DNA of 60,270 nucleotides, filler included. It is 3 parts of 3 records of this genome, joined end to end, with 100 filler letters (N's around TTAATTAATTAA, not from the genome) between each part and the next. Parts side by side here need not be neighbours in the genome. Positions count along the whole stretch, not along the records: positions 1 to 18,351 come from SRR20825019_495; 2 more parts are not named here. One strand, given 5' to 3'. The notes beneath the pieces are model-generated. The model was not told the DNA's origin, did no database searches, and worked only from the letters and a program-made list of their open reading frames with translations. Position 1 is the stretch's first letter; each line of letters starts with the position of its first letter. A program made the translations under genes and the position numbers. Positions 1 to 60,270 of this stretch are shown here, one piece after another.

Positions 1-29
1 TCGAACCAACGACCTACTGATTAAAAGTC
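1..29 (-). tRNA. Partial tRNA-Lys(UUU): 3' half only, probable att-site duplication
   Basis: The reverse complement reads GACTTTTAATCAGTAGGTCGTTGGTTCGA (anticodon loop CTTTTAA, variable loop, T-arm GTTCGA). Similarity stops at the anticodon stem, and the fragment lies directly upstream of an integrase. Confidence 0.8.
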
Positions 30-180
30 GGGTGCTCAGCATTTTTCATGCGGTCGCACGAAATGTCATTCGGTGTCAATTTATGTGGAAAACCCTTCAT
101 ATCCTTGTTTTTAGGGTTTGATTTCACATCGCACGAGGACCTATTGTATCTCAATCGGTGTCAGGGCTTCGCAAATCACT

Positions 181-201
181 TGTCCCCCAAATGTCCCCCA
201 A
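181..201 (+). repeat. Tandem TGTCCCCCAA x2, probable integrase arm-type binding sites
   Basis: Direct repeats at 181-190 and 192-201 between att and the integrase start, as seen next to P4-family integrases. Confidence 0.55.
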
Positions 202-227
202 GGGCAGCACCGCCCAAAGGAGACGCA

Positions 228-1523
228 ATGGCCCAAGCCCTGACAGACGCATTTCTGCGCAAGGTTAAGCCCCCGACCGAGGGGCGAGACGAATATTCGG
301 ACACACTTCGCCAAGGTCTTCGACTGCGGGTTTTGCCCTCTGGGCGGCGGACATGGATGTATGAAAAGCGCATTCGCGGCGGGGCAAAGCGAAAGCACAC
401 GTTGGGAACGTATCCCGGCATGTCGATCAAAGAAGCGCGGGACGTTGCACTTGAGCTTCAACTGGAAGCGGAGCGCGGCATTGACCGGATCCTTGATGCA
501 CAGGAAGCCGAGAAGCAAAGAACGCGCGCACTTGCCGCCCAAAAAACAGTCCGAGAGGTTTTGCAGATCCATGACGAAGTGCATTGCTCAAACCTGAAGA
601 GCGGTAAGGAGCGGATGCGAAGCCTCAATGAGGTGCTTGCGCCACACCTGGATGAACGCCTTGAAGAATTGGACAGGGCAGTCCTGCAGTCCATTGTTGA
701 TCAAAAGGCAAGGTCCGGCGCGCCGGTTCAGGCGAACAGGATTGCCGCATATCTCAGCAAGTTTTCCAAGTTTGCATGGCAGCGCGGATATCAGACAACG
801 CACATCGGCCATGGTTTGGAAAAGCCCTCAAAAGAAGTCCCACGCGACCGAGTGCTGACCTTGGGGGAGATGCAAAAAATTCAACGTGCTTCATTTAAAA
901 TGGGACCTCTCTGGGGACCATTGCTGAGACTGCTCATCGCGACCGCGCAACGGCGGCACCAAATCGGTAATCTCAAATGGCGTGAAATCGACTTCGACGC
1001 ACAACAGATCAACTTCGGAGCAGGCCGCACCAAGAACAACGAGTGGAACCATTTTGTCCACATTCCCAGCTTTTGCATTTTCGAGCTGCGGAGCATGAAG
1101 GACGCCGCCAAAGAACGATGGGGTGCTGAGGGCTTAAGCGACCGCCATATCTTCACGACCACAGGCAACACGCCCCCATCTGGATACTCCAAGTTCAAGC
1201 AAAGGCTGGATAAAACACTTGGCCCAGACATGGAGCATTGGACATTCCATGATCTGAGGACCGGCTTTGCGACCGTCATGTGCGAAGCCGGTGCAGATGA
1301 AATCATCGTTGATCGCATCATGAACCACGCAGCGGTGTCGTCAGCGCCAAGTGCAGTTGCGCGCATCTACAACCGTGCCAAGAACAGCGACTTGCGGCGT
1401 AAAGTCATCGATGATTGGCACGAAGTTCTCAACGAGTTCATCCCTTCGGGGGATATCGTGGCTGTAAAGAGTGCTCTTGGATCTACAAATGCACCAACGA
1501 ATATTTCCCTCGGGAAGCTATGA
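228..1523 (+). CDS. P4-family tyrosine integrase with N-terminal arm-binding (DUF4102-like) domain
   Basis: N-terminus LTDAFLRKVKP..GLRLRV..G.RTW..LGTYP.MS; catalytic R (AQRR), K (RTKN), HDLR, MNH, IYN. RBS GGAG lies before the ATG at 228. Confidence 0.93.
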   Translation: MAQALTDAFLRKVKPPTEGRDEYSDTLRQGLRLRVLPSGRRTWMYEKRIRGGAKRKHTLGTYPGMSIKEARDVALELQLEAERGIDRILDAQEAEKQRTRALAAQKTVREVLQIHDEVHCSNLKSGKERMRSLNEVLAPHLDERLEELDRAVLQSIVDQKARSGAPVQANRIAAYLSKFSKFAWQRGYQTTHIGHGLEKPSKEVPRDRVLTLGEMQKIQRASFKMGPLWGPLLRLLIATAQRRHQIGNLKWREIDFDAQQINFGAGRTKNNEWNHFVHIPSFCIFELRSMKDAAKERWGAEGLSDRHIFTTTGNTPPSGYSKFKQRLDKTLGPDMEHWTFHDLRTGFATVMCEAGADEIIVDRIMNHAAVSSAPSAVARIYNRAKNSDLRRKVIDDWHEVLNEFIPSGDIVAVKSALGSTNAPTNISLGKL

Positions 1524-2230
1524 CTATGATTGTTCAAAACATCCCGATCACCAAAAACGGTCAACTCATCCCCGAAGCTGGGATGCTCGTTCTCGGTTAC
1601 ATGATGTATCCAAATTGTGAGCGAAGCGCGCACCAGTTTACTCGAATTCTTGCGGAAGAAACAGTCGCTAAGGTGCGCGAAGCTGATTATCAAGCTGGAG
1701 GTTTATTTCAAGCAGCCCTTGCCGAACCTTTAGTCCACCGCCTTCTGCTTTCAGGGCAGGTTGCAATCCGTGTCTGTAAAAACCACCAACGCTATGGTGC
1801 CGCTGATTTTCGGAAGGCAGCCCATGTAGTTTCAGAAGTTAACTCGACTCTCAGATTCAGCGATGGAAAACCACTATCAACATCAGAGGGGCCACTTCGG
1901 ACAACATTTCGCGATTATCGAGCATCAATGCACTTTTGGGCTGCTGCATCAACACACCATACCACTCCTGACGGACGCACATTAACGGGAGCTGAAGCAA
2001 TAGCAGAAATGCACATTTCATCAGAGTTTCTCGGGCACTTTCTCGCGACTGCAAAACAATATGAAGATATGCTGGAGAAGGCGAAGCCCGCAGACAGAAT
2101 CTGGTCCGCATCAGAGCCCGCTTTTGAGATTTGGGATTTCGATAAGCTGCCGAAATTGTCAGCACTCCCTGATCAAACGCCCGAAGAACTGCGAGCACTT
2201 TCAAGCTATCGGACGCCGAAGAAGTCCTAG
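1520..2230 (+). CDS. Hypothetical protein coupled to the integrase
   Basis: ATGA overlap with the integrase stop; 236-codon open frame between int and alpA. Confidence 0.7.
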   Translation: MTMIVQNIPITKNGQLIPEAGMLVLGYMMYPNCERSAHQFTRILAEETVAKVREADYQAGGLFQAALAEPLVHRLLLSGQVAIRVCKNHQRYGAADFRKAAHVVSEVNSTLRFSDGKPLSTSEGPLRTTFRDYRASMHFWAAASTHHTTPDGRTLTGAEAIAEMHISSEFLGHFLATAKQYEDMLEKAKPADRIWSASEPAFEIWDFDKLPKLSALPDQTPEELRALSSYRTPKKS

Positions 2231-2315
2231 GTTGGGCAATTTTTTCTGCCCACCTGATACCGTATAGCTATCTCAATTACCCTCATCCCTACGCAATCAA
2301 GCGAAAGGATGAGCA

Positions 2316-2579
2316 ATGCCCCTCACTGCAGAATTCAACCACACACTTGGCGCTGGCGAAGATGCACCAGTTAGCATGCTCGTGGCAAAAGATCCCCTTA
2401 TACGGGATGCCGATGGCGCTTTCATGATGGGTTGCTCTAAAGCGACCTTCTGGCGGCGCGTTGCGGACGGAACAGTCCCCGCAGCGATCAAAATCGGCGG
2501 GCTGAGCCGCTGGCGATTGAGCGACATTGAAGCAGTCATCAGCAACGCAGAAGGCAAACGCGCCGACTCTGCCGCCTAA
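2316..2579 (+). CDS. alpA: AlpA-family HTH regulator/excisionase
   Basis: LIRDADGAFMMGCSKATFWRRVADGTVPAAIKIGGLSRWRLSDI is a classic AlpA pattern. Confidence 0.88.
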   Translation: MPLTAEFNHTLGAGEDAPVSMLVAKDPLIRDADGAFMMGCSKATFWRRVADGTVPAAIKIGGLSRWRLSDIEAVISNAEGKRADSAA

Positions 2580-2700
2580 AAGAAAACCCCCACCCGCAAG
2601 GCGATGCAGGCAGAGGGCAATTTCTTTTTATGAGTCCGCCAAGACCCATTTAGGATATCCCAAAGCCGCCCGCCTTTCAATCCTGAAAGGAACGCGGACC

Positions 2701-3069
2701 ATGACGAACCATACCAAAACCACCATCCCGACCGACCGCCCACCGGCAAACGCATTGCGCGTCGATAAGTGGAGCGACATGCCGACCGGCACAGCCCCGG
2801 CTCGTTACGAGATCACCGGGGAGGACGGCCAGACCACAACCATCACACTGGCCAAGGGCAATCGCATCATCCTCGACGCACTGATCGAGCGCCCCGTGTA
2901 TTGCGCCAGCCCGGTGCGGATCTCTGACCGGGTCTGCATTCTGCGCCGCGAGTATGGCGTACCGATCACAAAGGAGATGTACTCCAACGACAGCGCAACC
3001 GACCGCGCCAAGTTTGGCGTGTACTTCCTCAACGGTGCGGTGCGCCGGATTGACGGGGGTGCAGCTTGA
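2701..3069 (+). CDS. Hypothetical protein, possible winged-helix DNA-binding protein
   Basis: RBS AAGGA upstream; C-terminal RISDRVCILRREYGVPITKE..FGVYFL resembles a wHTH. Confidence 0.6.
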   Translation: MTNHTKTTIPTDRPPANALRVDKWSDMPTGTAPARYEITGEDGQTTTITLAKGNRIILDALIERPVYCASPVRISDRVCILRREYGVPITKEMYSNDSATDRAKFGVYFLNGAVRRIDGGAA

Positions 3070-3071
3070 TT

Positions 3072-3173
3072 ATGGCCCTCAAAATCCAGATTGCCCGCCT
3101 GCAGCGCCTCTACGGCATGTCCGCCTCCCAAGCCCGCCTCGTCGCTGGCCTGCACTACGGGGAGGCCGTGTGA
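3072..3173 (+). CDS. Small hypothetical protein (33 aa, MALKIQIARLQRLYGMSASQARLVAGLHYGEAV)
   Basis: Fills the gap between flanking ORFs; its stop overlaps the next ATG (TGATG). Absent from the ORF track because it is under 60 aa. Confidence 0.55.
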   Translation: MALKIQIARLQRLYGMSASQARLVAGLHYGEAV

Positions 3174-3388
3174 TGACAGACATCGTCAAGAACAGCCGCG
3201 AGATCATCCGCATCACGCGTGGCGAATTCAAAGGTCACGATATGGTCAACGTCCGCGTCTTCTTTGACGCAGGCGATGGCGAGATGAAACCCGGCAAACA
3301 GGGGGTCGCGTTCCGCGCGGCCCTGCTGCCCGATATGTTGAGCGCCCTGCAGGCCTTTGTAACGGAGGCTCAGCATGACCACCAATAA
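3173..3388 (+). CDS. PC4/YdbC-like (p15) ssDNA-binding protein
   Basis: IVKNSREIIRITRGEFKGHDMVNVRVFF..DGEMKPGKQGVAF matches the PC4 family; RBS GGAGG. Confidence 0.85.
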   Translation: MTDIVKNSREIIRITRGEFKGHDMVNVRVFFDAGDGEMKPGKQGVAFRAALLPDMLSALQAFVTEAQHDHQ

Positions 3389-3740
3389 CCTGATGATTGC
3401 CAACGACTTCGACTGCACCATTGGCACGCAGGACGCGTGGTGGGCGTTGATCCCTGACGTGCTGGCCAACCTCACGCCGTACCAGCGCGGATCGGTGGCG
3501 TTTCTGGCCCTCAAATCGCTGGACACCGACATTGCCGCACAGGTGGCAGAAGCGGCTTTGCAACGGGGCGCAGGCCAGCCCATCGCGCCCTTGTTCAATC
3601 ACATGGATGAGGCTGCGTTCTGGGCAGACATGGCAGAGCCGGAGGAACTGGAGGCATATTGCCTCGCCAGCTTCAAAGCGATGCCGAGCTACCGTCAGTC
3701 CGCCTTCCTCGACTTTGTACAGGGGAGGCAAGCAGCTTGA
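3375..3740 (+). CDS. Hypothetical protein
   Basis: RBS GGAGG; overlaps both neighbours in the operon. Confidence 0.7.
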   Translation: MTTNNLMIANDFDCTIGTQDAWWALIPDVLANLTPYQRGSVAFLALKSLDTDIAAQVAEAALQRGAGQPIAPLFNHMDEAAFWADMAEPEELEAYCLASFKAMPSYRQSAFLDFVQGRQAA

Positions 3741-4918
3741 TGCGTGATTTCATCGTTATGGGCGCACAGTTGGACCTGCACCGGGCCGAACATACGAACG
3801 GCGCAGACCGCCTGCCGACGCCCTTTATCTGGCAGGACCCCAATACCCTGCCCCGCCGCCCGTGGATTTACGGGCGGCACCTGCTGCGCAAACAGGTTGC
3901 TGTCACTGTCGCCCCCGGCGGCGTCGGCAAGTCTTCCCTTACCATCGTGGAGGGGTTGGCAATGGTTTCTGAACGCGAACTGCTGGGAGAATGGACCGCG
4001 AACGGCCTGAATGTCTGGCTCTACAACCTGGAAGATCCGCGCGATGAAATGAACCTGCGTATCACAGCGGCCATGCAGCACTACGATGTGCAGCCCTGTG
4101 AAGTGGAAGGTCGGTTGTTCGTAGATACCGGGCGTGAGCGGGAGCTTTGCACGGCAGTCCAAACCCGCGAGGGCGTCGTTATCGTCAAGCCCGAGATTGA
4201 AGAGCTGGCGCGAGAAATCTGCGAGCGCAAGATAGACGTGGTGATTGTTGACCCATTCGTGTCATCGCACCAAGCGGGCGAAAATGACAACGTCGCAATC
4301 GACCTCATCGCCAAGGAATGGGCGCGTCTGGCGGATCGATGCAACTGCGCAATTGAGTTGGTCCACCACACCCGCAAGACCAATGGTATTGAGGCGACCA
4401 CAGAGGACAGCAGGGGCGGGTCGGCCTTGTTGGCGGCTGCGCGGTCGGGCCGGGTGCTCAATCGCATGACGGCGGACGAGCGGGAACAGGCTGGTCTCCT
4501 GCCCGATGACCTAACCACCTACTTCACGGTCACACGCGACAAGGCAAACCTTGCCCCCATCGGCAAACGGACATGGCGGCGCATGGCAGCGGTGGAACTG
4601 GCAAACGGCGAAAGCGTCGGTGTCGCTGAGGCCTGGGAATGGCCCGATACTTTCGATGGCTTCGACAGCAAGGACCTGCTGGCGGTTCAGAATGCCATTG
4701 AAGGCAAACACCCACGCTTCTCGGATCAGGCAGGCGACGATTGGGCCGGGGTTATCGTAGCCGCCGTCCTGGGGCTGGATGCAACCCACGACAAGCGCCG
4801 GATCAAGAAGATGATCGCGGCATGGCTGCAATCAGGCGCATTGGTGAAAGGCACGAAACTTGGCCCGATCCGCAAGCCAGTCCCAACAATTGAGGTGGGC
4901 GAATGGGCAACCGAATGA
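3740..4918 (+). CDS. AAA_25/RepA-type (RecA-like SF4) replicative helicase
   Basis: Walker A APGGVGKS, NLEDP, Walker B VVIVDP, LVHHTRK, RGGSAL..AAR, DKAN; TGATG overlap at the start. Confidence 0.9.
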   Translation: MRDFIVMGAQLDLHRAEHTNGADRLPTPFIWQDPNTLPRRPWIYGRHLLRKQVAVTVAPGGVGKSSLTIVEGLAMVSERELLGEWTANGLNVWLYNLEDPRDEMNLRITAAMQHYDVQPCEVEGRLFVDTGRERELCTAVQTREGVVIVKPEIEELAREICERKIDVVIVDPFVSSHQAGENDNVAIDLIAKEWARLADRCNCAIELVHHTRKTNGIEATTEDSRGGSALLAAARSGRVLNRMTADEREQAGLLPDDLTTYFTVTRDKANLAPIGKRTWRRMAAVELANGESVGVAEAWEWPDTFDGFDSKDLLAVQNAIEGKHPRFSDQAGDDWAGVIVAAVLGLDATHDKRRIKKMIAAWLQSGALVKGTKLGPIRKPVPTIEVGEWATE

Positions 4919-4920
4919 TG

Positions 4921-5072
4921 TGCGTCACCACCCCAAAAAAGCAGGTCACGCAGGGTGACGCAAACACCCCTGTAAACCACTGCGTCACCACCCCTCCCCC
5001 TAAAGGGGGGGGAGGTGGTGGTGACGCGCTCAGTGGGGCTCCGGAGGTGGTGACGCAAAACGACGTGACGCA
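4921..5072. repeat. Cluster of TGCGTCACC/GGTGACGCA direct and inverted repeats, putative replication origin
   Basis: TGCGTCACCACCCC at 4921 and 4981; inverted copies near 4953, 5015-5028, 5047-5057 and 5064, immediately downstream of the helicase. Confidence 0.65.
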
Positions 5073-5105
5073 GCAGCAAACCGGTTCTCAAGAAAGGCAC
5101 TCACA

Positions 5106-5552
5106 GTGAACAAAAAGAACAACCGAAACAGCGGCTCAAATACGGACGACCGGAATCCCGATGGCACGTTTGCCCCCGGCAATCCCGGCAAGCCCAAAGG
5201 ATCACGCCACAAAGCCACGCAGGCTATCGAGGCGATGCTGGAAGGTCAGCAGGAGGCATTAACGCAGGCTGCGATAGCCAAAGCGCTGGAAGGCGACGTC
5301 ACCGCTCTGCGCCTCTGTCTGGATCGGATCGCACCAGCACGCAAAGACGCGCCGGTATCGTTCGACTTGCCTACCATCGAAACGGCAGAGGACGCCGCCA
5401 ACGCTGCGCGCGCCATTCTCCGGGCGATTGCCGACGGCGAGATAACACCACTCGAAGCGGCAACCGTGATGGGTGTGGTCGAACATTTCCGCCGGACCCT
5501 TGAGACCACCGACATGGAAAAACGCATCACAGCATTGGAGGCACAGAAATGA
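5106..5552 (+). CDS. DUF5681-domain / terminase-small-subunit-like protein
   Basis: RNPDGTFAPGNPGKPKGSRHK...LTQAAIAKALEGDVTALRLCLDRIAP; position matches the TerS slot of satellites. Confidence 0.7.
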   Translation: MNKKNNRNSGSNTDDRNPDGTFAPGNPGKPKGSRHKATQAIEAMLEGQQEALTQAAIAKALEGDVTALRLCLDRIAPARKDAPVSFDLPTIETAEDAANAARAILRAIADGEITPLEAATVMGVVEHFRRTLETTDMEKRITALEAQK

Positions 5553-5839
5553 GCATTGAAACACGATTGAGAAAACTGGAAGGCCAGACAATGGGAGAAG
5601 AAGGCCACAAGCTCGACTTCATTTTCATCATAGGCATCAAGTCGGCGGATACGGCGGGGCACAGCGGAGACCCAACCGCCCCGATGGACATCCGGCCATC
5701 GACCGATGTGCCACAGAACTTCGTTGCATATTGTCTGCATCCTCATTGTGAGGCCCGCGAACATTCCAGCTTGCCCGGCGAAACCGTTGATCAGATGGCA
5801 GCAAGGCTGCGTGCCCAACACCTGGAGGCAGGCGCATGA
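5549..5839 (+). CDS. Hypothetical protein
   Basis: ATGA overlap, RBS GGAGG; N-terminal IETRLRKLEG. Confidence 0.7.
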   Translation: MSIETRLRKLEGQTMGEEGHKLDFIFIIGIKSADTAGHSGDPTAPMDIRPSTDVPQNFVAYCLHPHCEAREHSSLPGETVDQMAARLRAQHLEAGA

Positions 5840-6117
5840 CTTTGAAGCATAGGTTATCAGCTCTCGAAAAGACGCAAGCAGATCCACTTACCGTGTTCGC
5901 ATCGGTTCCTTTGGGGTGGAGCCCGGAACATGCAGAGCGGGAGGTAAAAACTTGCGCCTTGGCTCTCGGCATCCAGTCGCCGTTTTCAACATGCATTATC
6001 CATAAAAAACAAGCCGAGCAGGTCAGTATCGATGGCGTCGAAAGCATGAAGGAGCTGCTTGATTACGTGGCTTTGCATGGACGACGGGTCGGGCAGAAAT
6101 GGGAGCGGCACCCATGA
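5836..6117 (+). CDS. Hypothetical protein
   Basis: ATGA overlap, RBS GGAGG; N-terminal LKHRLSALEK. Confidence 0.7.
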   Translation: MTLKHRLSALEKTQADPLTVFASVPLGWSPEHAEREVKTCALALGIQSPFSTCIIHKKQAEQVSIDGVESMKELLDYVALHGRRVGQKWERHP

Positions 6118-6277
6118 CCTCAGCACCTAACATAAAATGCCGTATTGGCTGTGAGTTCCGTGCATCAAATCCGCAAAATAATGATGGAAACGTCGCGCAT
6201 TTTCCCTTTGTTTTCTTGGTTTTAGCCCCAAAAAATGGTAAGATTGAAAGCAACCGATTTAGGGGGAGGGCAGCGGC

Positions 6278-6403
6278 ATGAATACGGGTTTTCAGAACCT
6301 CACAGACATGTTCAACGGCGGTGGTGGAGGCGGTTCAGGCGCAACATTCCAAGGCGCCGGGCTTTGGTCCGCGATCCTCAACATGGCTGGGGGTAAAAAC
6401 TGA
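6278..6403 (+). CDS. Small Gly-rich protein (41 aa, MNTGFQNLTDMFNGGGGGGSGATFQGAGLWSAILNMAGGKN)
   Basis: RBS GGGGAGG; stop overlaps the ATG of the amidase gene (TGATG). Confidence 0.55.
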   Translation: MNTGFQNLTDMFNGGGGGGSGATFQGAGLWSAILNMAGGKN

Positions 6404-8181
6404 TGGGAATCCTTGACGCATCGGATCCGAATTTCCACTACGGAAAGTCCGCGACAGCACACGCCAAGCCCTTTGAGGGCATTGTTTGGCATCACACGCG
6501 CGAAGCGCCACTGATGAACTTGGTCGACTACGGCAAGCGGGTTGATCCTGAACGGGGCGGCGCTTTCGGATACCACTACTACATCGGCCCTGACGGTCAG
6601 GTGGTGCAAGGCGCGCCAACAGACAAGCGCACCAACCACATCAAGCCAGGATCGCCCACAGGGTTCAGCAACAGCAACGCCATGGGGATTTCACTCGTCG
6701 GGGCGGAACATGGTGCAACCCCTGCACAGCTTGAAGCTGCGAAACGCTTGGGCAAGGAAATTGAAGCCAAATACGGCATCCCGGCGACGAACAATCTGGG
6801 CCATGGTGAAATACAAAACGACCGTCAGCACCACGAAGGCGGAGAGCTTGCAGGTTACATGCGCGGCGATGATATCACCAATGACACCATGCGCGCACTT
6901 GGCAAAACGCCGATGCAGCCTGACCCGCCAAAAGCAACCCCGCGCGGTTCAATGATGGCGGAGTCCACTACCGCTACCCGCCACCCCTCGATCAGTTCCC
7001 GTAGCGGCACAGCGTCGCTTCTTGGCAACATCGGCAATGACTCATTGGAGACAGATATGGCAACCGAGTATCAACCCGAAAAAGCCAGCGGCTTGATGGG
7101 AATGATTTTCCCCAACATGACGGCGGATAGGCAGGACCGGATTGCCTTGGCTCTGCACAGCATGACGATCAACCCGGATGAAGGGTTCCAACGCGCCATT
7201 ATGGGCCGCATGGCGGATCGCCGCGATGACCGGAAAGAGTTCAAAAACCAACAGCGCGCGCAACAGAGAGATAGTAAAACGGCGCAAATGTTGAGGAACA
7301 ACGGCGCGCCGGACTATCTCGTCCAAGCTGCCATGAACGGCTACGGGGCCGAGGCGTTTTCACAATACATGCAACTGAAAGGGCGCAGCCCGGACAAGCC
7401 CACACCTTATTCTGACCAAGCCAAGGTCATGTCGGACCTCCGGAACGGGTTGATCACCCAAGAGCAGGCGAATGCGGCTTTGACTGGTGGTAGCACCGAA
7501 GCGGATCGGGAGATTGCCCGACTGGAGAGCGTAGGCATCCCGCGCAACATCGCAATCAAGATCAAAGAGGGCGTGTACAAAACGACGCAAGATCCGCTGA
7601 CGCGAGAAGTTACCGTCATTGATATTTCAACTGGCCAGCCCGTCTATCAGGCGACGGGAACCCCCACACCCGCACCATCCGAGATCCTGACCCCTGCCCC
7701 AACACCAACCGGTGCAGACGCCAGTGACAGCTTCGGCCTGGAGGGGATGATCAAACGTGCAATCAACAGCGGATCAGACTTCGTAGGCGCTGGCACCCCT
7801 TTCGAGGGTGTCCGTGATACGCAATCAGATTTCGCGGTACTGCGTGAAGGTCTCGTTAACGATATCTCGCAAGGATATGGACGCCAGCCGCCCAGCTGGC
7901 TCATGAAAAACATCCAAGACCTGACGCCATCGGCAGGCGGGATTCAGGGGGCGGAGGATGCGCAATCCAAGCTGGGCGCGCTGCAACGCAGTTTCGCCCA
8001 AGAACTTCAAAGCATTGAGCAGCAAATGCAGGGCCAAATTTCACCTACTCAACGACAGGTTCTGACGGAGCGGGCAGCATCGCTGAATGCAGCTGTCGGA
8101 AAGGTCGATAACGCGCTGAGGAGATTTGGCAACGGCGGAGTCGGCACAACGAAAAGCGGCATCAAGTGGAGTGTTGAATAA
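6403..8181 (+). CDS. Amidase_2 (N-acetylmuramoyl-L-Ala amidase) fused to a podovirus ejection-protein-like helical region
   Basis: IVWHHT...GYHYYIGPDG...NSNAMGISLVG...T.AQ..A...GHGE in the first ~150 aa; the rest is A/Q/G-rich and helical, ending TTKSGIKWSVE. Confidence 0.8.
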   Translation: MGILDASDPNFHYGKSATAHAKPFEGIVWHHTREAPLMNLVDYGKRVDPERGGAFGYHYYIGPDGQVVQGAPTDKRTNHIKPGSPTGFSNSNAMGISLVGAEHGATPAQLEAAKRLGKEIEAKYGIPATNNLGHGEIQNDRQHHEGGELAGYMRGDDITNDTMRALGKTPMQPDPPKATPRGSMMAESTTATRHPSISSRSGTASLLGNIGNDSLETDMATEYQPEKASGLMGMIFPNMTADRQDRIALALHSMTINPDEGFQRAIMGRMADRRDDRKEFKNQQRAQQRDSKTAQMLRNNGAPDYLVQAAMNGYGAEAFSQYMQLKGRSPDKPTPYSDQAKVMSDLRNGLITQEQANAALTGGSTEADREIARLESVGIPRNIAIKIKEGVYKTTQDPLTREVTVIDISTGQPVYQATGTPTPAPSEILTPAPTPTGADASDSFGLEGMIKRAINSGSDFVGAGTPFEGVRDTQSDFAVLREGLVNDISQGYGRQPPSWLMKNIQDLTPSAGGIQGAEDAQSKLGALQRSFAQELQSIEQQMQGQISPTQRQVLTERAASLNAAVGKVDNALRRFGNGGVGTTKSGIKWSVE

Positions 8182-10721
8182 TGGCGACCCTGACAATTGA
8201 AGGCAAAAAGGTAACGGTAGACGACAGCTTTCTAAGCCTGTCACCGGAACAACAGGAGGCAACGGTCGAGGAAATCGCGGGATCAATGGGCCTCGCCGAT
8301 CAGTCCGGTTTCATGGGCCATCTGAATCAAGGCATTGCAAATGCAGCAGGCGGTATCGTTGATCTGATAAACCCCTTTGATCAACCGCACGCCCTGAACC
8401 CGTTTAGCCAGGGAACAGGGTCCGCAGTCACCGGCTTGGAGAGAGGCATGGATGCTATCGGTGTGAACCGCGCCACATCCGAACCGGATACCTTCGCGGA
8501 AAATCTGGCAAGGGGTGCGGGCGAAGCGGCTGGCGCAGCACCATTCGGGGGAGTGGCAGCGAAAGCGCTGTCCGGTGCGGGTGGCATCATCGGCGGGATT
8601 GCAGACGACGCATCAACAGCCATGAACAGCGCGCGCGGCTTTGTGTCGGAAATGTTCGCAGGCGCAGGCGCGCAGGGTGGTCAGTCCCTTGCCGAAGATG
8701 CTGGCGCACCGGAATGGATGCAGACGACCGCAGGCATTCTAGGCGGCGCGGGCGTCGGGGCAATTCCCGGCGCAGTACGTAAAACTCCCAGCGCAATCGG
8801 AGCGCGCAAACTGACTGGCGCTGTGAAAACAGCCATGCTGCCCTACACCAAAGCAGGCGGCAAAGAAGTTGCCCGCCAACGTGTGCAGGAGCTGGCAGGT
8901 GGCGCGGATCGGGCCGAACAATTGGCCCGAGAAATCGGCCCTTCCGAAATCGGTCTTAGCCCAGCCCAGCAAACAGGCGATCCAAACCTTTTGGGACTTG
9001 AACAAGAAGCCATGCGACGGAACCCGAAGCTGCGGGCCGCAATGGATGCACGCGCAGAAGCTGGCCAGCAGACTGCTGCCGACCGCCTGCGCGGTATGGG
9101 CGGTGATCCAGCTGAAGCGCAGTCATTCTTTGAACAACGCCGCGCTGACTTCCGTGTCGCAATCAATGGCCTTGTGGATCGCGCTACGGCTGGAGCTTTG
9201 CGCCCGACCGCCAAAAACAGCGAGATGATCAACAGCCAAGAGGTTGCCGACAAGATCAGGGCCGCACAGAGCGCCGCAAAGGCGCAAGAGGGGGCTTTGT
9301 GGGCACGTGTGCCCAAAGGAACGCAGGTAGGCACTACACGGGCGCGACAGGCGGCGCAGGAACTGATTGCAGACACGCCCCGCGCACAGCGCGAAGATAT
9401 CCCCCGCGTCGTGCAAGAACTCCTTGGCCCGGACAGCAACAGCGCCTTCGGTGAATTTGAGACTGTTTCGGAAATGCACGGCCTTTACAGCAAACTGCGC
9501 GAGACCGCCCGCGCCGCCCGCAGCGGCACCAATCAGCAGCGCAACTTAGCCCGCATTTCTGACAACGTCGCAGATGCGATCCTTGAAGACTTGGGCGCAG
9601 GTGCAGGGCAATCGAATGTCGGCCGCACGATTGACGAAGCCCGCGCGTTTTCTGCGGAAATGCACCAAACGTTCGACCAGGGCGTTATTGGCAAGCTGCT
9701 GCGGCAAAGCACCGATGGGGACAGGGCCATTGATCCGGCGCTAACGTTGGACCGCACCGTGGGGCGAGGTGGGTCGCAAGGCGCAGTGGGCGCTGACAGC
9801 ATCCGTGCGGCCACAGGATCGAGCGCAGACCTGCAGATGGAAGACTTTTTGCAGGGGCGTTTCAATCGCGCCGCCTTTGGTCCTGATGGGCAGTTCAATG
9901 TCCGTGGCGGCCTTACCTTCATGCGCGATAACGCAGACATGATCGGTCGCTTCCCTTACCTGCAGGAGACCTTTAACGAAGCGCTGCGCACCCAGACGCG
10001 TGCATTCAACACCACGGCCCGGGCTGAAAGAGCCTTGACCAACATGGACAGCCCGTCAAAATCACCTACGGCGGCATTTACACAAGCCCCTGCGGAGACG
10101 GCAATTGATGCGGTATTCAAGGCGAAAAGGCCCTCGGTCGAGGCGCGTCAACTTGCGGCCACTGCCCGCAAAGACACGTCTGGGAAGGCTATGGACGGCC
10201 TTAAAGGTTCTTTTTCTGATTACGTGATCCGCAGCAGCACCGACGCCAGCGGATTGAGCGGGGATGCTATGCTCCGATTTTTGGCCAAGCCCGAGAACGC
10301 CGCAACCCTGCGCACCGTGTTATCTGATGGTGATATCGGCAGAATGCGGATGATCGGCGCGGAATTGAAAAAGCTTCGGACTGGGCGCAAGGCAGCGCCG
10401 GACATTGGCGGGTTGTCACCACGATCCCCAAATCGCGTGATCGAATACGCTGCACGCATTATCGCGGCAAATCAAGGGGCCAAGGCCGGAAGCGGCGGGG
10501 CATCCCTTCAAACCGCTCAAATGGCGTCGGGCCGCATGAAAGCGCTTCTGGGCAACCTGCAGAATGACAAAGCCGAGCAGATGCTGATTGATGCGGTATC
10601 AGATCCCGAACTATTCCGGTTGCTCTTGATCGACCCCGGCAAGGTCACTTTGAAACCCCAGCAGATCAACCGACTTGCACCATATTTTGCAGGCGCGGGT
10701 GCGGCAATGGGAGCCGAATAA
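8181..10721 (+). CDS. Large Ala/Gly-rich protein resembling podovirus internal virion/DNA ejection proteins
   Basis: 846 aa with no Cys; N-terminal MATLTIEGKKVTVDDSFLSLSPEQQEATVEEI, Gly/Ala-rich amphipathic segments, LSPAQQTGDP motif; coupled to the upstream gene. Confidence 0.65.
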   Translation: MATLTIEGKKVTVDDSFLSLSPEQQEATVEEIAGSMGLADQSGFMGHLNQGIANAAGGIVDLINPFDQPHALNPFSQGTGSAVTGLERGMDAIGVNRATSEPDTFAENLARGAGEAAGAAPFGGVAAKALSGAGGIIGGIADDASTAMNSARGFVSEMFAGAGAQGGQSLAEDAGAPEWMQTTAGILGGAGVGAIPGAVRKTPSAIGARKLTGAVKTAMLPYTKAGGKEVARQRVQELAGGADRAEQLAREIGPSEIGLSPAQQTGDPNLLGLEQEAMRRNPKLRAAMDARAEAGQQTAADRLRGMGGDPAEAQSFFEQRRADFRVAINGLVDRATAGALRPTAKNSEMINSQEVADKIRAAQSAAKAQEGALWARVPKGTQVGTTRARQAAQELIADTPRAQREDIPRVVQELLGPDSNSAFGEFETVSEMHGLYSKLRETARAARSGTNQQRNLARISDNVADAILEDLGAGAGQSNVGRTIDEARAFSAEMHQTFDQGVIGKLLRQSTDGDRAIDPALTLDRTVGRGGSQGAVGADSIRAATGSSADLQMEDFLQGRFNRAAFGPDGQFNVRGGLTFMRDNADMIGRFPYLQETFNEALRTQTRAFNTTARAERALTNMDSPSKSPTAAFTQAPAETAIDAVFKAKRPSVEARQLAATARKDTSGKAMDGLKGSFSDYVIRSSTDASGLSGDAMLRFLAKPENAATLRTVLSDGDIGRMRMIGAELKKLRTGRKAAPDIGGLSPRSPNRVIEYAARIIAANQGAKAGSGGASLQTAQMASGRMKALLGNLQNDKAEQMLIDAVSDPELFRLLLIDPGKVTLKPQQINRLAPYFAGAGAAMGAE

Positions 10722-11062
10722 TGCAGTGGTCCTCTGACACATTCACGCTTGAGGATGCCCGTGGCGTGCTTGCCCTCTTTGCGCCTGACAAGGTGACAGA
10801 GGACCGATGCAAAAGGCTCTGTAATTACCTTGAGGAAATACCGCCGCCTCATACCGTCGATGCCTACGTGAACTATTTCGAGCAGATCACACCAGCGGCG
10901 ATACGTGCGCAGGAAACGGGCCACGTGGATGCGGAGCTTTGGCTCTATGCTCTATCGGTGCGCGCCTTGTCATACGAGGTCGAGCAGGAATTTCACGGGC
11001 CGATGAAGCAACTAATTTGCGGCGACCCGCCAGATCAGCGCCCTGCGCAATCCACAGCATAG
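10721..11062 (+). CDS. Hypothetical protein
   Basis: TAATG overlap with the upstream gene. Confidence 0.6.
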   Translation: MQWSSDTFTLEDARGVLALFAPDKVTEDRCKRLCNYLEEIPPPHTVDAYVNYFEQITPAAIRAQETGHVDAELWLYALSVRALSYEVEQEFHGPMKQLICGDPPDQRPAQSTA

Positions 11063-11119
11063 GACCGGGGGCCGATTTTGTGACACACGGCAGTGACAAA
11101 TAAAATAGGGGCCGACAAT

Positions 11120-11384
11120 CTCGCCAAGCGCAAAGAGGCGTATATCGTGCTGCACCCTGAAACGGCGAAGACCGGGCCGCGCCCTGATGGTTGTGGCCAA
11201 GTTGGCCATAATACATTCGCAGACGACCAAGCATCTAAAACAGGGCAGGGAAGGTAAGGGTTTAGGCGTTGCAAGAGACAACGCCCAAATTGCTACCGCT
11301 GCCGACATTGGCTTGCGCCGTGACGAGATACACGACGCCCGAAAGCTGCGCGATGCGGAGCGTGACATCCAAACGCAGCTTTGA
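11120..11384 (+). pseudogene. Fragments of phage-type genes
   Basis: LAKRKEAYIVLHPETAKTG and TAADIGLRRDEIHDARKLRDAER are short phage-protein-like motifs in different frames with no intact ORF. Confidence 0.4.
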
Positions 11385-11473
11385 AACAAGGGGAGGACAT
11401 TTATGCCTGCCGTTGGTGGGCCGGGGTGTGGGGCTTTCCGCACCTTCCAACGAGGGCAGCACAGTGACCAAAA

Positions 11474-11872
11474 ATGATCGATAACGGAGACACGCCACCA
11501 CGTCGCAAGCCCCAGATCATCGCAGCGCCCAAGCCTCGGCGGGTCTACTGGTGTGAGTTTCCACGGGATGCCTTGCTGCCTGAATTCTGGAAAACCCGCC
11601 CTGTGGTGATCCTATCGCCCCGCGCAAATCTTCACGGGGTGGTGACTGTTGTGCCTCTGTCGACCAAAGCCCAACCTGATAACAAGCTGGCCCATGCCTT
11701 CGCATCTGTGCTGCCTGATGGGGGTACATCGTGGGCAATTTGCAGCCATGTGACGACGCTGTCCGTTGCCCGCCTATCGCTTGTGAATGGAAAGGCGCCG
11801 ACCATTCCAGAGGATGATTTCACAGAAATTCTTAGGATTGTGCGTTCACAAATCCCGACGCCCCGCGCGTAG
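11474..11872 (+). CDS. PemK/MazF-family endoribonuclease toxin (no protein antitoxin adjacent)
   Basis: PKPRRVYWCEF...PEFWKTRPVVILS...VTVVPLST...SWAICSHVTTLSVARL. Confidence 0.88.
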   Translation: MIDNGDTPPRRKPQIIAAPKPRRVYWCEFPRDALLPEFWKTRPVVILSPRANLHGVVTVVPLSTKAQPDNKLAHAFASVLPDGGTSWAICSHVTTLSVARLSLVNGKAPTIPEDDFTEILRIVRSQIPTPRA

Positions 11873-11877
11873 AAATC

Positions 11878-11998
11878 TTGACTTTCGGGTCATGGGTGCC
11901 TACCTGTGACTGCATATGCGGCCCCTAACGGGTGTCCGTCGCCCCGCAAGGGGAGATAGCTGCAAGGGTGTCGGGAAACCGCGCCCTTGTTTCTTTTT
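11878..11998 (+). ncRNA. Candidate small structured RNA with its own promoter and terminator
   Basis: TTGACT-N17-TACCTG, hairpins CCC-TAAC-GGG and CCCC-GCAA-GGGG, then stem CAAGGGTG..GAAA..CGCCCTTG with a T-rich tail. Confidence 0.5.
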
Positions 11999-12074
11999 CA
12001 GGGCTATCTCAAAGCGATCAGCCACCATCCCTCATTCCCAGACAGACAACCGAAAAGATAAAGATCACCCATCT

Positions 12075-12145
12075 GGGGTTTCGAAAGGGGGCAGAGCGCC
12101 CCTTCGCCGGAGAGACATAACAGCCCGCCAGGGAGGTTATGGCTA
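12075..12145 (+). promoter_or_regulatory. Putative oriT for the MOB_V relaxase
   Basis: Inverted repeats AAGGGGGC..GCCCCTT (~12085-12104) and CATAAC..CCC-GCCA-GGG..GTTATG (12116-12141) just upstream of the relaxase. Confidence 0.5.
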
Positions 12146-12230
12146 GTAGGTTCCCGCATGCGCGATCCGATACGGCAGGCCAATCAGTTTTGGTAAACCG
12201 ATTTTCACAGTCTTCCCGTATCTTGTCTGC

Positions 12231-13400
12231 ATGGAAGAAAAGAGCTTCGCCATTTCAGTCAGGATCGAGCACCGTTCGATGGGCCGCGCACAGTCTGCGC
12301 GCTACCATGATCTGCGTCTTGGCCACATTCCGGGATATGTAGATCAGGAACGGATTGCCGAGAATTCCACAATCTTGGAACCGGCAATGCCCTCAGCACT
12401 GCGGCGGATCTGTCTGACCCATCGCGCCAATCGCCCAACACAGCGTGCCATGAAAAAGGATGCCGCTGTCGCAAGCTGCTTCATCATCACCTTCGGGAAG
12501 GCTGCGCAGCCAATCTTCGAAGCCCTGCCCAAAGCCCAGCAGGATGCCGCATATGAAGCTGTGGCCAAGGCCGTGGCATCCCTTCTGGGGTCTGAGGTGA
12601 CAGGCCTTGTCGCGCACAGAGATGAGACCGCGCCACATGCTCACGGGCAGATGCCTGCCGTTCGCCTGGATGGTCGCCCTCTGTCAAAGGTGTTGACGCC
12701 ACGCATGGCAAAGCAAGTGCAGGACGTTGCAGCCGAGGCCATCGCACAATTCGCGCCGCAGATTGTCCGGGGTAAGCCCAAGGCTCAGCGAATTGCAGAT
12801 GGTGAGCCACTCTCTAAAACTGTCCATCGCTCTGTGCGACAACTGCACAACGACCTACCCACCGAGATCAGCACAAAGGCGGCTGAAGTCGAAAAGCTGC
12901 AAGGCCGGATCGAGAAGATGCGCGCCAAGGAAAAGCTGACCGAGGCAAATGCGAGAACACTGGTCACCTATGAAAGGCGATTGGCTGAGAAAGCAGCTCA
13001 GTTGAGAGAAAAACAGCGGGCTTTTGCCGCAAGCACGCGCGCCATTCAAACCCAACAAAAAGCCCGTGAAAGCGCCATTGCTGAACGTGAAGCGGCGGTA
13101 GTCGTGCGAGAACAGGAAGTCACAGCTCAGGTCGAGGGCATCAAAGCTGCTGTGGAGGCCGTAAAAGCGGGGACGGTCACGCGGGGGGAAGATGGCAGAC
13201 CTGTGGTGACAGATGCCACACATGCTGCAGTCCTGCGGCCCGTGTGGCGGTCTCTTGGACCTCTCGTCATGACCCTTGCAGATATGCGTGCCGAATTGGC
13301 CACCAGCCTACAGCGCTTCCGTGACCTGTTCCGCCGCAACGAACTGCAGCCTGAAATCATTGAAGACGGCAGGGACCTGTTAGACGGGATGGATCCATAA
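12231..13400 (+). CDS. MOB_V (Mob_Pre) relaxase / plasmid recombination protein
   Basis: HDLR motif, VDQERIAENSTI, HRDETAPHAH (HxDExxPHxH), C-terminal coiled coil. Confidence 0.88.
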   Translation: MEEKSFAISVRIEHRSMGRAQSARYHDLRLGHIPGYVDQERIAENSTILEPAMPSALRRICLTHRANRPTQRAMKKDAAVASCFIITFGKAAQPIFEALPKAQQDAAYEAVAKAVASLLGSEVTGLVAHRDETAPHAHGQMPAVRLDGRPLSKVLTPRMAKQVQDVAAEAIAQFAPQIVRGKPKAQRIADGEPLSKTVHRSVRQLHNDLPTEISTKAAEVEKLQGRIEKMRAKEKLTEANARTLVTYERRLAEKAAQLREKQRAFAASTRAIQTQQKARESAIAEREAAVVVREQEVTAQVEGIKAAVEAVKAGTVTRGEDGRPVVTDATHAAVLRPVWRSLGPLVMTLADMRAELATSLQRFRDLFRRNELQPEIIEDGRDLLDGMDP

Positions 13401-13510
13401 CGCCCATCGTCGCTGAGAGTTTGTAAGGCTGTTCTGTGGGAACTGGATCGGATCAATTCGGCCAACACCATGAAATATGCCGGATGCTGGCCGAATGAAC
13501 GAAATGCAAG

Positions 13511-13837
13511 TTATTTGCATCTCCGTTTCAGTTGCGCAGTTTGCACAGCCTGAATCTTCCCTTTCGTGATGGCAATATCGGTTTCTTTGTCGTTGCCTGA
13601 CATGCTCGACAGGGGCAGACCCAGCAAAATGACACCAACTGCGTCACCCGACGCCGCACTCTTTTGAGCCGCTGTCAATGCTTCAAGATTTTGATCGAGC
13701 TGCAGCTTTGCTTCGGCAAGTTGGCCACAAGAAGATGACAGGTAAGGGTTCGGTCCAATATTGGCAGCTGGAATTTTGTCAGGTTCCTTTGCGCAGGCGG
13801 ACGCCAGCAAGATGCACGGAAGGATAAGGTATTTCAA
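13511..13837 (-). CDS. Small lipoprotein
   Basis: Lipobox LASAC; helical body with GDAVGVILLGLPLSS. Confidence 0.75.
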   Translation of the reverse strand: MKYLILPCILLASACAKEPDKIPAANIGPNPYLSSSCGQLAEAKLQLDQNLEALTAAQKSAASGDAVGVILLGLPLSSMSGNDKETDIAITKGKIQAVQTAQLKRRCK

Positions 13838-13968
13838 ATTAACGACTCCAGATTTGTATATTTGGAACCGTTAACGATTTTGGGTCAGAGTAAAACACGA
13901 AAGCGTGAACAAGGATGAACTTTTTCAACTCCAAGAGCACTGCTGCTCGGCGCTCTATCTATCGAAAC

Positions 13969-14199
13969 TTAGTCAAGAAAGTCTTCGACTGGGCTGTTCT
14001 CGAAGTCAGCCAACGCCGCCCCGAGTGCATCCCGATCAGTTGGAAACAGTTCGTCCCAGACAAAGCTAGTCGATTTCTCGTTGACCACTTCCAGCGTCCA
14101 AAGGGTGTCCTCCCCGCGATAAATCTGGATGTCGAAGCGATGTCCCTCCACCGCAACTGACTGGCTCAACGGGCTCTCGATTATCTTGATGTCAAACAT
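13969..14199 (-). CDS. Hypothetical protein (76 aa)
   Basis: MFDIKIIESPLSQ...IYRG...WTLEVV...TSFVWDELF.TDRDA; overlaps the XRE stop. Confidence 0.65.
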   Translation of the reverse strand: MFDIKIIESPLSQSVAVEGHRFDIQIYRGEDTLWTLEVVNEKSTSFVWDELFPTDRDALGAALADFENSPVEDFLD

Positions 14200-14467
14200 C
14201 GTCTGCCCTCTTCGGCCCCACATCTTCGACGGGCTCAGCGAAACGTATCCCTTCAGGCCCTCCATTTTTGGGAACAAATATAACTCCCCGACCTTCGAAA
14301 TACTGCCGTAGTTGAATTCTCGTTGATCGGCTCGGGCTTCCACCAGCCCTTTCAGCGGCGTTGATAGTGTTCCGATTTAGACCCGTTGCTTCTGACAATG
14401 CAGGGTTCGAAAGACCGAGGGCGGCTTTTGCGAGCCTGATCTGCAAGGGCGTGATGCTGTCGGACAT
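14192..14467 (-). CDS. XRE-family HTH transcriptional regulator
   Basis: ITPLQIRLAKAALGLS...L...TGLNRNTI...E...GVIF; RBS AGGAGA. Confidence 0.85.
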   Translation of the reverse strand: MSDSITPLQIRLAKAALGLSNPALSEATGLNRNTINAAERAGGSPSRSTRIQLRQYFEGRGVIFVPKNGGPEGIRFAEPVEDVGPKRADDV

Positions 14468-14494
14468 GAAATCTCCTGTAAAAATTATGCCAAT

Positions 14495-14550
14495 AGCCTA
14501 ATATTGGGTTGACAGCACTATGCTGACAGCCTAATTATGGGCTATAGAAT
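14495..14550. promoter_or_regulatory. Divergent promoter with two 16-bp quasi-palindromic operators
   Basis: AGCCTAATATTGGGTT (14495-14510) and AGCCTAATTATGGGCT (14528-14543) overlap TTGACA (14509) and TAGAAT (14545). Confidence 0.65.
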
Positions 14551-14575
14551 TCAGCAACACAAGGGAGTTTGAAGG

Positions 14576-15193
14576 ATGACAACCGCAGCCACATTCAACC
14601 GCACCGCCATTATGACCCACGCATGGGAAATCGTCCGCCGTGCCAATGTCGCACTCTACGGATTGCGCACGATCCTGCGCCGCGCCTTGCGGGCCGCTTG
14701 GAGTGAGGCCAAGCACAAGCTGGCAATCGGGCAAGTCGAACAGCAGGCGCAGGCCCACAGCCCCGAAGTTGCCCGCACACGTGAAGCCATTGCCGCGCTC
14801 GAAGGCAAGGACCGCTGGACGCAGGCCGACTATGCCCGCATCGGCGTTCTGCGCGCTGCACTTCGCGCCGCCGAAGACCACGAAGCAGCAGCGCCCGATT
14901 ATGCTGAAAAGCGCGGCCTGATCGCCGCAGCCGGTGGCCGCTTCTGCGCAGTCACCTTCACCAAGGCAGACGGTACCGAGCGCACCATGCAGGTGCAGCC
15001 AGCGACGTTGCAGCACCACCTCAAGGGGGACGACGCCACAGAGGCCGGAAAACGGGCCACACAGACGCGCAAAGCCCGCCACCCTCACCTGCTGCCCGTC
15101 TGGGACGCGAAGGCCCGAGCGCCCCGCTCCGTCAATCTGGCGACCATTTCACGGATCGCCGTTCATGGGGTTGTCCACGAATACCGTGCATGA
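14576..15193 (+). CDS. Phage protein with a C-terminal SH3/Sm-like (WYL_2/DUF2693-like) domain
   Basis: N-terminal AIMTHAWEI..ALRAAWSEAK; C-terminal FCAVTFTKADGTERTM...VWD....RSVNLATI. Confidence 0.65.
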   Translation: MTTAATFNRTAIMTHAWEIVRRANVALYGLRTILRRALRAAWSEAKHKLAIGQVEQQAQAHSPEVARTREAIAALEGKDRWTQADYARIGVLRAALRAAEDHEAAAPDYAEKRGLIAAAGGRFCAVTFTKADGTERTMQVQPATLQHHLKGDDATEAGKRATQTRKARHPHLLPVWDAKARAPRSVNLATISRIAVHGVVHEYRA

Positions 15194-15248
15194 ATTCTGA
15201 ATTTTGGCGGGGGCAGATCCCCGTCAGTCACAACCAATGGAGACCAAC

Positions 15249-15668
15249 ATGTTTGACCTTGCCCAAACCGAATTTCGCCTCAGCGATTTTGCCAAGACCG
15301 CTGGCGACGAAGCCCCGACTCCCATCGTTAGCAAAGACGGCGCGCCGAGCCGTGAAGTCATGGAGTATTGCGACAAGCACAATCTCACCCTCGATTGGGC
15401 GTTGCTGGGCGAAAGCCCGGTCCATCGTCGCCCCAAAGCTCCGAAAGTGGCTGACATCGAGATGGATGCTGTCTTTCTCCATGGCTTGCTGCAAGGCCTG
15501 GGTTTGCTGATTGATGAAATTGAGCGTGTTTCGTCCCCAGCATCGAACGCAACGACAGCCCTTGTTGAGGAAGTAATCAAAAAGAGCGCGCTCTTGAGCG
15601 AAGATTTGGGCCGACTGGCCGATGTCACGCCCGGCGCGCGCTCAGTGAGCTCGGAGGCAATCCAATGA
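15249..15668 (+). CDS. Hypothetical protein
   Basis: RBS GGAG; contains an LTLDWALLGE motif as at the end of repressor-like HTH domains. Confidence 0.65.
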   Translation: MFDLAQTEFRLSDFAKTAGDEAPTPIVSKDGAPSREVMEYCDKHNLTLDWALLGESPVHRRPKAPKVADIEMDAVFLHGLLQGLGLLIDEIERVSSPASNATTALVEEVIKKSALLSEDLGRLADVTPGARSVSSEAIQ

Positions 15669-16186
15669 CCATGACCCTCACTCAATCCATTTCCAGTGCA
15701 TACCACCTCGGCAGCGTGTTGCGTGTCTGCATTCGCTCTCTCGAAAGTGATACGGCAGTTCAGCCATGCGATGGAGAGGCAACCGCACACACCGTAAAGC
15801 TGGCGAACGATATGGTTAGTGACTTGATCATTGCTCTTGAACATTTTGAAGAAACGGCAAATCGCCGGATGCAAGGCAACAGCCACGCTGATGGCGCAGC
15901 CAAGCTGTTTGATCAGTGGCAGAACGCCCAAACCGGCCGTGATGCTGTTCTCAAAGCGCTGGGGCCAAAGCATTTGGACGATCCGGAACAGTTGGTGCCG
16001 ATTGACGAACTGATCGGACGTTTGGGCGAACAAATCGCATCCTCTACGCCACAAAGCGACGCAGACGCAGCCGCCATGCTGCAATGGTGTGTGGAGGACT
16101 GCGCGGGGGAGTGCTTCGACCCTGACTACCCGAAAGCACAACTGGCCGTGATTGCCTATCTGAGAAAGGAGGGAGCAGAGGCCTAA
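15665..16186 (+). CDS. Hypothetical protein
   Basis: ATGA overlap, RBS GGAGG. Confidence 0.7.
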   Translation: MTMTLTQSISSAYHLGSVLRVCIRSLESDTAVQPCDGEATAHTVKLANDMVSDLIIALEHFEETANRRMQGNSHADGAAKLFDQWQNAQTGRDAVLKALGPKHLDDPEQLVPIDELIGRLGEQIASSTPQSDADAAAMLQWCVEDCAGECFDPDYPKAQLAVIAYLRKEGAEA

Positions 16187-16198
16187 AGCCACCTCTCG

Positions 16199-16229
16199 AC
16201 GCCCGCACCCTATTTGATGGTGCGGGCGA
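16199..16229 (+). terminator. Hairpin, putative terminator
   Basis: CGCCCGCACC-loop-GGTGCGGGCG. Confidence 0.5.
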
Positions 16230-16253
16230 TTACCGAAACAGGATTATGAAACA

Positions 16254-16769
16254 ATGAATTGTTACACCCACAATAGGAATTGGTCCGACAGGTTCTTACC
16301 TGAAATCAAGCAATTGATCGGGGGCTATCTGTTGGAGACCGCCCCCGATCCTGCTGACCATTTCCAAGCCACGGACCTGATGATGCTGGACGCCCGCGAT
16401 ATGCGGGTTGCAGCACGTGTGCGGCGTCCTGGCTATGCGCAGCGGTATCCCCATCAGTTTACAATCCGTTCAGCGGTCTCATCAGGAGCGCAGACGGAGC
16501 TTTCCAAGATTGTTAACGGCAACGGCGACTGGATGTTCTACGGCCACTCAAATGCGGCACAGACAGGCTTGGAGGCGTGGTCACTGATCGACCTGCGGGC
16601 GTTCCGGGCAGGGCTGATCCGGCACCGCGCCAATACTCCCAGCATCGTCATGGGCGATCAACGGAACGCGGACGGCACGCGGTTCAAGTGGTTCGATATG
16701 AGGTCATTTCCTGCGGATCCGCCCTTGGTGGTGGCATGCTCAGAACAGGCTGGGACGAAAGTCACTTAA
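16254..16769 (+). CDS. Phage hypothetical protein, possible PD-(D/E)XK-like nuclease fold
   Basis: D...ATDL...RVAARVR...FTIRS...TELSKI...DWMFYG pattern. Confidence 0.55.
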   Translation: MNCYTHNRNWSDRFLPEIKQLIGGYLLETAPDPADHFQATDLMMLDARDMRVAARVRRPGYAQRYPHQFTIRSAVSSGAQTELSKIVNGNGDWMFYGHSNAAQTGLEAWSLIDLRAFRAGLIRHRANTPSIVMGDQRNADGTRFKWFDMRSFPADPPLVVACSEQAGTKVT

Positions 16770-16807
16770 CCAAGAAATGGGAAGGGGGCCAAAGCCCCCA
16801 AGCCACT

Positions 16808-16993
16808 TTAGTGCGCAGCCTCTGCGCTTCCGGGAAACCGCTTACCAGTCTTAATTTCGCTGATACGCCCCGGATTTACGTCAAACTCCGCCGCAATCCT
16901 GTTAAGATACTCGCCGCGCTTTATGCGCTTTTGAATTTCTACTGCGTCTTCAAACACCAGCTTTGTGCTGGGCTTTCTGTTGTCTAATGCCAT
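16808..16993 (-). CDS. Small HTH protein (61 aa)
   Basis: RBS GGAGG; KLVFEDAVEIQKR..GEYLNRIAAEFDVNPGRISEIKTGKRF. Confidence 0.7.
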   Translation of the reverse strand: MALDNRKPSTKLVFEDAVEIQKRIKRGEYLNRIAAEFDVNPGRISEIKTGKRFPGSAEAAH

Positions 16994-17014
16994 TCTATGG
17001 CCTCCAAAATAGGA

Positions 17015-17134
17015 GCCGTAGCGGGGTTGACATGAAAGGGCAGAGGGGGATAATCCCCCGTTACAGACTGCATTCTTTCGCCCCACTACGGCGTTAGATT
17101 TAAGCCACGAAACCTTGCCGGGTTTCGTGGCTTT
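17015..17134. ncRNA. Structured leader RNA (- strand) and candidate antisense RNA (+ strand)
   Basis: Nested stems at 17015-17092 and a perfect 13-bp hairpin at 17102-17133; + strand TTGACA-N16-GATAAT at 17027-17054. Confidence 0.5.
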
Positions 17135-17563
17135 CCAATGTTTACCCACAAGATATTGATTCTGCAAGCCTCCGTGGTGTCAATAGGTCTGTGGCTGCTT
17201 GTATTGGCCACACAGTGGTCTTTCGCTTTTTGGCTGGAACCCTAGGCGCTCTGCCGACATGGCCGTCTATGCCCCGTCACAGGCTCGATTCCAGCGTGTT
17301 CTGCTATTGTACACACGAGCCTGAAACCTTCTGCGCATTTGCGGACGACAACCGCTTGAACCTGAGCGCGACGTAACTCTGTTAGACCTTTTTACTATCG
17401 TCACCATTCTGGCCTAGAAGCTCCGCCCAGACGTGGCAGAAGCCGTACAAAATTTTTCGAATCATGATCAATGACTTAACCCAGCTTGGTAAGTTATTTC
17501 GGTTATTTCGCTTGTTTCGTTTGGCATGGGTAGTAAGTATACCTCAAGCTTAGGAGATGACAC

Positions 17564-18019
17564 ATGGCTGATACAATTGACAAATCCAGCCTCTCAACGA
17601 GGCCACCAACCGATATTGAGATTGAAAGCGCATCTGAGGCAGCGGTTGCACTCGCCGGTGCGATAGAAGCCGATGGAGGGCTGAAAGTTGGCGGCGCGAA
17701 CGGCAAGCTGCTGAGCATCGCCCCTGCCATTGGTCAGCTTTTGGCCGAGTTGCTCGGACACGTGGCAAAAGGCGAAATGGTTACTCTGGTACCAACAGGC
17801 ACGCTGCTCACAACCCAGGAAGCCGCTGACATTTTGAATGTGTCACGGCCATTTCTGATCAAGCTGCTAAAGCGCGGTGAGATTGACCACGTTATGGTCG
17901 GGACGCACCGGAAAATTCCACTTGGAAATTTGCTGCATTACAAGTCGGAGATGGACAGCAGGCAGAAGCGAGCTTTGAAAAAAATAGCTAGTCTTGGCCA
18001 AGAGTACGACGCTTCGTGA
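17564..18019 (+). CDS. Excisionase-family (HTH_17) DNA-binding antitoxin
   Basis: LLTTQEAADILNVSRPFLIKLLKRGEI...VGTHRKI; RBS AGGAG. Confidence 0.88.
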   Translation: MADTIDKSSLSTRPPTDIEIESASEAAVALAGAIEADGGLKVGGANGKLLSIAPAIGQLLAELLGHVAKGEMVTLVPTGTLLTTQEAADILNVSRPFLIKLLKRGEIDHVMVGTHRKIPLGNLLHYKSEMDSRQKRALKKIASLGQEYDAS

Positions 18020-18351
18020 GTCACATCGCGAACCCATTTGTTGTAATTCTTGACGCAAACGTCCTGTACCCCTTCAGAGTGCGGGATGTTTTGCTCCACT
18101 TTGCCCATGCGGGGCTATTTCGCGCACGATGGACCGACAAGATAATGAGCGAGTGGACGTCCAATCTTATCGCCAACAAGCCTGCGCTCGAAGCAAGTGT
18201 CCGAGCGCAGGTAGACGCAATACGCGAGAATTTCGAGGAGTGCTGGGTGGATGGATACAGCAGCATCGAAAGTGTGCTTGTCCTACCGGATGAGGATGAC
18301 CGCCACGTCCTCGCCGCTGCAATTGCGCATTTCGCGGAAGTTGGGCAGTGA
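18016..18351 (+). CDS. PIN-domain toxin (PIN_3/VapC50-like), apparently C-terminally truncated
   Basis: VILDANVLYP...RD.LL...W...I..EW...LPDEDDRHVLAAAI; stops at the contig end after 111 aa. Confidence 0.85.
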   Translation: MSHIANPFVVILDANVLYPFRVRDVLLHFAHAGLFRARWTDKIMSEWTSNLIANKPALEASVRAQVDAIRENFEECWVDGYSSIESVLVLPDEDDRHVLAAAIAHFAEVGQ

Positions 18352-18451
18352 NNNNNNNNNNNNNNNNNNNNNNNNNNNNNNNNNNNNNNNNNNNNTTAAT
18401 TAATTAANNNNNNNNNNNNNNNNNNNNNNNNNNNNNNNNNNNNNNNNNNNN
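18352..18451. other. Artificial contig linker
   Basis: N44-TTAATTAATTAA-N44 (stop codons in all six frames). Confidence 0.98.
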
Positions 18452-19681
18452 CGCGCCGTCCACCATCATGCCGATGCCGATGGCGAGGCCCGCCAGCGAC
18501 ATCAGATTGGCGGAAAGCCCTGCATTTTCCATGAAAATGAAGGCGATCAACATGGCGAGCGGTAATGCAGCGATGACGACCAGAGCAGACCGCAGTTCAC
18601 CCAGGAACAGAAACAGCACGATCGCAACCAGAATAGAACCCTCAATGAGTGCATTCTCAGCGGTTGAAACGGCTTTTTCCACGAGTTCGGTCCGGTCGTA
18701 GATTGGCTTGATCACCACACCGTCCGGCAGTGCCTGTTCTACAATACCGACCTTATCCTTGACCGCATCGACCACGTTTTTGGCATTCTCCCCAATCCGG
18801 GACAAGGCCATACCGAGCACGACCTCCTTGCCGTCACGGGTGACAGCACCGAACCGGAGCGCCCCGGCTTGTGAGATTGTCGCAATATCCTTCAGGTACA
18901 CCGGCGTACCGTCGGCCTCCTTGACGACAATGTTGCCGAGGTCCTCTTCGCCGCGTACGAGCCCGAGGCCGCGAACCAGATACTGTTCCGGCCCCTGATC
19001 GATATACTGGCCGCCTACCTGCCGGTTATTGGCTTGGATCACTTCCATCACATCGCGGTAACCGAGGTCGTATTTGATCAGTTTGAGGGGGTCGATCTGA
19101 ACCTGATACTGGCGTTCCTGGCCACCCCAGGACATGACATCGTCCACACCGGGCGCTGTTCTCAGGATCAGCCGGATGGTCCAGTCCTGCAAGGTACGCA
19201 GGTCCATCTCGCTGTCGGCACCGGCCAGCTTTTCATCTGCCTGCTCGACGGTGTACCAGAAGACCTGGCCGAGCCCCGATGTGTTGGGGCCCATCTCCGG
19301 TGTGCCATAGCCTTCCGGAATACGGTCACCCACTTCAGCCAGCCGCTCCATGACGAGGCGTCGCACGAAATAGATGTCCATGTCGTCTTCAAAATAGACA
19401 GCAACATAAGAGAGGCCAAAAAGGCTGACGGAGCGGATTTCCTGCACGCCGGGCAAACCGGCCATGCCGGATTCCACCGGGAACGTGAGCAGTTGTTCCA
19501 CGTCCTCAGCCGCCAAGCCTGGCGATTCCGTATAAATATTCACCTGTACCGGAGTGACATCCGGAAAGGCATCGATCGGAACGGTGTTGACGGCGCGCCA
19601 GCCCATGAAGCCAACGACCAGAAACGCGATGATCACCAGAAATTTATACTGGAGCGCGCTTTCTACGAGTTTGTTCAACAT
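18452..19681 (-). CDS. czcA: CusA/CzcA-family heavy-metal RND permease (N-terminal part only)
   Basis: PIDAFPDVTPVQV...PG.AAEDVEQL.TFPVE...RS.SLFGLS...ANLMSL.GLAI.IG..VDG; cut at the contig end. Confidence 0.92.
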
Positions 19682-19690
19682 ATGCGCCTC

Positions 19691-20866
19691 CTAATGCCCG
19701 TGGCCTTCACCCATCTTGGACTTCAAGATGAGGGATTTGATATGGAAGGCGTTTTCGACAACGATCACATCGCCGCCAAAGAGGCCGGCTTTCACCTCTG
19801 TCCAACCGCCTTTGGAGATTCCGATGTCAATCGGCATGGGATGCAGCTCATCGCCTTCGCGCTTGAATACTACATGTTGTCCTTCAAGAAGGACGATTGC
19901 GCTATCTGGTACAGCAACGACCCGTTCGGTTTCTCCTGTCTGGATCTCTACATCAGTGAACTGGCCAGCATGAAGGCTGTCTTGACTGTTGTTCACCTCA
20001 ATCCGGACAGACAGGGTTCGTGTCGCCTCATCCACACGGTGGTGAACCTGGACCACGGTCCCGGTCATTGAAACGCCGTTCTTTTTGACCCAGGCCTGAG
20101 CGCCACGCGCGATCAAGGCAGCTTTTTCCGGCGACAGTTGGGCTTCCACCCAAATCCGGCTTTCATCGCTCACTTCGAACAGTATGTTGCCGGGTGCAAC
20201 AATCTGCCCCACAACGAACGTGTCATGAATGATGGTGCCGTCCTGGTTGGCCAGCAGGTCAAATTCGCCGGTGGCGGCAGACACCTCGTTTACCAGCAGA
20301 TTTTTGACCTGCGCCTCCGACATACCGTAGGCGAGTACTTTGGCCTTTGCTTGTTGGGCTGCTATCTTCGCTTCCAGGAAGCGTTGTTCGGAGACAACAT
20401 CCCGCCCGAGCTTCTGAACCCTTTGCCATTCCTGCTCCGCCAGGATGAGGTTGGCCTGCGCTTCAGCCATTTCCACGCTGGAAAGGGTCACGAGAGGCTG
20501 GCCTTTCTTGACCGCATCCCCCATCCGGACGTGGCGCGCAACGACCTGGGCTTCAATACGCGGTGTCACCTGCAGGGTGGCGTATTGATTGACCGTGACT
20601 TCACCGGGTGCGGACAAAGTCTCTACCAGTGGGCGTGGTGCAACGCGGGCAGTAACAACGCGAGCTTCACGCATATCCGCGTCAGTCAATGTGATGTTTT
20701 CTTCTTCACCGTGCTCTTCGCCTTCTGCTTCAGCATGGTCGTTGCCATGTTCGTCCTGCTCAGAGGCAAATACCGCATTATACTGGGGCACCATGCCGGA
20801 AGTGGCCGTGTTGATGGCGAGCGGTGAAACCAGCGCCAGTAGGGCAAATTTTATTGAGTATTTCAT
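19691..20866 (-). CDS. czcB: CzcB/CusB-family RND membrane-fusion protein
   Basis: His/Glu-rich N-terminus, lipoyl-like GDAVKKGQPL, C-terminal GEGHGH. Confidence 0.9.
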   Translation of the reverse strand: MKYSIKFALLALVSPLAINTATSGMVPQYNAVFASEQDEHGNDHAEAEGEEHGEEENITLTDADMREARVVTARVAPRPLVETLSAPGEVTVNQYATLQVTPRIEAQVVARHVRMGDAVKKGQPLVTLSSVEMAEAQANLILAEQEWQRVQKLGRDVVSEQRFLEAKIAAQQAKAKVLAYGMSEAQVKNLLVNEVSAATGEFDLLANQDGTIIHDTFVVGQIVAPGNILFEVSDESRIWVEAQLSPEKAALIARGAQAWVKKNGVSMTGTVVQVHHRVDEATRTLSVRIEVNNSQDSLHAGQFTDVEIQTGETERVVAVPDSAIVLLEGQHVVFKREGDELHPMPIDIGISKGGWTEVKAGLFGGDVIVVENAFHIKSLILKSKMGEGHGH

Positions 20867-22104
20867 TGAATTGTCTCCAGCCATGCGTCAACCGTTGCAC
20901 CGGCGTCCTGCCAGTCGAACCAGGCGTTCCAGAGCCGACCTTTCAGATCGACAGATGCCTCTTCGGTTGCGAATGTTTGATTGAGTTGGATCAGATAATC
21001 GATGGCACCGATCTGGCGTGCTTCCAGAAGCTTGCCGAGCAGCAACCGCTGCTCCCTAAGCGGTTCAGCGCCCTGATCCTGCCACAGGCTCCATGCTCGG
21101 GAGGCGGCCAGATAGCGCTTCAGGCTGGCATCATAACGAGCCCGCATCCGCCGATTTTCGGCATAGAAACTTTGCTGTGCTTCCACAAAGTCGGACCCGG
21201 CAGCATTCACTTCATCGCGGTAACTGTTACGGATCGGGATGGGTATAGAGGCAGAAAGGCCCACAAGGCTGCTGTTGCCTTCTTCACCAACCCTGACACC
21301 AACAGTGGGATCGGGCATGCGCTCGGTCTTCGCGACCCTGATCCGGGCTCTGGCGATCTCGGTTTGTGCCCGAGCGAGGCGCAGTTCGGGAAGGCCTTCA
21401 TAAGCAGCCGTTTCCGGTGCGACGACGGTTTGGAGTGGAGCCCCCGTCAGGTGCGGCCATATCTGTCGGTCCTCACCGGTGATTGCTACCAGGCCTTCTT
21501 CCGCCATCGACAGGGCGAGCATAGCCGCATTTTTCGCCGCGCGTGCTTCCGCGAGGGCCAACCGGGCCGTCAGCAACTCAGCCTGCGGCATCTCGCCCGC
21601 CTTTTGGCGGCGGGTAGCAAGGTCGAGAAACCTTTCACTCAGGGTTTCGCGCTGCGACGCAACCTCCAAAAGCCGGGAGGCAGTTTGATAATCGGAAAGC
21701 GCCTTCAGAATGTCGCTCAGCAGGGCTTTCCTGGCGATAGCGTAGCGGGCCTCAGCCGCATCGACTTCGGCGCGGCCAACACCACTGCGGGCCTTGCGCT
21801 TGCCCGACCAGTCGAAGGTTTGTGACAGACCAACTTCTTTGGTCACCTCCGCGGCATTCTCGTAGCCAACTTCGACTTCAGGGTTATAGATCGGGCGCGA
21901 TTGACCCTTAGCCCTGGCACGTGCGGCGGCCAAAGCCGCCTCAGACGCCATCAGGGCTGGATGGTCATTTGTAACCTGTTCAATAAATTCATGGAGGACG
22001 GGGCGCTTCTGGCTGTCCGCCCATGCGGCAGGGCCTCTTTGCACTATGCCGGTGCAAAGGCCTATCACCGCGACACCCATAAGGGCAAGTCGCATATGTT
22101 TCAT
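20863..22104 (-). CDS. czcC: CzcC/TolC-family outer-membrane efflux protein
   Basis: Signal peptide, NPE..., LSQTFDW.GKR.AR, SIPIPIRN..R repeats; operon position. Confidence 0.88.
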   Translation of the reverse strand: MKHMRLALMGVAVIGLCTGIVQRGPAAWADSQKRPVLHEFIEQVTNDHPALMASEAALAAARARAKGQSRPIYNPEVEVGYENAAEVTKEVGLSQTFDWSGKRKARSGVGRAEVDAAEARYAIARKALLSDILKALSDYQTASRLLEVASQRETLSERFLDLATRRQKAGEMPQAELLTARLALAEARAAKNAAMLALSMAEEGLVAITGEDRQIWPHLTGAPLQTVVAPETAAYEGLPELRLARAQTEIARARIRVAKTERMPDPTVGVRVGEEGNSSLVGLSASIPIPIRNSYRDEVNAAGSDFVEAQQSFYAENRRMRARYDASLKRYLAASRAWSLWQDQGAEPLREQRLLLGKLLEARQIGAIDYLIQLNQTFATEEASVDLKGRLWNAWFDWQDAGATVDAWLETIQ

Positions 22105-22193
22105 GCTTATTCACTCTCAAAATGATTGATACATGCGCGGCCCATCAGACTTTCCATTAGGAAAGTACTGGCATGGCCCTCGCAAGGACAACG

Positions 22194-22508
22194 TTAGGAG
22201 AGTTTCGTGGAAGGTGGCTGCAATCCCGGTTTGGGGTTCAGGCCGTTTATCGCAGTAGTGGCAACCTGGCGCGTTTTAAAGTGTGCATTGTTGATCGTCA
22301 GGGCAGCAACCTTTGCGATAGATACCCCGTGATGAATGACATGGCAGATGCAATGCAAATCCGCGGAGGCACCTTCTTCGTGATCGACTGTATCGTGATA
22401 GGCTTCGCTGATGTGGTCGTCGGACTCCCGGGGATCAAGGAACGCGATGTCCAAGGCAGGTGCCGTTACGAAGATAAACAGCAGCAATATTTTTAAATAT
22501 TTAGCCAT
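22194..22508 (-). CDS. Small His/Cys-rich CzcI-like protein
   Basis: LHCICHVIHH and C-terminal LQPP, upstream of czcC. Confidence 0.6.
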   Translation of the reverse strand: MAKYLKILLLFIFVTAPALDIAFLDPRESDDHISEAYHDTVDHEEGASADLHCICHVIHHGVSIAKVAALTINNAHFKTRQVATTAINGLNPKPGLQPPSTKLS

Positions 22509-22561
22509 AGGTTAAATCAATATCTTCGCTCGGGTTCACGCCTATAGGTTTCTTACAAGCT

Positions 22562-23215
22562 TTAGCTACAATTGTCACTTGCGGTATTCTGACGCTGCTT
22601 CTCTTCAGACAGTTCTTTCCAGGATTGCTGAACAATTTTTGTGGCAGAATGGATAAAGAGGCTACCCATGATACCCGCAACCAAAAGGTCCGGCCAGGCG
22701 GCATCGGTCGCCGCGATACCCGAAGCCGCGAGGATAACTGCGAGGTTGCCGATCGCATCGTTGCGGCTGCAGAGCCAGACCGAGCGAACGTTGCTGTCTC
22801 CATCTTTGTATTTGAGCAGCAAGACGGCGCTAATCACGTTAGCGGCGAAGGCAGCAACACCAATCGCTCCCATGGTCAGGGCTTCGGGTACGCCTTCAAT
22901 GAAGACGCGGTAAAACGTACTGCCTAACACCCAGGCTGCAATTGCAAAAAGGGATATGCCTTTGAAAAGGCCTGCCTTGGCCCGCACCGCGAGCGGCATT
23001 CCAATAACAATAAGGGAGATTGTGTAGGTCGCGCTGTCACCCAGGAAATCAAGCGAGTCCGCCAGCAGGGCCATTGAACCTGCCGCCAAGCCGCCAAAGA
23101 GCTCAACGAAAAACATGCCAAGATTGATAACAATGATAACAATCAAAATCCGCTTATAGGCCGGAGACGTTCCATCAAAATTCTGATCTGCACCACATCC
23201 ACAATCGCCAGACAT
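22562..23215 (-). CDS. CDF-family cation transporter
   Basis: SMALLADSLDFLGD...VRSVWLCSRNDAIGN...WPD. Confidence 0.9.
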   Translation of the reverse strand: MSGDCGCGADQNFDGTSPAYKRILIVIIVINLGMFFVELFGGLAAGSMALLADSLDFLGDSATYTISLIVIGMPLAVRAKAGLFKGISLFAIAAWVLGSTFYRVFIEGVPEALTMGAIGVAAFAANVISAVLLLKYKDGDSNVRSVWLCSRNDAIGNLAVILAASGIAATDAAWPDLLVAGIMGSLFIHSATKIVQQSWKELSEEKQRQNTASDNCS

Positions 23216-23252
23216 TTTTCTACCTCGAATCATTGTTGGTTTCTTGTATTAA

Positions 23253-23283
23253 ACTCTACATGCTACAGTCGCTGTAGGAGCAA
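23253..23283 (-). promoter_or_regulatory. MerR-type (CadR/PbrR-like) promoter-operator for the CDF gene
   Basis: TTGCTC-19 nt-TAGAGT on the - strand enclosing the palindrome CTACAG-N3-CTGTAG. Confidence 0.85.
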
Positions 23284-23294
23284 GGAGAAAATTT

Positions 23295-23717
23295 ATGGCG
23301 CAGGATTTTATGATCGGTGAGCTGGCAAAACGCACAGATACCAAGGTACAAACGATCCGCTATTATGAAGAAATTGGTGTCATGCCAAAAGCGATAAGGG
23401 CTGCAAATAACCGGCGCCTCTACAATGAAATTCATCTGGAGCGGTTGACCTTCATTCGACATAGTCGCGAACTGGGCTTCTCCCTTGATGATATCAGGAA
23501 CCTTCTGGAGCTTTCAGATCAGCCCGATAGACCATGCGAAGAAGTTGACGCAATCGCACGAGGTCATCTTAAAGAGGTAGAACGGAAGATTGCGGCGCTT
23601 CAGGTGATGCAGGCAGAACTGAAGCGTATGATTACCAATTGTTCAGGCGGCGCTATATCAGATTGCAGGATTATCAAGGTGCTTGCAGATCACAGCCTCT
23701 GCCAAAGTCACAAATAA
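23295..23717 (+). CDS. MerR-family metal-responsive regulator (CadR/PbrR-like)
   Basis: IGELAK...VQTIRYYE...LTFIRHSRELGFSL...PC...C....DCRII. Confidence 0.92.
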   Translation: MAQDFMIGELAKRTDTKVQTIRYYEEIGVMPKAIRAANNRRLYNEIHLERLTFIRHSRELGFSLDDIRNLLELSDQPDRPCEEVDAIARGHLKEVERKIAALQVMQAELKRMITNCSGGAISDCRIIKVLADHSLCQSHK

Positions 23718-23837
23718 TTGCTGCTTTGGATTGGAAAGTGTCCTCTGTCGATAGGGGTAGCATGACTGTTTTCTGATCAACAAAGCAGACATATTATGAA
23801 ACTCTTTTCTAACATTGAAGTATCCAACCAGCTCAGG

Positions 23838-24085
23838 AATAAGGGAAAACTGATTTGGCAACAGCCACCTTTAAAGCTGAAGGGGATTTGGGTGGTTCGG
23901 GCTATCTGCTCCCCAGTCTGGTCAAGCGCAAACGTCATCTGTTGACAGGGCAATATGTATGTGCTGTGAAGTCGTGGATCAAAGATATTGGTCTCGACCC
24001 AGCCAGCTATGGCACACACTCACTGTGGTAGACCAATGCCTCCCTCATTTCCAAGCAGACCAAGAACTTGAGGGCGGTCCAGCTG
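23838..24085 (+). pseudogene. Internally deleted tyrosine recombinase remnant
   Basis: NKGKLIWQQPPLKLKGIWVVR is followed within ~50 nt by QYVCAVKSWIKDIGLDPASYGTHSLW*TNASLISKQTKNLRAVQL. Confidence 0.75.
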
Positions 24086-24395
24086 TCGTCGAGGCCCTCA
24101 TTCTGGCCGTCGGATTCAAACTAACGGGCGCCTTCAAGATCCAGAAAAGGCTTTCCAAAAGGCGTGCCGTCGTCACTTCCTCGTCCATATTTGATATTGG
24201 CTATAATCTGGTGAATGGCCTTTTTATCGGCATTGTCGGCCAGTGATGGCAGGCTCAGGAACGTAAATAATAGCAGTGAATAAACCGCTCTCATAACAGA
24301 CCTTCGCGTATTCTCTTGTTATGTCTCTTGTGCTAGGGACGGTGACGCCAACGCAAACCAATGTGCATATTACTGATTGGGAGAGGAAAAACGCG

Positions 24396-24863
24396 ATGAA
24401 AACATCAAAGCTGGCTCTGTTAGCGCTGTTTGTGGTGGTGTTAGGTACTCTAATGGTCTTTTTCAAGCCGGGTTTATCGCCGGACAAGGCGACCTTTACT
24501 CCGACCTTGCAGTCTGGCAACAGTGATCTGGTGAGCCGCGGGCGTGTTATCTATGCTGGGCAGTGCGCTGCCTGCCATGGCAGTAATCTGGAAGGTCAGC
24601 CAAACTGGCGACAGCGAAACCTGAATGGCCGTTTGCCAGCGCCGCCTCACGACGAGACCGGCCATACATGGCACCATCCCGATGCAATCCTCTTCGCCAT
24701 CACAAAATATGGTCCTGTCGCGCTGGTTGGGGGCTCGACTTACGAAAGCGACATGCCAGCCTATGACGGTGTGCTGACGGACGAGGAAATTGTCGCAGTG
24801 CTGTCCTATATCAAGAGCCAGTGGCCCGAGTATATCCGCATGCGACACGATCAGATGAATTAA
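24396..24863 (+). CDS. Monoheme c-type cytochrome
   Basis: CAACHG, APPHDETGHTWHHPD, MPAY; N-terminal membrane anchor. Confidence 0.9.
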   Translation: MKTSKLALLALFVVVLGTLMVFFKPGLSPDKATFTPTLQSGNSDLVSRGRVIYAGQCAACHGSNLEGQPNWRQRNLNGRLPAPPHDETGHTWHHPDAILFAITKYGPVALVGGSTYESDMPAYDGVLTDEEIVAVLSYIKSQWPEYIRMRHDQMN

Positions 24864-24883
24864 TGGCGCAAGATGGTTTTCTT

Positions 24884-26206
24884 TCACGACTGATCATGCC
24901 CTTTCGCATGATCATGGCGCAGCGCGCCCAGATAATATTTTTCAAACAGGAAAATGACGAATATTCCGCTGAAGGACACAAATATTATCAGTGGGTCAGA
25001 TAATCCTTTCATCACAAGGAAAGCAACCAGCGCGACAAGATCAAGCACGATTGCCGTGATGAGAATGAGGCTATTGGCGCCAACATCATGTTTGAGATAC
25101 CGATACACCCCCCAGTGAATGATGATATCCATGATCAGGTAGAATATTGCGCCCATTGATGCAATGCGGCTGAGGTCAAAAAAAGCAGCAAGCAAACTGG
25201 CCAGAACCACGGTGTATACCAGTGTATGTTTTTGTATATTACCGGGCATGCCAAAATGGCGATGTGGTATGAGGTTCATATCGGTGAGCATTGCCAGCAT
25301 ACGCGAAACCGCGAATATACTGGCAAGCAATCCGGAAGCTGTGGCAATCAAGGCGATTGCAATGGTAAACCACACTCCATATTGGCCGGTTGCAGGGCGG
25401 GCAGCCTCGGCCAGCGAATAATCTTTGGCTTTGACTATTTCATCAATGGTCAGGTTTGAGCTGACTGCGAAACTCACAAGAAGATATGTGACCAAACATA
25501 TAACAAGTGAGATAATGATCGCGCGTGCGACGTTGGTTTTGGGATATTGAATCTCGCCGCCACTATTGGTGATTGTTGTAAATCCTTTATATGCAAGGAT
25601 TGCAAGGGCGGTCGCGGCAAAGAAGTTTGCTACTGATGACTGCGTGATTTCGGGTTGAAGTTCCGGGGTAAACTTGAACCCGGCTGCAACAAGGGCCAAC
25701 CCGGAAAAAATCAATATTCCCCCAATCTTCACAATGGCGGAAACCAGTGAGATTCGGCTGATCAACTTGTTTCCTGCCATATTTGCCAGGAATGCGACAA
25801 AGATTAACCCAATGGCGATCACTGGTACCAGTATCGGCTCGTTGTCTGTGTCAAAGAGTTTCAGCGCATATGTGCTAAACGTGCGTGCAACGAGGCTTTC
25901 ATTAATGATCATTGAGAATGCCATGAGAAGGGCTGCGCTCCCCGTCACCGTCGTTGCCCCATAAGCTTTGTGCAAGATCATGGCTATGCCACCAGAGGAG
26001 GGATATTTACGCGATACCATAATATAGCTATAGGCGCTAAAACCGCTGATAACCGCGGCTATTAGGAATGCAAGTGGAAAGAGTGGACCGGCAAGTTCTG
26101 CTACTTGCCCTGTCAACGCAAAGATGCCAGCACCAATCATAACACCGGTGCCCATGGCGACCGTGCCCTTAAGGGATAAGCTTCCCTCTCTGTATTGCGT
26201 ATCCAA
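24884..26206 (-). CDS. APC-family permease
   Basis: GTGVMIGAGIF, PSSGG, LAYKGFTTITN; ~12 TM segments; His-rich tail. Confidence 0.88.
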   Translation of the reverse strand: MDTQYREGSLSLKGTVAMGTGVMIGAGIFALTGQVAELAGPLFPLAFLIAAVISGFSAYSYIMVSRKYPSSGGIAMILHKAYGATTVTGSAALLMAFSMIINESLVARTFSTYALKLFDTDNEPILVPVIAIGLIFVAFLANMAGNKLISRISLVSAIVKIGGILIFSGLALVAAGFKFTPELQPEITQSSVANFFAATALAILAYKGFTTITNSGGEIQYPKTNVARAIIISLVICLVTYLLVSFAVSSNLTIDEIVKAKDYSLAEAARPATGQYGVWFTIAIALIATASGLLASIFAVSRMLAMLTDMNLIPHRHFGMPGNIQKHTLVYTVVLASLLAAFFDLSRIASMGAIFYLIMDIIIHWGVYRYLKHDVGANSLILITAIVLDLVALVAFLVMKGLSDPLIIFVSFSGIFVIFLFEKYYLGALRHDHAKGHDQS

Positions 26207-26340
26207 AATGCTCTCCCGTAAACCGTAAAACTAAGCCTGGGCAGAATGTCAGATAAGTAAAGTCACGTCGACTGTTGGGTGTAGCAAATATATCTGCGGC
26301 ATTTATTGAAAGTTCCGCGTTATCTAGGATTGAGAGGAAA

Positions 26341-27277
26341 TTATTCTGCCATAATGTTTCCAGTCAGTTCGGGTTTTTCCTGAATGATCAAGTGTGTGCC
26401 AATCCCCAGTTCGCGAACGTCTCCCGTTTCAAGAAACGAGACACTGTCCCGCACCACAATTTTTCTGCTAAATGCATCCTTTTCTGGAATTGTACAAGTG
26501 TGGTATTTCAATTTTTTCGCTAGGCATTGCATCTCGTTTGATTTCAGCGTTGGTATGATGCAATGTGCCCATGCTGTGGGTTGCACCATCTCAGTTCCCA
26601 ACACCTTTAAACTGATCGAAATGCTAGGTTGAAAAGGCTCCGAGCAGGGCACTCTTGTGCAGGTTTTTCTCAAGAGTGAATCAGTCCCCCAATCGTGCCA
26701 CATATCGAGGCAGATGGGGAATGCGTAGGAAGGTATGATGCCAACCGACAGCCTCTTCCTTCGTCACGTAATTTTTGCCAGTCGTATGGTGGGGATTCTT
26801 GACGATTACAGCGTGCCGGATGAGACAGCAGGGTCCACCAGAATACAAGTCCACCAAAGTCTTGCCCCGCCAGATTGACTTGTGTACCCCAGCGCATCCA
26901 CGTGGCGACCGACGCGCGCAAGCTGCGGTCAAGAGAATTGACGATGGTGGCGTCAATTAAAAGCGGCTCGATGCCCTCGATATTCAGGCGACTACATTCC
27001 CCCAGCGTCAGTTCGGGTCCAGATAGAGAAGACGGACGGTATTTGCGCCAGATAGACAGTGTCTGACGCTGGAGCCGATGGCGTATGGCTTGTGTATGGA
27101 CAATTGGCCGTCTGGCGTTTCGATATGCAGCGGGGTGCTTTGGGGACAGCACAGTTGCAACACATAATGATTGTTGAATTCCGTTTGACCAATAGGACCT
27201 TCGTAATAGATCCAGCCGAGGCCGATTGTCAGGTCGCCGGTCCAATCCTTTTTGCTCTGTTGTGGGGGCTTGTTCAT
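26341..27277 (-). pseudogene. Decayed gene remnants (AraC-like N-terminus; SAM-methyltransferase-like fragment)
   Basis: 27008-27277 WTGDL...YYEGPIG...HYVLQL...RHCL resembles an AraC ligand domain and then stops; GDVRELGIGT near 26400 resembles SAM motif I. Confidence 0.45.
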
Positions 27278-27307
27278 CTGAACATCTGACCTTTAATGGC
27301 TATGCTG

Positions 27308-27724
27308 TCAGTTGGTCTTGGGCCCTGCGCCCAGGTCGGAAAGGATGGGGCAGTCCGGCCTCCCGTCGCCATGGCAATTGTCGGCCAAATCCCTGAGCGT
27401 ATCGACCATGGCTTGCATCTGGCGTATTTTTTCCTCCAGTTTGGTGACATGTTCCAGCGCAATTACTTTCACATCGGCGCTGGCGCGCTCGGTATTTCGC
27501 CACAGCCCGATCAGGCGTTCAATCTGCTCGATGCTGAAACCAAGAGCGCGTGCCCGTTTTACAAACTGCAGGATGTGCACGTCATTTTCCGAATAGTGGC
27601 GATAGCCTGATTCCGTCCGTACGGCTGGGTCGATCAGGCCAATGGATTCATAATAGCGGATCAGTTTGGCGTTCACGCCGGATGCTTTTGCTGCCTCGCC
27701 GATAAACACGGTAGTTCTCCTCAC
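27308..27724 (-). CDS. cueR: Cu(I)-responsive regulator CueR
   Basis: IGEAAKASGVNAKLIRYYE...RASADVK...CHGDGRPDCPIL. Confidence 0.93.
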   Translation of the reverse strand: MRRTTVFIGEAAKASGVNAKLIRYYESIGLIDPAVRTESGYRHYSENDVHILQFVKRARALGFSIEQIERLIGLWRNTERASADVKVIALEHVTKLEEKIRQMQAMVDTLRDLADNCHGDGRPDCPILSDLGAGPKTN

Positions 27725-29991
27725 GTTTTGTTGCGCGGAGACCAGCCGCGCAATGTCAGGGCGTTGAGAACAACGCTAACTGAGCTGAGCGCCATGGCCG
27801 CGCCGGCCAGCATGGGGCTGAGGTATCCGAATGCAGCCAGTGGTATGCCGACAATATTATATATGAAAGCCCAGAAAAGCCCCTGCCGTATTTTGCCGTA
27901 GCTTCTCCGTGAGATATCTAACGCACCGGAAACGAGGCTCAAATCCCCCCGCATAAGGGTGATGCCCGCGGTTTGCATTGCGACATCGGTGCCGGTGCCC
28001 ATGGCAAGCCCGATATCGGCCTGAGCCAGAGCCGGGGCGTCGTTCACGCCGTCTCCGACCATGGCGACCACGGCACCCTTCGCCTGCAGTTCCGCGACGA
28101 TATTGGATTTTTCCTCCGGCAGAACATTGGCTCGCACAATATCAATGCCCAGTTTGCGAGCTGTGCTTAGGGCTGTGTCTGCATTGTCACCGGTAATCAT
28201 GACCGTTTCGACGCCCATGGCATGAAGGATGTCGATTGCCTTGTGCGCTTCGGATTTAATAGTGTCCGAGAATGTCAGCAAACCAAGCACGCGTGGCACG
28301 GGCGCGCTTTCAGCAAGCCATGAAACTGTCTGACCCTCTGATGCTGCCTTTGATGCTTCCGTTTCAAGAGGCGCCAATTCAATTCCGAGGTCAGCCATCA
28401 ACTTACCGTTGCCAAGGATGTAGCGGTGCCCGTCAATCCGTCCTTCGACCCCCTTGCCTGGATGGTTCTTGAAGTGCTTCACTTTTGCAGACGGACCGGT
28501 TACTTCCAGATCTACCTTGGCACCTAGTGATCGCACGCGTTCAACATAGCTAACAACGGCGGCGGCAAGGGGGTGGGTGCTTCCGGTTTGTAACGCCGCA
28601 GCGATTTCCAGCATGGTCTGTTGTTTGATGCCATGTGAGGCTCGCACCACTTCCACCTTGGGTTTTCCCTCTGTAAGGGTACCCGTTTTGTCAAATGCGA
28701 CGGTTGTTACCGCGCGGGCCTGTTCGAGTGCTTGTGCGTCTTTGATCAGTATGCCATGCCGTGCCGCAGCGCCTGTACCAACCATAATGGCGGTTGGCGT
28801 GGCGAGCCCGAGCGCACAGGGACAGGCGATAACAAGAACAGAGACACTGACCAGTACAGCAGCCTCCATGTTGTCAGTCATGCCGTACCAGCCAAGGAAT
28901 GTCAGCGCTGCAATGGCCAAGACTACCGGCACAAAAACCATGCTTATCCTGTCTACAAGTCGTTGAACATTGGCCTTGGAGGCCTGCGCGCCTTCTACCA
29001 TTCGAATAATCTGCGCAAGAACAGTTTCCGTACCAACGGCTGTGGTTCGGGCCAGAAGCAGGCCGTCGACATTGATTGACCCGCCTGTCACATTGTCACC
29101 TTCGCTTTTCTGAAGTGGCATGCTTTCCCCAGTCAGCATGCTCTCGTCAACTGCCGAAGAGCCCTCTTCAACAATACCATCTACCGGGATGCGGTCCCCC
29201 GGTCGCAGAACGACGAGGTCGCCGATGGTCACATCCGCAACTGACATGTCAATAATCTTGTCGCCGCGGCGTACCCTTGCTGTGTCGGGCCTCAGCTTCA
29301 TCAGAGCCCGGATGGCACTGGCGGTTTGGCCTTTTGCGCGGGCCTCAAGCCATTTACCCAATAAAATGAAGGTGATCAAAACGGCAGATGTTTCAAAATA
29401 CAGATGTGGTGCAGTACCGGATGGTGCTGTGATCATCAGATGGAGGCTGAGGCCGTAGGCTGCCGAGGTGCCAAGGGCTACCAAAAGGTCCATATTGCCA
29501 GTGCGGGCTTTCACAGCCTTGAAGCCACCAATATAAAAGCGGGCACCAAGCCAAAACTGGACGGGAGATGCCAACAGCAGTTGGGCCCAACCGGGAACCA
29601 CCCACTTGCTTTCAAAAAAACTGGTGCCCATACCGATCAGCAGGGGTGCCGATAGGAGGGCGGCAATGAGTACATGTGTCAGTTCTCGCAGGGATTTGTC
29701 GTCGCGGCCATTTTCCATTACGGGGTGAGCGTTTCCATCATCGACCAGGGAAGTTGCTGTGTATCCGGCAACTGCTATCGCAGCTTCGACTTTCCGGGCG
29801 TCAACTGCGGCTCCTGTAACCACAGCGCGTTCGGTAGCAAGATTGACAGTAGCAGATGAAACGCCGTCTACCGTCATGATTGCCTTTTCCACGCGACTTA
29901 CACAGGACGCGCATGTCATGCCGCCTATCGTAAAGGAAGCATTCATTGATGCTGGGTCAGACAGTGGTTGCGTTTGGGTTTTATATGCCAT
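27721..29991 (-). CDS. copA: Cu(I)-translocating P1B-type ATPase
   Basis: GMTCASC, TGES, CPCALGLATP, DKTGTLT, HP, GDGVNDAPAL, YN and MALSSVSV. Confidence 0.95.
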   Translation of the reverse strand: MAYKTQTQPLSDPASMNASFTIGGMTCASCVSRVEKAIMTVDGVSSATVNLATERAVVTGAAVDARKVEAAIAVAGYTATSLVDDGNAHPVMENGRDDKSLRELTHVLIAALLSAPLLIGMGTSFFESKWVVPGWAQLLLASPVQFWLGARFYIGGFKAVKARTGNMDLLVALGTSAAYGLSLHLMITAPSGTAPHLYFETSAVLITFILLGKWLEARAKGQTASAIRALMKLRPDTARVRRGDKIIDMSVADVTIGDLVVLRPGDRIPVDGIVEEGSSAVDESMLTGESMPLQKSEGDNVTGGSINVDGLLLARTTAVGTETVLAQIIRMVEGAQASKANVQRLVDRISMVFVPVVLAIAALTFLGWYGMTDNMEAAVLVSVSVLVIACPCALGLATPTAIMVGTGAAARHGILIKDAQALEQARAVTTVAFDKTGTLTEGKPKVEVVRASHGIKQQTMLEIAAALQTGSTHPLAAAVVSYVERVRSLGAKVDLEVTGPSAKVKHFKNHPGKGVEGRIDGHRYILGNGKLMADLGIELAPLETEASKAASEGQTVSWLAESAPVPRVLGLLTFSDTIKSEAHKAIDILHAMGVETVMITGDNADTALSTARKLGIDIVRANVLPEEKSNIVAELQAKGAVVAMVGDGVNDAPALAQADIGLAMGTGTDVAMQTAGITLMRGDLSLVSGALDISRRSYGKIRQGLFWAFIYNIVGIPLAAFGYLSPMLAGAAMALSSVSVVLNALTLRGWSPRNKT

Positions 29992-30018
29992 TTCTTTTCT
30001 CCGCGCTCGGTGTAACGT

Positions 30019-30252
30019 TTATGGGGTTATGCCGTCCTCTCGCTGATACACAGGCTCAATCTCTGACGCCTCGTAGCCCGCATGGCTCAGGGTTTCCATA
30101 ATTTCTGCTGCTGATGCAGTTCCAGTTACAGTAACTGTCTTTGCTGCGAGATTTGCCTGAGAAGAGGTAACGCCGGGGAGTGCGTTTACCGCTGTCTCAA
30201 TCGTGTTAACACAATGTCCACACGACATATTGCTGATGGCGAAGTTTTTCAT
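30019..30252 (-). CDS. copZ: CopZ-like HMA copper chaperone
   Basis: MSCGHC...AGY; RBS AAGGA. Confidence 0.88.
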   Translation of the reverse strand: MKNFAISNMSCGHCVNTIETAVNALPGVTSSQANLAAKTVTVTGTASAAEIMETLSHAGYEASEIEPVYQREDGITP

Positions 30253-30309
30253 TTTGCTGTCCTTCTTTGGTTGTGCAGTCAATCTGCACGCTGTCGTGTA
30301 GGCATATGG

Positions 30310-30333
30310 GGCTTCCAGTAATTGGAAGGTCAA
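30310..30333 (-). promoter_or_regulatory. CueR box overlapping the -35 of the copZ-copA-cueR promoter
   Basis: - strand TTGACCTTCC-AATTACT-GGAAGCC matches ACCTTCC-N7-GGAAGGT. Confidence 0.88.
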
Positions 30334-30422
30334 GGGCGATTTCAAATATTTTTGATTCCGGCGTGAGTGTGGAAATGTTTGCTTGACCCTGAGCCGTGAT
30401 CTGGGGCTATACTGCGTCTGAT

Positions 30423-30818
30423 ATGAAACTGTTCAAGCGAATACATTCGGCTCTAGTGGCTTTTATGGTGGCGGCAATGATGGTTGTCGTTCCTTCTGTA
30501 TTTGCGGCCGCTGACCATGATTGCTGTGTTGAGGAAATGGCTTCTGACACGTTGACACAGATGACGGATGTTCAAGCTGAAACAACAATTGTAGCCATTA
30601 AACATGCAAGCATGATCCATAAGAATGGACACGTAGGGCAGGACGGCAGCGCTTGCGATGTTTCGTGCTGCGGATTGGCGGTTACCGTCGTGTTGATCGA
30701 TCGTTCGCCGCGTGCTGCGGGCGCCTGGATGCTCCACGTGTTGCCAGCACCAATGCCTGATCAGCCGATGTTTTCGGCAGTTGGCGATCACATCACACCA
30801 CCTCCCCGGACCATATAG
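30423..30818 (+). CDS. Small secreted Cys/His/Met-rich metal-binding protein (CopL-like)
   Basis: Signal peptide, HDCC, C..SCC, C-terminal PPPR; upstream of the multicopper oxidase. Confidence 0.6.
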   Translation: MKLFKRIHSALVAFMVAAMMVVVPSVFAAADHDCCVEEMASDTLTQMTDVQAETTIVAIKHASMIHKNGHVGQDGSACDVSCCGLAVTVVLIDRSPRAAGAWMLHVLPAPMPDQPMFSAVGDHITPPPRTI

Positions 30819-31050
30819 CTGTTCCCAAGCCAGATTACCTGACGCTGGTTATCGCTCACCGTAGGCCAGTGGCTGTCCGGTGATGGAAAATGTTATACTC
30901 CCGAGAGGGTTCGGAAATGAATTCAACAGTTTATTTATTAGATGCGGCCAATGACACTAACTGCAGGATTGCCGGCGAAAGTAACAGGCAACATCGTTCG
31001 AAAAGTACGCTAACAATGACTTCCCTTCATGTAGGCATGGGAGGAAGGTC

Positions 31051-32931
31051 GTGAAACATCTGAGCAGAAGAAGCCTTCTTAGAGGCGCGGCTGGTAGTGG
31101 TGCATTCCTTTGCCTTTCTGGCCTACTTCCCCTATGGGCACAAAGTGCAGCTAGGGGCAATTGGGGGGTGCCCTCAGGCACTGCCAACAGTTTCAATCTG
31201 GATATCGACAGGTTTCCGGTCCGGATTGATGGTCGTTCTACCACTGCGGTTGGGATCAATGGCACCTTACCGGGGCCTTTGATCCGGTTTCGTGAGGGAG
31301 ACGATATTACCCTCAATGTCACTAACCGCCTCGCCCAAGATACGTCTATTCACTGGCATGGCCTTCTGGTGCCATTTCACATGGACGGTGTGCCAGGCGT
31401 TTCGTTTCCGGGCATCAAACCCGGGGAGACCTTCAGCTACCGGTTCGCTGTCCCTCAAAGTGGTACCTATTGGTATCACTCGCATTCTGGTATGCAGGAA
31501 CAGCTAGGCCATTATGGGCCGATCATTATCGATCCTAAAGATGCCGACCCCGTTCAGTATGACCGTGAGTATGTTTTGATCCTGGGCGACTGGACTTTTG
31601 AGGACCCACACCGGATTTTCGCCAAGCTGAAAAAGAATGCGGAGTCGCTGAATTTTCAGCGCCGCACGGCGGGCGACCTGGTTGATGATATATCCGAGAA
31701 TGGTCTGAGCGATACTATTGCCGACCGGGCCATGTGGGGCCGGATGCGTATGTCATCCACCGACTGGGCCGATGTAACCGGTGCAACCTATACATATGTT
31801 ATTAACGGGCATTCGACAGCAGACAACTGGAACGGTGTTTTCCGCCCAGGAGAACGTGTGCGCCTGCGTATCATCAATGCGGCGGCCATGTCTATTTTCA
31901 ACTTCCGGATACCCGGGCTGCCGATGACGGTTGTTGCTTCTGATGGCCTCAATGTTCAACCCCTTGAGACCGATGAATTCCAGATCGGGGTGGCTGAAAC
32001 CTATGATGTGATTGTCGAGCCACGAGAAGAAAAGGCCTATGCTATGGTGGCGGAATCCATCGACCGGTCAGGCCAGGTTGTTGCAACACTGGGGCCAAGG
32101 CCCGGGATGCGCGCCGAAGAGCCGAAGATCAGAAAGCCTGTTCCACTGACAATGAAGGATATGGGCATGGACCACAGCGCGATGTCTGGCATGGATCACA
32201 GTAAAATGGATCACGCCGCCATGGGCCATGGCACCATGACGACGCAAGGTGACGCGTACCATACCCTGCCGACAACTGGCGCCAATATCCAGCGGGGACC
32301 GGGCGTTGTGAATATTGCTGCGGCACCAGCAAACAGGCTTGACGAACCTGGGCATGGCCTGACCGACGTGCCACATCGTGCGTTGCGATATGCGCAGTTG
32401 CGCAGTTTGGATGTGAACCCGGACTTGCGACAGCCAGAGCGTGAGATCGAACTGCATCTGACTTCCAATATGGAACGATACATGTGGTCGTTCGATGGTA
32501 AACGGTATTCGGAAGTGGAAAAACCCATCGTCTTATACGAGGGCGAGCGCTTAAGGCTGACGATGGTGAATGATACCATGATGCCTCACCCGATCCATTT
32601 GCATGGCATGTTTTTTGATGTCGTGAACGGTGCTGACGATCACAAACCGCGCAAGCATACGATTATCGTGAAGCCTGGGGAAAAGCTGTCGGTCGATATT
32701 TCAGCCGAGCACGTGGGTGACTGGGCATTCCATTGTCACCTGCTTTATCACATGGAAGCGGGTATGTTTCAGGTGGTGTCCGTGCTGCCAAAATCGCAGA
32801 CGCCCCCGCATACGCGGCGCCATCAAGGCAATTCAGAACCCGGTCAAGGGATGAAGAAAGAAGTCGATCACAAACACATGCATCATGGGCATGGCGACAA
32901 GGCGGAAAGCGAAACAGGGGGGCGTAAATAA
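31051..32931 (+). CDS. copA: CopA/PcoA-family multicopper oxidase (Tat-exported)
   Basis: SRRSLL Tat motif, HWHG, WYHSH, HPIHLHG, HCHLLYHMEAGM, MDH repeats. Confidence 0.95.
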   Translation: MKHLSRRSLLRGAAGSGAFLCLSGLLPLWAQSAARGNWGVPSGTANSFNLDIDRFPVRIDGRSTTAVGINGTLPGPLIRFREGDDITLNVTNRLAQDTSIHWHGLLVPFHMDGVPGVSFPGIKPGETFSYRFAVPQSGTYWYHSHSGMQEQLGHYGPIIIDPKDADPVQYDREYVLILGDWTFEDPHRIFAKLKKNAESLNFQRRTAGDLVDDISENGLSDTIADRAMWGRMRMSSTDWADVTGATYTYVINGHSTADNWNGVFRPGERVRLRIINAAAMSIFNFRIPGLPMTVVASDGLNVQPLETDEFQIGVAETYDVIVEPREEKAYAMVAESIDRSGQVVATLGPRPGMRAEEPKIRKPVPLTMKDMGMDHSAMSGMDHSKMDHAAMGHGTMTTQGDAYHTLPTTGANIQRGPGVVNIAAAPANRLDEPGHGLTDVPHRALRYAQLRSLDVNPDLRQPEREIELHLTSNMERYMWSFDGKRYSEVEKPIVLYEGERLRLTMVNDTMMPHPIHLHGMFFDVVNGADDHKPRKHTIIVKPGEKLSVDISAEHVGDWAFHCHLLYHMEAGMFQVVSVLPKSQTPPHTRRHQGNSEPGQGMKKEVDHKHMHHGHGDKAESETGGRK

Positions 32932-33746
32932 TGCTTACGTACAAGATATTCTCGCCTGCACTGGTAGTCGGTGCGCTTCTCATGAATACGGGTTCTACAG
33001 CTGCCAACGAGGAAGTGCAAAAGTCGCCTGTTATTGCCGGTCAGCAGGCAGATCAGTATTATGACCCGCAGGAAATGGCGGAAAAGCGCGTTGAGATTAA
33101 AAAGGCAATGGGTGGCCAGAAAACTTATCTGTTGCAACTTGATCGGTTTGAGCTGCAAAGCCATAACGGTGAAGACAATCTGGTTCTTGATGGCCAGGCT
33201 TGGTACGGCGGCGACATCAATAAGTTATGGGTCAAAACAGAAGCCGAGTTGAACCTGGACAGCGGAGACGTCGAAGAGGCCGAAGTTCAGGCGCTCTGGT
33301 CGCGTGCTGTTTCGCCTTTCTGGGATTTGCAGGCTGGTCTGCGTCATGATTTCAAGCCGGATGGGCTGGATCATCTGGTCCTGGGTGTGCAGGGGCTGGC
33401 ACCATACTGGTTTGAAGTGGATGCAGCAGCATTTCTCAGTACCGACGGGGATCTAACAGTAAGTGCCGAGGTGGAATATGATTTTTTGCTGACACAGCGC
33501 CTGATCCTGCAGCCCCGCGCCGAGATTGGGATCTCTTTTCAGGATATCATAAAGCAGGAGACCGGAGCTGGGTTCACCTCATTAAGTGCGAGTGTTCGGT
33601 TGCGCTACGAAATCAAGCGTGAGTTTGCTCCCTATATTGGTGTCGAGTGGCAGCGGAAACTGGGTGGCACAGCCGATATTGCGCGGGCTGCTGGTGAAGA
33701 TATCGGGCGAACTATGCTGGTTGCCGGCATTCGTGCATGGTTCTAG
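32931..33746 (+). CDS. copB: CopB/PcoB outer-membrane copper resistance protein
   Basis: AWYGGDINKLWVK.E, GLAPYWFE, LRYEIKREFAPYIGV, C-terminal RAWF. Confidence 0.93.
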   Translation: MLTYKIFSPALVVGALLMNTGSTAANEEVQKSPVIAGQQADQYYDPQEMAEKRVEIKKAMGGQKTYLLQLDRFELQSHNGEDNLVLDGQAWYGGDINKLWVKTEAELNLDSGDVEEAEVQALWSRAVSPFWDLQAGLRHDFKPDGLDHLVLGVQGLAPYWFEVDAAAFLSTDGDLTVSAEVEYDFLLTQRLILQPRAEIGISFQDIIKQETGAGFTSLSASVRLRYEIKREFAPYIGVEWQRKLGGTADIARAAGEDIGRTMLVAGIRAWF

Positions 33747-33888
33747 AGACGCGCATGGAAAATACACTCACATTAGAAAATGGAGCGGGCTTCAACGGCC
33801 CGTTCACCATGCACAGTGTTGAAACATTGGTGTTTCGCAGGCACGCCCCGGCATGCCTTAAGCAACTTGATGAAGGCGGGAGGGCCTG

Positions 33889-34920
33889 ATGACTAGTTTG
33901 ATTGAACCAAATCTGCACCCAGTGTTGGTGCATTTTGCCTATGCATTGCCAGTGACGGCGACAGCCGCTTATTGGCTGGGCACTTTTGGCCCGGAGCGGG
34001 ACTGGAAACCCGGTCTTCTCAAGGCGGCGGACTGGATGCTGGCCTTTGGCGCCCTGGCCATAATAGTGACAATCGCGGCTGGCTTTCAAGCCTACTATAC
34101 AGTGGGGCATGATGGTCCCTCCCATGCTGCCATGACCACTCACAGGAATTGGGCAGTGCCGACTGGCCTGGCGATGTTGGCGCTGGTGTTATGGCGCTGG
34201 AAGTCCGGGCGCATCAATCCAAAAACCCTGTTCCTGATATTGCTGACTGTTGCCGCACTGGCACTTACCGTGACGGCCTGGTGGGGCGGCAGGATTGTCT
34301 ACGGTTATGGGCTTGGGGTGAAAAGTCTGCCCGAAATTACAGGTGGTGGGCACGACCACGATCATGGTGAGGACAAGTCACATGACCATACAGCGCAGCC
34401 AGATCAGGCAGACAAGGCTCTCAATCGTGGTGAAGGTGCCAAGGCGCATGAACATGACAATGCCGACGAAAAGACAGATGTTGCAGCAGGTGCCAGGGAA
34501 GAAAAGGCGCACGACGATAATGCGCACGATCATGGCGACGCGCATAATGTGGAAACGCTAGATGCCGGTGCTATCTCCAATGCCTTTTATGCAGCTCTGA
34601 AAGCTGGAGATGAAGCCACCGTGGCTCGGTTGCTAGCAGACGATGTGTTGATTATTGAAGGTGGTCACGCCCAGACCACCAAAGCTGCCTATATGTCGGG
34701 GCATATGAAATCAGACATGGCTTTTCTACCCAATATGGAAAGCAAGACTCTGTCGCGTGAAACAGGACAGGCTGGAGACAGGGCATGGGTCGTGACCCAC
34801 TCCAGGACTATAGGCAATTACCGGGGGCAAGAATACAACCGGATGGGCCGCGAATTTATGTTGCTTCGCCAAAAAGGACACGATTGGAAGATCGAGTTGA
34901 TTGAATGGGCTGATCGATAG
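33889..34920 (+). CDS. DUF2231 membrane domain + His-rich linker + NTF2-like (DUF4440) domain
   Basis: PNLHPVLVHF...H....H...GG.IVY.YG.GV; HDHDH tracts; FYAAL..GD...LLADDV.I.EGG...W.I..I.W. Confidence 0.75.
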   Translation: MTSLIEPNLHPVLVHFAYALPVTATAAYWLGTFGPERDWKPGLLKAADWMLAFGALAIIVTIAAGFQAYYTVGHDGPSHAAMTTHRNWAVPTGLAMLALVLWRWKSGRINPKTLFLILLTVAALALTVTAWWGGRIVYGYGLGVKSLPEITGGGHDHDHGEDKSHDHTAQPDQADKALNRGEGAKAHEHDNADEKTDVAAGAREEKAHDDNAHDHGDAHNVETLDAGAISNAFYAALKAGDEATVARLLADDVLIIEGGHAQTTKAAYMSGHMKSDMAFLPNMESKTLSRETGQAGDRAWVVTHSRTIGNYRGQEYNRMGREFMLLRQKGHDWKIELIEWADR

Positions 34921-34931
34921 TCCTAACTAAC

Positions 34932-34963
34932 TGCCGCTCTGCAGCAGATTTTTGCGGGGCGGC
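34932..34963 (+). terminator. Hairpin at the end of the cop operon
   Basis: TGCCGCTCTGCA-loop-TGCGGGGCGGCA. Confidence 0.5.
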
Positions 34964-35074
34964 ATACTCGGTATTCTCTATTAAAGACATGTTGTTAAGT
35001 AATTACAGGGAAAGTTGCCAAGCTTGCCACATATTCGGTTAAGTTAATCGCAACAAACAGGGCGAGGGCGGATC

Positions 35075-35809
35075 GTGCGAGTTATATTTCTTCCTCTAGC
35101 TTTTATGTTTTCTCTGGCGCTGTCAGTAGCGGGACAGGCGGAGTCCTTGAAAATACTGGCGGGGCAGATACCCCATGTTTTTCATCAGGAAACGCCTGGC
35201 CCTCATAACCAGTTTTTCCAACAGATTATTCGACCGCGTATAGGTGACCATGAGGTGCAATTTCTATCCTACAGGCGGGCAATGAGGGACTTTGCTGAGC
35301 GCCAGGCGGATTGCCTGTATATTGCTATCGACAGCATTGATGATTACCCGATCGAATTGGATGAGAGACAGTTCATCAGGTTTTCTAATCCTATAAACCG
35401 TGTTGGGCTGCGTCTGTATACCCGCCCAGACGACGTGCCAGTAACTGCCTATGATGACTTAAAGAGCAAAGTCATTGTTGGAGCAGGCAGTCACCTCAAA
35501 ATACTGGAGCCCCATATCGGCGCGGATTGGGGTGTCACTACACTGGAGGTGGAAACCGGGGTCAAGGCGTTTGAGTTATTGGATAAACACAGGGTGGACG
35601 TCGTCATTTCCGTTGATTTTGATACCAGGCTACTCGAAAAAGCTAAGGGCCTTCAAAGTTATAGTTATGACAAGGATCTTGAAGTTGTGGCCTGGAACGA
35701 GGTGATGACCTGTTGGTATTCAGAAAAAACAGATCGGATATTGACGTCATTAAATCTGATGCTTCAAGCTGCAAAAGACAACGGCACCCTCATTGCAACG
35801 TTTCAATAA
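35075..35809 (+). CDS. Periplasmic substrate-binding protein (family 3-like)
   Basis: Signal peptide; RRA..DF....DC; F.LL.K.RVD; GTL. Confidence 0.7.
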   Translation: MRVIFLPLAFMFSLALSVAGQAESLKILAGQIPHVFHQETPGPHNQFFQQIIRPRIGDHEVQFLSYRRAMRDFAERQADCLYIAIDSIDDYPIELDERQFIRFSNPINRVGLRLYTRPDDVPVTAYDDLKSKVIVGAGSHLKILEPHIGADWGVTTLEVETGVKAFELLDKHRVDVVISVDFDTRLLEKAKGLQSYSYDKDLEVVAWNEVMTCWYSEKTDRILTSLNLMLQAAKDNGTLIATFQ

Positions 35810-36127
35810 CGGTACGGGTGTTCTTGTTTTAACCGACTGAAATAGCTATATTTTTGTATCCTCCCACACCATTGCAAATCTCACGAAGACGATTGCATTC
35901 TTAGGGTCGTTCGCGGTGCGGAGAGAGATGGTGGTCATCAGATAAAGATTTACAAAAAACTGGAGGTCCCTATAGAGGGTAAAAGGTTAGGGTTGTCTAG
36001 AACGGCGATTGTCGATTTCTGGGTAGTCTGTTTGTGTTATTTATATTGCTGTTTTTGTGATCTCTATTGCAAAAGAAAATTTAGATTGCACACATGAAAT
36101 GCATCGCAAATTTCTTGAGGTTGGACC

Positions 36128-36856
36128 GTGAAAGTACACTCCATTCAGGCACCCTATCAACGTATTAAGGAAGAATTAGTTCAGTCAATTAAGGACGGTA
36201 CATACGGTCCAAATGATAAAGTTCCATCAGAAAATGCCTTGATGAAGGAATATGGCGTCGCCCGGATGACTGCGCACCGCGCGCTTCGGGAGCTGACAGA
36301 TGAGGGCATTCTGACGCGTGTACCCGGTATTGGTACTTTTGTGGCTGAAAAAACAGATGACGGGCATGTACTGGACGTAAAAAACATCGCTGATGATATC
36401 CGCGCTCGGGGCCATGATTATTGTGCCGACGTCATTCTCAGGCGTGAAGAGCCGGTGGACGGCAGGCTGGCTGATCTCTTCTACATGCAGGCAGGTGAGC
36501 GCCTGTTGCGAACCCGGATTGTACATTTGGAAGGTGAAATGCCGCTGCAGCTTGAAGACAGGTGGGTTAATCCTTGTTTTGCGCCAGATTATCTAACCAA
36601 TGATTTTAGGCATATAACGCCGACCGCGTATCTGTTGTCTAAATTACCTCTGCAGGAAGTGGAACATACGATTCGGGCGGAAATGCCGAGCGAACAGATT
36701 TTTAAACTTCTCAGAATGCCTCGGACCGAACCCTGCCTCGTGCTGACAAGGCGCACATCGATGAATAAAAAGGTCATCACATTTGCACGTATGTTCTTTC
36801 CGGGCAGCCGATACCGGCTCGGAAACAAGTTCAGCGCAAATGTCAATCTTGATTAA
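36128..36856 (+). CDS. hutC: Histidine utilization repressor (GntR/UTRA)
   Basis: PSEN.L...YGVARMTAHRALREL..EG.L.R.PG.GTFV, KNIADDIRARGH, P.QLEDRWVNP, EH.I.A, PGSRY. Confidence 0.9.
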   Translation: MKVHSIQAPYQRIKEELVQSIKDGTYGPNDKVPSENALMKEYGVARMTAHRALRELTDEGILTRVPGIGTFVAEKTDDGHVLDVKNIADDIRARGHDYCADVILRREEPVDGRLADLFYMQAGERLLRTRIVHLEGEMPLQLEDRWVNPCFAPDYLTNDFRHITPTAYLLSKLPLQEVEHTIRAEMPSEQIFKLLRMPRTEPCLVLTRRTSMNKKVITFARMFFPGSRYRLGNKFSANVNLD

Positions 36857-37107
36857 CAGCGATTTCTTCTTCTCCTCTTCACGTAATCTTGAAAAACGCT
36901 GAAAAAATGCACTCGACTTTCATCTTCTCATTACCCGTTGCAGTTGTGAAATTTTCGGATATGGCCCACCATTTCCCCAAAAACTAGAAACAGCCTCACA
37001 CTGACCCGAGAGAATAGGGGCTGGAATGCGATTTGTTTCTTAATGCCCGATCAATTTGACTGATTTGTTCTTGCTATATGACAAAATAGCACTAATGTTT
37101 CCTTTGT

Positions 37108-37128
37108 TATATATGGTTGTCTATACAG
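37108..37128 (+). promoter_or_regulatory. HutC operator-like site
   Basis: TATATGGTTGTCTATACAG; core TGTCTATACA (37118-37127) resembles HutC TGTA-N2-TACA boxes. Confidence 0.7.
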
Positions 37129-37224
37129 GTCTGTGTAAGCTTCGATGAGGATCAGGGCTACAGCGGTTACTGAGTTTATGCTGTATTTGACGAGATGGAG
37201 CGAGGACCGGGAGGAGATTACGAA

Positions 37225-39945
37225 ATGAAGAAGACTAGATTAAATTGGCTTATGGCAATGACGGCCCTCGGTGCTGGCACGCTTATTACCGTACCTGCGG
37301 GTGCCGAAAGTGAAGAAGAAATTGCCCTTGAAGAAGTTGTTGTTACGGGAAGCCGGATTAAACGCAAGGATCTTTCTGGCGTTGGGCCCGTAACAGTCCT
37401 GAACGAAGCAGCCATCGAGGCTACAGGTGTGACGTCATTGGAGGTCTTGCTTCAACGGTTGCCTGCGGCAGCCGGATTTGGCGGTAATCAAACGAGCGCG
37501 TATTGGGTTTCAAACGGGTGGGGCACGCCGCAAATCAACTTGCGAGGTCTCGGTGTTAACCGGACCCTGGTTCTGGTGAATGGCCGCCGCGTAGTATTTG
37601 GTGGGACTGGCGCTAACAGCAGCGTGGATCTTTCCATGATCCCCATGTCCCTGATCTCCAAGGTTGAGGTCCTCAAGGATGGTGCTTCTGCCACCTACGG
37701 TGCGGACGCAGTTGCCGGGGTGGTGAATTTGATCACCAAAAAGGAATTTGAAGGCCTTGAGGTCGAGGGCAAGTTCGGTATGACCGACGAAGGTGATGGT
37801 GAAGAGTATCTTGTTGATCTGACATGGGGAGCGTCCAGCGATGTAGGTAACATTATGGTCAATATGAGCTATCAGGACAATAAAGCGTCGCCGCTTGCTG
37901 ACGACAGTCGCGCCCCGTGTCCCCTTTTTCCGGACGGAAGTGGTGGGTTGGAATGCGGTGGTAGTTCCTCCACAATCGGTGGTCGAGCAACACTGCCTGC
38001 CGGTGCGACCTTGCGAGACGGCACGATCCTGACAGAGCCGACGCGGATCAACTTCAATCAGGGATCTGGCGACGGCGACTTTTACGAGCCCTATGATGGG
38101 TCCAGACACTCGTTTAACTACAATCCGTATTTCAATGCAGTTCAACCGATTGAGCGATTCAGCTTCACGACGCTTGGTTCCTATAACTTGGGCGACGAAG
38201 CCCGCCTTTTCGCTGAGCTGATGTATACCCACAGGGAGTCCATGCAGCCTGCCTCGCCTGCTACCCTACAGGATATATTCTACTCTGCGGACCACCCGAC
38301 AAACCCGACGGGCGTGGATTTCACGCTTGAGCGCCGCCGCCTTCTAGAAAACGGTGCGCGTGACTTCCTTCAGGAAGTTGATACCTGGCGAGTGGTGACT
38401 GGCATTGAAGGAACAATCAATGACCACTGGTCTTATGATGTTGCCTTTAACTGGGGCCGCAACACGGGCATCGATGCCATTGCTAACAATATCAATATGC
38501 AGCGCCTTGGTGAAACACTGGATCCAGATGTATGTGGTTCCGGCGGTATACCCTGCGGCGATTATCTCGGCTTTGGCGACGTAACGCAGGACGTACTCGA
38601 TTATATCGTCTTCAACCAGCAAGGTACCGGCGGCAACGAACAGATCAGTGTCAGCGGTAACATCAGCGGCGATCTGTTTGAGCTTCCTGCGGGTATGATT
38701 GGCATCGCTGGCGGTGTGGAGTGGCGTAAGGAAAAAGGGTGGCGTAACCCGGATTCTCTCGTCGTCGCAGGGCTGGCACTAGGTAATCAGGCCGATCCGA
38801 TCTCTGGCACCACCAAAACCAAGGAAGTATATGCAGAGATGCATGTGCCGCTACTTGCTGATATGCCCTTTGTACAGTCGCTGGATATGGACCTAGCCAT
38901 TCGCTACTCGGATTACGACCTTTTTGGCGGAGACACCAACTATAAAATTGGCCTGAATTGGCAGGCATCAAATGCGATCAAGCTGCGCGGTACTTACACA
39001 ACCGCTTTCCGTACTCCGAACGTTCCGGAACTGTTTGGGGGTGTCTCGGAGGGTAATCTGACCACGACTGATCCGTGTTCGGGTTATGCAGCACTTAATA
39101 GTTCAAGCACTGTTTATCAAAACTGTCAGGCTGCGGGCGTACCGCTGAATTATGTTCAGCTTGGCAACACGATCCTCACAGACCGTGGCGGCAACCCGGA
39201 CCTGCAGCCGGAATCGGCGAAGTCCATGACGCTTGGTCTGGTACTACAGCCGCTTGATGGCCTGTCCTTCACCGTAGATTATTTCGACATCGAGGTCGAA
39301 GATGCCATTCGTGAAACCCCTGGGTCGACGAAGCTGTCCATCTGCTACAACTCACCAAGCTTATCGCATGTCTTCTGTGGTCCGGGTCATCACACCCGGA
39401 ACTCTGTTAATGGTGATATCAACTATCTTTCAACGCAGAAGACCAACACTGGTCGTGAAGTTATGAAGGGTGTCGATTTTGGTGCTGTTTATAACTTCGA
39501 TACGGAAGGTTTGGCGCACTCGCTGGATGTGAAGGCCACCTACCTCGCCAAGTATGAGTCCACAGCCTTTGATGGTGATGAGCCGTTTGAATTTGATGGT
39601 TTCATTGGTGGCGGCAACGGCGGCTATCCGCACTGGCGGGCAAATGCGTCCTGGACTACCAGTGCCGAGAAATGGTCTGGTACCTATTCGGTACAGATGA
39701 TCGGTAGTGGCGATGACTTTAATGCAACGGAAGGAGTCGGTTCTCATATGAAGGCCGTTTTCTACCATAATGTTCAGTTCTCGTACTCTATCAACGACGC
39801 GATGAAGCTGAGCCTTGGTGTTGACAACTTGTTCCAGAAAAACCCTCCGTATGTGGCATCGTGGACCGACGGGAACACCGATACCATGACATATGACCTA
39901 GCCGGTCGCCGGGGATATCTCCGGTTTACCTACCGGCTGAAGTAA
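37225..39945 (+). CDS. TonB-dependent receptor
   Basis: Signal peptide, EEVVVTGSRI, INLRGLG.NRTLVLVNGRR, VEVLKDGASATYGADAVAGVVN, beta-barrel C-terminus. Confidence 0.95.
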   Translation: MKKTRLNWLMAMTALGAGTLITVPAGAESEEEIALEEVVVTGSRIKRKDLSGVGPVTVLNEAAIEATGVTSLEVLLQRLPAAAGFGGNQTSAYWVSNGWGTPQINLRGLGVNRTLVLVNGRRVVFGGTGANSSVDLSMIPMSLISKVEVLKDGASATYGADAVAGVVNLITKKEFEGLEVEGKFGMTDEGDGEEYLVDLTWGASSDVGNIMVNMSYQDNKASPLADDSRAPCPLFPDGSGGLECGGSSSTIGGRATLPAGATLRDGTILTEPTRINFNQGSGDGDFYEPYDGSRHSFNYNPYFNAVQPIERFSFTTLGSYNLGDEARLFAELMYTHRESMQPASPATLQDIFYSADHPTNPTGVDFTLERRRLLENGARDFLQEVDTWRVVTGIEGTINDHWSYDVAFNWGRNTGIDAIANNINMQRLGETLDPDVCGSGGIPCGDYLGFGDVTQDVLDYIVFNQQGTGGNEQISVSGNISGDLFELPAGMIGIAGGVEWRKEKGWRNPDSLVVAGLALGNQADPISGTTKTKEVYAEMHVPLLADMPFVQSLDMDLAIRYSDYDLFGGDTNYKIGLNWQASNAIKLRGTYTTAFRTPNVPELFGGVSEGNLTTTDPCSGYAALNSSSTVYQNCQAAGVPLNYVQLGNTILTDRGGNPDLQPESAKSMTLGLVLQPLDGLSFTVDYFDIEVEDAIRETPGSTKLSICYNSPSLSHVFCGPGHHTRNSVNGDINYLSTQKTNTGREVMKGVDFGAVYNFDTEGLAHSLDVKATYLAKYESTAFDGDEPFEFDGFIGGGNGGYPHWRANASWTTSAEKWSGTYSVQMIGSGDDFNATEGVGSHMKAVFYHNVQFSYSINDAMKLSLGVDNLFQKNPPYVASWTDGNTDTMTYDLAGRRGYLRFTYRLK

Positions 39946-40016
39946 GGTGAGCCAAGCATGGGCGGGGTATGCCCGCCCACGCTTTTTTGAAAATTATGCA
40001 CTCTTGGGGTTTCGAA

Positions 40017-40748
40017 ATGCGCGCTTCGTTTTTATCACGCCGGTGGCACAAGTGGCTGGCCCTGGTGATTGGTATCCAGGCCCTGTTCTGGATGATCAGC
40101 GGCGTCTACATGGTCACGATGAATCTGGACTATATCCACGGTGACCACCTTGTTAAAAACATGGATGAACCGCTTACCGCGGCTTATGGTGACGTGGTTC
40201 CTTATTCGACTATGCTGACCAGAAACCCGAATGCATCACGTATTCAGTTGGTATCCTGGCTGGGTAGTCCACATTACCGGATTTATTCGCCGGAAGGGAC
40301 GAAGCTGGTCAATGGATACACAGGCGAGTTGGTTTCGCCTCTTGATGAAGGGACCGCACGAGGAGTCGCTGAATATCATTATGCTCAGGACGGGCAGATC
40401 AGTGGTGTAAGCCTTTTGACGGACAAGAAAGACGCACCAACCGAGATTCAGACTCGCCCGTTACCGCTTTGGCGAATTGATTTCAACGACGCAATCGGGA
40501 CCAGTCTATATGTGTCGCCGAATGACGGTCGGCTCGTCACGCGTCGGCATGATTTCTGGCGCATGTTCGATTTTGTCTGGATGCTCCACATTATGGACTA
40601 TGAAGACCGCTCAGACATGAACAACAACCTTTTGCGTGTGGCCGCATTTGTAGGCACCATTCTTTCTCTGACCGGTATCTGGCTGCTTTTCTACAGTTTC
40701 AGGCGGAAAAATTGGAAGGAATCTGGCGGTTCGGGAGATATGTCATGA
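40017..40748 (+). CDS. PepSY-domain membrane protein
   Basis: RRWHKWLAL..G.Q...W..SG; WR.FD..WMLHIMDY. Confidence 0.85.
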   Translation: MRASFLSRRWHKWLALVIGIQALFWMISGVYMVTMNLDYIHGDHLVKNMDEPLTAAYGDVVPYSTMLTRNPNASRIQLVSWLGSPHYRIYSPEGTKLVNGYTGELVSPLDEGTARGVAEYHYAQDGQISGVSLLTDKKDAPTEIQTRPLPLWRIDFNDAIGTSLYVSPNDGRLVTRRHDFWRMFDFVWMLHIMDYEDRSDMNNNLLRVAAFVGTILSLTGIWLLFYSFRRKNWKESGGSGDMS

Positions 40749-41324
40749 ACTTGATGCGCATTACCCATAAATGGGTAGGCCTTCTGCTAGGGCTTCAGTT
40801 GCTTTTGTGGATGCTGAGCGGTTTTATGATGAGCTGGTTCGAGCACGACCAGGTGGAAGGACACCACCTTCGCAAACATGTTCATGGCGAGCCTGCCAGC
40901 TTGGCCTCCTTTGCGCCCTTTGCGGGGGAGGAGGAAGTCCTTGCACAGGTTTCTGGCAGCGATGTGCTGAAAGCCGTCACGATGGACCTCTTTCAGCGCA
41001 AGCCTGTCTATAAGGTGCGGACGGAAACCAGCACCCGCATGTTTGACGCCAGGACAGCTCAGCCCATTATCATTGACGCAGAAAAAGCTCGTGAAATTGC
41101 AGTGGCTGACTATGCCGGTAGCGGTACGGTCGAGAATGTGACGCCGATCAAGGCACCAACCATGGAAACCCGCGAAAGCATGGGACCGGGCTGGCGTGTT
41201 GATTTCGATGATGAAGAAAACAGTTCCTTTTACCTTTCTGCAGAGACAGGGCGCATCTGGGAGCGTCGCCAGGATACTTGGCGTCTGTTTGATATCTTCT
41301 GGATGCTGCACATCATGGATTATG
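40745..41324 (+). CDS. PepSY-domain membrane protein (truncated at the contig end)
   Basis: HKWVGLLLGLQ..LW.LSG; WRLFDIFWMLHIMDY; paralogue of the upstream gene. Confidence 0.85.
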
Positions 41325-41424
41325 NNNNNNNNNNNNNNNNNNNNNNNNNNNNNNNNNNNNNNNNNNNNTTAATTAATTAANNNNNNNNNNNNNNNNNNNN
41401 NNNNNNNNNNNNNNNNNNNNNNNN
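41325..41424. other. Artificial contig linker
   Basis: N44-TTAATTAATTAA-N44. Confidence 0.98.
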
Positions 41425-41589
41425 TCCGCTTCAAGAAGAAGCTCAAGTAATCTGCTGACAGGCGAGAGGGGATGATGTTGTGGTTTTCAATTTGCGATGT
41501 GTGAACAAAGGTAGGGATGTGTGTTTTATATGCACCTCCCCTCCTCCCAAACCACCACTGCAGTGTTGTGACCTGCTACTGTTGTTTCC

Positions 41590-41724
41590 AAAGACTTTAT
41601 TGTAGTTTTCCTTTTCAATTTTTGTTGCGGCGTTTTGCCATATTTTGTATTTGGTGTTATTTTCGTTTTGCTATTTTTCTTTTTCTCTCCCTCTCTTTTT
41701 CCCCCACAATGAAGTCACCACAAG
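41590..41724 (+). promoter_or_regulatory. Polypyrimidine tract and AG, probable SL trans-splice acceptor
   Basis: Long T/C-rich tract followed by AG at ~41714/41724; similar tracts precede 43989, 46237 and 52828. Confidence 0.55.
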
Positions 41725-41747
41725 CCCCCACCACCACACACCTCAAC

Positions 41748-43832
41748 ATGCGTAAGATATTCGCTGATGTGTCTACCCACAAGCAATGCTCCTCCCTCTT
41801 CCCCAAGACGGTTGAGGAGATCGGCTCCCTCGTCAACGCCGCCAAGGATCGTGCTACCACCAGCTTGAAGGCCATCTACGGCGTCGATGCCTCCACCCGC
41901 AGCTTCCAGAACACTGCCCGTGCAACTGATCTCGCCGAGAGTGAGCTTAGCGTTGCCGGCAGCCTTCTCTCTGTGTTGATGAACACCTCTGCACAGAAGG
42001 AGCTCCGCGACGAGGCCCGTAAGCAAATCGTCGATATCCAAGAGTTCTCTATTGAGAACTTCAGCACCAACAAGGAGCTGTACAAGTGTTTCCAGGCCTA
42101 CCAGTCTACCCCTGAGTTCGCTAATGAGGCTCATGTCGCCGGGCAGCAGCGCTACTGGCTCACTGAGCAGATTGCTGATTACAAGCGCAGTGGCCTCGAT
42201 CTTGAGGGTGCCGACTTCGACGAGGTCGTCTCTCTCCAAAAGAAGATTGCTGCCCTTTCCACCACCTTCAGCGCCAACTCCGCCGAGGACAAGACTGAGC
42301 TGTACTTTGCTCCTGAGGCGTTGGTCGGTACCCCCGAGTCCGTCCTCAAGGGCCTGTCCAAGAAGGAAGGCGATGACACCCTCCTCGTTGTCAAGCTCGA
42401 CTACCCCACCTACTTCGGTATTATGAAGAATTGTGAGATCGCTGATACCCGCCGTCAGATGTCTCTGGCCTTTGAGAATCGTGCCTTCCCTCAGAACATG
42501 GATGTGCTCAAGGATGTGATCCGTGCCCGCCATCAGCTAGCTACTAAGCTGGGATACGTCTCCTTCGCCGCCTACAACCTCGCCGATAAGATGATCAAGA
42601 CCCCCCAGAACGCCTCCACCTTCATTGACAGCCTTATCCCCGGCCTCCAGAAGAAATGGGCCTTGGAGAAGCAGGTCATCTGCGAGAACCTCCACCCCAG
42701 CGTCGTCCTCACCCCCACTGGTGATATTGAGAACTACGACATTGCCTTCTCGATCAACCAAGTTAAGATGAACAAGTTGGCTGTCAGTGAGACCGATATC
42801 AAGGAGTACTTCCCCATGGATGCTACCGTGCAGGCCCTCTTCGACATCTACCAGGCCTTCTTCGATATCACCTTCGTCGAGCACAAGAACGGAAACGATC
42901 TTTGGCACGAGGATGTGACTACCTTGGAGGTTGTGGATAATAAGACCAAGGCCCTCCTTGGACACATCATCATGGATCTGTTCCCCCGCGAGGGCAAGTT
43001 CTCCCACGCGTGCTGCCACCCCGTCGTCCCTGCCGTCGAGGGTGATGATGCCGCTGATCCTGTCACTGGTGCCGGTGCCACCTTCTCCCCCGTTCTTACC
43101 GTCGTCCTTGCTAACTTCCCCAAGCCCTCAGCGGACGCCCCCGCCTTGTTCCTCCACGACGACGTCGAGACCTTCTTCCACGAGTTCGGACACGCCATCC
43201 ACAACATCATGGGTCGGAGCCGTATGGCTACCCATGCTGGTACCAGCGTGAAGCGTGATTTCGTGGAGCTTCCCTCCCAGATGCTCGAGGAGTGGTTGTG
43301 GGAGGAGGACATCCTCAAGAAGGTCAGCAAGCACTACAAGACTGGCCTCCCACTCCCCGACACCCTCATCAAGTCCAAGATCGCCAGCCAGAGCGCGTTC
43401 AGCGGCCGCGATAGCCTCCGTCAGCTGTGCTTCGCTCGCTACTCCCTTAACCTCTTCAGCGAGGACTTCTACAAGAACGCCATCGAGGGATCTTCCGATT
43501 CCACCTCTGATACCTTCATGCGTATCCAGAAGGAAATCCTCACCGGTATTCACTACTCCGAGGGTAGCCATTTCGAGTGCGCCTTTGGACATCTTATGGG
43601 CTATGGCGCCGGATACTACGGCTACATGTGGTCTGAGGTTCTTGCCCAGGACGTCTTTAGCTATATCAAGGCCAAGGATGGTCTCCTCTCCGCGGAGCTC
43701 GGTCGTCGGTACGTCGAGAAGATTGTAGGTGTTGGAGGAGGACGCGACCCCAACGACATGGTCAGGGAGTTCCTGGAGCGTGAGCCTAACTCTGACGCCT
43801 TCCTCAAGAAGCTTGGTATCGAGAAGCAATAG
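41748..43832 (+). CDS. Thimet oligopeptidase (peptidase M3A)
   Basis: DLFPREGKFSHA, FFHEFGHAIH (HExxH), DFVELPSQMLE, FGHLMGYGAGYYGYMWS; intronless. Alternative start at 41709. Confidence 0.92.
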   Translation: MRKIFADVSTHKQCSSLFPKTVEEIGSLVNAAKDRATTSLKAIYGVDASTRSFQNTARATDLAESELSVAGSLLSVLMNTSAQKELRDEARKQIVDIQEFSIENFSTNKELYKCFQAYQSTPEFANEAHVAGQQRYWLTEQIADYKRSGLDLEGADFDEVVSLQKKIAALSTTFSANSAEDKTELYFAPEALVGTPESVLKGLSKKEGDDTLLVVKLDYPTYFGIMKNCEIADTRRQMSLAFENRAFPQNMDVLKDVIRARHQLATKLGYVSFAAYNLADKMIKTPQNASTFIDSLIPGLQKKWALEKQVICENLHPSVVLTPTGDIENYDIAFSINQVKMNKLAVSETDIKEYFPMDATVQALFDIYQAFFDITFVEHKNGNDLWHEDVTTLEVVDNKTKALLGHIIMDLFPREGKFSHACCHPVVPAVEGDDAADPVTGAGATFSPVLTVVLANFPKPSADAPALFLHDDVETFFHEFGHAIHNIMGRSRMATHAGTSVKRDFVELPSQMLEEWLWEEDILKKVSKHYKTGLPLPDTLIKSKIASQSAFSGRDSLRQLCFARYSLNLFSEDFYKNAIEGSSDSTSDTFMRIQKEILTGIHYSEGSHFECAFGHLMGYGAGYYGYMWSEVLAQDVFSYIKAKDGLLSAELGRRYVEKIVGVGGGRDPNDMVREFLEREPNSDAFLKKLGIEKQ

Positions 43833-43988
43833 TACGCTACTACTACTGTTTTAGAAAGGAATGCGATATCGTCAAAATTGCTAATACCTCAACTTTTTTG
43901 TTTGCTTTTGTGCTTTCATTTTTAATTTGTTTTTTACTTCTTTTTCTTTTCCCTTTTATTGTTTTTAAAAGTAGTATTTCAGTTAGAG

Positions 43989-45446
43989 ATGCTTCGTCGT
44001 ATCGGAGCTCCATTCGCTGCCACCGCCGTCGCCCTCCAGAAGACTTCCTATGGTAATCTAAGGGACGAGGACCGTATCTTCACCAACCTCTATGACGACT
44101 TCGGTGTTGATATCAAGTCGGCTGAGCGTCGTGGTGACTGGTACCGGACCAAGGACCTCTTGGCCAAGGGACACGACTGGGTTGTCAATGAGGTGAAGGC
44201 ATCTGGCCTCCGTGGCCGTGGAGGTGCCGGATTCCCTTCCGGCCTAAAGTGGTCATTCATGCCCAAGGTTAAGCCCGATGACCGCCCCAGCTACATCGTC
44301 ATCAACGGTGATGAATCCGAGCCCGGCACTTGCAAGGATCGCGAGATTATGCGCTTCGAGCCCCATAAGCTCGTCGAGGGTGCCCTCATTGCTGGTTTCG
44401 GAATGCGTGCTCGTGCTGGTTACATCTACCTTCGTGGTGAGTTCTACAATGAGTGGAAGGCCGTCGAGAAGGCCATCCAGGAGGCTTACGCGAAGGGATA
44501 CCTAGGCAAGAACGCCTGCGGGTCTGGGTACGACTTCGACCTGTACACCTACCGTGGAGCTGGTGCATACATCTGCGGCGAGGAGACTGCTATGATCCAA
44601 TCCATTGAGGGAGGCCAGGGTAAGCCCCGTCTCAAGCCCCCATTCCCCGCCAACATTGGACTCTGGGGTTGCCCCACTACCGTCACCAATGTCGAGACTG
44701 TTGCCGTCGCACCTACCATCCTCCGTCGTAGCCCCCAGTGGTTCGCTTCATTCGGTCGCAAGAACAACGCCGGTACCAAGCTCTTCTGCATTAGTGGCCA
44801 CGTCAACACCCCCTGTACCGTCGAGGAGGAGATGTCCATTCCCCTCAGGGAGCTCATCGATCGCCATTGCGGTGGTGTCAAGGGTGGCTGGGATAACCTC
44901 CTTGCCGTTATCCCAGGAGGTTCCTCTGTGCCCCTCCTACCCAAGCATATCTGCGATGATGTGCTCATGGACTTCGATGCCCTTAAGGACGTCCAATCTG
45001 GTCTCGGAACCGCCGCCGTCATCGTCATGGATAAGTCCACCGATGTCATTGATGCTATCGCTAGGTTGTCCCAGTTCTACAAGCACGAGTCTTGCGGTCA
45101 GTGCACTCCTTGCCGTGAGGGTGCCCCTTGGCTCGATAAAATGATGCGTCGCTTCGTCCGCGGAAACGCCAAGAAGGAGGAGATCATCACCCTCGACGAC
45201 GTCTCTAGGCAGATTGAGGGTCGTACTATCTGCGCCCTCGGAGCCGCCGCAGCCTGGCCCGTCCAGGGTCTAGTGAAGAACTTCAAGCCCGAGATGGAGG
45301 AGAGGATTGAGAAGTTCTGGGAGGCTAATCCCCACTGGGGTAAGCCCGGATCCCCATGGCGTCGTTGGAAGACACATAGGTACTACCTCATGCAGAAGGG
45401 AGAGAAGCTGAATTGGGAGGGTAAGGCTAGCAGGCTTTGGAACTAA
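43989..45446 (+). CDS. NDUFV1: Mitochondrial complex I 51-kDa flavoprotein
   Basis: MLRR presequence, [57 protein letters not shown]. Confidence 0.96.
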
Positions 45447-46236
45447 AACACTCCAACACCACAAAAACACAACAATCCCCAAAAACTTCAAAAATATTAT
45501 TATATAGGTGAAGAGAACGGTGTTATTTCTCCATTCGTCAAAGATGAATGGGGAAAGTCCCGTTACTGTTGTCAACACCTCCTTCTTCAGCGGGTGCGGA
45601 GTTCGCGAACACTACCAACAACACCCCAACAACTACTATCTCAGTCTCCTCTGCCACTCCCCCCAAAACGGTTTTAAATTAATGACAGGGAACTGAGAAG
45701 CTATGTTTATAGCGCTCGTGAACAGTCTTCAATGGTCTTTTTATAACGACGGTTACAAGAAAAAAGGAGGGGCATTTTTACCGCCATGGTTTCATTGGGA
45801 AAAACAACACAATTTAGAAAAAAAGGGGGAGAGCATTCGAACACTGATACGACGGTGCTCACAGATACAAACACCAAAGGTGTTGTGATTAGCCCATTGC
45901 ATTAGGAAAATGAGAGTTGTTGGTGGCGTATTTTGTATTCAACATGGTGCGCTCCTAGGAGGATTTGACACAACTCGCACACACACACACAAATGACACC
46001 CCCCTCCACAAAAATTATCCAAAAATTTACTTCCACTTTTGTAATTTCTTTGTTATTATTGGATTGTTGTGTTGATGTTGAAAGGTTGCCCCTCTCTCTC
46101 GAAGGGGTCGCCTGACAGGATCAACCAACACATCTCTCTCTATGCTGAATGTTATTACATGTTTGTTTTAAATTCAATTTCTCTCTCCCATTTTTCTCAA
46201 TGTCAAAAATAAAAGTTTAGGAATAAGAGCAACAAG

Positions 46237-47970
46237 ATGGCTAAGCCATACAAGAAGTCTTTCAGTGCCCTCGCTACCCGAGGAGGTGGCGGAGGTGGCG
46301 GCGGTAACAGCGGAGGCCGTGGAGGAGGAGGCCAGTCCCGCGGTCGTGGCGGAGGAGGTGGACCCAACAACGGCGGCGGTGGAGGTGGCGGTCGCTCTGG
46401 AGGTGGTCGCGGTGGAGGGGGAGGCCGTGGAGGTGGGCGCGGCGGCGGTGGCCGTGGTGGTCGTGGAGGAGGAGGTGACGGTGGTAACAACAATACCGCC
46501 AAGGCCCCCACCAACGTCCTCTCCGCTATCCTCAACCTCATGTTCGAGAAGCATCAGGGTGTCCTTTTCAATGCCGATGCCAGCATGCTTAACCTTGCCG
46601 CTTTTAACCAAGGACCAGACCTACAAGGAATCCTCGAGTACATCGACTTCAACAAGGCCGGGTTTTGTGATGCCCTTGCTACCGTCATCAAGGAGAAGAT
46701 CGGTGCCGTCCGTAACATCAATTTCCAGAACAACAACATTACATCCGCTGGTACCATGCTCCGTGCCCTGTCCGACTCTGGCCTAGCCTACCACATCACT
46801 GGTATCTCCTTCGCCAACAACAACATCAAGGAGCTGTCCTTCATCAACATCCTCTCCAACTTCTCCAACCTCGTGGAGCTTGGCTTTGGAAATAACCCCG
46901 TGCAGAGTAAGACAAACTACCGCACTCAGCTCTCTCGGAAGGTGGGTAGCTTGTCCATTCTTGATGGCGACAGCATCCTGCGTCCCCCGATGTCTCTCCC
47001 CAACCCCGTCCCATGCCAGCCCTACACCCCCGAGGCCCTGCAGCTTCTACAATATCTCGAGAATGCCTACTTCTCCCGACTCTGCAACAACGCCTCCGAA
47101 ACCATGTCCGTGATGCACCCCGAGATCCACTACTCGGTGTGCATCGCTGGTAATATCCGTGTTCCCGTCGCACAGGGCGAGCTTCCCCCCCAGGTCCTCA
47201 ACAACCTCCCCCCTGACCAGAGGAACGCCGCCCAGAGTGCCAACCGTCAGATCGGCAATGATTTTAAGAACCTTGAGCGTGCCATCAAGGGCCGTGCTAC
47301 CAACTACCTAGATGGCCAGAAGTCTAAGAACAGCATCAGGGGTCGCTCTAAGGTGCTTGTGAAGTTTGAGGAGGGTCTCTACAGCAACAAGTTCCTCACC
47401 CAGCACACCATCCACGGAAACGCCCTCGTAAGCATGATCCCCTCCTCCGTTATTCCCATTGCTCAGGTTGTTGTACATGGCCTCATCACTTGGACCCCCC
47501 TCATGTCATCCCAGCTCGCCAGCATCGGTGTCCCTCCTGTCACCTTCTCTCTCTACTTCGACCGCACTCTTACCCTCGTCCGCAACGATGGCGAGAACCT
47601 CTGGCAGATCACCAATGACAGCATGACCCTCCGTGAGGTCAAGACATCTAGCTACACAGATGAGCCTCTGTACTTCGCCGACAACAAGGCCCACGTGGAG
47701 CGTCTCACCTCTCAAAACCCCTTCTCGGGCCCTGGGTTCCCCGCCGAGGTCGTCATGGAGTTCGCCAAGAACGGTGCCAACGACCAGGCCATCGCCGAGT
47801 TTGCCAACTATGTGAACCCCAACACCGTCGTCGAGGCTCTTCCTCTTTGCGGCAACAATCTAACGTACGCTGCAAGGATCGGTATTGTGGTGGCAAAGAA
47901 GAACTGCACCCCTCAGGAGGCCGCCACCGCGTTGGCCGCCGTCAACTACAACATGTCCCAGCTACAATAA
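46237..47970 (+). CDS. Mex67/NXF1-family mRNA export factor paralogue with an RGG-rich N-terminus
   Basis: LRR region (INFQNNNI, ISFANNNI, LGFGNNPV), RPP.SLP.P linker, NTF2-like FDRTLTL...WQITND; eight RGG repeats and no CCCH. Confidence 0.8.
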   Translation: MAKPYKKSFSALATRGGGGGGGGNSGGRGGGGQSRGRGGGGGPNNGGGGGGGRSGGGRGGGGGRGGGRGGGGRGGRGGGGDGGNNNTAKAPTNVLSAILNLMFEKHQGVLFNADASMLNLAAFNQGPDLQGILEYIDFNKAGFCDALATVIKEKIGAVRNINFQNNNITSAGTMLRALSDSGLAYHITGISFANNNIKELSFINILSNFSNLVELGFGNNPVQSKTNYRTQLSRKVGSLSILDGDSILRPPMSLPNPVPCQPYTPEALQLLQYLENAYFSRLCNNASETMSVMHPEIHYSVCIAGNIRVPVAQGELPPQVLNNLPPDQRNAAQSANRQIGNDFKNLERAIKGRATNYLDGQKSKNSIRGRSKVLVKFEEGLYSNKFLTQHTIHGNALVSMIPSSVIPIAQVVVHGLITWTPLMSSQLASIGVPPVTFSLYFDRTLTLVRNDGENLWQITNDSMTLREVKTSSYTDEPLYFADNKAHVERLTSQNPFSGPGFPAEVVMEFAKNGANDQAIAEFANYVNPNTVVEALPLCGNNLTYAARIGIVVAKKNCTPQEAATALAAVNYNMSQLQ

Positions 47971-50695
47971 TAATTATTAAAGCACGAAGAAGGAATTGCG
48001 TGCCTTTTATTTATTACTGTGGACATCGAGAGAGAGAATCTCGACCCATCATGGGTGAGTATATTAGTTTGGTGGATGATGGGTCGTCGATGTGTGCCAC
48101 AACAACGCGATATATGAATGGGAATGTCCTAAGGGGTCTAAAACAAAGCGGCGAGACATTTCAAAGTGATCTTAATGGTCCAACCAGTATTTTTGTAGTA
48201 TATTGTGGCTTTTAAAAACGTGTTGCTTTGAGAAAATGGTATTTTGAAATCGCGAGAAAATTTTGTAGTCTGATCCCTGATCGCAACAAAAAATTGGCTT
48301 ATCCAAAAAAAGGAGAACCAAAAACGAAAAAAAACACCACCGAAAAAAACAACAATGAAAACCCCACAAAACAGAAACTGGACATTGGATTCAAACAAAC
48401 AAGAAACACATTCAGGGCAATCGCGATCACACCAAAAGTCACACAACCACCACCCAAAAATCCTAGTCAAAAGTGTGGAGGGCCAACACGAGCCCTTCGT
48501 ATTTACTAACACATTACACAACATCTTACCTTTTTACAATTTACAATTCAAAATTACCACTATTTACTGTTTGTTTCAAAATGTGTGAATATATGGATAC
48601 AGGGGCGCGAATGGTCAGTTGAAGGGGGAATCAGGAATAGGAGATCATTGTCTCCGTTCTCCCCTCTTCTCTCTAACTACCTTCCCTCCCATCCCATTCC
48701 ACATCCAAAACATCACTTTTCTTATATTATTACCAACTTATTCAAAAAATCAAAACCTCCTTCCCTTCACCAACTTTTCATATCCTCCTGCAGCAGCCCT
48801 CCCGCTTTATCTTTCCTTTCAAGGATTGGTAGTAGTAGTGGCTTTGTAGGTGGTATTTTTAGATATACAACTGTAGACACATTTTAATTGTAAATGCATT
48901 TTTGAATGACTTTTTCAATCCCATTTTATTGACATCAAATTCGGTGATTTCAATAAATATGTTGCTGCTGGTGACTGTGTTTTTCGCAACGGGGATGTCC
49001 TAGAAACATGTGTGTGCTCTGAGGCTCTTATCTCTTCTGATTTCCCTTTGAGAGCAAACAAGTGATAGTTAAATGTTGAAGAGCTCCCTCTCCAAAATGT
49101 ACACCTTTCTGATAAATATTTACGATTGTGAGTGAATGATTAACATGAGTTGTGTACATTGAGGGCTTCGAGATGTTTATTATATTGTTTGTTTGTTTGT
49201 TTCTGGTTTGGATGATGAAGAGATGAGAGTAGGCACCACAATTGTGTTTACACGCTACTACCAACAACTAACCGTCTATTCGATGTACGACATGCCATGA
49301 AGTTTACCCCCCACTACTATCGAGTTGCGTAACACGACCCCTCCTACCTACTTCTATCAGCCCTTACAATGACGATGACGATATCCTACTCACACACTAT
49401 CTGCTGCTGCTGATGATGATGATGAATTATGGTTGCTCTGCTCAACACTGGTGGTTGGGGGACATTTCACCCCACTGATCAACCCTTTTCTACTCTACTG
49501 GCTTTCGTCTTTTCTTCTTCCTTCATCGCTGTTTTGAGAGGCGTATCAGTTTTTAAACATTGGTACCATTTTGTTGTTTTGTCGAATGAAAGAGGGATGC
49601 GGTGTGTGTGTGTGTATTCTCAACAATCTGAGGGTTGTCGTTATTGCTTTTAGTCAATGCCGAGGTCCATTGTCCCCTACTTCGATCAACTACTGCCAAC
49701 ATCCACCATCAATATCACCATCTACTTTAACTGACTTCGAGAGAGTTCCCCTACCCATATATACCATCCTATTAGCGTGCTGTATGCATTAAGCCGTACG
49801 TTCCACATTTTCTACTATCTTTGTTGTCAATACGCTTGTTGCCACATGCCGCTTGATATGTGCGTTGTTCCTCCCCCTCCTGGGGTGGAGTACAACCGTA
49901 TCAAGTAACACCAGTCGTCATAACATTCATGTACCCCATATGTCACAGTGCTCTCTGTGATGTATGTTGGTATGTGTTTGGGGTGTTGGTGTGTGCGCGA
50001 GCGACAACTAATAATAGTTAGTACTTTGTGTGATTGTGCTTTAAAAACATCAGATTAAATCGCTTAGGAATGAAATGGGTGGTCTCTCTTGTTGTTGTAA
50101 GTTCTGGTGGTGTTGGGATTGCGGTGGTGTTGGCGTTTGTTAGAGTGAAGATAGGACATTTGGGGCTCGGGCGAGATGTGTGTGACTGCAATGACGCCCC
50201 CCTTTTTGACACGAGAGATACTGCAACCCACCTGTTTCCCCTTTCATCTTTTCGAGAAGTAAAACACAAAATGGTGCACGGTGTTTGATATACTTTACGT
50301 TTCTCAAGTTGTGTTCAGGTACGTGAACATATTTTGTGCCACACATCATACACATGTGATGATGGAGGAAGGAATTGATGTGAGTGGAGAATGGAAAGCG
50401 TCTGCCCCCACAATGGAAGTTGTTGGGGGAGACATGAAGAAGAGACACAACGACGGACGGTTCACACAACAACCTTACAAAATACATTTCAAACTCATTT
50501 TCATTTCATTTTCATTCATTTTGTGTTTCACGCATGTTGGTGGTGGGAAGTAGTAAGTCCATATTCCACCACTGCAAGCCTTGTGTTAGGAGCTTGCTGA
50601 CCCCATTGTTATCTCTTTCTTCCTCCCACTTTTTAATTCTATTTAAATTCCCAAAGCCACACCATACAACAATTAAAAACGCACATCAAAAATAA

Positions 50696-52550
50696 ATGTT
50701 ACCGCCTCCACCATCATCACCTTTCACTACAATAATAACACCTACGACATCAAATGCCAACCGCCGGTATGATACTAATAATGTGCGTCTTAGGCGGGTT
50801 CTAACATCCGATGTGAATAGTCCGGATACATCATACCGCTACCAAGGGGCCTTTATTTACGAGGACTACGTCGACCTCAATACCCAATTCAACGCCAACA
50901 AAGAATACTACACCCAACGACAACACGACTATGAATCCCACCTTGGCTTTAAATTAATCGCTGATCATTTCAGTAGGAGAAGCCGTGTTTTAGTGCAGTG
51001 CTGTCAGTAGGGTGCCTTGAGAGGTTATTACGGTTGGGAAGGGCGTATAAGGGTAGTGATATGGAGAGCATCAAGAATAACCTTCCTGAATGGAAGGAGG
51101 TGGCGGACGAGCTCGCATTGATTCTTGGGGAGCTGTTACTTACTTCGCCAACACCCACATCATCACCACAATCTTCTACTACTTCGTCGTCTATATTTAA
51201 GTTACCATGTGGGTACTTTATGAAGATGCAGGAGACGAGTGCTAAGGAGTTTACATGCTACTATGGGTATGATCATCATGAAAGTAGTACCGAGGTCACA
51301 GCTACACCACCTGGTACGACTCCACCCAACAACACTACTCCTCCTCCACCCATAGGTGCTGCTGCTATTAGGATCTATGCAAGGGATGGGGATATACCGC
51401 TAGCCCAACGACGGGCTCACAAAGATGTCATTATGGCCAAGGCACCCATCATACCGGCATGTGTATCGACTACCCCTCTAAAACAACTAACACTGTTCCA
51501 CCACCGCCACCGCCTCGTCCTTCGGGTGGAAGCGGAGGAGTGCCACCCCCACCTCCCCCACCGCCTAAGAAGAGTGGTATCCCTTCTCCTCCCCCTCCCC
51601 CACCACGCCCGTCGTCGTCGTTATCACCGTCAGTCGAGGGGCACAGTGGAGGAGCACACCACAACCATCATCATCAGTACCACCCCGAGCTGAAGTTACT
51701 TCAGGGCCTGGGCCCCTTCACCGACATCCACCTCATCATAGCCTCACTGGTTGGCCACGACAAGTCCCAAATATTTATCGAGAAGCATGTTCAAAGGGGG
51801 GAGGGGATGGATATGTTTCTATTACCGTGGGACGATGGAATGGACACCGACAGAGAGTTTAGGGTGTTTGTGGATGAGCGATCGAGGGTAGCGGCAATAG
51901 CACCATGGAACCCCTTCGGTACGTATCCTACTACTAAAACTACTACTCTCACTGCATGCGGTGATACAACTACTTCATCAGGGATACTTGGGACTAACAC
52001 TACATCAGTATCAGCAGCGGCTACAGAAGAAGGCGATACTACTGCTACTACACGAGGTGGTGGTGGTGGTGCTACGCGCGATGCGGATACTAGCCGTGTG
52101 GCCTTTCCATGGGTAGAGGCCCTCACCGATGCGGACCTCAAACATCTAGCCATCGATATAGCCTCCTACGTCGAGGAGAGGATCATGCCCAAGGTGCTAG
52201 CCCACACACCCTTCAAGAGCTGTACAGTGGATGTGCTGGTACGGGAGGTCATGGAGGTGAATCCCTCATCACCAGCAACACCATCGGTAGATGACTCCAC
52301 CGCCATACCACATGTCGATCCCAGCTGTCGTAATTGGGCCATCTCCCTAGTCGAGACGGGCCCATTTGGTCCCTTTATGCACGCGGGCTCTACCCTTTAC
52401 CACTGGCTGGAGGAGGATGTATTTGATAAGGGATGTGGCGACGACGATGTGGATGATACCATTGATATGCGGGTGCTTACCGATTATTGTAAACGGGGGG
52501 AACAGCTATCTGTCACCAAACCGGTACGAAAGCCCGACCTATTTGAATAA
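50696..52550 (+). pseudogene. Cdc123/R2K-like ATP-grasp gene split by two frameshifts
   Basis: YFMK...SAKE, FLLPW, EFRVFV, VDV, LVETGPFG, GS.LYHW are spread over three successive frames (50696-51010, 50998-51693, 51459-52550). Confidence 0.65.
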
Positions 52551-52827
52551 TGCTATGTTACTGCTTTTATTTTCAAATTTTGACCTTTTATCAATTGTTG
52601 CTGAGTTCCAGAGTGTTGCTTTTGCATAATTTTCCTTTGCCCTCTCCCTTTTCCCTTCTTTCTCTTTGTAAAAAAAGGTGAAAGGTAGGTACATTAATAA
52701 AAACACAGACGAGAGTTTGAGTTTTATCCCCACCCACCTCTGCCCCCACCAAAAACCAACACAACACACACATACCCCCACCCTCCTACATCGTCCCCAT
52801 CTACCCTACTACCACTCACAACACAAC

Positions 52828-54495
52828 ATGCCAAAGCCTTATGGAAAGGGAGGCTCAGGTGGTACTCGTATGTGCGCCTTCTACCAACAGGGTAAGTGCG
52901 ATCGGCGAAACTGCGCCTTCTCCCACGGTGACGGTAAGAACAACAACAATGGTGGTAGTAAGGCCCCCCAGGCGGCTGTGCCCAAGACCAGCAGTGTCCT
53001 TGTGGCCCTCCTACGCCTCCTCTTTCAAAAGGAGCAGTTCACTATATTCAATGCCGACGAGGGACGCCTCAATCTGACCGCCTTCAAGACATGCCCCGAT
53101 GTCTGTACTGTTCAGGAGTCTATTGATTTCAATACTGCAGCATTCTGTGAGGCCCTTTGTGAAACGATTCAGTCTTGCCTCGGAAATCGCATGACGATCT
53201 TACAACTCGATGGGAACGATATTCGTACATTCAAGCACCTCTCCACCTCCTTGATGCACCACAATCTGCACTCCTCCATTGTCTCCCTCAGTCTTGCTAA
53301 CAACGGTATCGCTACATTTGATGTGCTTAGCCAGCTAAAGCACTTTGACGCATTAAGGGAGCTTGTCCTATCTGGAAACCCCATCTCCAACGACTCGAAG
53401 TCCCTCTCACGTGTCCGTCATACCCTCCCTAACCTCCTTGACTACAACCGTGCCTCCGTCGTCCGGCCCCCCCTCAGCCTCCCCTGGCCCCTTACCTCCG
53501 ATGACACAGTCCGTACCCCCGACCAGCAGGGTCTCATTGCGTATCTCGATGAGCGATTCTTCAGCCGCATCAACTCCCCCCCTGGAAGTAACAACAACCA
53601 GATCGGGGGAGGATCATCGGTTGTGGATGGACTGGCGGAGGTGTACCACCCCAGAGCCATCTTCACCATGTCTTTTGCCGAGGCTGGCCACGCAGCAGGC
53701 CTCGGTGCTACCCCCTCCTCCTCCCAGCAGCAGAACAAGGACGCCACTAGGGACATCAACCAACTACGCCAGAAGCAGACTGAGAACAACCACAATATTT
53801 GCAAGGGCATCAAGCAAACCTCCATCGTCAAGGGAAAGATCGAAGTCCTCGCCAAGATGTCCAATGTGCTGTACCCCAGTAAAAACTTCTACTTTGAGCA
53901 CATCTTCTCACCCTCTATCCAGGTCTCCTTTATCAATGGGGGGGCCATGAGTGGTGGGGTGAGTATTGCGACGGTGACGGTACACGGAGCAATCCGATAC
54001 CAACACAAGATACACGCCTCTTGCACCTGTGAGAGGGTCTTCCATCGATCACTTGTCCTTGCACAGGATAACGGCGTCTGGCTGATTACTAATGATACAA
54101 TTGAGCTTCGTCCCCAGTCCGCGGATCCTATTTTCGTATCATTCAGTTTCGATCGGTCCGCAAAGGTGTCGAGGAAGGTCCAGGCGCTCCTAGGACCTAG
54201 CTGTGGCAACGGCATGTCCCCAGATGTTGCCCAGGCCGCTGCGTTGGTGTGTACGAGTGATAGTAGTTGGCTCGACGCGTTGCAGGAGATTGGTATGTTG
54301 GACGTCAGCATCTTACAAGAGGCCATGTCCCTCACTAACAACGATGCTAGGTCCGCCATCAGGGTGGCTAGGGTCGTTGCACGGTCTTTCATTGCGGCGA
54401 GGCAGGCAGGGAATACCGGTGGGCTGTCGGTCGCGGAGAGTCTGCAGCGGTTGTCCGACGGCGAGTGGAACGTCGAGGCGGTGATGCCGTTGTAA
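52828..54495 (+). CDS. MEX67: Kinetoplastid-type Mex67 with an N-terminal CCCH zinc finger
   Basis: CAFYQQGKCDRRNCAFSH (C-x7-C-x4-C-x3-H), LRRs (LQLDGNDI, LSLANNGI, LVLSGNPI), RPPLSLPWP, NTF2-like FHRSLVL...WLITND. Confidence 0.85.
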   Translation: MPKPYGKGGSGGTRMCAFYQQGKCDRRNCAFSHGDGKNNNNGGSKAPQAAVPKTSSVLVALLRLLFQKEQFTIFNADEGRLNLTAFKTCPDVCTVQESIDFNTAAFCEALCETIQSCLGNRMTILQLDGNDIRTFKHLSTSLMHHNLHSSIVSLSLANNGIATFDVLSQLKHFDALRELVLSGNPISNDSKSLSRVRHTLPNLLDYNRASVVRPPLSLPWPLTSDDTVRTPDQQGLIAYLDERFFSRINSPPGSNNNQIGGGSSVVDGLAEVYHPRAIFTMSFAEAGHAAGLGATPSSSQQQNKDATRDINQLRQKQTENNHNICKGIKQTSIVKGKIEVLAKMSNVLYPSKNFYFEHIFSPSIQVSFINGGAMSGGVSIATVTVHGAIRYQHKIHASCTCERVFHRSLVLAQDNGVWLITNDTIELRPQSADPIFVSFSFDRSAKVSRKVQALLGPSCGNGMSPDVAQAAALVCTSDSSWLDALQEIGMLDVSILQEAMSLTNNDARSAIRVARVVARSFIAARQAGNTGGLSVAESLQRLSDGEWNVEAVMPL

Positions 54496-55168
54496 TTATA
54501 GGGTTATACCCCGATCACACACAACGACTGCAGTGCTCATGTGGGTTCTACTACTGCTGGTTACACTGTAACAACACCCTTCTGCAACTACTTCAAAGTT
54601 GTTGTGACAACAACACGGTAGCAGAATATTCGTGATAAGAAGGGAAGACATAAGAATGATGATGAGAGATGGAAACGAAAAAGAAGGGAAGAAGGGACGT
54701 GGTGGTGGTAGGATGACGTTATCGAGCACATGCATCCACACACACTCACACAATCTAGTAGTCACACATTATATTATTATACACGCTCATCCCCACATTT
54801 ATCAACAAATAGACACACAATGATGGGGAATGTTTGAAATCAAAGAAAAATGCTGTACAACAGACTTTACAAATTCGAAGTGGTGGCTGTGTGGTGGTGG
54901 GAATGTGGTGATGATGTGTTGGCTGAGGGTTGTTGTCAACAACCCCCACCCAACCATACTCATACTCATTACTACACATTATTGTGTTCTGTAATTTTGT
55001 AAATGCTATCACACTGTTGTTACCCTTTCCCTTACCCTTCCTTCTTCATACCAAGACACACTTTTTAAAACATACAACTATATCGATTATCGATTTCACA
55101 GTATTATTTATTGTAGGCTAGGCACCCCTCTTTAATTAAAATCTAACACACAGTTATACATATCATCA

Positions 55169-58100
55169 ATGCAGCGGCGGCTGAACCAACCTCATGGTGG
55201 TAGTATCATAGGTAGCAGTAGGATGGGTGTTTGTAGTAGGCATCGATACCTAATCCTCGGGGCGGTGATACTGCTGCTCATTGTCGGACTTATCTCAGTC
55301 GGACAACGTGTCCCTGGGGTCGACACCTTAAACCCTGCGACAGGTGGCGACGATAACCACCACCAACACCCTCCCATCGATGGTGATGGTGATGGTGATG
55401 TTCATGTTGGTGATGGATTAACTTCATTTAACAACAACGGAAACCATCAAAAAGATGGAGGAGACGATGATGGCCACAATCAGGTGAGTGGCGGTTCTTC
55501 TCAATACGCCAACACCTCAGTAGTAGTCATTGATGTGTTGGCTGATGTTGCCACCGCATGTAAGCACCATCGTGGTGGGGGTGTTACAAGACCCAAGAAG
55601 AGTGCACAGTCATCATCTATGATGATGAGGGGTGTAGTGGCGGCGATGGAGGCAATGTGTTTGCTACGGGAGGGGGATGCTGTATTCAAGGGGGGTCTAC
55701 ATGCGGACCTACCCCTCTCTCACCCTGTCCTCTACAATAAAAGAAGGCACCATCATCCCGATACAACGATTTCCGTCAAATCTCAACAAGAACAACAACT
55801 TCAGAAACCAACAAAACCGATATCGTCATCACAATCCCCGTTAATTAGAGGGGGTAGTATTGTGGATGATGGGGGTGTGGATGGGATGACGGGTGTGGTG
55901 GTTAGTAAGGATTGGGCCAACGCCCCGATGAGCACCATGTGGGTGCTGCGAGAGGGGGTACGGGGTGGTCCCTTGGGCATCTCTCCTAAGGACGGTACCC
56001 TACATGAAAGAGAGGGTGGTGGTGTGGGTGCGACGTCCCACATCATACCCTACCACGGCCCCCCTGCCGTCCAGGAGGACTACTTCCACCGGTTAGACAT
56101 GCCCCTCGATTTCCCCCAACTACCACCACCACTTTTGCCATCCTCCACAACAACTACATCCGCATCAGCTGATGCATCAGTTGCTGTGATCTCGGAGGAA
56201 ACGACTACCCAACATCAAGAACAGCTACAAGACGGCGGTGGCGGCGGAGGAGGCGGTGCTGACATTGTCATTGAGGCCGCGGATGCTGTGGTTCGGGACG
56301 ATAATCTCTTACCCACAACCTCCCCAACCTCCCCATCACTACCCCCCTTCAACGGTAACTACTTTGCCAATACGTACGATAGGAGCGTCTATCCTAATGG
56401 GCCTGGGGGGCTAAGACTATGGTACGATGCACCCCTAGCATCCTACTTCTACCAACCCTTCTCTCGATGGCGAAGTAATCCTGGTAGGGAGCGTATTGTG
56501 TTCGGTAGGAGTGTTAATATCACTACCACTACAACAACTACAACTACTACTACCTCTAGAATGGATGATGATGATATACGTACTTCTAACCATCGTACAC
56601 ACAGGGAGGGCATACCGCCCCAAGGAGTACCGCCCATTCCTGATTATATTACCTTGGATTGTCGGGGTGGTGGTAATGGTGTGGGTGGGGGTACTACTAC
56701 CGCTGAAAGGGTGTATGCTAAGGTTGCAAGTGAGCTTGATATATTGAGTGGCTCACCACCACCACCGGCGGCATCCGATGCATCGTCATCATCATCTTCG
56801 GATTTAATGTCCAAAATGAAGTCCATCCACTCCTCCCCCATAGATGAGGGAGTACTGAGTACACTACTGGGCCGTACACGCATATCAGCTATTATCCACG
56901 CCCCCCTTACCTGCCTATCACCCACCACTCCCTACTCGGCATACTACCCCCCACGGACATTGCAAGATTGGCGGGCATGGATCGGAGAGGAGGCACCTGC
57001 TTGGAGGGTGGTCAAGGTATGGACAACAACCTACTCGTCATCTGATGCTACTAGTGGTGGTGATGATGTGATAGTTACCTCTATTGCCCTCAGGCGTCGA
57101 GTTAAGGCCTTCCACTTTGGTATAGCAGGTGGCACCGATAATAGAGCAGCATTGGCCGAATACACCTGGGGGCAACGTACCCCCCTATTATGGTTCGCCG
57201 ATGTGGATGTTGGGGCCCTGCGACCCATTATATCCCCCTCAAAGCATCCTATGTACGTGCAAAATAAATTTAACTTTTTGACATATCGTATTGCTCGTAT
57301 ATGGGAGATGGTGTACCAACACTATCAGTGTAGTAGTGGTGGGGATGGTGGTGGGCTGTTGTTGGGGGGCATCATCAACAAGGATCCCTCCGGCGGCGAT
57401 GAGGATGGATCGCCCCCACCACAGTCTCCCAAATCATCTCCCTCCTCCTCCTGCACCACCCACAACACCCAGTACGACTGGTACATACGCCTCTGGGATG
57501 ATAATTATTACAACGAGGAGGGGCTGTATAATATACTGGGACGACTGCGGCCCCAAGAACACTCCCTCATGTTGGGGAAGAATACTTGGCGAAACCTTGG
57601 AACGGGAAGTAGTGGAAAGCGCAAGGAGGATGGGGCTGGAGGTGGTGGTGGGGTAGCTGCAGAGGCTCAGGCCCGTATTGACCGGTACTTTAGGACCACG
57701 TCCAAGGAGAGGCGTCAGGGTGGGGTATTCCCGTTTACTGGAGGTGGGGCTGGGTGGTTCCTAAGTAGTGCTGGTATGCGTGCCATCGGCCCCAGCTTCG
57801 CTACATCATCATCTACACCCCCATCATCGTCATCATCGTCATCCCCCATTAATAGTGGTGGATATGACTGGCTCGGTGAAATGAACAAACGGACGGATCT
57901 CTACATCAAACACGCCCTCCACAACGAGGACGTCTTCCTCACTGCCTGGTTCTACATTTTAAATGTAACAATATTGAATATGCCGGGGGTAGAGCATATT
58001 AGTCCCGGGCTGGGGCCCAGGCAGCGGTGCATGAGGGAGGAGTTGTTGTGGCAGCTCAGGTGGGGGAGGTACCCCCAGCTGGCCAGGAGGTCTCTACTAG

Positions 58101-59248
58101 TACCGTCCATATCAGACACACTACCCCCATCAAGGGAGGCATTCTGTAGACATAATGAGGAGGATCATACAAATAAGAAAGAGGGAGGTGGTGATGAGGT
58201 GAGTAGTAGTAATAGTGGTTTCAAGAGGGTTATGATGGGCATGCCTGCGGTACCACGCACACCGCGCATGAGTCCCGATGAGGCAACCATCGACGTACAA
58301 CTCACAACATCCATCGTCAACTATTTTACTGGCAGTAATAAAAAGAGAGGAGGTCCCACTGTTGTAGCGGGTACAGATGCTGCTACTACAACATCCCACC
58401 ACCACCATCAAACCGGCCATGCTTCACCACCTCCTCCCACTGGTGGGGAGGGGAACAATGCATCCGATGCCTTCGCTGTTGTGTGCATTGTCAACAACAC
58501 TACTGCACCAACAACAACACAAGGTAATATTACTACCACCACTACTATCCCCTTTACATCCCCTCTACAGCTATTCTATGAATACACCTCCTCTGACCCG
58601 TTGTTGCTGATGGAGGATGCACACTACTCAGCCTCCACCCCCATTGTATGGCACTACATGTCCCCCTATCGACTTATACGAATGGAAATATTATTATATG
58701 GAGGAGGTGGGGATTCATATTTTCCTTCAACAACAAAAAGTACCAGCACTAGCAATAATAATGCTGCTCCATCAACCCCGAAACGAAAATGGCGAAGGGA
58801 GCATGATTTCGAGGTGCGGGGTGTTGGTGGTAGCAATAAGTGGGTGATGATGAGTGGGGTGCCGGTGACTAACAGTGATAAAAAGGTGCCGGTGGCAAAG
58901 AGGCGGCCGTGTTACAAGGGAACCCCCTACAAGAGAGTACAAGTAGGTGGCGGTGGGGCATCCTCATCCTCCTCATCAAAAGATGGTACTACTACTACTG
59001 CCATATCGATTCAAAGCACAGTAACAGGTAAGAAGGTTAAGAGTGTGGATTGGGTCAGTGAGTATTTACTACCACCACAGCCTCCTCGGTCAGGCGGCCC
59101 GTCCACCACCCTTTCTAACCAGTCTACCACCACCAACGGCCGTCCAGCCGTCCCTATGGAGGAGTACTACTTCTACCAGCCCGAGGAGGGCATCTCTATA
59201 TTTGAATACCCCCTCGCAGACCCCCCCATTGAAGTTGGAGTCATGTAA
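55169..59248 (+). CDS. Type II membrane GT31/Fringe-like glycosyltransferase with low-complexity expansions
   Basis: N-terminal TM (YLILGAVILLLIVGLISV); TWG, YDWYIRLWDDNY, GGGAGWFLS, EDV, WHYMSP. Confidence 0.65.
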   Translation: MQRRLNQPHGGSIIGSSRMGVCSRHRYLILGAVILLLIVGLISVGQRVPGVDTLNPATGGDDNHHQHPPIDGDGDGDVHVGDGLTSFNNNGNHQKDGGDDDGHNQVSGGSSQYANTSVVVIDVLADVATACKHHRGGGVTRPKKSAQSSSMMMRGVVAAMEAMCLLREGDAVFKGGLHADLPLSHPVLYNKRRHHHPDTTISVKSQQEQQLQKPTKPISSSQSPLIRGGSIVDDGGVDGMTGVVVSKDWANAPMSTMWVLREGVRGGPLGISPKDGTLHEREGGGVGATSHIIPYHGPPAVQEDYFHRLDMPLDFPQLPPPLLPSSTTTTSASADASVAVISEETTTQHQEQLQDGGGGGGGGADIVIEAADAVVRDDNLLPTTSPTSPSLPPFNGNYFANTYDRSVYPNGPGGLRLWYDAPLASYFYQPFSRWRSNPGRERIVFGRSVNITTTTTTTTTTTSRMDDDDIRTSNHRTHREGIPPQGVPPIPDYITLDCRGGGNGVGGGTTTAERVYAKVASELDILSGSPPPPAASDASSSSSSDLMSKMKSIHSSPIDEGVLSTLLGRTRISAIIHAPLTCLSPTTPYSAYYPPRTLQDWRAWIGEEAPAWRVVKVWTTTYSSSDATSGGDDVIVTSIALRRRVKAFHFGIAGGTDNRAALAEYTWGQRTPLLWFADVDVGALRPIISPSKHPMYVQNKFNFLTYRIARIWEMVYQHYQCSSGGDGGGLLLGGIINKDPSGGDEDGSPPPQSPKSSPSSSCTTHNTQYDWYIRLWDDNYYNEEGLYNILGRLRPQEHSLMLGKNTWRNLGTGSSGKRKEDGAGGGGGVAAEAQARIDRYFRTTSKERRQGGVFPFTGGGAGWFLSSAGMRAIGPSFATSSSTPPSSSSSSSPINSGGYDWLGEMNKRTDLYIKHALHNEDVFLTAWFYILNVTILNMPGVEHISPGLGPRQRCMREELLWQLRWGRYPQLARRSLLVPSISDTLPPSREAFCRHNEEDHTNKKEGGGDEVSSSNSGFKRVMMGMPAVPRTPRMSPDEATIDVQLTTSIVNYFTGSNKKRGGPTVVAGTDAATTTSHHHHQTGHASPPPPTGGEGNNASDAFAVVCIVNNTTAPTTTQGNITTTTTIPFTSPLQLFYEYTSSDPLLLMEDAHYSASTPIVWHYMSPYRLIRMEILLYGGGGDSYFPSTTKSTSTSNNNAAPSTPKRKWRREHDFEVRGVGGSNKWVMMSGVPVTNSDKKVPVAKRRPCYKGTPYKRVQVGGGGASSSSSSKDGTTTTAISIQSTVTGKKVKSVDWVSEYLLPPQPPRSGGPSTTLSNQSTTTNGRPAVPMEEYYFYQPEEGISIFEYPLADPPIEVGVM

Positions 59249-59568
59249 ATTTAGATATTTTACGTTTTCAACCGTTTCTTTGAAATGCTTTTTGTCGAAT
59301 GGTAGATCATTTTAAAATTAGTGTTTTGCACTCTCCCCTTCCATATTTTTATTTTTGATATTTAGAGGAAGAAGCGCAATATTTTGAACTATTCCTACAC
59401 AACCTATCCACACAACCCCCCATCCTGTTAATTTCCTTGCGTAAAGTGAATTTACAGGATTACACACAACCGTTAGAGGATTGGAATATATAATTATAAT
59501 AAACTTAGAGGAGGATTCCAACATCCACTCATACAACAACAACTGCCTTTCTATCCTTATTATTATAC

Positions 59569-60270
59569 ATGCTGCTATCTACACCTTTATCGCCCCTGCT
59601 TTGTAAGAGCAGTAGTACTGTTGTTGCTCTGGTGAGGAAGCGGCGAAGTGGTCACGAGGGGGGTGGGCGAGGGGGTCCACGACTACTTCCCGGCGTGTGG
59701 TTGACTACCCTCATTGTGATTATCACCGCCTGCTTCTCCTCGGTAATAATACCCCATGCTGATGCCATCACACTGCTGGCTTCGACAATATCTACATGGT
59801 CTAATGTGTGTAATGACTGCGAGGTACCGTCAGGTGGGACCGTCCTAGCCGTCGCCAGCATGACCGCCGATGCCAACTCAGCAGGTAAGCCCGCTGTCGT
59901 CTTCACCATGACAAACCTCCTTACCTCTGGACAGCTCACTATTGACTGCGGTGGGAGTCCGTGGGGCTATGGTATACCACTACTCTTTACGGTGATAAGC
60001 GGCTCGAACACCCCTACCAGCACCATCACCCACTTCTTCAAAATCATGGGTACCTTAAGTGTAGGGAGCTCTGTGGAGATCAGAGGTGGCACGTACCATC
60101 TGAAATACAACCAGGTCCGATTTATGGAGGTGTCGAATCTCCAAATGTCTTCTACCGCATCGATTCAGATTAAGTCGAATATTTTATATCAAGGGACAGT
60201 GGGCACTACCCCAAACATGTATATTTGGAGTATATCAGGTCTGACGATGGCGAGTAGCAGCTCGATCGAT
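59569..60270 (+). CDS. Start of a probable surface protein (Ser/Thr-rich beta-helix-like; DGF-1/bodonin-like), running off the window
   Basis: Stop-free frame from ATG 59569 to the end: hydrophobic segment VWLTTLIVIITACFSSVII, then strands such as LSVGSSVEIRGG and MSSTASIQIKSN. Confidence 0.55.
   Translation, partial: MLLSTPLSPLLCKSSSTVVALVRKRRSGHEGGGRGGPRLLPGVWLTTLIVIITACFSSVIIPHADAITLLASTISTWSNVCNDCEVPSGGTVLAVASMTADANSAGKPAVVFTMTNLLTSGQLTIDCGGSPWGYGIPLLFTVISGSNTPTSTITHFFKIMGTLSVGSSVEIRGGTYHLKYNQVRFMEVSNLQMSSTASIQIKSNILYQGTVGTTPNMYIWSISGLTMASSSSID

Follow-up and report, generated by a model that had tools for sequence, protein, structure and literature searches.

The first 18,351 nucleotides of the DNA analyzed here were best explained as nearly all of a mobile island of the phage-satellite type, integrated at a tRNA-Lys gene of a marine Roseobacter-group bacterium. 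The window, 60,270 nucleotides in length, joins three contigs with N spacers (1-18351, 18452-41324, and 41425-60270), where the island is the first and represents one real contig. Behind its replication module lies a cassette best explained as a DUF5681 gene together with two members of the internal-virion (ejection) protein trio of podoviruses resembling the Paracoccus phage vB_PmaP_KLEP18-1 (OM654376). The island probably parasitizes phages and supplies DNA-delivery parts of its own. Homology of the two proteins to phage proteins, their gene order in phages, complete relatives without a capsid, att sites, and exchange with phages were all observed.

The contig starts within an att repeat derived from tRNA-Lys (Table 1), and this core resembles the 53-bp tRNA-Lys att repeat of a related island (G128). 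A contig from run X3 matched up to position 37 and continued with 14 letters that are the reverse complement of a tRNA D-arm. The 3' end (position 18351) is not an att site; it is a branch of the assembly graph, where a second contig of 3969 nt converges on the last 30 letters. The core of integrase, AlpA, SSB, helicase, and origin described in an earlier note on this DNA was present, with Pfam and PHROG matches, where the SSB is a PC4-type protein. The iteron cluster, because of its position after the helicase gene, is a candidate replication origin or protein-binding site. Capsid, portal, terminase, and tail genes had no match in the contig when the same 27 ORFs were scanned with Pfam and PHROGs and 30 ORFs with NCBIfam, which bears out the earlier claim that none is present in the 18 kb.

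Table 1. Features of the island contig, with positions counted along the window.
Feature	Position	Strand	Evidence
attL core	1..37	-	Reverse complement of 3' part of tRNA-Lys(UUU) gene; anticodon loop CTTTTAA; read directly
Tyrosine integrase	48..1523	+	P4-type arm-binding and catalytic domains; PF13356 E 5.4e-16, PF00589 E 1.8e-15; phrog_1 E 3.3e-51
AlpA-like HTH regulator/excisionase candidate	2316..2579	+	HTH_17 20.7 bits (below Pfam cut-off 27); phrog_66 excisionase/regulator E 5.3e-6
Conserved backbone ORF	2527..3069	+	Start uncertain, overlaps neighbors; tblastn 43-45% identity in G062, G107, G225
PC4/p15-type ssDNA-binding protein	2954..3388	+	PF02229 E 1.3e-11
Replicative helicase, AAA_25, RepA/primase-helicase type	3659..4918	+	PF13481 E 1.8e-38; phrog_906 E 1.9e-38
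Iteron cluster	4921..5072		Several copies of GTGACGCA/TGCGTCAC, both orientations
DUF5681 protein	5106..5552	+	PF18932 35.8 bits
96-aa ORF	5549..5839	+	ORF call alone; no Pfam/PHROG match, no homolog in other islands
93-aa ORF	5836..6117	+	tblastn 30-32% identity in G128, G107, G062, always downstream of DUF5681 gene
60-aa and 41-aa (Gly-rich) ORFs	6099..6403	+	ORF calls alone
Medium internal-virion-type protein, 592 aa	6403..8181	+	N-terminal Amidase_2 and conserved C-terminal domain (about 362-592)
Large internal-virion-type protein, 846 aa	8181..10721	+	Helical, Ala/Gly-rich; KLEP18-1 gp21 homolog
113-aa ORF coupled to large gene	10721..11062	+	ORF call alone; no homolog in other islands
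MazF/PemK-type toxin	11474-11872	+	PF02452 E 4.1e-13
MobV-type relaxase candidate	12231-13400	+	PF01076 30.9 bits (cut-off 25.5)
Right-arm backbone, 205-aa ORF	14576-15193	+	36-49% identity in G062, G107
Right-arm backbone, 171-aa ORF	16254-16769	+	61-67% identity in G107, G062, G225, G128, always near the island's tRNA end
HTH (excisionase-family DNA-binding domain) and PIN pair	17564..18351	+	PF12728 E 2.7e-10, PIN_3; NCBIfam RSP_2648-family PIN E 8.6e-26

The two large proteins of the cassette had been proposed to be of the ejection type, and their homologs in KLEP18-1 support this proposal. The large protein aligned over its full length with gp21 (35% identity, E 9e-100), and the C-terminal 230 residues of the medium protein aligned with residues 356-594 of gp20 (36% identity, E 1e-37); the name "structural protein" carried by gp20 and gp21 is the depositors' label. 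The medium protein has an Amidase_2 muralytic domain at residues 22-138 (PF01510, E 3.7e-17), and the muralytic domain is swapped among its homologs, with Hydrolase_2, Peptidase_M15_4, and endolysin-type PHROGs among the alternatives. Alanine and glycine make up 16.7% and 11.6% of the large protein, for which AlphaFold2 predicts an almost entirely helical structure (mean pLDDT 76). The family of this protein comprised 3173 representatives at 50% identity with E<=0.001. In BFVD, 61 matches to large phage proteins were found at E<=0.001. No fold match was found among solved structures, where the best PDB match from Foldseek had E 0.056 and the best Z in VIA-align was 6.5.

In KLEP18-1, for which a literature search found no paper, gp19-21 are located between the nozzle and the tail fibers, where the PHROG match of gp19 is "DNA ejection protein" and that of gp20 is of the endolysin type. 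The known ejection proteins are gp14/gp15/gp16 in phage T7 and gp7/gp20/gp16 in P22. The gp19-21 genes occupy the position of the T7 internal proteins, with the nozzle on one side and the fibers on the other, and they share with T7 and P22 a small-medium-large size series, a muralytic domain, and helical character. This analogy rests on synteny, since neither sequence nor fold comparison linked the proteins to a solved structure. Homologs of the medium and large proteins in KLEP18-1 and in metagenomic podoviruses follow a "DNA ejection" protein and lie beside other virion genes. All eight IMG/VR loci scanned with PHROGs had virion-gene matches around the homolog, and in seven of them the flanking matches were of the capsid, portal, nozzle, or virion-structural type; two further loci, L043 and L049, gave tblastn matches to the KLEP18-1 MCP and other virion proteins. 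Because every phage homolog examined sat in a podovirus-type module, nothing favors the GTA shell that had been considered as an option. The island and these phages share homologous medium and large proteins, their order and coupling, and a muralytic domain on the medium protein. In contrast, the island lacks both the complete virion module of the phages and their third protein, the "DNA ejection" one, and its DUF5681 gene was absent from KLEP18-1 and four IMG/VR phage records.

The genes from 5106 to 11062 are tightly coupled, with overlaps of 1-19 nt between each start and the stop before it, and the run of 41-aa, 592-aa, and 846-aa products described earlier was found as claimed. However, the 41-aa ORF (6278-6403; 29% Gly) could not be confirmed as a gene, because nothing similar to it or to the 60-aa ORF precedes the medium gene in the eight other elements inspected; the proposal that it is the small protein of a trio is unsupported, as it is not conserved. 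The DUF5681 gene travels with the ejection-gene pair in other islands: homologs of 56-66% identity adjoin the pair upstream in L004 and G062, and directly downstream of the big gene in G107 and G128. Its earlier label as TerS-like is unsupported, since its structure model was poor (pLDDT 63) and a fold match was absent.

A survey of gene neighborhoods identified eight further elements that carry the pair without virion genes, including four att-bounded tRNA islands, three other chromosomal islands, and one plasmid. The pair was present in all nine elements and a related integrase in eight (this island included), where the integrase of this island grouped with those of seven of the eight others. 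The att repeats at tRNA genes measure 53, 16, 18, and 14 bp in islands of 21.9, 22.5, 16.9, and 19.9 kb, respectively, and the plasmid, a circular molecule of 17,856 bp from Roseivivax, encodes the pair along with ParA, PC4, and a toprim primase. Among 133 ORFs of five islands none fell into the PHROG head/packaging, connector, or tail categories, none of 132 island ORFs matched a virion Pfam family, and PHROG scans of the islands revealed no third, small "DNA ejection" protein. As no virion genes were found in the four att-bounded relatives and the circular plasmid, capsid, portal, and TerL genes are not hidden past the contig end; homologs of the pair are not confined to complete prophages, being carried by capsid-less islands and a plasmid.

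These relatives largely refute a decaying prophage fragment, in which podovirus leftovers would lie beside an unrelated integrase island. Both genes are of phage origin, and one relative (G046) has an extra 109-aa C-terminal piece of the large gene 3 kb downstream, as such a fragment might. However, the same architecture of integrase, replication genes, medium and large genes, cargo, and tRNA recurs in eight chromosomal elements with differing replication modules and att sites, the pair is also plasmid-borne, and other virion remnants are absent. The pair is full length and free of stops in all nine elements, across 35-67% identity, and its evolutionary rates are not raised in the islands, where terminal branches (0.18-0.64) are no longer than those of phages (0.011-0.88). 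A decaying fragment is hence extremely improbable.

A tree of 22 rows indicated repeated exchange between islands and phages, as copies from the two sources were interleaved and their labels require at least six changes. For example, island G317 is sister to phage L044 (SH-aLRT 99), with DNA 68% identical over 2546 nt. All convincing DNA similarity between islands and phages was confined to the medium and large genes, and no cos-like non-coding sequence was common to the stretches compared. Each of the six family genomes with a full-length match, plus G047, encodes only one full-length homolog, so these genomes hold no resident prophage of this type.

We lean slightly toward a podovirus satellite that carries its own ejectosome parts and is mobilized by a helper; helper dependence, packaging, incorporation into virions, and benefit are what we infer. 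In favor of this explanation are the homology to virion proteins, the phage context of the homologs, the capsid-less relatives, the exchange with phages, the intact state of the genes as a sign of selection, and the precedent of EcCIMP1. Growth of a related podovirus in the cell would trigger excision and replication of the island, and island DNA would be packed into heads made by the helper. The medium and large proteins of the island might be built into the internal core, either replacing or joining those of the helper. At the next cell they would be ejected first, cut the peptidoglycan, and help form a channel for the island DNA. The island might benefit by entering cells without relying on steps specific to the helper, or by interfering with it. 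Several observations speak against a satellite: it has no known helper, and the genomes named above hold no resident prophage of this type; a packaging determinant was not found, and DUF5681 is missing from candidate helper-type phages; the small "DNA ejection" protein is missing, and the relaxase candidate offers another transfer route in this copy.

The relaxase candidate, of the MobV/Mob_Pre type, and the plasmid version with ParA would fit an integrative mobilizable element, or a small plasmid, whose transfer is conjugative or takes some other route, with the phage-derived muralytic and large proteins co-opted for a task outside the virion, for example local opening of the cell wall. However, the relaxase is found in one of nine elements, with none in the other eight, and scored 31.5 bits against NCBIfam MobV, below the cut-off of 100. 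PLSDB types the plasmid as non-mobilizable, conjugation genes were absent among the ORFs scanned, and such an element gives no obvious reason for repeated recent gene exchange with podoviruses, leaving it distinctly doubtful.

The right arms of the islands are rich in defense and toxin-antitoxin cargo, including restriction-modification, HipA-like, SocA, GmrSD, MazF, and PIN genes; MazF is common to this island and the plasmid, and the HTH and PIN pair is probably a toxin-antitoxin system. This abundance would suit an anti-phage interference island, rather unlikely as the explanation yet compatible with a satellite, in which medium and large copies, made constitutively or on infection, serve defense or superinfection exclusion and not the island's own transfer. 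They might poison the cores assembled in the progeny of an invading podovirus, or act at the envelope to stop incoming ejectosomes, and interleaving of island and phage copies would be expected if the island must track particular phages. Against interference, PADLOC gave no match for the cassette, and its sole match among 23 ORFs was a marginal JetC on the relaxase candidate. A decoy would seem not to require that a muralytic domain and a protein of 850 aa be conserved over their full length, and an intact integrase, att sites, and a replication module, together with the plasmid form, indicate that the element is mobile. The best reading is a podovirus satellite or an interference island, either with its own ejectosome parts.

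The novelty assumed by the earlier note is less than thought, as the verified satellite EcCIMP1 carries an analogous cassette. According to the accessible text of its description, podovirus vB_EcoP_Kapi1 induces and transduces this phage-inducible chromosomal island of E. coli MP1, which lacks capsid and terminase genes. The "DNA transfer"-like genes that lie downstream of the island's primase show resemblance to Kapi1 proteins and are treated as packaging candidates, not ejection proteins (Pick, Stadel & Raivio, ISME J 2025, PMC11773190). RefSeq names the cassette genes "phage DNA ejection protein" and "lytic transglycosylase domain-containing protein". As far as that text goes, both islands are tRNA-adjacent, encode a tyrosine integrase, an AlpA-type regulator, and their own primase/helicase, and lack capsid, terminase, and lysis genes. 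In both, a coupled operon related to podovirus proteins follows the replication gene, comprising small leader gene(s) and the genes of a medium, "DNA ejection" protein and of a large one, which is about 900 aa in EcCIMP1. However, the muralytic domain is on the large protein of EcCIMP1 and on the medium protein here, the leader is DUF2824 there and DUF5681 here, and the present island comes from another host class (marine Alphaproteobacteria) and, unlike EcCIMP1, has two of the phage's three proteins. Helper mobilization was demonstrated for EcCIMP1, whereas for this island it is a proposal. A tblastn search of this cassette against EcCIMP1 found no similarity; the integrase and AlpA alone matched, weakly.

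Other satellites, including P4, PICI/SaPI, cf-PICI, PLE, PICMI, and the marine VEIMEs (Eppley et al., 2022, PMC9618062, in its accessible part), are similarly small and integrative, and they encode their own replication besides an integrase and an AlpA-like regulator. In contrast to this island, the characterized ones carry capsid-size, capsid, or packaging functions, and the accessible portions of the literature found on them make no mention of ejection proteins. No Rhodobacteraceae satellite was found in the literature search. P4 can also live as a plasmid, a state to which the Roseivivax plasmid copy may be likened.

The island occupies the first of the three contigs of the window, which also carries the cassette of two adjoining genes for a 592-aa and an 846-aa protein (hereafter the medium and the large protein, together the pair). 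ORF calling confirmed the gene positions of the earlier note, and the features are collected in the table. Traits typical of satellites included the integrase, the AAA_25 helicase, the PC4-type protein, the iterons, and an AlpA-type regulator, the last being a weak identification. The remainder of the contig encoded a MazF-type toxin, a MobV-type relaxase candidate, an HTH-PIN pair, and several ORFs without assignment. As had been stated from the sequence alone, no capsid, portal, terminase, or tail gene was recognized on this contig in scans against Pfam and PHROGs (the same 27 ORFs) or NCBIfam (30 ORFs).

Features of the three contigs, with window positions and supporting matches
Feature	Position	Details
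First contig (island)	1-18351	GC 0.566; carries the cassette
tRNA-Lys(UUU) match	1-37	Reverse complement of the tRNA 3' part
Integrase	48-1523	PF13356 + PF00589
AlpA-like HTH	2316-2579	HTH_17 20.7 bits, under the Pfam cut-off; PHROG excisionase/regulator, E 5e-6
PC4-type ssDNA-binding protein	2954-3388	
AAA_25 helicase	3659-4918	E 1.8e-38
Iterons		Several GTGACGCA/TGCGTCAC in both orientations, in the 190-nt spacer after the helicase
Overlapping gene run without breaks	5106-11062	In order: DUF5681 (148 aa), ORFs of 96, 93, 60, and 41 aa, 592 aa, 846 aa, 113 aa
Medium protein (592 aa)	6403-8181	N-terminal Amidase_2, residues 22-138, E 3.7e-17
Large protein (846 aa)	8181-10721	
Spacer	18352-18451	N run around TTAATTAATTAA
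Second contig	18452-41324	GC 0.524
Metal-resistance region	18452-35000	
Spacer	41325-41424	N run around TTAATTAATTAA
Third contig	41425-60270	GC 0.501
ORFs matching the MEX67/NXF NTF2-like domain and leucine-rich repeats	46237-47970, 52678-54495	Eukaryote-type
1359-aa ORF	55169-59248	Weak Fringe-like match

The match to tRNA-Lys(UUU) at the left end resembles the att repeat of a related island, G128, and in the public sequencing run X3 a contig matches the window up to position 37 and then continues into letters whose reverse complement is the tRNA D-arm. Hence, the left contig end falls within the att site on the integrase side. The right end is an assembly-graph branch at which a second contig converges, and an att site is absent there. 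The attR of the island lies beyond the contig end. Judging from the likeness to G128, where a conserved 171-aa-type gene stops 1.6 kb short of the tRNA, little of the island is missing. A closed circle was rejected for the contig as assembled, since no direct repeat links both ends. In addition, no joint across the island was found in the contigs of runs X1 to X4, and a long skip from 7042 to 11336 was discarded, as it consisted only of 24-27-letter matches to a high-depth contig.

The closest named relative of the proteins of the first contig was Pseudosulfitobacter pseudonitzschiae, with a match 98% identical over 81% of the large protein. The genome nearest to the window, G001, contained 27% of the sampled words; it and its family, in which none of 45 genomes had a match, are kin of another window contig and not of the island. 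The island was present at 99-100% of sampled words in runs X1 to X3, which belong to one study and bear three different organism labels. The word depth of the island contigs was about 600-fold in X3 versus about 21-22 in X1 and X2; these values are not relative to the host and give no copy number.

Eight other elements were found to carry the pair. Two were identified by a search of genome contigs, one in a Sulfitobacter genome (L001) and one in a Pseudomonadota MAG (L004). A search of 401 genomes of the family of that Sulfitobacter genome matched eight, six of them at full length and including the genome of L001, which added five elements (G062, G107, G128, G225, and G317). The last is a circular plasmid of Roseivivax marinus (17,856 bp). 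In an all-against-all BLAST, the large protein and the C-terminal domain of the medium protein were present in all nine elements (the latter by tblastn in L004), and a related integrase in eight, with another recombinase in the plasmid. The replication module varied between elements and was of the AAA_25, DnaB, D5_N/DUF5906, or toprim type.

Four islands were bounded by direct repeats, with one copy by the integrase and the other in the 3' end of a tRNA at the far side: G128 (53 bp, tRNA-Lys, 21.9 kb), G107 (16 bp, tRNA-Met, 22.5 kb), G317 (18 bp, tRNA-Arg, 16.9 kb), and G225 (14 bp, tRNA-Arg, 19.9 kb). Among 133 ORFs of at least 75 aa in these four islands and G062, none matched the head/packaging, connector, or tail categories of PHROGs; the matches found were to integrases, excisionase-type regulators, primase-helicases, methyltransferases, one endolysin-like protein, and regulators. 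Similarly, no virion family of Pfam occurred among 132 ORFs from the right arms and flanks of the same five islands, where all matches were to cargo and host genes, namely a DNA methylase with an Mrr-type nuclease, HipA-like, RadC, SRAP, SocA, H-NS, and GmrSD proteins. The plasmid encodes a 1219-aa toprim primase along with ParA, PC4, and HTH regulators; neither its RefSeq annotation nor a Pfam scan of 11 of its ORFs revealed a virion gene. In L004, chromosomal genes (FhuF, an ABC transporter) start about 1 kb past the large gene, and neither an att repeat nor a tRNA was found. The virion genes are thus not merely hidden beyond the contig end, as att-bounded relatives and a plasmid carry the pair without them. 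The lengths of these relatives fit the range of about 10-25 kb expected of phage satellites, and a lysis module was likewise missing from the window island, the five islands scanned, and the plasmid.

Several further copies were observed. The Roseivivax marinus plasmid assembly (L007, NZ_CP090157.1, P0026; assigned by source name) also contains a chromosomal large copy, 97% identical to that of the plasmid, and hence one strain seems to hold both integrated and episomal elements. In the Sulfitobacter genome of L001, a 109-aa ORF (L010, G046:C1:717419-717613) about 3 kb downstream of the full-length large gene corresponds to no more than the final 65 positions of the large-protein profile, and resembles a remnant of an earlier cassette. 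In genome G250 (L028 16857-19817, L029 3982-9759), a 986-aa protein shows a distant match (E 2.8e-12) to the C-terminal part of the large protein. It lies in another island without virion genes, which has an integrase, an AlpA-like regulator, and a helicase, next to an Abi-type gene and a DNA invertase.

Conjugative mobilization with co-opted phage proteins was considered as a role for these elements. The relaxase candidate passes the Pfam family Mob_Pre (30.9 versus 25.5 bits); however, it scores 31.5 against a cut-off of 100 for MobV in NCBIfam and is present in one of the nine elements. A relaxase above the family thresholds and conserved in the elements, as expected of a MOBV-mobilizable element, was not found, and we regard this role as quite improbable.

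The large protein contains 16.7% Ala and 11.6% Gly. Its AlphaFold2 model, based on a 53-sequence alignment, is almost all helix (mean pLDDT 76), with low confidence in the Gly/Ala-rich stretch 124-216. A tblastn search of 50,697 phage records matched four, and the only long match was in the Paracoccus podovirus vB_PmaP_KLEP18-1 (OM654376; hereafter KLEP18-1). In pairwise comparisons, residues 4-831 of the large protein shared 35% identity with gp21 of this phage (E 9e-100), and residues 362-591 of the medium protein shared 36% identity with residues 356-594 of gp20 (E 1e-37). A profile of island-type large proteins recovered phage copies in IMG/VR, and the family is a sizeable one, as a profile search returned 3173 representatives at 50% identity with E≤0.001 and 1109 with E≤1e-30.

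The structure search agreed with this phage homology. Against BFVD, the large protein had 61 matches at E≤0.001 (best E 3.3e-14, TM 0.51), and those among the matches listed were all large tailed-phage proteins, some with lytic transglycosylase, SleB, or M15 domains. Solved structures yielded no counterpart: phmmer against the PDB returned nothing relevant, the best Foldseek match in the PDB had an E of 0.056, and the best Z in the wide VIA-align search was 6.5, inside the helical background. The tie to the T7 and P22 proteins is therefore one of synteny only. A complex prediction for residues 1-765 of the large and 362-592 of the medium protein, in which alignments were not used, scored 0.07 versus a mark of 0.34, a value that speaks neither for nor against a contact between them. 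The muralytic domain of the medium protein varies, being Amidase_2 in the window, Peptidase_M15_4 in L004, and endolysin-type PHROGs in phages. Precomputed Pfam assignments of 19 medium homologues included Hydrolase_2 in four and Amidase_2 in one.

The ~40 residues at the start of the large protein (TLxIEGxxVxV..FLSLSPEQQEATVEEIA) were also matched alone, with 63-74% identity, in Rhizobium phages, for example at 11381-11503 of RHph_N3_2 (MN988526.1), and one such phage gene is annotated as a "putative injection protein". The same match occurred on plasmids of Aureimonas, Microvirga, and Rhizobium, and this distribution suggests that the stretch is a portable N-terminal module.

In KLEP18-1, the genes for gp19, gp20, and gp21 (275, 596, and 876 aa) follow the adaptor and nozzle genes and precede the tail fibres, the same position and size series as in T7 and P22 for the proteins of the internal core, or ejection proteins. 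Specifically, gp19 matches the PHROG "DNA ejection protein" (E 5.5e-20), and gp20 includes an endolysin-type domain (PHROG, E 1.5e-37). A place of gp20 and gp21 in the virion is indicated by the depositors' label "structural protein"; a literature search for the phage itself found no paper. In IMG/VR, 20 loci were identified by an alignment-based scan and none by a single-protein scan. PHROG annotation of 116 ORFs from eight of these loci revealed virion-gene matches around the homologue in all eight. Scaffold, major head, portal, nozzle-type, or virion-structural proteins were found in seven, while the eighth (L034, classed by IMG/VR as a 94%-complete provirus) had tail-fibre-type matches only. 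Members of phrog_598, 4287, or 6121 ("DNA ejection" or virion-structural) lie upstream of the medium and large genes in six of the eight. Two further loci, L043 and L049, had tblastn matches to the KLEP18-1 MCP and other virion proteins, L043 being colinear with KLEP18-1. Of the remaining ten, five had only weak portal or nozzle matches by tblastn. Every phage homologue examined lay in a podovirus-type module, and nothing supported the GTA shell that had been named in the earlier note as an alternative to a podovirus shell.

A maximum-likelihood tree was constructed from 22 large proteins, nine from islands and 13 from phages or IMG/VR (the phage context of five of the 13 by tblastn only), leaving out the near-duplicates L036, L039, and L046. 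Island and phage labels were interleaved, with at least six changes forced by well-supported branches, a result that 118-127 of 500 label shuffles did as well. The island G317 was sister to the phage locus L044 (SH-aLRT 99), and their large genes share 68% DNA identity over 2546 nt. Additionally, the large protein has two alternative types of N-terminus, and each occurs both in islands and in phages. The interleaving, the kinship of G317 and L044, and the shared N-terminal types therefore point to repeated movement of the cassette between podoviruses and islands. Convincing island-phage DNA similarity was confined to the two genes; the sole other match, of 33 nt, was set aside as probably due to chance. 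Prophage decay, in which the pair would be a remnant, appears very improbable, since the cassette is intact in every element and the terminal branches of islands are no longer than those of phages.

The gene run of the island opens with DUF5681. Homologues with 56-66% identity adjoin the pair in four other islands; in L004 and G062 the homologue lies upstream of the pair, and in G107 and G128 it directly follows the large gene. A relative of the 93-aa ORF is found downstream of DUF5681 in each of G062, G107, and G128. The domain was absent from KLEP18-1 and from four IMG/VR phage records, three of them at least 90% complete, with G047 as the positive control. It is very widespread and conserved in Sulfitobacter, where 1941 of 2063 candidate proteins matched at E≤0.001 and the best 120 matches were all at least 74% identical. 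Mass spectrometry has identified a DUF5681 protein among the virion proteins of a Salmonella siphovirus (PMC8954984). The TerS-like assignment of this gene was not borne out, as it matched no TerS family in Pfam, PHROGs, or NCBIfam and was not similar to the TerS of KLEP18-1; a fold search with a low-confidence model (pLDDT 63) gave no match. DUF5681 is the only candidate packaging device of the island.

In the phage collection, the sole DUF5681 match (58% identity) was on MT836812.1 (L032), an unverified 8.7-kb virome scaffold. There, within positions 450-6038, a DUF5681 gene and then six small ORFs precede genes for tail tube, tail completion, and tape measure, and no capsid gene separates them, an arrangement that may be a long-tailed-phage counterpart of the same cassette slot.

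The 41-aa Gly-rich ORF, which had been proposed as the small member of an ejection trio, had no counterparts in the other islands, and neither had the 60-aa, 96-aa, and 113-aa ORFs. The small "DNA ejection" protein of the phages was likewise absent from the islands in the PHROG scans. It is close to certain that the element is a mobile island without capsid genes and that, of the three internal-virion proteins of local podoviruses, it encodes two.

Known activities of phage satellites include capsid theft, capsid resizing, and the redirection of packaging. The best-supported reading, which we favour slightly, is that the island is a podovirus satellite supplying its own medium and large core proteins. 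At 17-22.5 kb, the islands are about half the size of candidate helpers (39.1 kb for KLEP18-1, and 39.3 and 42.2 kb for IMG/VR records judged complete), a difference that a satellite would have to account for. Against a satellite, no helper is known; the island genomes contain no second full-length homologue, and hence no resident helper prophage of this type; no packaging signal or terminase-like gene was identified; and no sign of excision was seen in the runs containing the island, at the level of contigs. A helper cos/pac-type sequence was sought as non-coding similarity to the phage stretches compared, and none was found, nor was a capsid-resizing gene recognizable in the islands. A role of the two proteins in interference or exclusion would be compatible with a satellite and is held to be unlikely: PADLOC returned no defence match on the cassette, and the single match that it gave, a marginal one to JetC, concerned the relaxase candidate. 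If the proteins do block or poison phages, they would amount to a novel form of defence that uses copies of phage entry machinery.

The closest precedent for a satellite with such a cassette is EcCIMP1, an island of E. coli MP1. As described, EcCIMP1 excises only upon induction of the podovirus Kapi1, is transduced by it at low frequency, and contributes to superinfection immunity; it is presented there as lacking capsid and terminase genes and as carrying, downstream of the primase, genes that resemble "DNA transfer proteins" as well as proteins of Kapi1 (PMC11773190). In RefSeq, the EcCIMP1 genes are annotated as DUF2824, hypothetical, "phage DNA ejection protein" (439 aa), and "lytic transglycosylase domain-containing protein" (906 aa). 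The cassette architecture is parallel to that of the window island, although no similarity between the two cassettes was detected by tblastn. New with respect to EcCIMP1 are the host class, a cassette without detectable sequence similarity, the presence of two of three proteins, the DUF5681 leader, and the plasmid form. Our literature search found no satellite described as having ejection proteins and none from Rhodobacteraceae; the supplementary datasets on marine VEIMEs were outside its scope and may bear on both points.

More tentatively, and with some doubt, the two systems may belong to a broad class of short-tailed-phage satellites, not yet recognized in the literature, with a swappable "DNA-delivery cassette". 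Behind a small leader (DUF5681 here, DUF2824 in EcCIMP1), medium and large core proteins borrowed from the podovirus ridden would replace those of the helper and control DNA exit from the hijacked head, and the DUF5681 slot of MT836812.1 would be the long-tailed version. Such a class could allow entry without helper-specific steps, or sabotage of helper virions.

The family described here, composed of intact islands and a plasmid with only the medium and large ejection proteins, exchanged repeatedly with local podoviruses, is a tractable one, as it occurs in cultivable marine bacteria of the Roseobacter group. If built into helper virions, the two proteins would constitute a new point of parasite control over the virus particle and would help explain the unexplained genes of EcCIMP1. 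Annotation pipelines currently call the two genes "hypothetical", and to satellite finders an island of this type would count as incomplete.

The other two contigs differ in content. The matches to MEX67/NXF and the Fringe-like match suggest a eukaryotic origin for the third contig, in which case the assembly is mixed. On the second contig, the metal-resistance region begins with a truncated AcrB/CusA-type pump fragment with HlyD and OEP partners, and also includes a cation-efflux protein, a P-type ATPase with an HMA domain, a multicopper oxidase, and CopB.

What the first reader, a model, noticed from the sequence alone, without database searches (positions are those of the whole stretch)
11474..11998. 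Orphan PemK/MazF RNase followed by a self-contained small structured RNA: candidate RNA antitoxin
Seen: no antitoxin ORF lies upstream of the toxin, only gene debris. Five nt after its stop there is TTGACT-N17-TACCTG, then ~85 nt with two tetraloop hairpins (CCC-TAAC-GGG at 11923-11932, CCCC-GCAA-GGGG at 11942-11953) and an intrinsic terminator (11963-11998). Established: the type III toxin ToxN shares the Kid/MazF fold and is neutralised by RNA; many Rhodobacter promoters lack the -7 T. Inference: a type III-like toxin-RNA pair with a single, separately transcribed downstream RNA rather than upstream tandem repeats, possibly an anti-phage system.
Basis: partly seen in the sequence, partly recalled or inferred. 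Interest (0 to 1): 0.8.

Follow-up and report, generated by a model that had tools for sequence, protein, structure and literature searches.

The report
MazF-type toxin with conserved partner sRNA
A MazF/PemK-type RNA-cutting toxin gene is followed by a small, separately promoted, structured RNA gene that accompanies this toxin family in almost every relative examined, which suggests the RNA, not a protein, is the toxin's constant partner.

Summary
ORF 11474-11872 is a MazF/PemK-family protein by Pfam, by sequence match to solved structures and by predicted fold.

Directly after it lie a promoter (TTGACT-N17-TACCTG), an RNA of about 85 nt (11914-11998) with two hairpins, and an intrinsic terminator. 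A covariance model built from this element finds exactly one strong copy beside the toxin in 95 of 97 homologous loci. These are mostly Alphaproteobacteria and mobile elements, with toxins 41-87% identical.

In 5 loci the RNA gene is inverted, so it is its own transcription unit. 18 of 21 base pairs show compensatory changes. Against an 87%-identical relative the RNA is 95% identical, the coding sequence is 79% and the flanks about 39%.

The upstream protein partner is inconstant. 41 of 97 loci carry one of four unrelated HTH families, and 56, including this window, carry none of these.

RNA-first searches find intact toxin in 25 of 30 informative loci, and otherwise toxin remnants or no toxin. 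That asymmetry is what an antitoxin would show.

No Rfam family and no paper was found. Antitoxin activity, direct binding and phage defence remain inferred, and no expression data could be obtained.

The parts
11403..11477 (+). 24-codon ORF with GGAGG (11392-11396) six nt before its ATG. Its TGA overlaps the toxin ATG (ATGA). It may provide translational coupling for the toxin, which has no Shine-Dalgarno sequence of its own. Status uncertain.
   Evidence: Read from the sequence and translated. It is no more similar to the relative L129 than the flanks are (41% against 39% nt identity).
11474..11872 (+). MazF/PemK-family endoribonuclease toxin gene, 132 aa, with a conserved proline- and arginine-rich N-terminal arm (PPRxKP..AP).
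   Evidence: Pfam PF02452, E 4.1e-13. Profile hits to M. tuberculosis MazF7 and MazF9 and E. coli MazF chains. AlphaFold2 model with pLDDT 90; top Foldseek hits are MazF structures. dN/dS against L129 is 0.069.
11878..11906 (+). Promoter of the sRNA: -35 TTGACT, 17-nt spacer, -10 TACCTG.
   Evidence: The hexamers are conserved while the spacer diverges, both against L001 and against L129. Family consensus is TTGAAT/TTGACA-N17-CTATAT. 54 of 97 distinct upstream regions score 8 of 12 or better, against 4.2% of shuffles.
11914..11998 (+). sRNA of about 85 nt. The 5' end is inferred at the A that is conserved in 97% of sequences.
   Evidence: Covariance model R1, 68.7 bits, E 5e-24. 81 of 85 nt identical to L129, while the coding sequence is 79% identical. 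No Rfam family matches.
11918..11939 (+). Hairpin P1: CGG/CCG base, variable inner helix, conserved bulged U within GUGU.
   Evidence: Covariation counts. The bulged U is present in 93 of 96 sequences. The closing pair is G.U in 60, A.C in 30, G-C in 4 and A-U in 2.
11940..11955 (+). Hairpin P2 (CGCCCC-GCAA-GGGGAG) with a GNRA loop.
   Evidence: Helix 3 is 94.4% paired and 3 of its 5 pairs change on both sides. GNRA loops predominate.
11956..11962 (+). Single-stranded linker AUAGCUG holding the nearly invariant UA.
   Evidence: Column conservation: U 80%, A 98%.
11963..11998 (+). Intrinsic terminator: hairpin 11963-11989 and U-tail 11990-11998.
   Evidence: Folds. All 9 pairs of this helix show changes on both sides across the family.

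Best explanation
The unit 11474-11998 is a two-gene mobile module. It holds a MazF/PemK-family endoribonuclease and, directly downstream, an independently promoted, terminator-ended structured sRNA of about 85 nt. That sRNA is the toxin's constant evolutionary partner.

Most likely the sRNA is an RNA antitoxin that acts on the toxin protein, in a type III-like manner. Toxin transcripts would read through into the sRNA and stop at its terminator. The sRNA's own promoter, which often overlaps the toxin stop codon, would add extra RNA so that RNA exceeds toxin. The folded RNA would occupy or occlude the RNA-binding groove of the MazF dimer. The features available for this are the bulged P1, the P2 hairpin with its GNRA loop, and a short linker with an invariant UA.

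When transcription stops, through loss of the element or phage shut-off, the RNA would decay and free the RNase.

Shown here: the gene pair, the structure and promoter of the RNA, and its tight, orientation-independent linkage to the toxin.

Inferred here: neutralisation, direct binding, RNA instability and any biological role.

Where an upstream HTH protein is present, I read it as a transcriptional regulator or a second, dispensable antitoxin.
For: 1. Linkage. Model R1 finds exactly one strong hit beside the toxin in 92 of 94 sources and in all 4 further toxin loci from viral contigs. That is 95 of 97 distinct loci, with toxins 41-87% identical. In whole genomes, strong hits occur only beside the toxin.

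2. Independent gene. The RNA is inverted, convergent with the toxin, in 5 loci (L020, L022, L028, L040, L049). Conserved -35 and -10 hexamers flank a divergent spacer.

3. Real structure. 18 of 21 pairs change on both sides. 90.7% of cells are paired, against 78.5% in shuffles and 42-62% when the partners are slid. 0 of 500 shuffles reach the observed values.

4. Selection on the RNA sequence. It is 95% identical to L129, where the coding sequence is 79%, third codon positions 52% and the flanks 38-41%. Homology starts at the toxin ATG and ends at the terminator.

5. The protein partner is inconstant. 41 of 97 loci carry an upstream HTH, drawn from four unrelated families. 25 have some other upstream ORF, among them IF-2, a dehydrogenase and an MmeI-type enzyme. 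31 have none.

6. Toxins without an upstream ORF are under purifying selection. The median dN/dS is 0.068 over 15 Bartonella pairs, and they keep all invariant residues.

7. Asymmetry. RNA-first searches give 25 loci with intact toxin, 1 with a truncated toxin and 5 without toxin, of 30 informative metagenome loci. One viral contig (L127) has only a C-terminal toxin remnant. The toxin was never seen without a downstream RNA.

8. No sign of an antisense mechanism. Cognate sRNA-mRNA helix scores equal non-cognate ones (20.2 against 20.5; median rank 36.5 of 60). The RNA has no long conserved single-stranded seed; its conserved nucleotides sit in and around the helices.
Against: No experiment and no expression data exist for this RNA.

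41 of 97 loci, including the window's three closest relatives, have an HTH gene translationally coupled to the toxin. That is exactly how type II antitoxins look, so the RNA could be an accessory.

In this window the HTH loss may be recent, and the toxin may simply be untranscribed.

The Bartonella toxins carry a conserved acidic, histidine-rich N-terminal extension, which could be a built-in inhibitor.

At least one RNA copy lies 45 nt after a Zeta_toxin-family ORF instead (L096), so the RNA is not strictly tied to MazF.

The 97 loci are the best-scoring part of 199 relatives and include near-duplicates. The covariation counts were made on an alignment fitted to the model's structure.
Confidence: 0.5

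Rival explanations
1. This is a type II system with an accessory sRNA. The coupled upstream HTH protein, or in HTH-less loci an unrecognised peptide or an N-terminal extension, is the real antitoxin. The sRNA would then be a co-inherited regulator, a preferred substrate or a cofactor of the RNase. It might tune toxin level, or act on host or plasmid transcripts.
For: HTH genes overlap the toxin start in 41 of 97 loci, among them L129, L001 and L014, the closest relatives. Bartonella toxins have a conserved acidic N-terminal extension. The A/U-containing linker followed by a terminator with a U-tail resembles the Hfq-binding module of trans-acting sRNAs; this resemblance is recalled knowledge, not a result from a call.
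Against: The HTH proteins belong to four unrelated families, and none of them is present in 56 of 97 loci. The RNA is present in 95 of 97. Toxins without an HTH remain under strong purifying selection. The RNA has no conserved single-stranded seed.
Confidence: 0.28
2. This is type I-like control. The sRNA base-pairs with the toxin mRNA, or with the read-through transcript, to block its translation or trigger its decay.
For: RNA antitoxins encoded in trans with limited complementarity are known; this is recalled knowledge, not a result from a call. The sRNA sequence is also present in the toxin's read-through 3' end in the 85 loci of same orientation whose spacing was measured.
Against: There is no cognate-specific complementarity in the translation-initiation region or in the whole mRNA. 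The best helices fall at inconsistent places. The one sense-strand repeat between the RNA core and the coding sequence in the window is not conserved. The toxin is not a small hydrophobic peptide.
Confidence: 0.1
3. This is not an RNA gene. The hairpins would be a DNA element of the mobile element, such as oriT, a single-strand origin or a recombination site, or merely the toxin's terminator.
For: A Mob_Pre relaxase gene starts 233 nt downstream. In the window an 8-nt inverted repeat brackets the terminator.
Against: The element travels with the toxin and not with relaxases. It has its own conserved promoter and a U-tail. G.U pairs are frequent on the transcribed strand only. The + strand folds better than the - strand. 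A plain terminator would not keep P1, P2 and the linker 95% identical while the coding sequence drifts to 79%.
Confidence: 0.03

Closest known systems
Type III toxin-antitoxin systems ToxIN, CptIN and TenpIN (Blower et al. 2012, PMC3401426; abstract and passages read)
   Same: A protein endoribonuclease toxin is paired with a non-coding RNA encoded next to it on mobile elements. A terminator or promoter arrangement can give RNA in excess over toxin. The proposed action is direct RNA-protein neutralisation.
   Different: Those loci are defined by a tandem array of short repeats and a terminator upstream of a ToxN-like toxin. Here there are no tandem repeats. The RNA is single-copy, lies downstream and has its own promoter. 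The toxin is a canonical MazF/PemK-family member, not ToxN, CptN or TenpN. Processing of the RNA by the toxin is unknown.
AvcID (AvcI sRNA and AvcD deaminase; PMC10511110; abstract and passages read)
   Same: A single, non-repetitive sRNA binds and inhibits a protein toxin. The RNA is more abundant than the toxin transcript and is lost on transcription shut-off. This is the behaviour proposed here.
   Different: AvcD is a deoxycytidylate deaminase, not an RNase. AvcI is longer, with a minimal functional length of about 171 nt. There is no sequence or structural relation to the RNA found here.
MazEF, PemIK and Kis-Kid type II systems
   Same: The toxin family and fold are the same. The Arg of the K-x-R-P motif and the Ser/Thr after the conserved Pro are kept. 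That these residues are the catalytic ones is recalled from MazF literature, not taken from a call.
   Different: There is no MazE/PemI-type antitoxin gene. Upstream genes, where present, are HTH proteins of four other families. A conserved sRNA gene follows the toxin.
pemK RNA motif of Firmicutes (recalled from memory; expected to be in Rfam)
   Same: It is a structured RNA associated with PemK-family genes.
   Different: As I recall it, that motif lies in the 5' UTR of Firmicute genes. No Rfam model matched here, even at E up to 10.

Membership tests
MazF/PemK toxin family (PF02452) | Sequence match to the family profile above the curated threshold | tested here: met
   49.9 bits against a cut-off of 23.1, E 4.1e-13, residues 22-125. 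PHROG 'MazF-like growth inhibitor', E 1.6e-9.
MazF/PemK toxin family (PF02452) | MazF/Kid SH3-like barrel fold | tested here: met
   The AlphaFold2 model has pLDDT 90. All Foldseek rows shown were MazF-family or close homologues such as YdcE and MoxT, with TM-score normalised to the target of 0.65-0.78.
MazF/PemK toxin family (PF02452) | Conserved active-site Arg and Ser/Thr | tested here: met
   R42 is invariant in 41 sequences. P61 is nearly invariant and is followed by S/T. These align to the RP and VPxS motifs of MazF7. That these are the catalytic residues is recalled, not tested.
MazF/PemK toxin family (PF02452) | Endoribonuclease activity and toxicity | not testable with these tools
   Needs expression and RNase assays.
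Type II TA (MazEF/PemIK) | Adjacent, co-transcribed protein antitoxin gene | tested here: not met
   The window has no such ORF. In relatives, 41 of 97 loci carry an unrelated HTH gene and 56 carry none of these families.
Type III TA as defined for ToxIN/CptIN/TenpIN | Tandem array of short repeats upstream of the toxin | tested here: not met
   Tandem Repeats Finder returns 0 rows on 10500-12500 at minimum score 30.
Type III TA as defined for ToxIN/CptIN/TenpIN | Terminator between the antitoxic RNA and the toxin gene | tested here: not met
   The RNA and its terminator lie downstream of the toxin.
Type III TA as defined for ToxIN/CptIN/TenpIN | Toxin of the ToxN, CptN or TenpN families | tested here: not met
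   Pfam, the PDB sequence search and Foldseek all give MazF proper.
Type III TA (broad sense: RNA antitoxin binds the protein toxin) | The RNA binds and inhibits the toxin protein | not testable with these tools
   The complex predictor takes no RNA. Needs EMSA, co-purification and rescue assays.
Type I TA | RNA antitoxin complementary to the toxin mRNA | tested here: not met
   Cognate helix score 20.2 against non-cognate 20.5. Median cognate ranks are 36.5 and 32 of 60.
Any Rfam 15 RNA family | Covariance-model match at the gathering score | tested here: not met
   The window gives only 17.4 and 13.7 bits, against 43 and 37 needed. Twelve homologous loci give only tRNA and mmgR matches, none at the RNA's position. 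L031 and L038 give nothing above 16 bits.

The most novel reading that the evidence does not exclude
A whole clade of canonical MazF/PemK toxins, spread on plasmids and integrative elements of Alphaproteobacteria (Bartonella, sphingomonads, roseobacters and others), would be neutralised by a dedicated, single-copy, separately promoted structured sRNA. Neither a MazE-type protein nor a repeat array would be involved. This would be a third architecture of RNA-antitoxin system. It would show that the archetypal type II toxin fold has been captured by an RNA antitoxin. The variable HTH proteins would be add-on regulators. More distant branches (L010, L013) carry other downstream RNAs in the same position.
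Probability: 0.45. Interest if true: 0.88.

Novelty: new variant of a known kind. Interest (0 to 1): 0.8.

Why it matters
MazF/PemK toxins are the textbook type II toxins, and their control is thought to rest on protein antitoxins. Here a previously undescribed RNA family (96 distinct sequences) has clear covariation, its own promoter and near-obligate linkage to one MazF clade.

This gives a directly testable case in which an RNA may replace or complement the protein antitoxin. It would widen the definition of type III systems beyond repeat arrays and ToxN-like toxins. It would also explain many 'orphan' PemK annotations on alphaproteobacterial plasmids, and provide a compact RNase-RNA pair for studying RNA-protein recognition.

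Even if the RNA is not an antitoxin, it is a new, well-supported sRNA class carried by mobile elements.

Tried and rejected
- **Expression data.** One metatranscriptome run held 0.11 of the sampled words. When laid, its only contig covered 12135-12300, not the toxin or the RNA. There is therefore no evidence either way on transcription.
- **Toxin-HTH binding.** The complex prediction of the L129 toxin (two copies) with its HTH protein returned 'no answer' with score 0.00. It is not used as evidence.
- **Own-genome search.** The window's assembly is not held, so I used the nearest and sampled genomes instead.
- **RNA-mRNA duplex energies.** RNA.duplexfold gave unrealistically long duplexes. I replaced it with an ungapped helix score.
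- **Direct repeat.** A 12-nt repeat links the RNA core (11933-11944) and the toxin coding sequence (11760-11771). It is not conserved in other loci, and sense matches are no better than antisense ones. I rejected it as chance.
- **The 24-codon ORF as an HTH remnant.** Its nucleotide identity to L129 is 41%, against 39% in the flanks, so this idea is not supported.
- **oriT or mob-leader reading.** Rejected, because the RNA follows the toxin in loci without a relaxase.
- **Rfam.** No family matches.
- **Literature.** Four full-text searches found reviews and the ToxIN and AvcID papers, but no description of this pair. Subscription journals and paper supplements were not searchable.
- **Distant toxins.** Folds of the different downstream RNAs of L010 and L013 are not significant on their own (z about -1.5).

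Full report
**Observation.**
- ORF 11474-11872 (132 aa) ends in TAG.
- TTGACT is at 11878-11883, followed by 17 nt and then TACCTG at 11901-11906.
- The two tetraloop hairpins are at 11923-11932 and 11942-11953.
- A G+C-rich hairpin with a T-run is at 11963-11998.
- The ORF matches PF02452 PemK_toxin (E 4.1e-13).
- The region 11873-12010 folds better than all 200 shuffles on the + strand (z -3.55) and less well on the - strand (z -2.04).
- The tool's simple promoter and terminator scan did not list these sites, so the single sequence alone would not have been convincing.
- Rfam gave only noise.

**The protein.**
- A profile of ten family members hits M. tuberculosis MazF7 and MazF9 and E. coli MazF among solved structures.
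- An AlphaFold2 model built on 41 sequences has pLDDT 90. Its best Foldseek matches are MazF-mt1, E. coli MazF and S. aureus MazF.
- Sixteen columns are invariant, including the K-x-R-P motif.
- It is therefore a canonical MazF/PemK-family protein, not a ToxN-like type III toxin. It carries a conserved N-terminal arm (PPRV.P....AP).

**The RNA is conserved beside the toxin.**
- tblastn against plasmids found 13 records. In nine of the ten loci that I fetched from these records, the stop codon is followed by the same architecture. This holds even though the toxins are only 43-70% identical. The tenth, L010, has a promoter over its stop codon but a different RNA.
- The architecture is TTGAC(A/T)-N17-TAnnnn, then a bulged hairpin, a short hairpin that usually has a GNRA loop, a linker and a terminator.
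- A scan of one genome per species found 199 relatives, of which the best 80 were kept.
- A covariance model (R1: 60 sequences, 84 positions, 21 pairs) gives exactly one strong hit per locus in 92 of 94 sources, at 27.6-87 bits. The next-best hits are at 17.3 bits or less.
- R1 also hits all four toxin loci found in viral contigs. Leaving out L131, which I took to be the same contig as L065, that is 95 of 97 loci.
- The two exceptions, L010 and L013, hold the most divergent toxins (about 39% identity). They carry a promoter over the stop codon and a different terminator-ended RNA.
- In two whole genomes that hold the toxin, the only strong R1 hit lies beside it. Two genomes without an R1-type toxin have none.
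- The toxin is rare: 3 of 401 sampled genomes of the class.

**It is an independent RNA gene.**
- In five loci the RNA is inverted, with its terminator abutting the toxin stop codon. It therefore cannot be merely a 3' UTR.
- Upstream of the model start, the family consensus is TTGAAT/TTGACA, 17 nt, CTATAT, followed 7-8 nt later by an A conserved in 97% of sequences. In the window that A is 11914.
- 54 of 97 distinct upstream regions reach 8 of 12 matches, against 4.2% of shuffles.
- The window's -10 scores too low for this test, but it shares the TAC(C/T)T variant of its clade.
- In 30 of the 85 same-orientation loci measured, the -35 hexamer overlaps or abuts the toxin stop codon. The median distance from stop to start site is 45 nt, and 42 nt in the window. 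Toxin transcripts should therefore read through the RNA to its terminator, while the internal promoter adds extra RNA.

**Structure.** The counts below are on 96 distinct sequences aligned to the model.
- 90.7% of cells pair, against 78.5% in shuffles and 42-62% when the partners are slid.
- 18 of 21 pairs change on both sides, and 0 of 500 shuffles reach any observed measure.
- The alignment was fitted to the model's structure, which favours it. However, an independent RNAalifold run on a plain MAFFT alignment already found 13 of 18 pairs with compensatory changes.
- The pair closing P1 is G.U in 60 sequences, A.C in 30, G-C in 4 and A-U in 2. G.U and A.C are isosteric (recalled knowledge).
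- A bulged U is present in 93 of 96 sequences, and P2 loops are mostly GNRA.
- The most conserved nucleotides are the P1 base, the bulge, the P1/P2 junction, the P2 stem and a UA in the linker. There is no long single-stranded conserved stretch.

**Selection and module borders.** An IMG/VR contig (L129) encodes a toxin 87% identical to the window's. Identity to the window by segment is as follows.

| Segment | nt identity to L129 |
|---|---|
| Upstream of the toxin | 39% |
| Toxin coding sequence | 79% (third codon positions 52%) |
| Promoter region | 54% |
| RNA | 95% (81 of 85) |
| Downstream of the terminator | 38% |

- The conserved unit therefore runs from the toxin ATG to the RNA terminator, and the RNA is under tighter constraint than the protein.
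- dN/dS between the window and L129 is 0.069, at dS 1.17.

**The upstream partner.**
- The closest relatives (L129, L001, L014, L015, L017) have a 78-91-aa Xre-type HTH gene that overlaps the toxin start. The window lacks it.
- Across 97 loci, 41 have an adjacent HTH gene, from four unrelated families: 28 HTH_36/DnaD_N, 6 HTH_3, 4 HTH_17 and 3 HTH_31.
- Another 25 have some other upstream ORF, among them IF-2, a 3-hydroxyacyl-CoA dehydrogenase, a short-chain dehydrogenase and an MmeI-type enzyme.
- The remaining 31 have no ORF of 50 aa or more ending within -60 to +15 nt of the toxin start.
- Six Bartonella loci without any such ORF show a median dN/dS of 0.068 over 15 pairs, with RNA identity of 83-97%.
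- These Bartonella toxins do carry a conserved acidic N-terminal extension with in-frame indels. I cannot exclude that it acts as a built-in inhibitor.

**RNA-first test.** A 25-nt pattern from the RNA core was scanned through the metagenome collection and gave 31 loci.
- 25 have an intact toxin just 5' of the RNA.
- 1 has a truncated toxin (L106).
- 1 has too little flank to tell (L102).
- 5 have no toxin: L109 has an IS3-type transposase ORF there, L096 a Zeta_toxin-family ORF, L104 a 103-aa ORF, and L113 and L117 nothing recognisable.
- A shorter pattern scanned through viral contigs gave four loci. L127 has a 75-bit RNA beside a 46-aa C-terminal toxin remnant. L125 has a 43.6-bit RNA and no toxin. 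L128 has a 33-bit RNA and too little flank to tell. L126 has no model hit.
- The toxin always has an RNA, while the RNA sometimes survives without an intact toxin. This is what is expected if the RNA protects against the toxin.

**Mechanism.**
- An antisense (type I-like) mechanism finds no support. Cognate sRNA-mRNA helix scores do not exceed non-cognate ones, and the best helices fall at inconsistent places.
- There are no tandem repeats.
- I therefore favour, at about 50%, direct action of the folded RNA on the MazF dimer, in the broad type III sense. The internal promoter would secure RNA excess, and RNA decay would free the RNase.
- The main rival, at about 28%, is a type II system whose HTH protein is the antitoxin, with the RNA as an accessory.
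- The complex prediction for toxin plus HTH gave no verdict.
- No usable RNA-seq was found.

**Context and novelty.**
- The window segment holds an integrase (48-1523), a primase/helicase-like gene (3659-4918), an amidase-like gene (6403-8181) and a Mob_Pre relaxase (12231-13400). The pair therefore sits in an integrative mobilisable element.
- Relatives lie on small RepL/MobQ plasmids or near ssb and antirestriction genes.
- No Rfam family and no paper in four full-text searches describes this RNA or pairing.
- The closest known systems are ToxIN-type loci (passages of PMC3401426 read) and AvcID (passages of PMC10511110 read).

Noticed in passing
window 48-13400: The toxin-RNA pair lies in what looks like an integrative mobilisable element. 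It holds a tyrosine integrase (48-1523), a primase/helicase-like ORF (3659-4918), an amidase/endolysin-like ORF (6403-8181), an 846-aa ORF with no family match (8181-10721) and a Mob_Pre relaxase (12231-13400).
   Followed up: partly
window 12074-12162: An 89-nt stretch upstream of the relaxase gene is 78.9% identical to an unannotated stretch on 30 Pseudosulfitobacter pseudonitzschiae plasmid records of about 281 kb. It is a candidate oriT or other conserved plasmid site.
   Followed up: no
window 11954-11962 and 12002-12010: The inverted repeat GAGATAGC / GCTATCTC brackets the terminator and extends its stem in the fold. It is absent from L001 and L129, so it is specific to the window.
   Followed up: partly
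window 11093-11384: Two overlapping ORFs in different frames (11093-11257 and 11187-11384) have no Pfam match. A sigma-70-like site (TTGTGA-17-TAAAAT) at 11078-11106 precedes them.
   Followed up: no
L096:3649-4823 and L104:148-650: A full-scoring copy of the sRNA (62 and 68.5 bits) lies 45 nt after a Zeta_toxin-family ORF that is preceded by a 102-aa ORF (L096). In L104 it lies directly after the homologous 103-aa ORF. The RNA may therefore also travel with another toxin type.
   Followed up: partly
L010:3037-3240 and L013:1896-2035: The two most divergent toxins (Xanthomonas citri plasmid pCuR and genome G178) lack the R1 RNA. They still have a TTGAC-N17-TAnnnT promoter over the stop codon and a different terminator-ended RNA. 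A wider superfamily of MazF-like genes with downstream sRNAs is possible.
   Followed up: partly
L036, L038, L041, L044, L071, L090 (Bartonella), about 170 nt upstream of the conserved toxin core: The Bartonella homologues carry a conserved N-terminal extension of about 55 aa, rich in Pro, Glu, Asp and His, with in-frame indels. They have no separate upstream ORF.
   Followed up: partly
L060:2495-3160: This toxin reading frame showed an internal stop in my translation, and the RNA lies 188 nt away rather than about 45 nt. It may be a decaying copy.
   Followed up: no
L031:2210-2380 and L057:2116-2337: The ORFs upstream of the toxin resemble, by eye only, a Phd/YefM-type antitoxin fragment (L031) and a ParE/RelE-type toxin (L057). 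That would place the module in TA-rich islands. Neither was scanned against Pfam.
   Followed up: no
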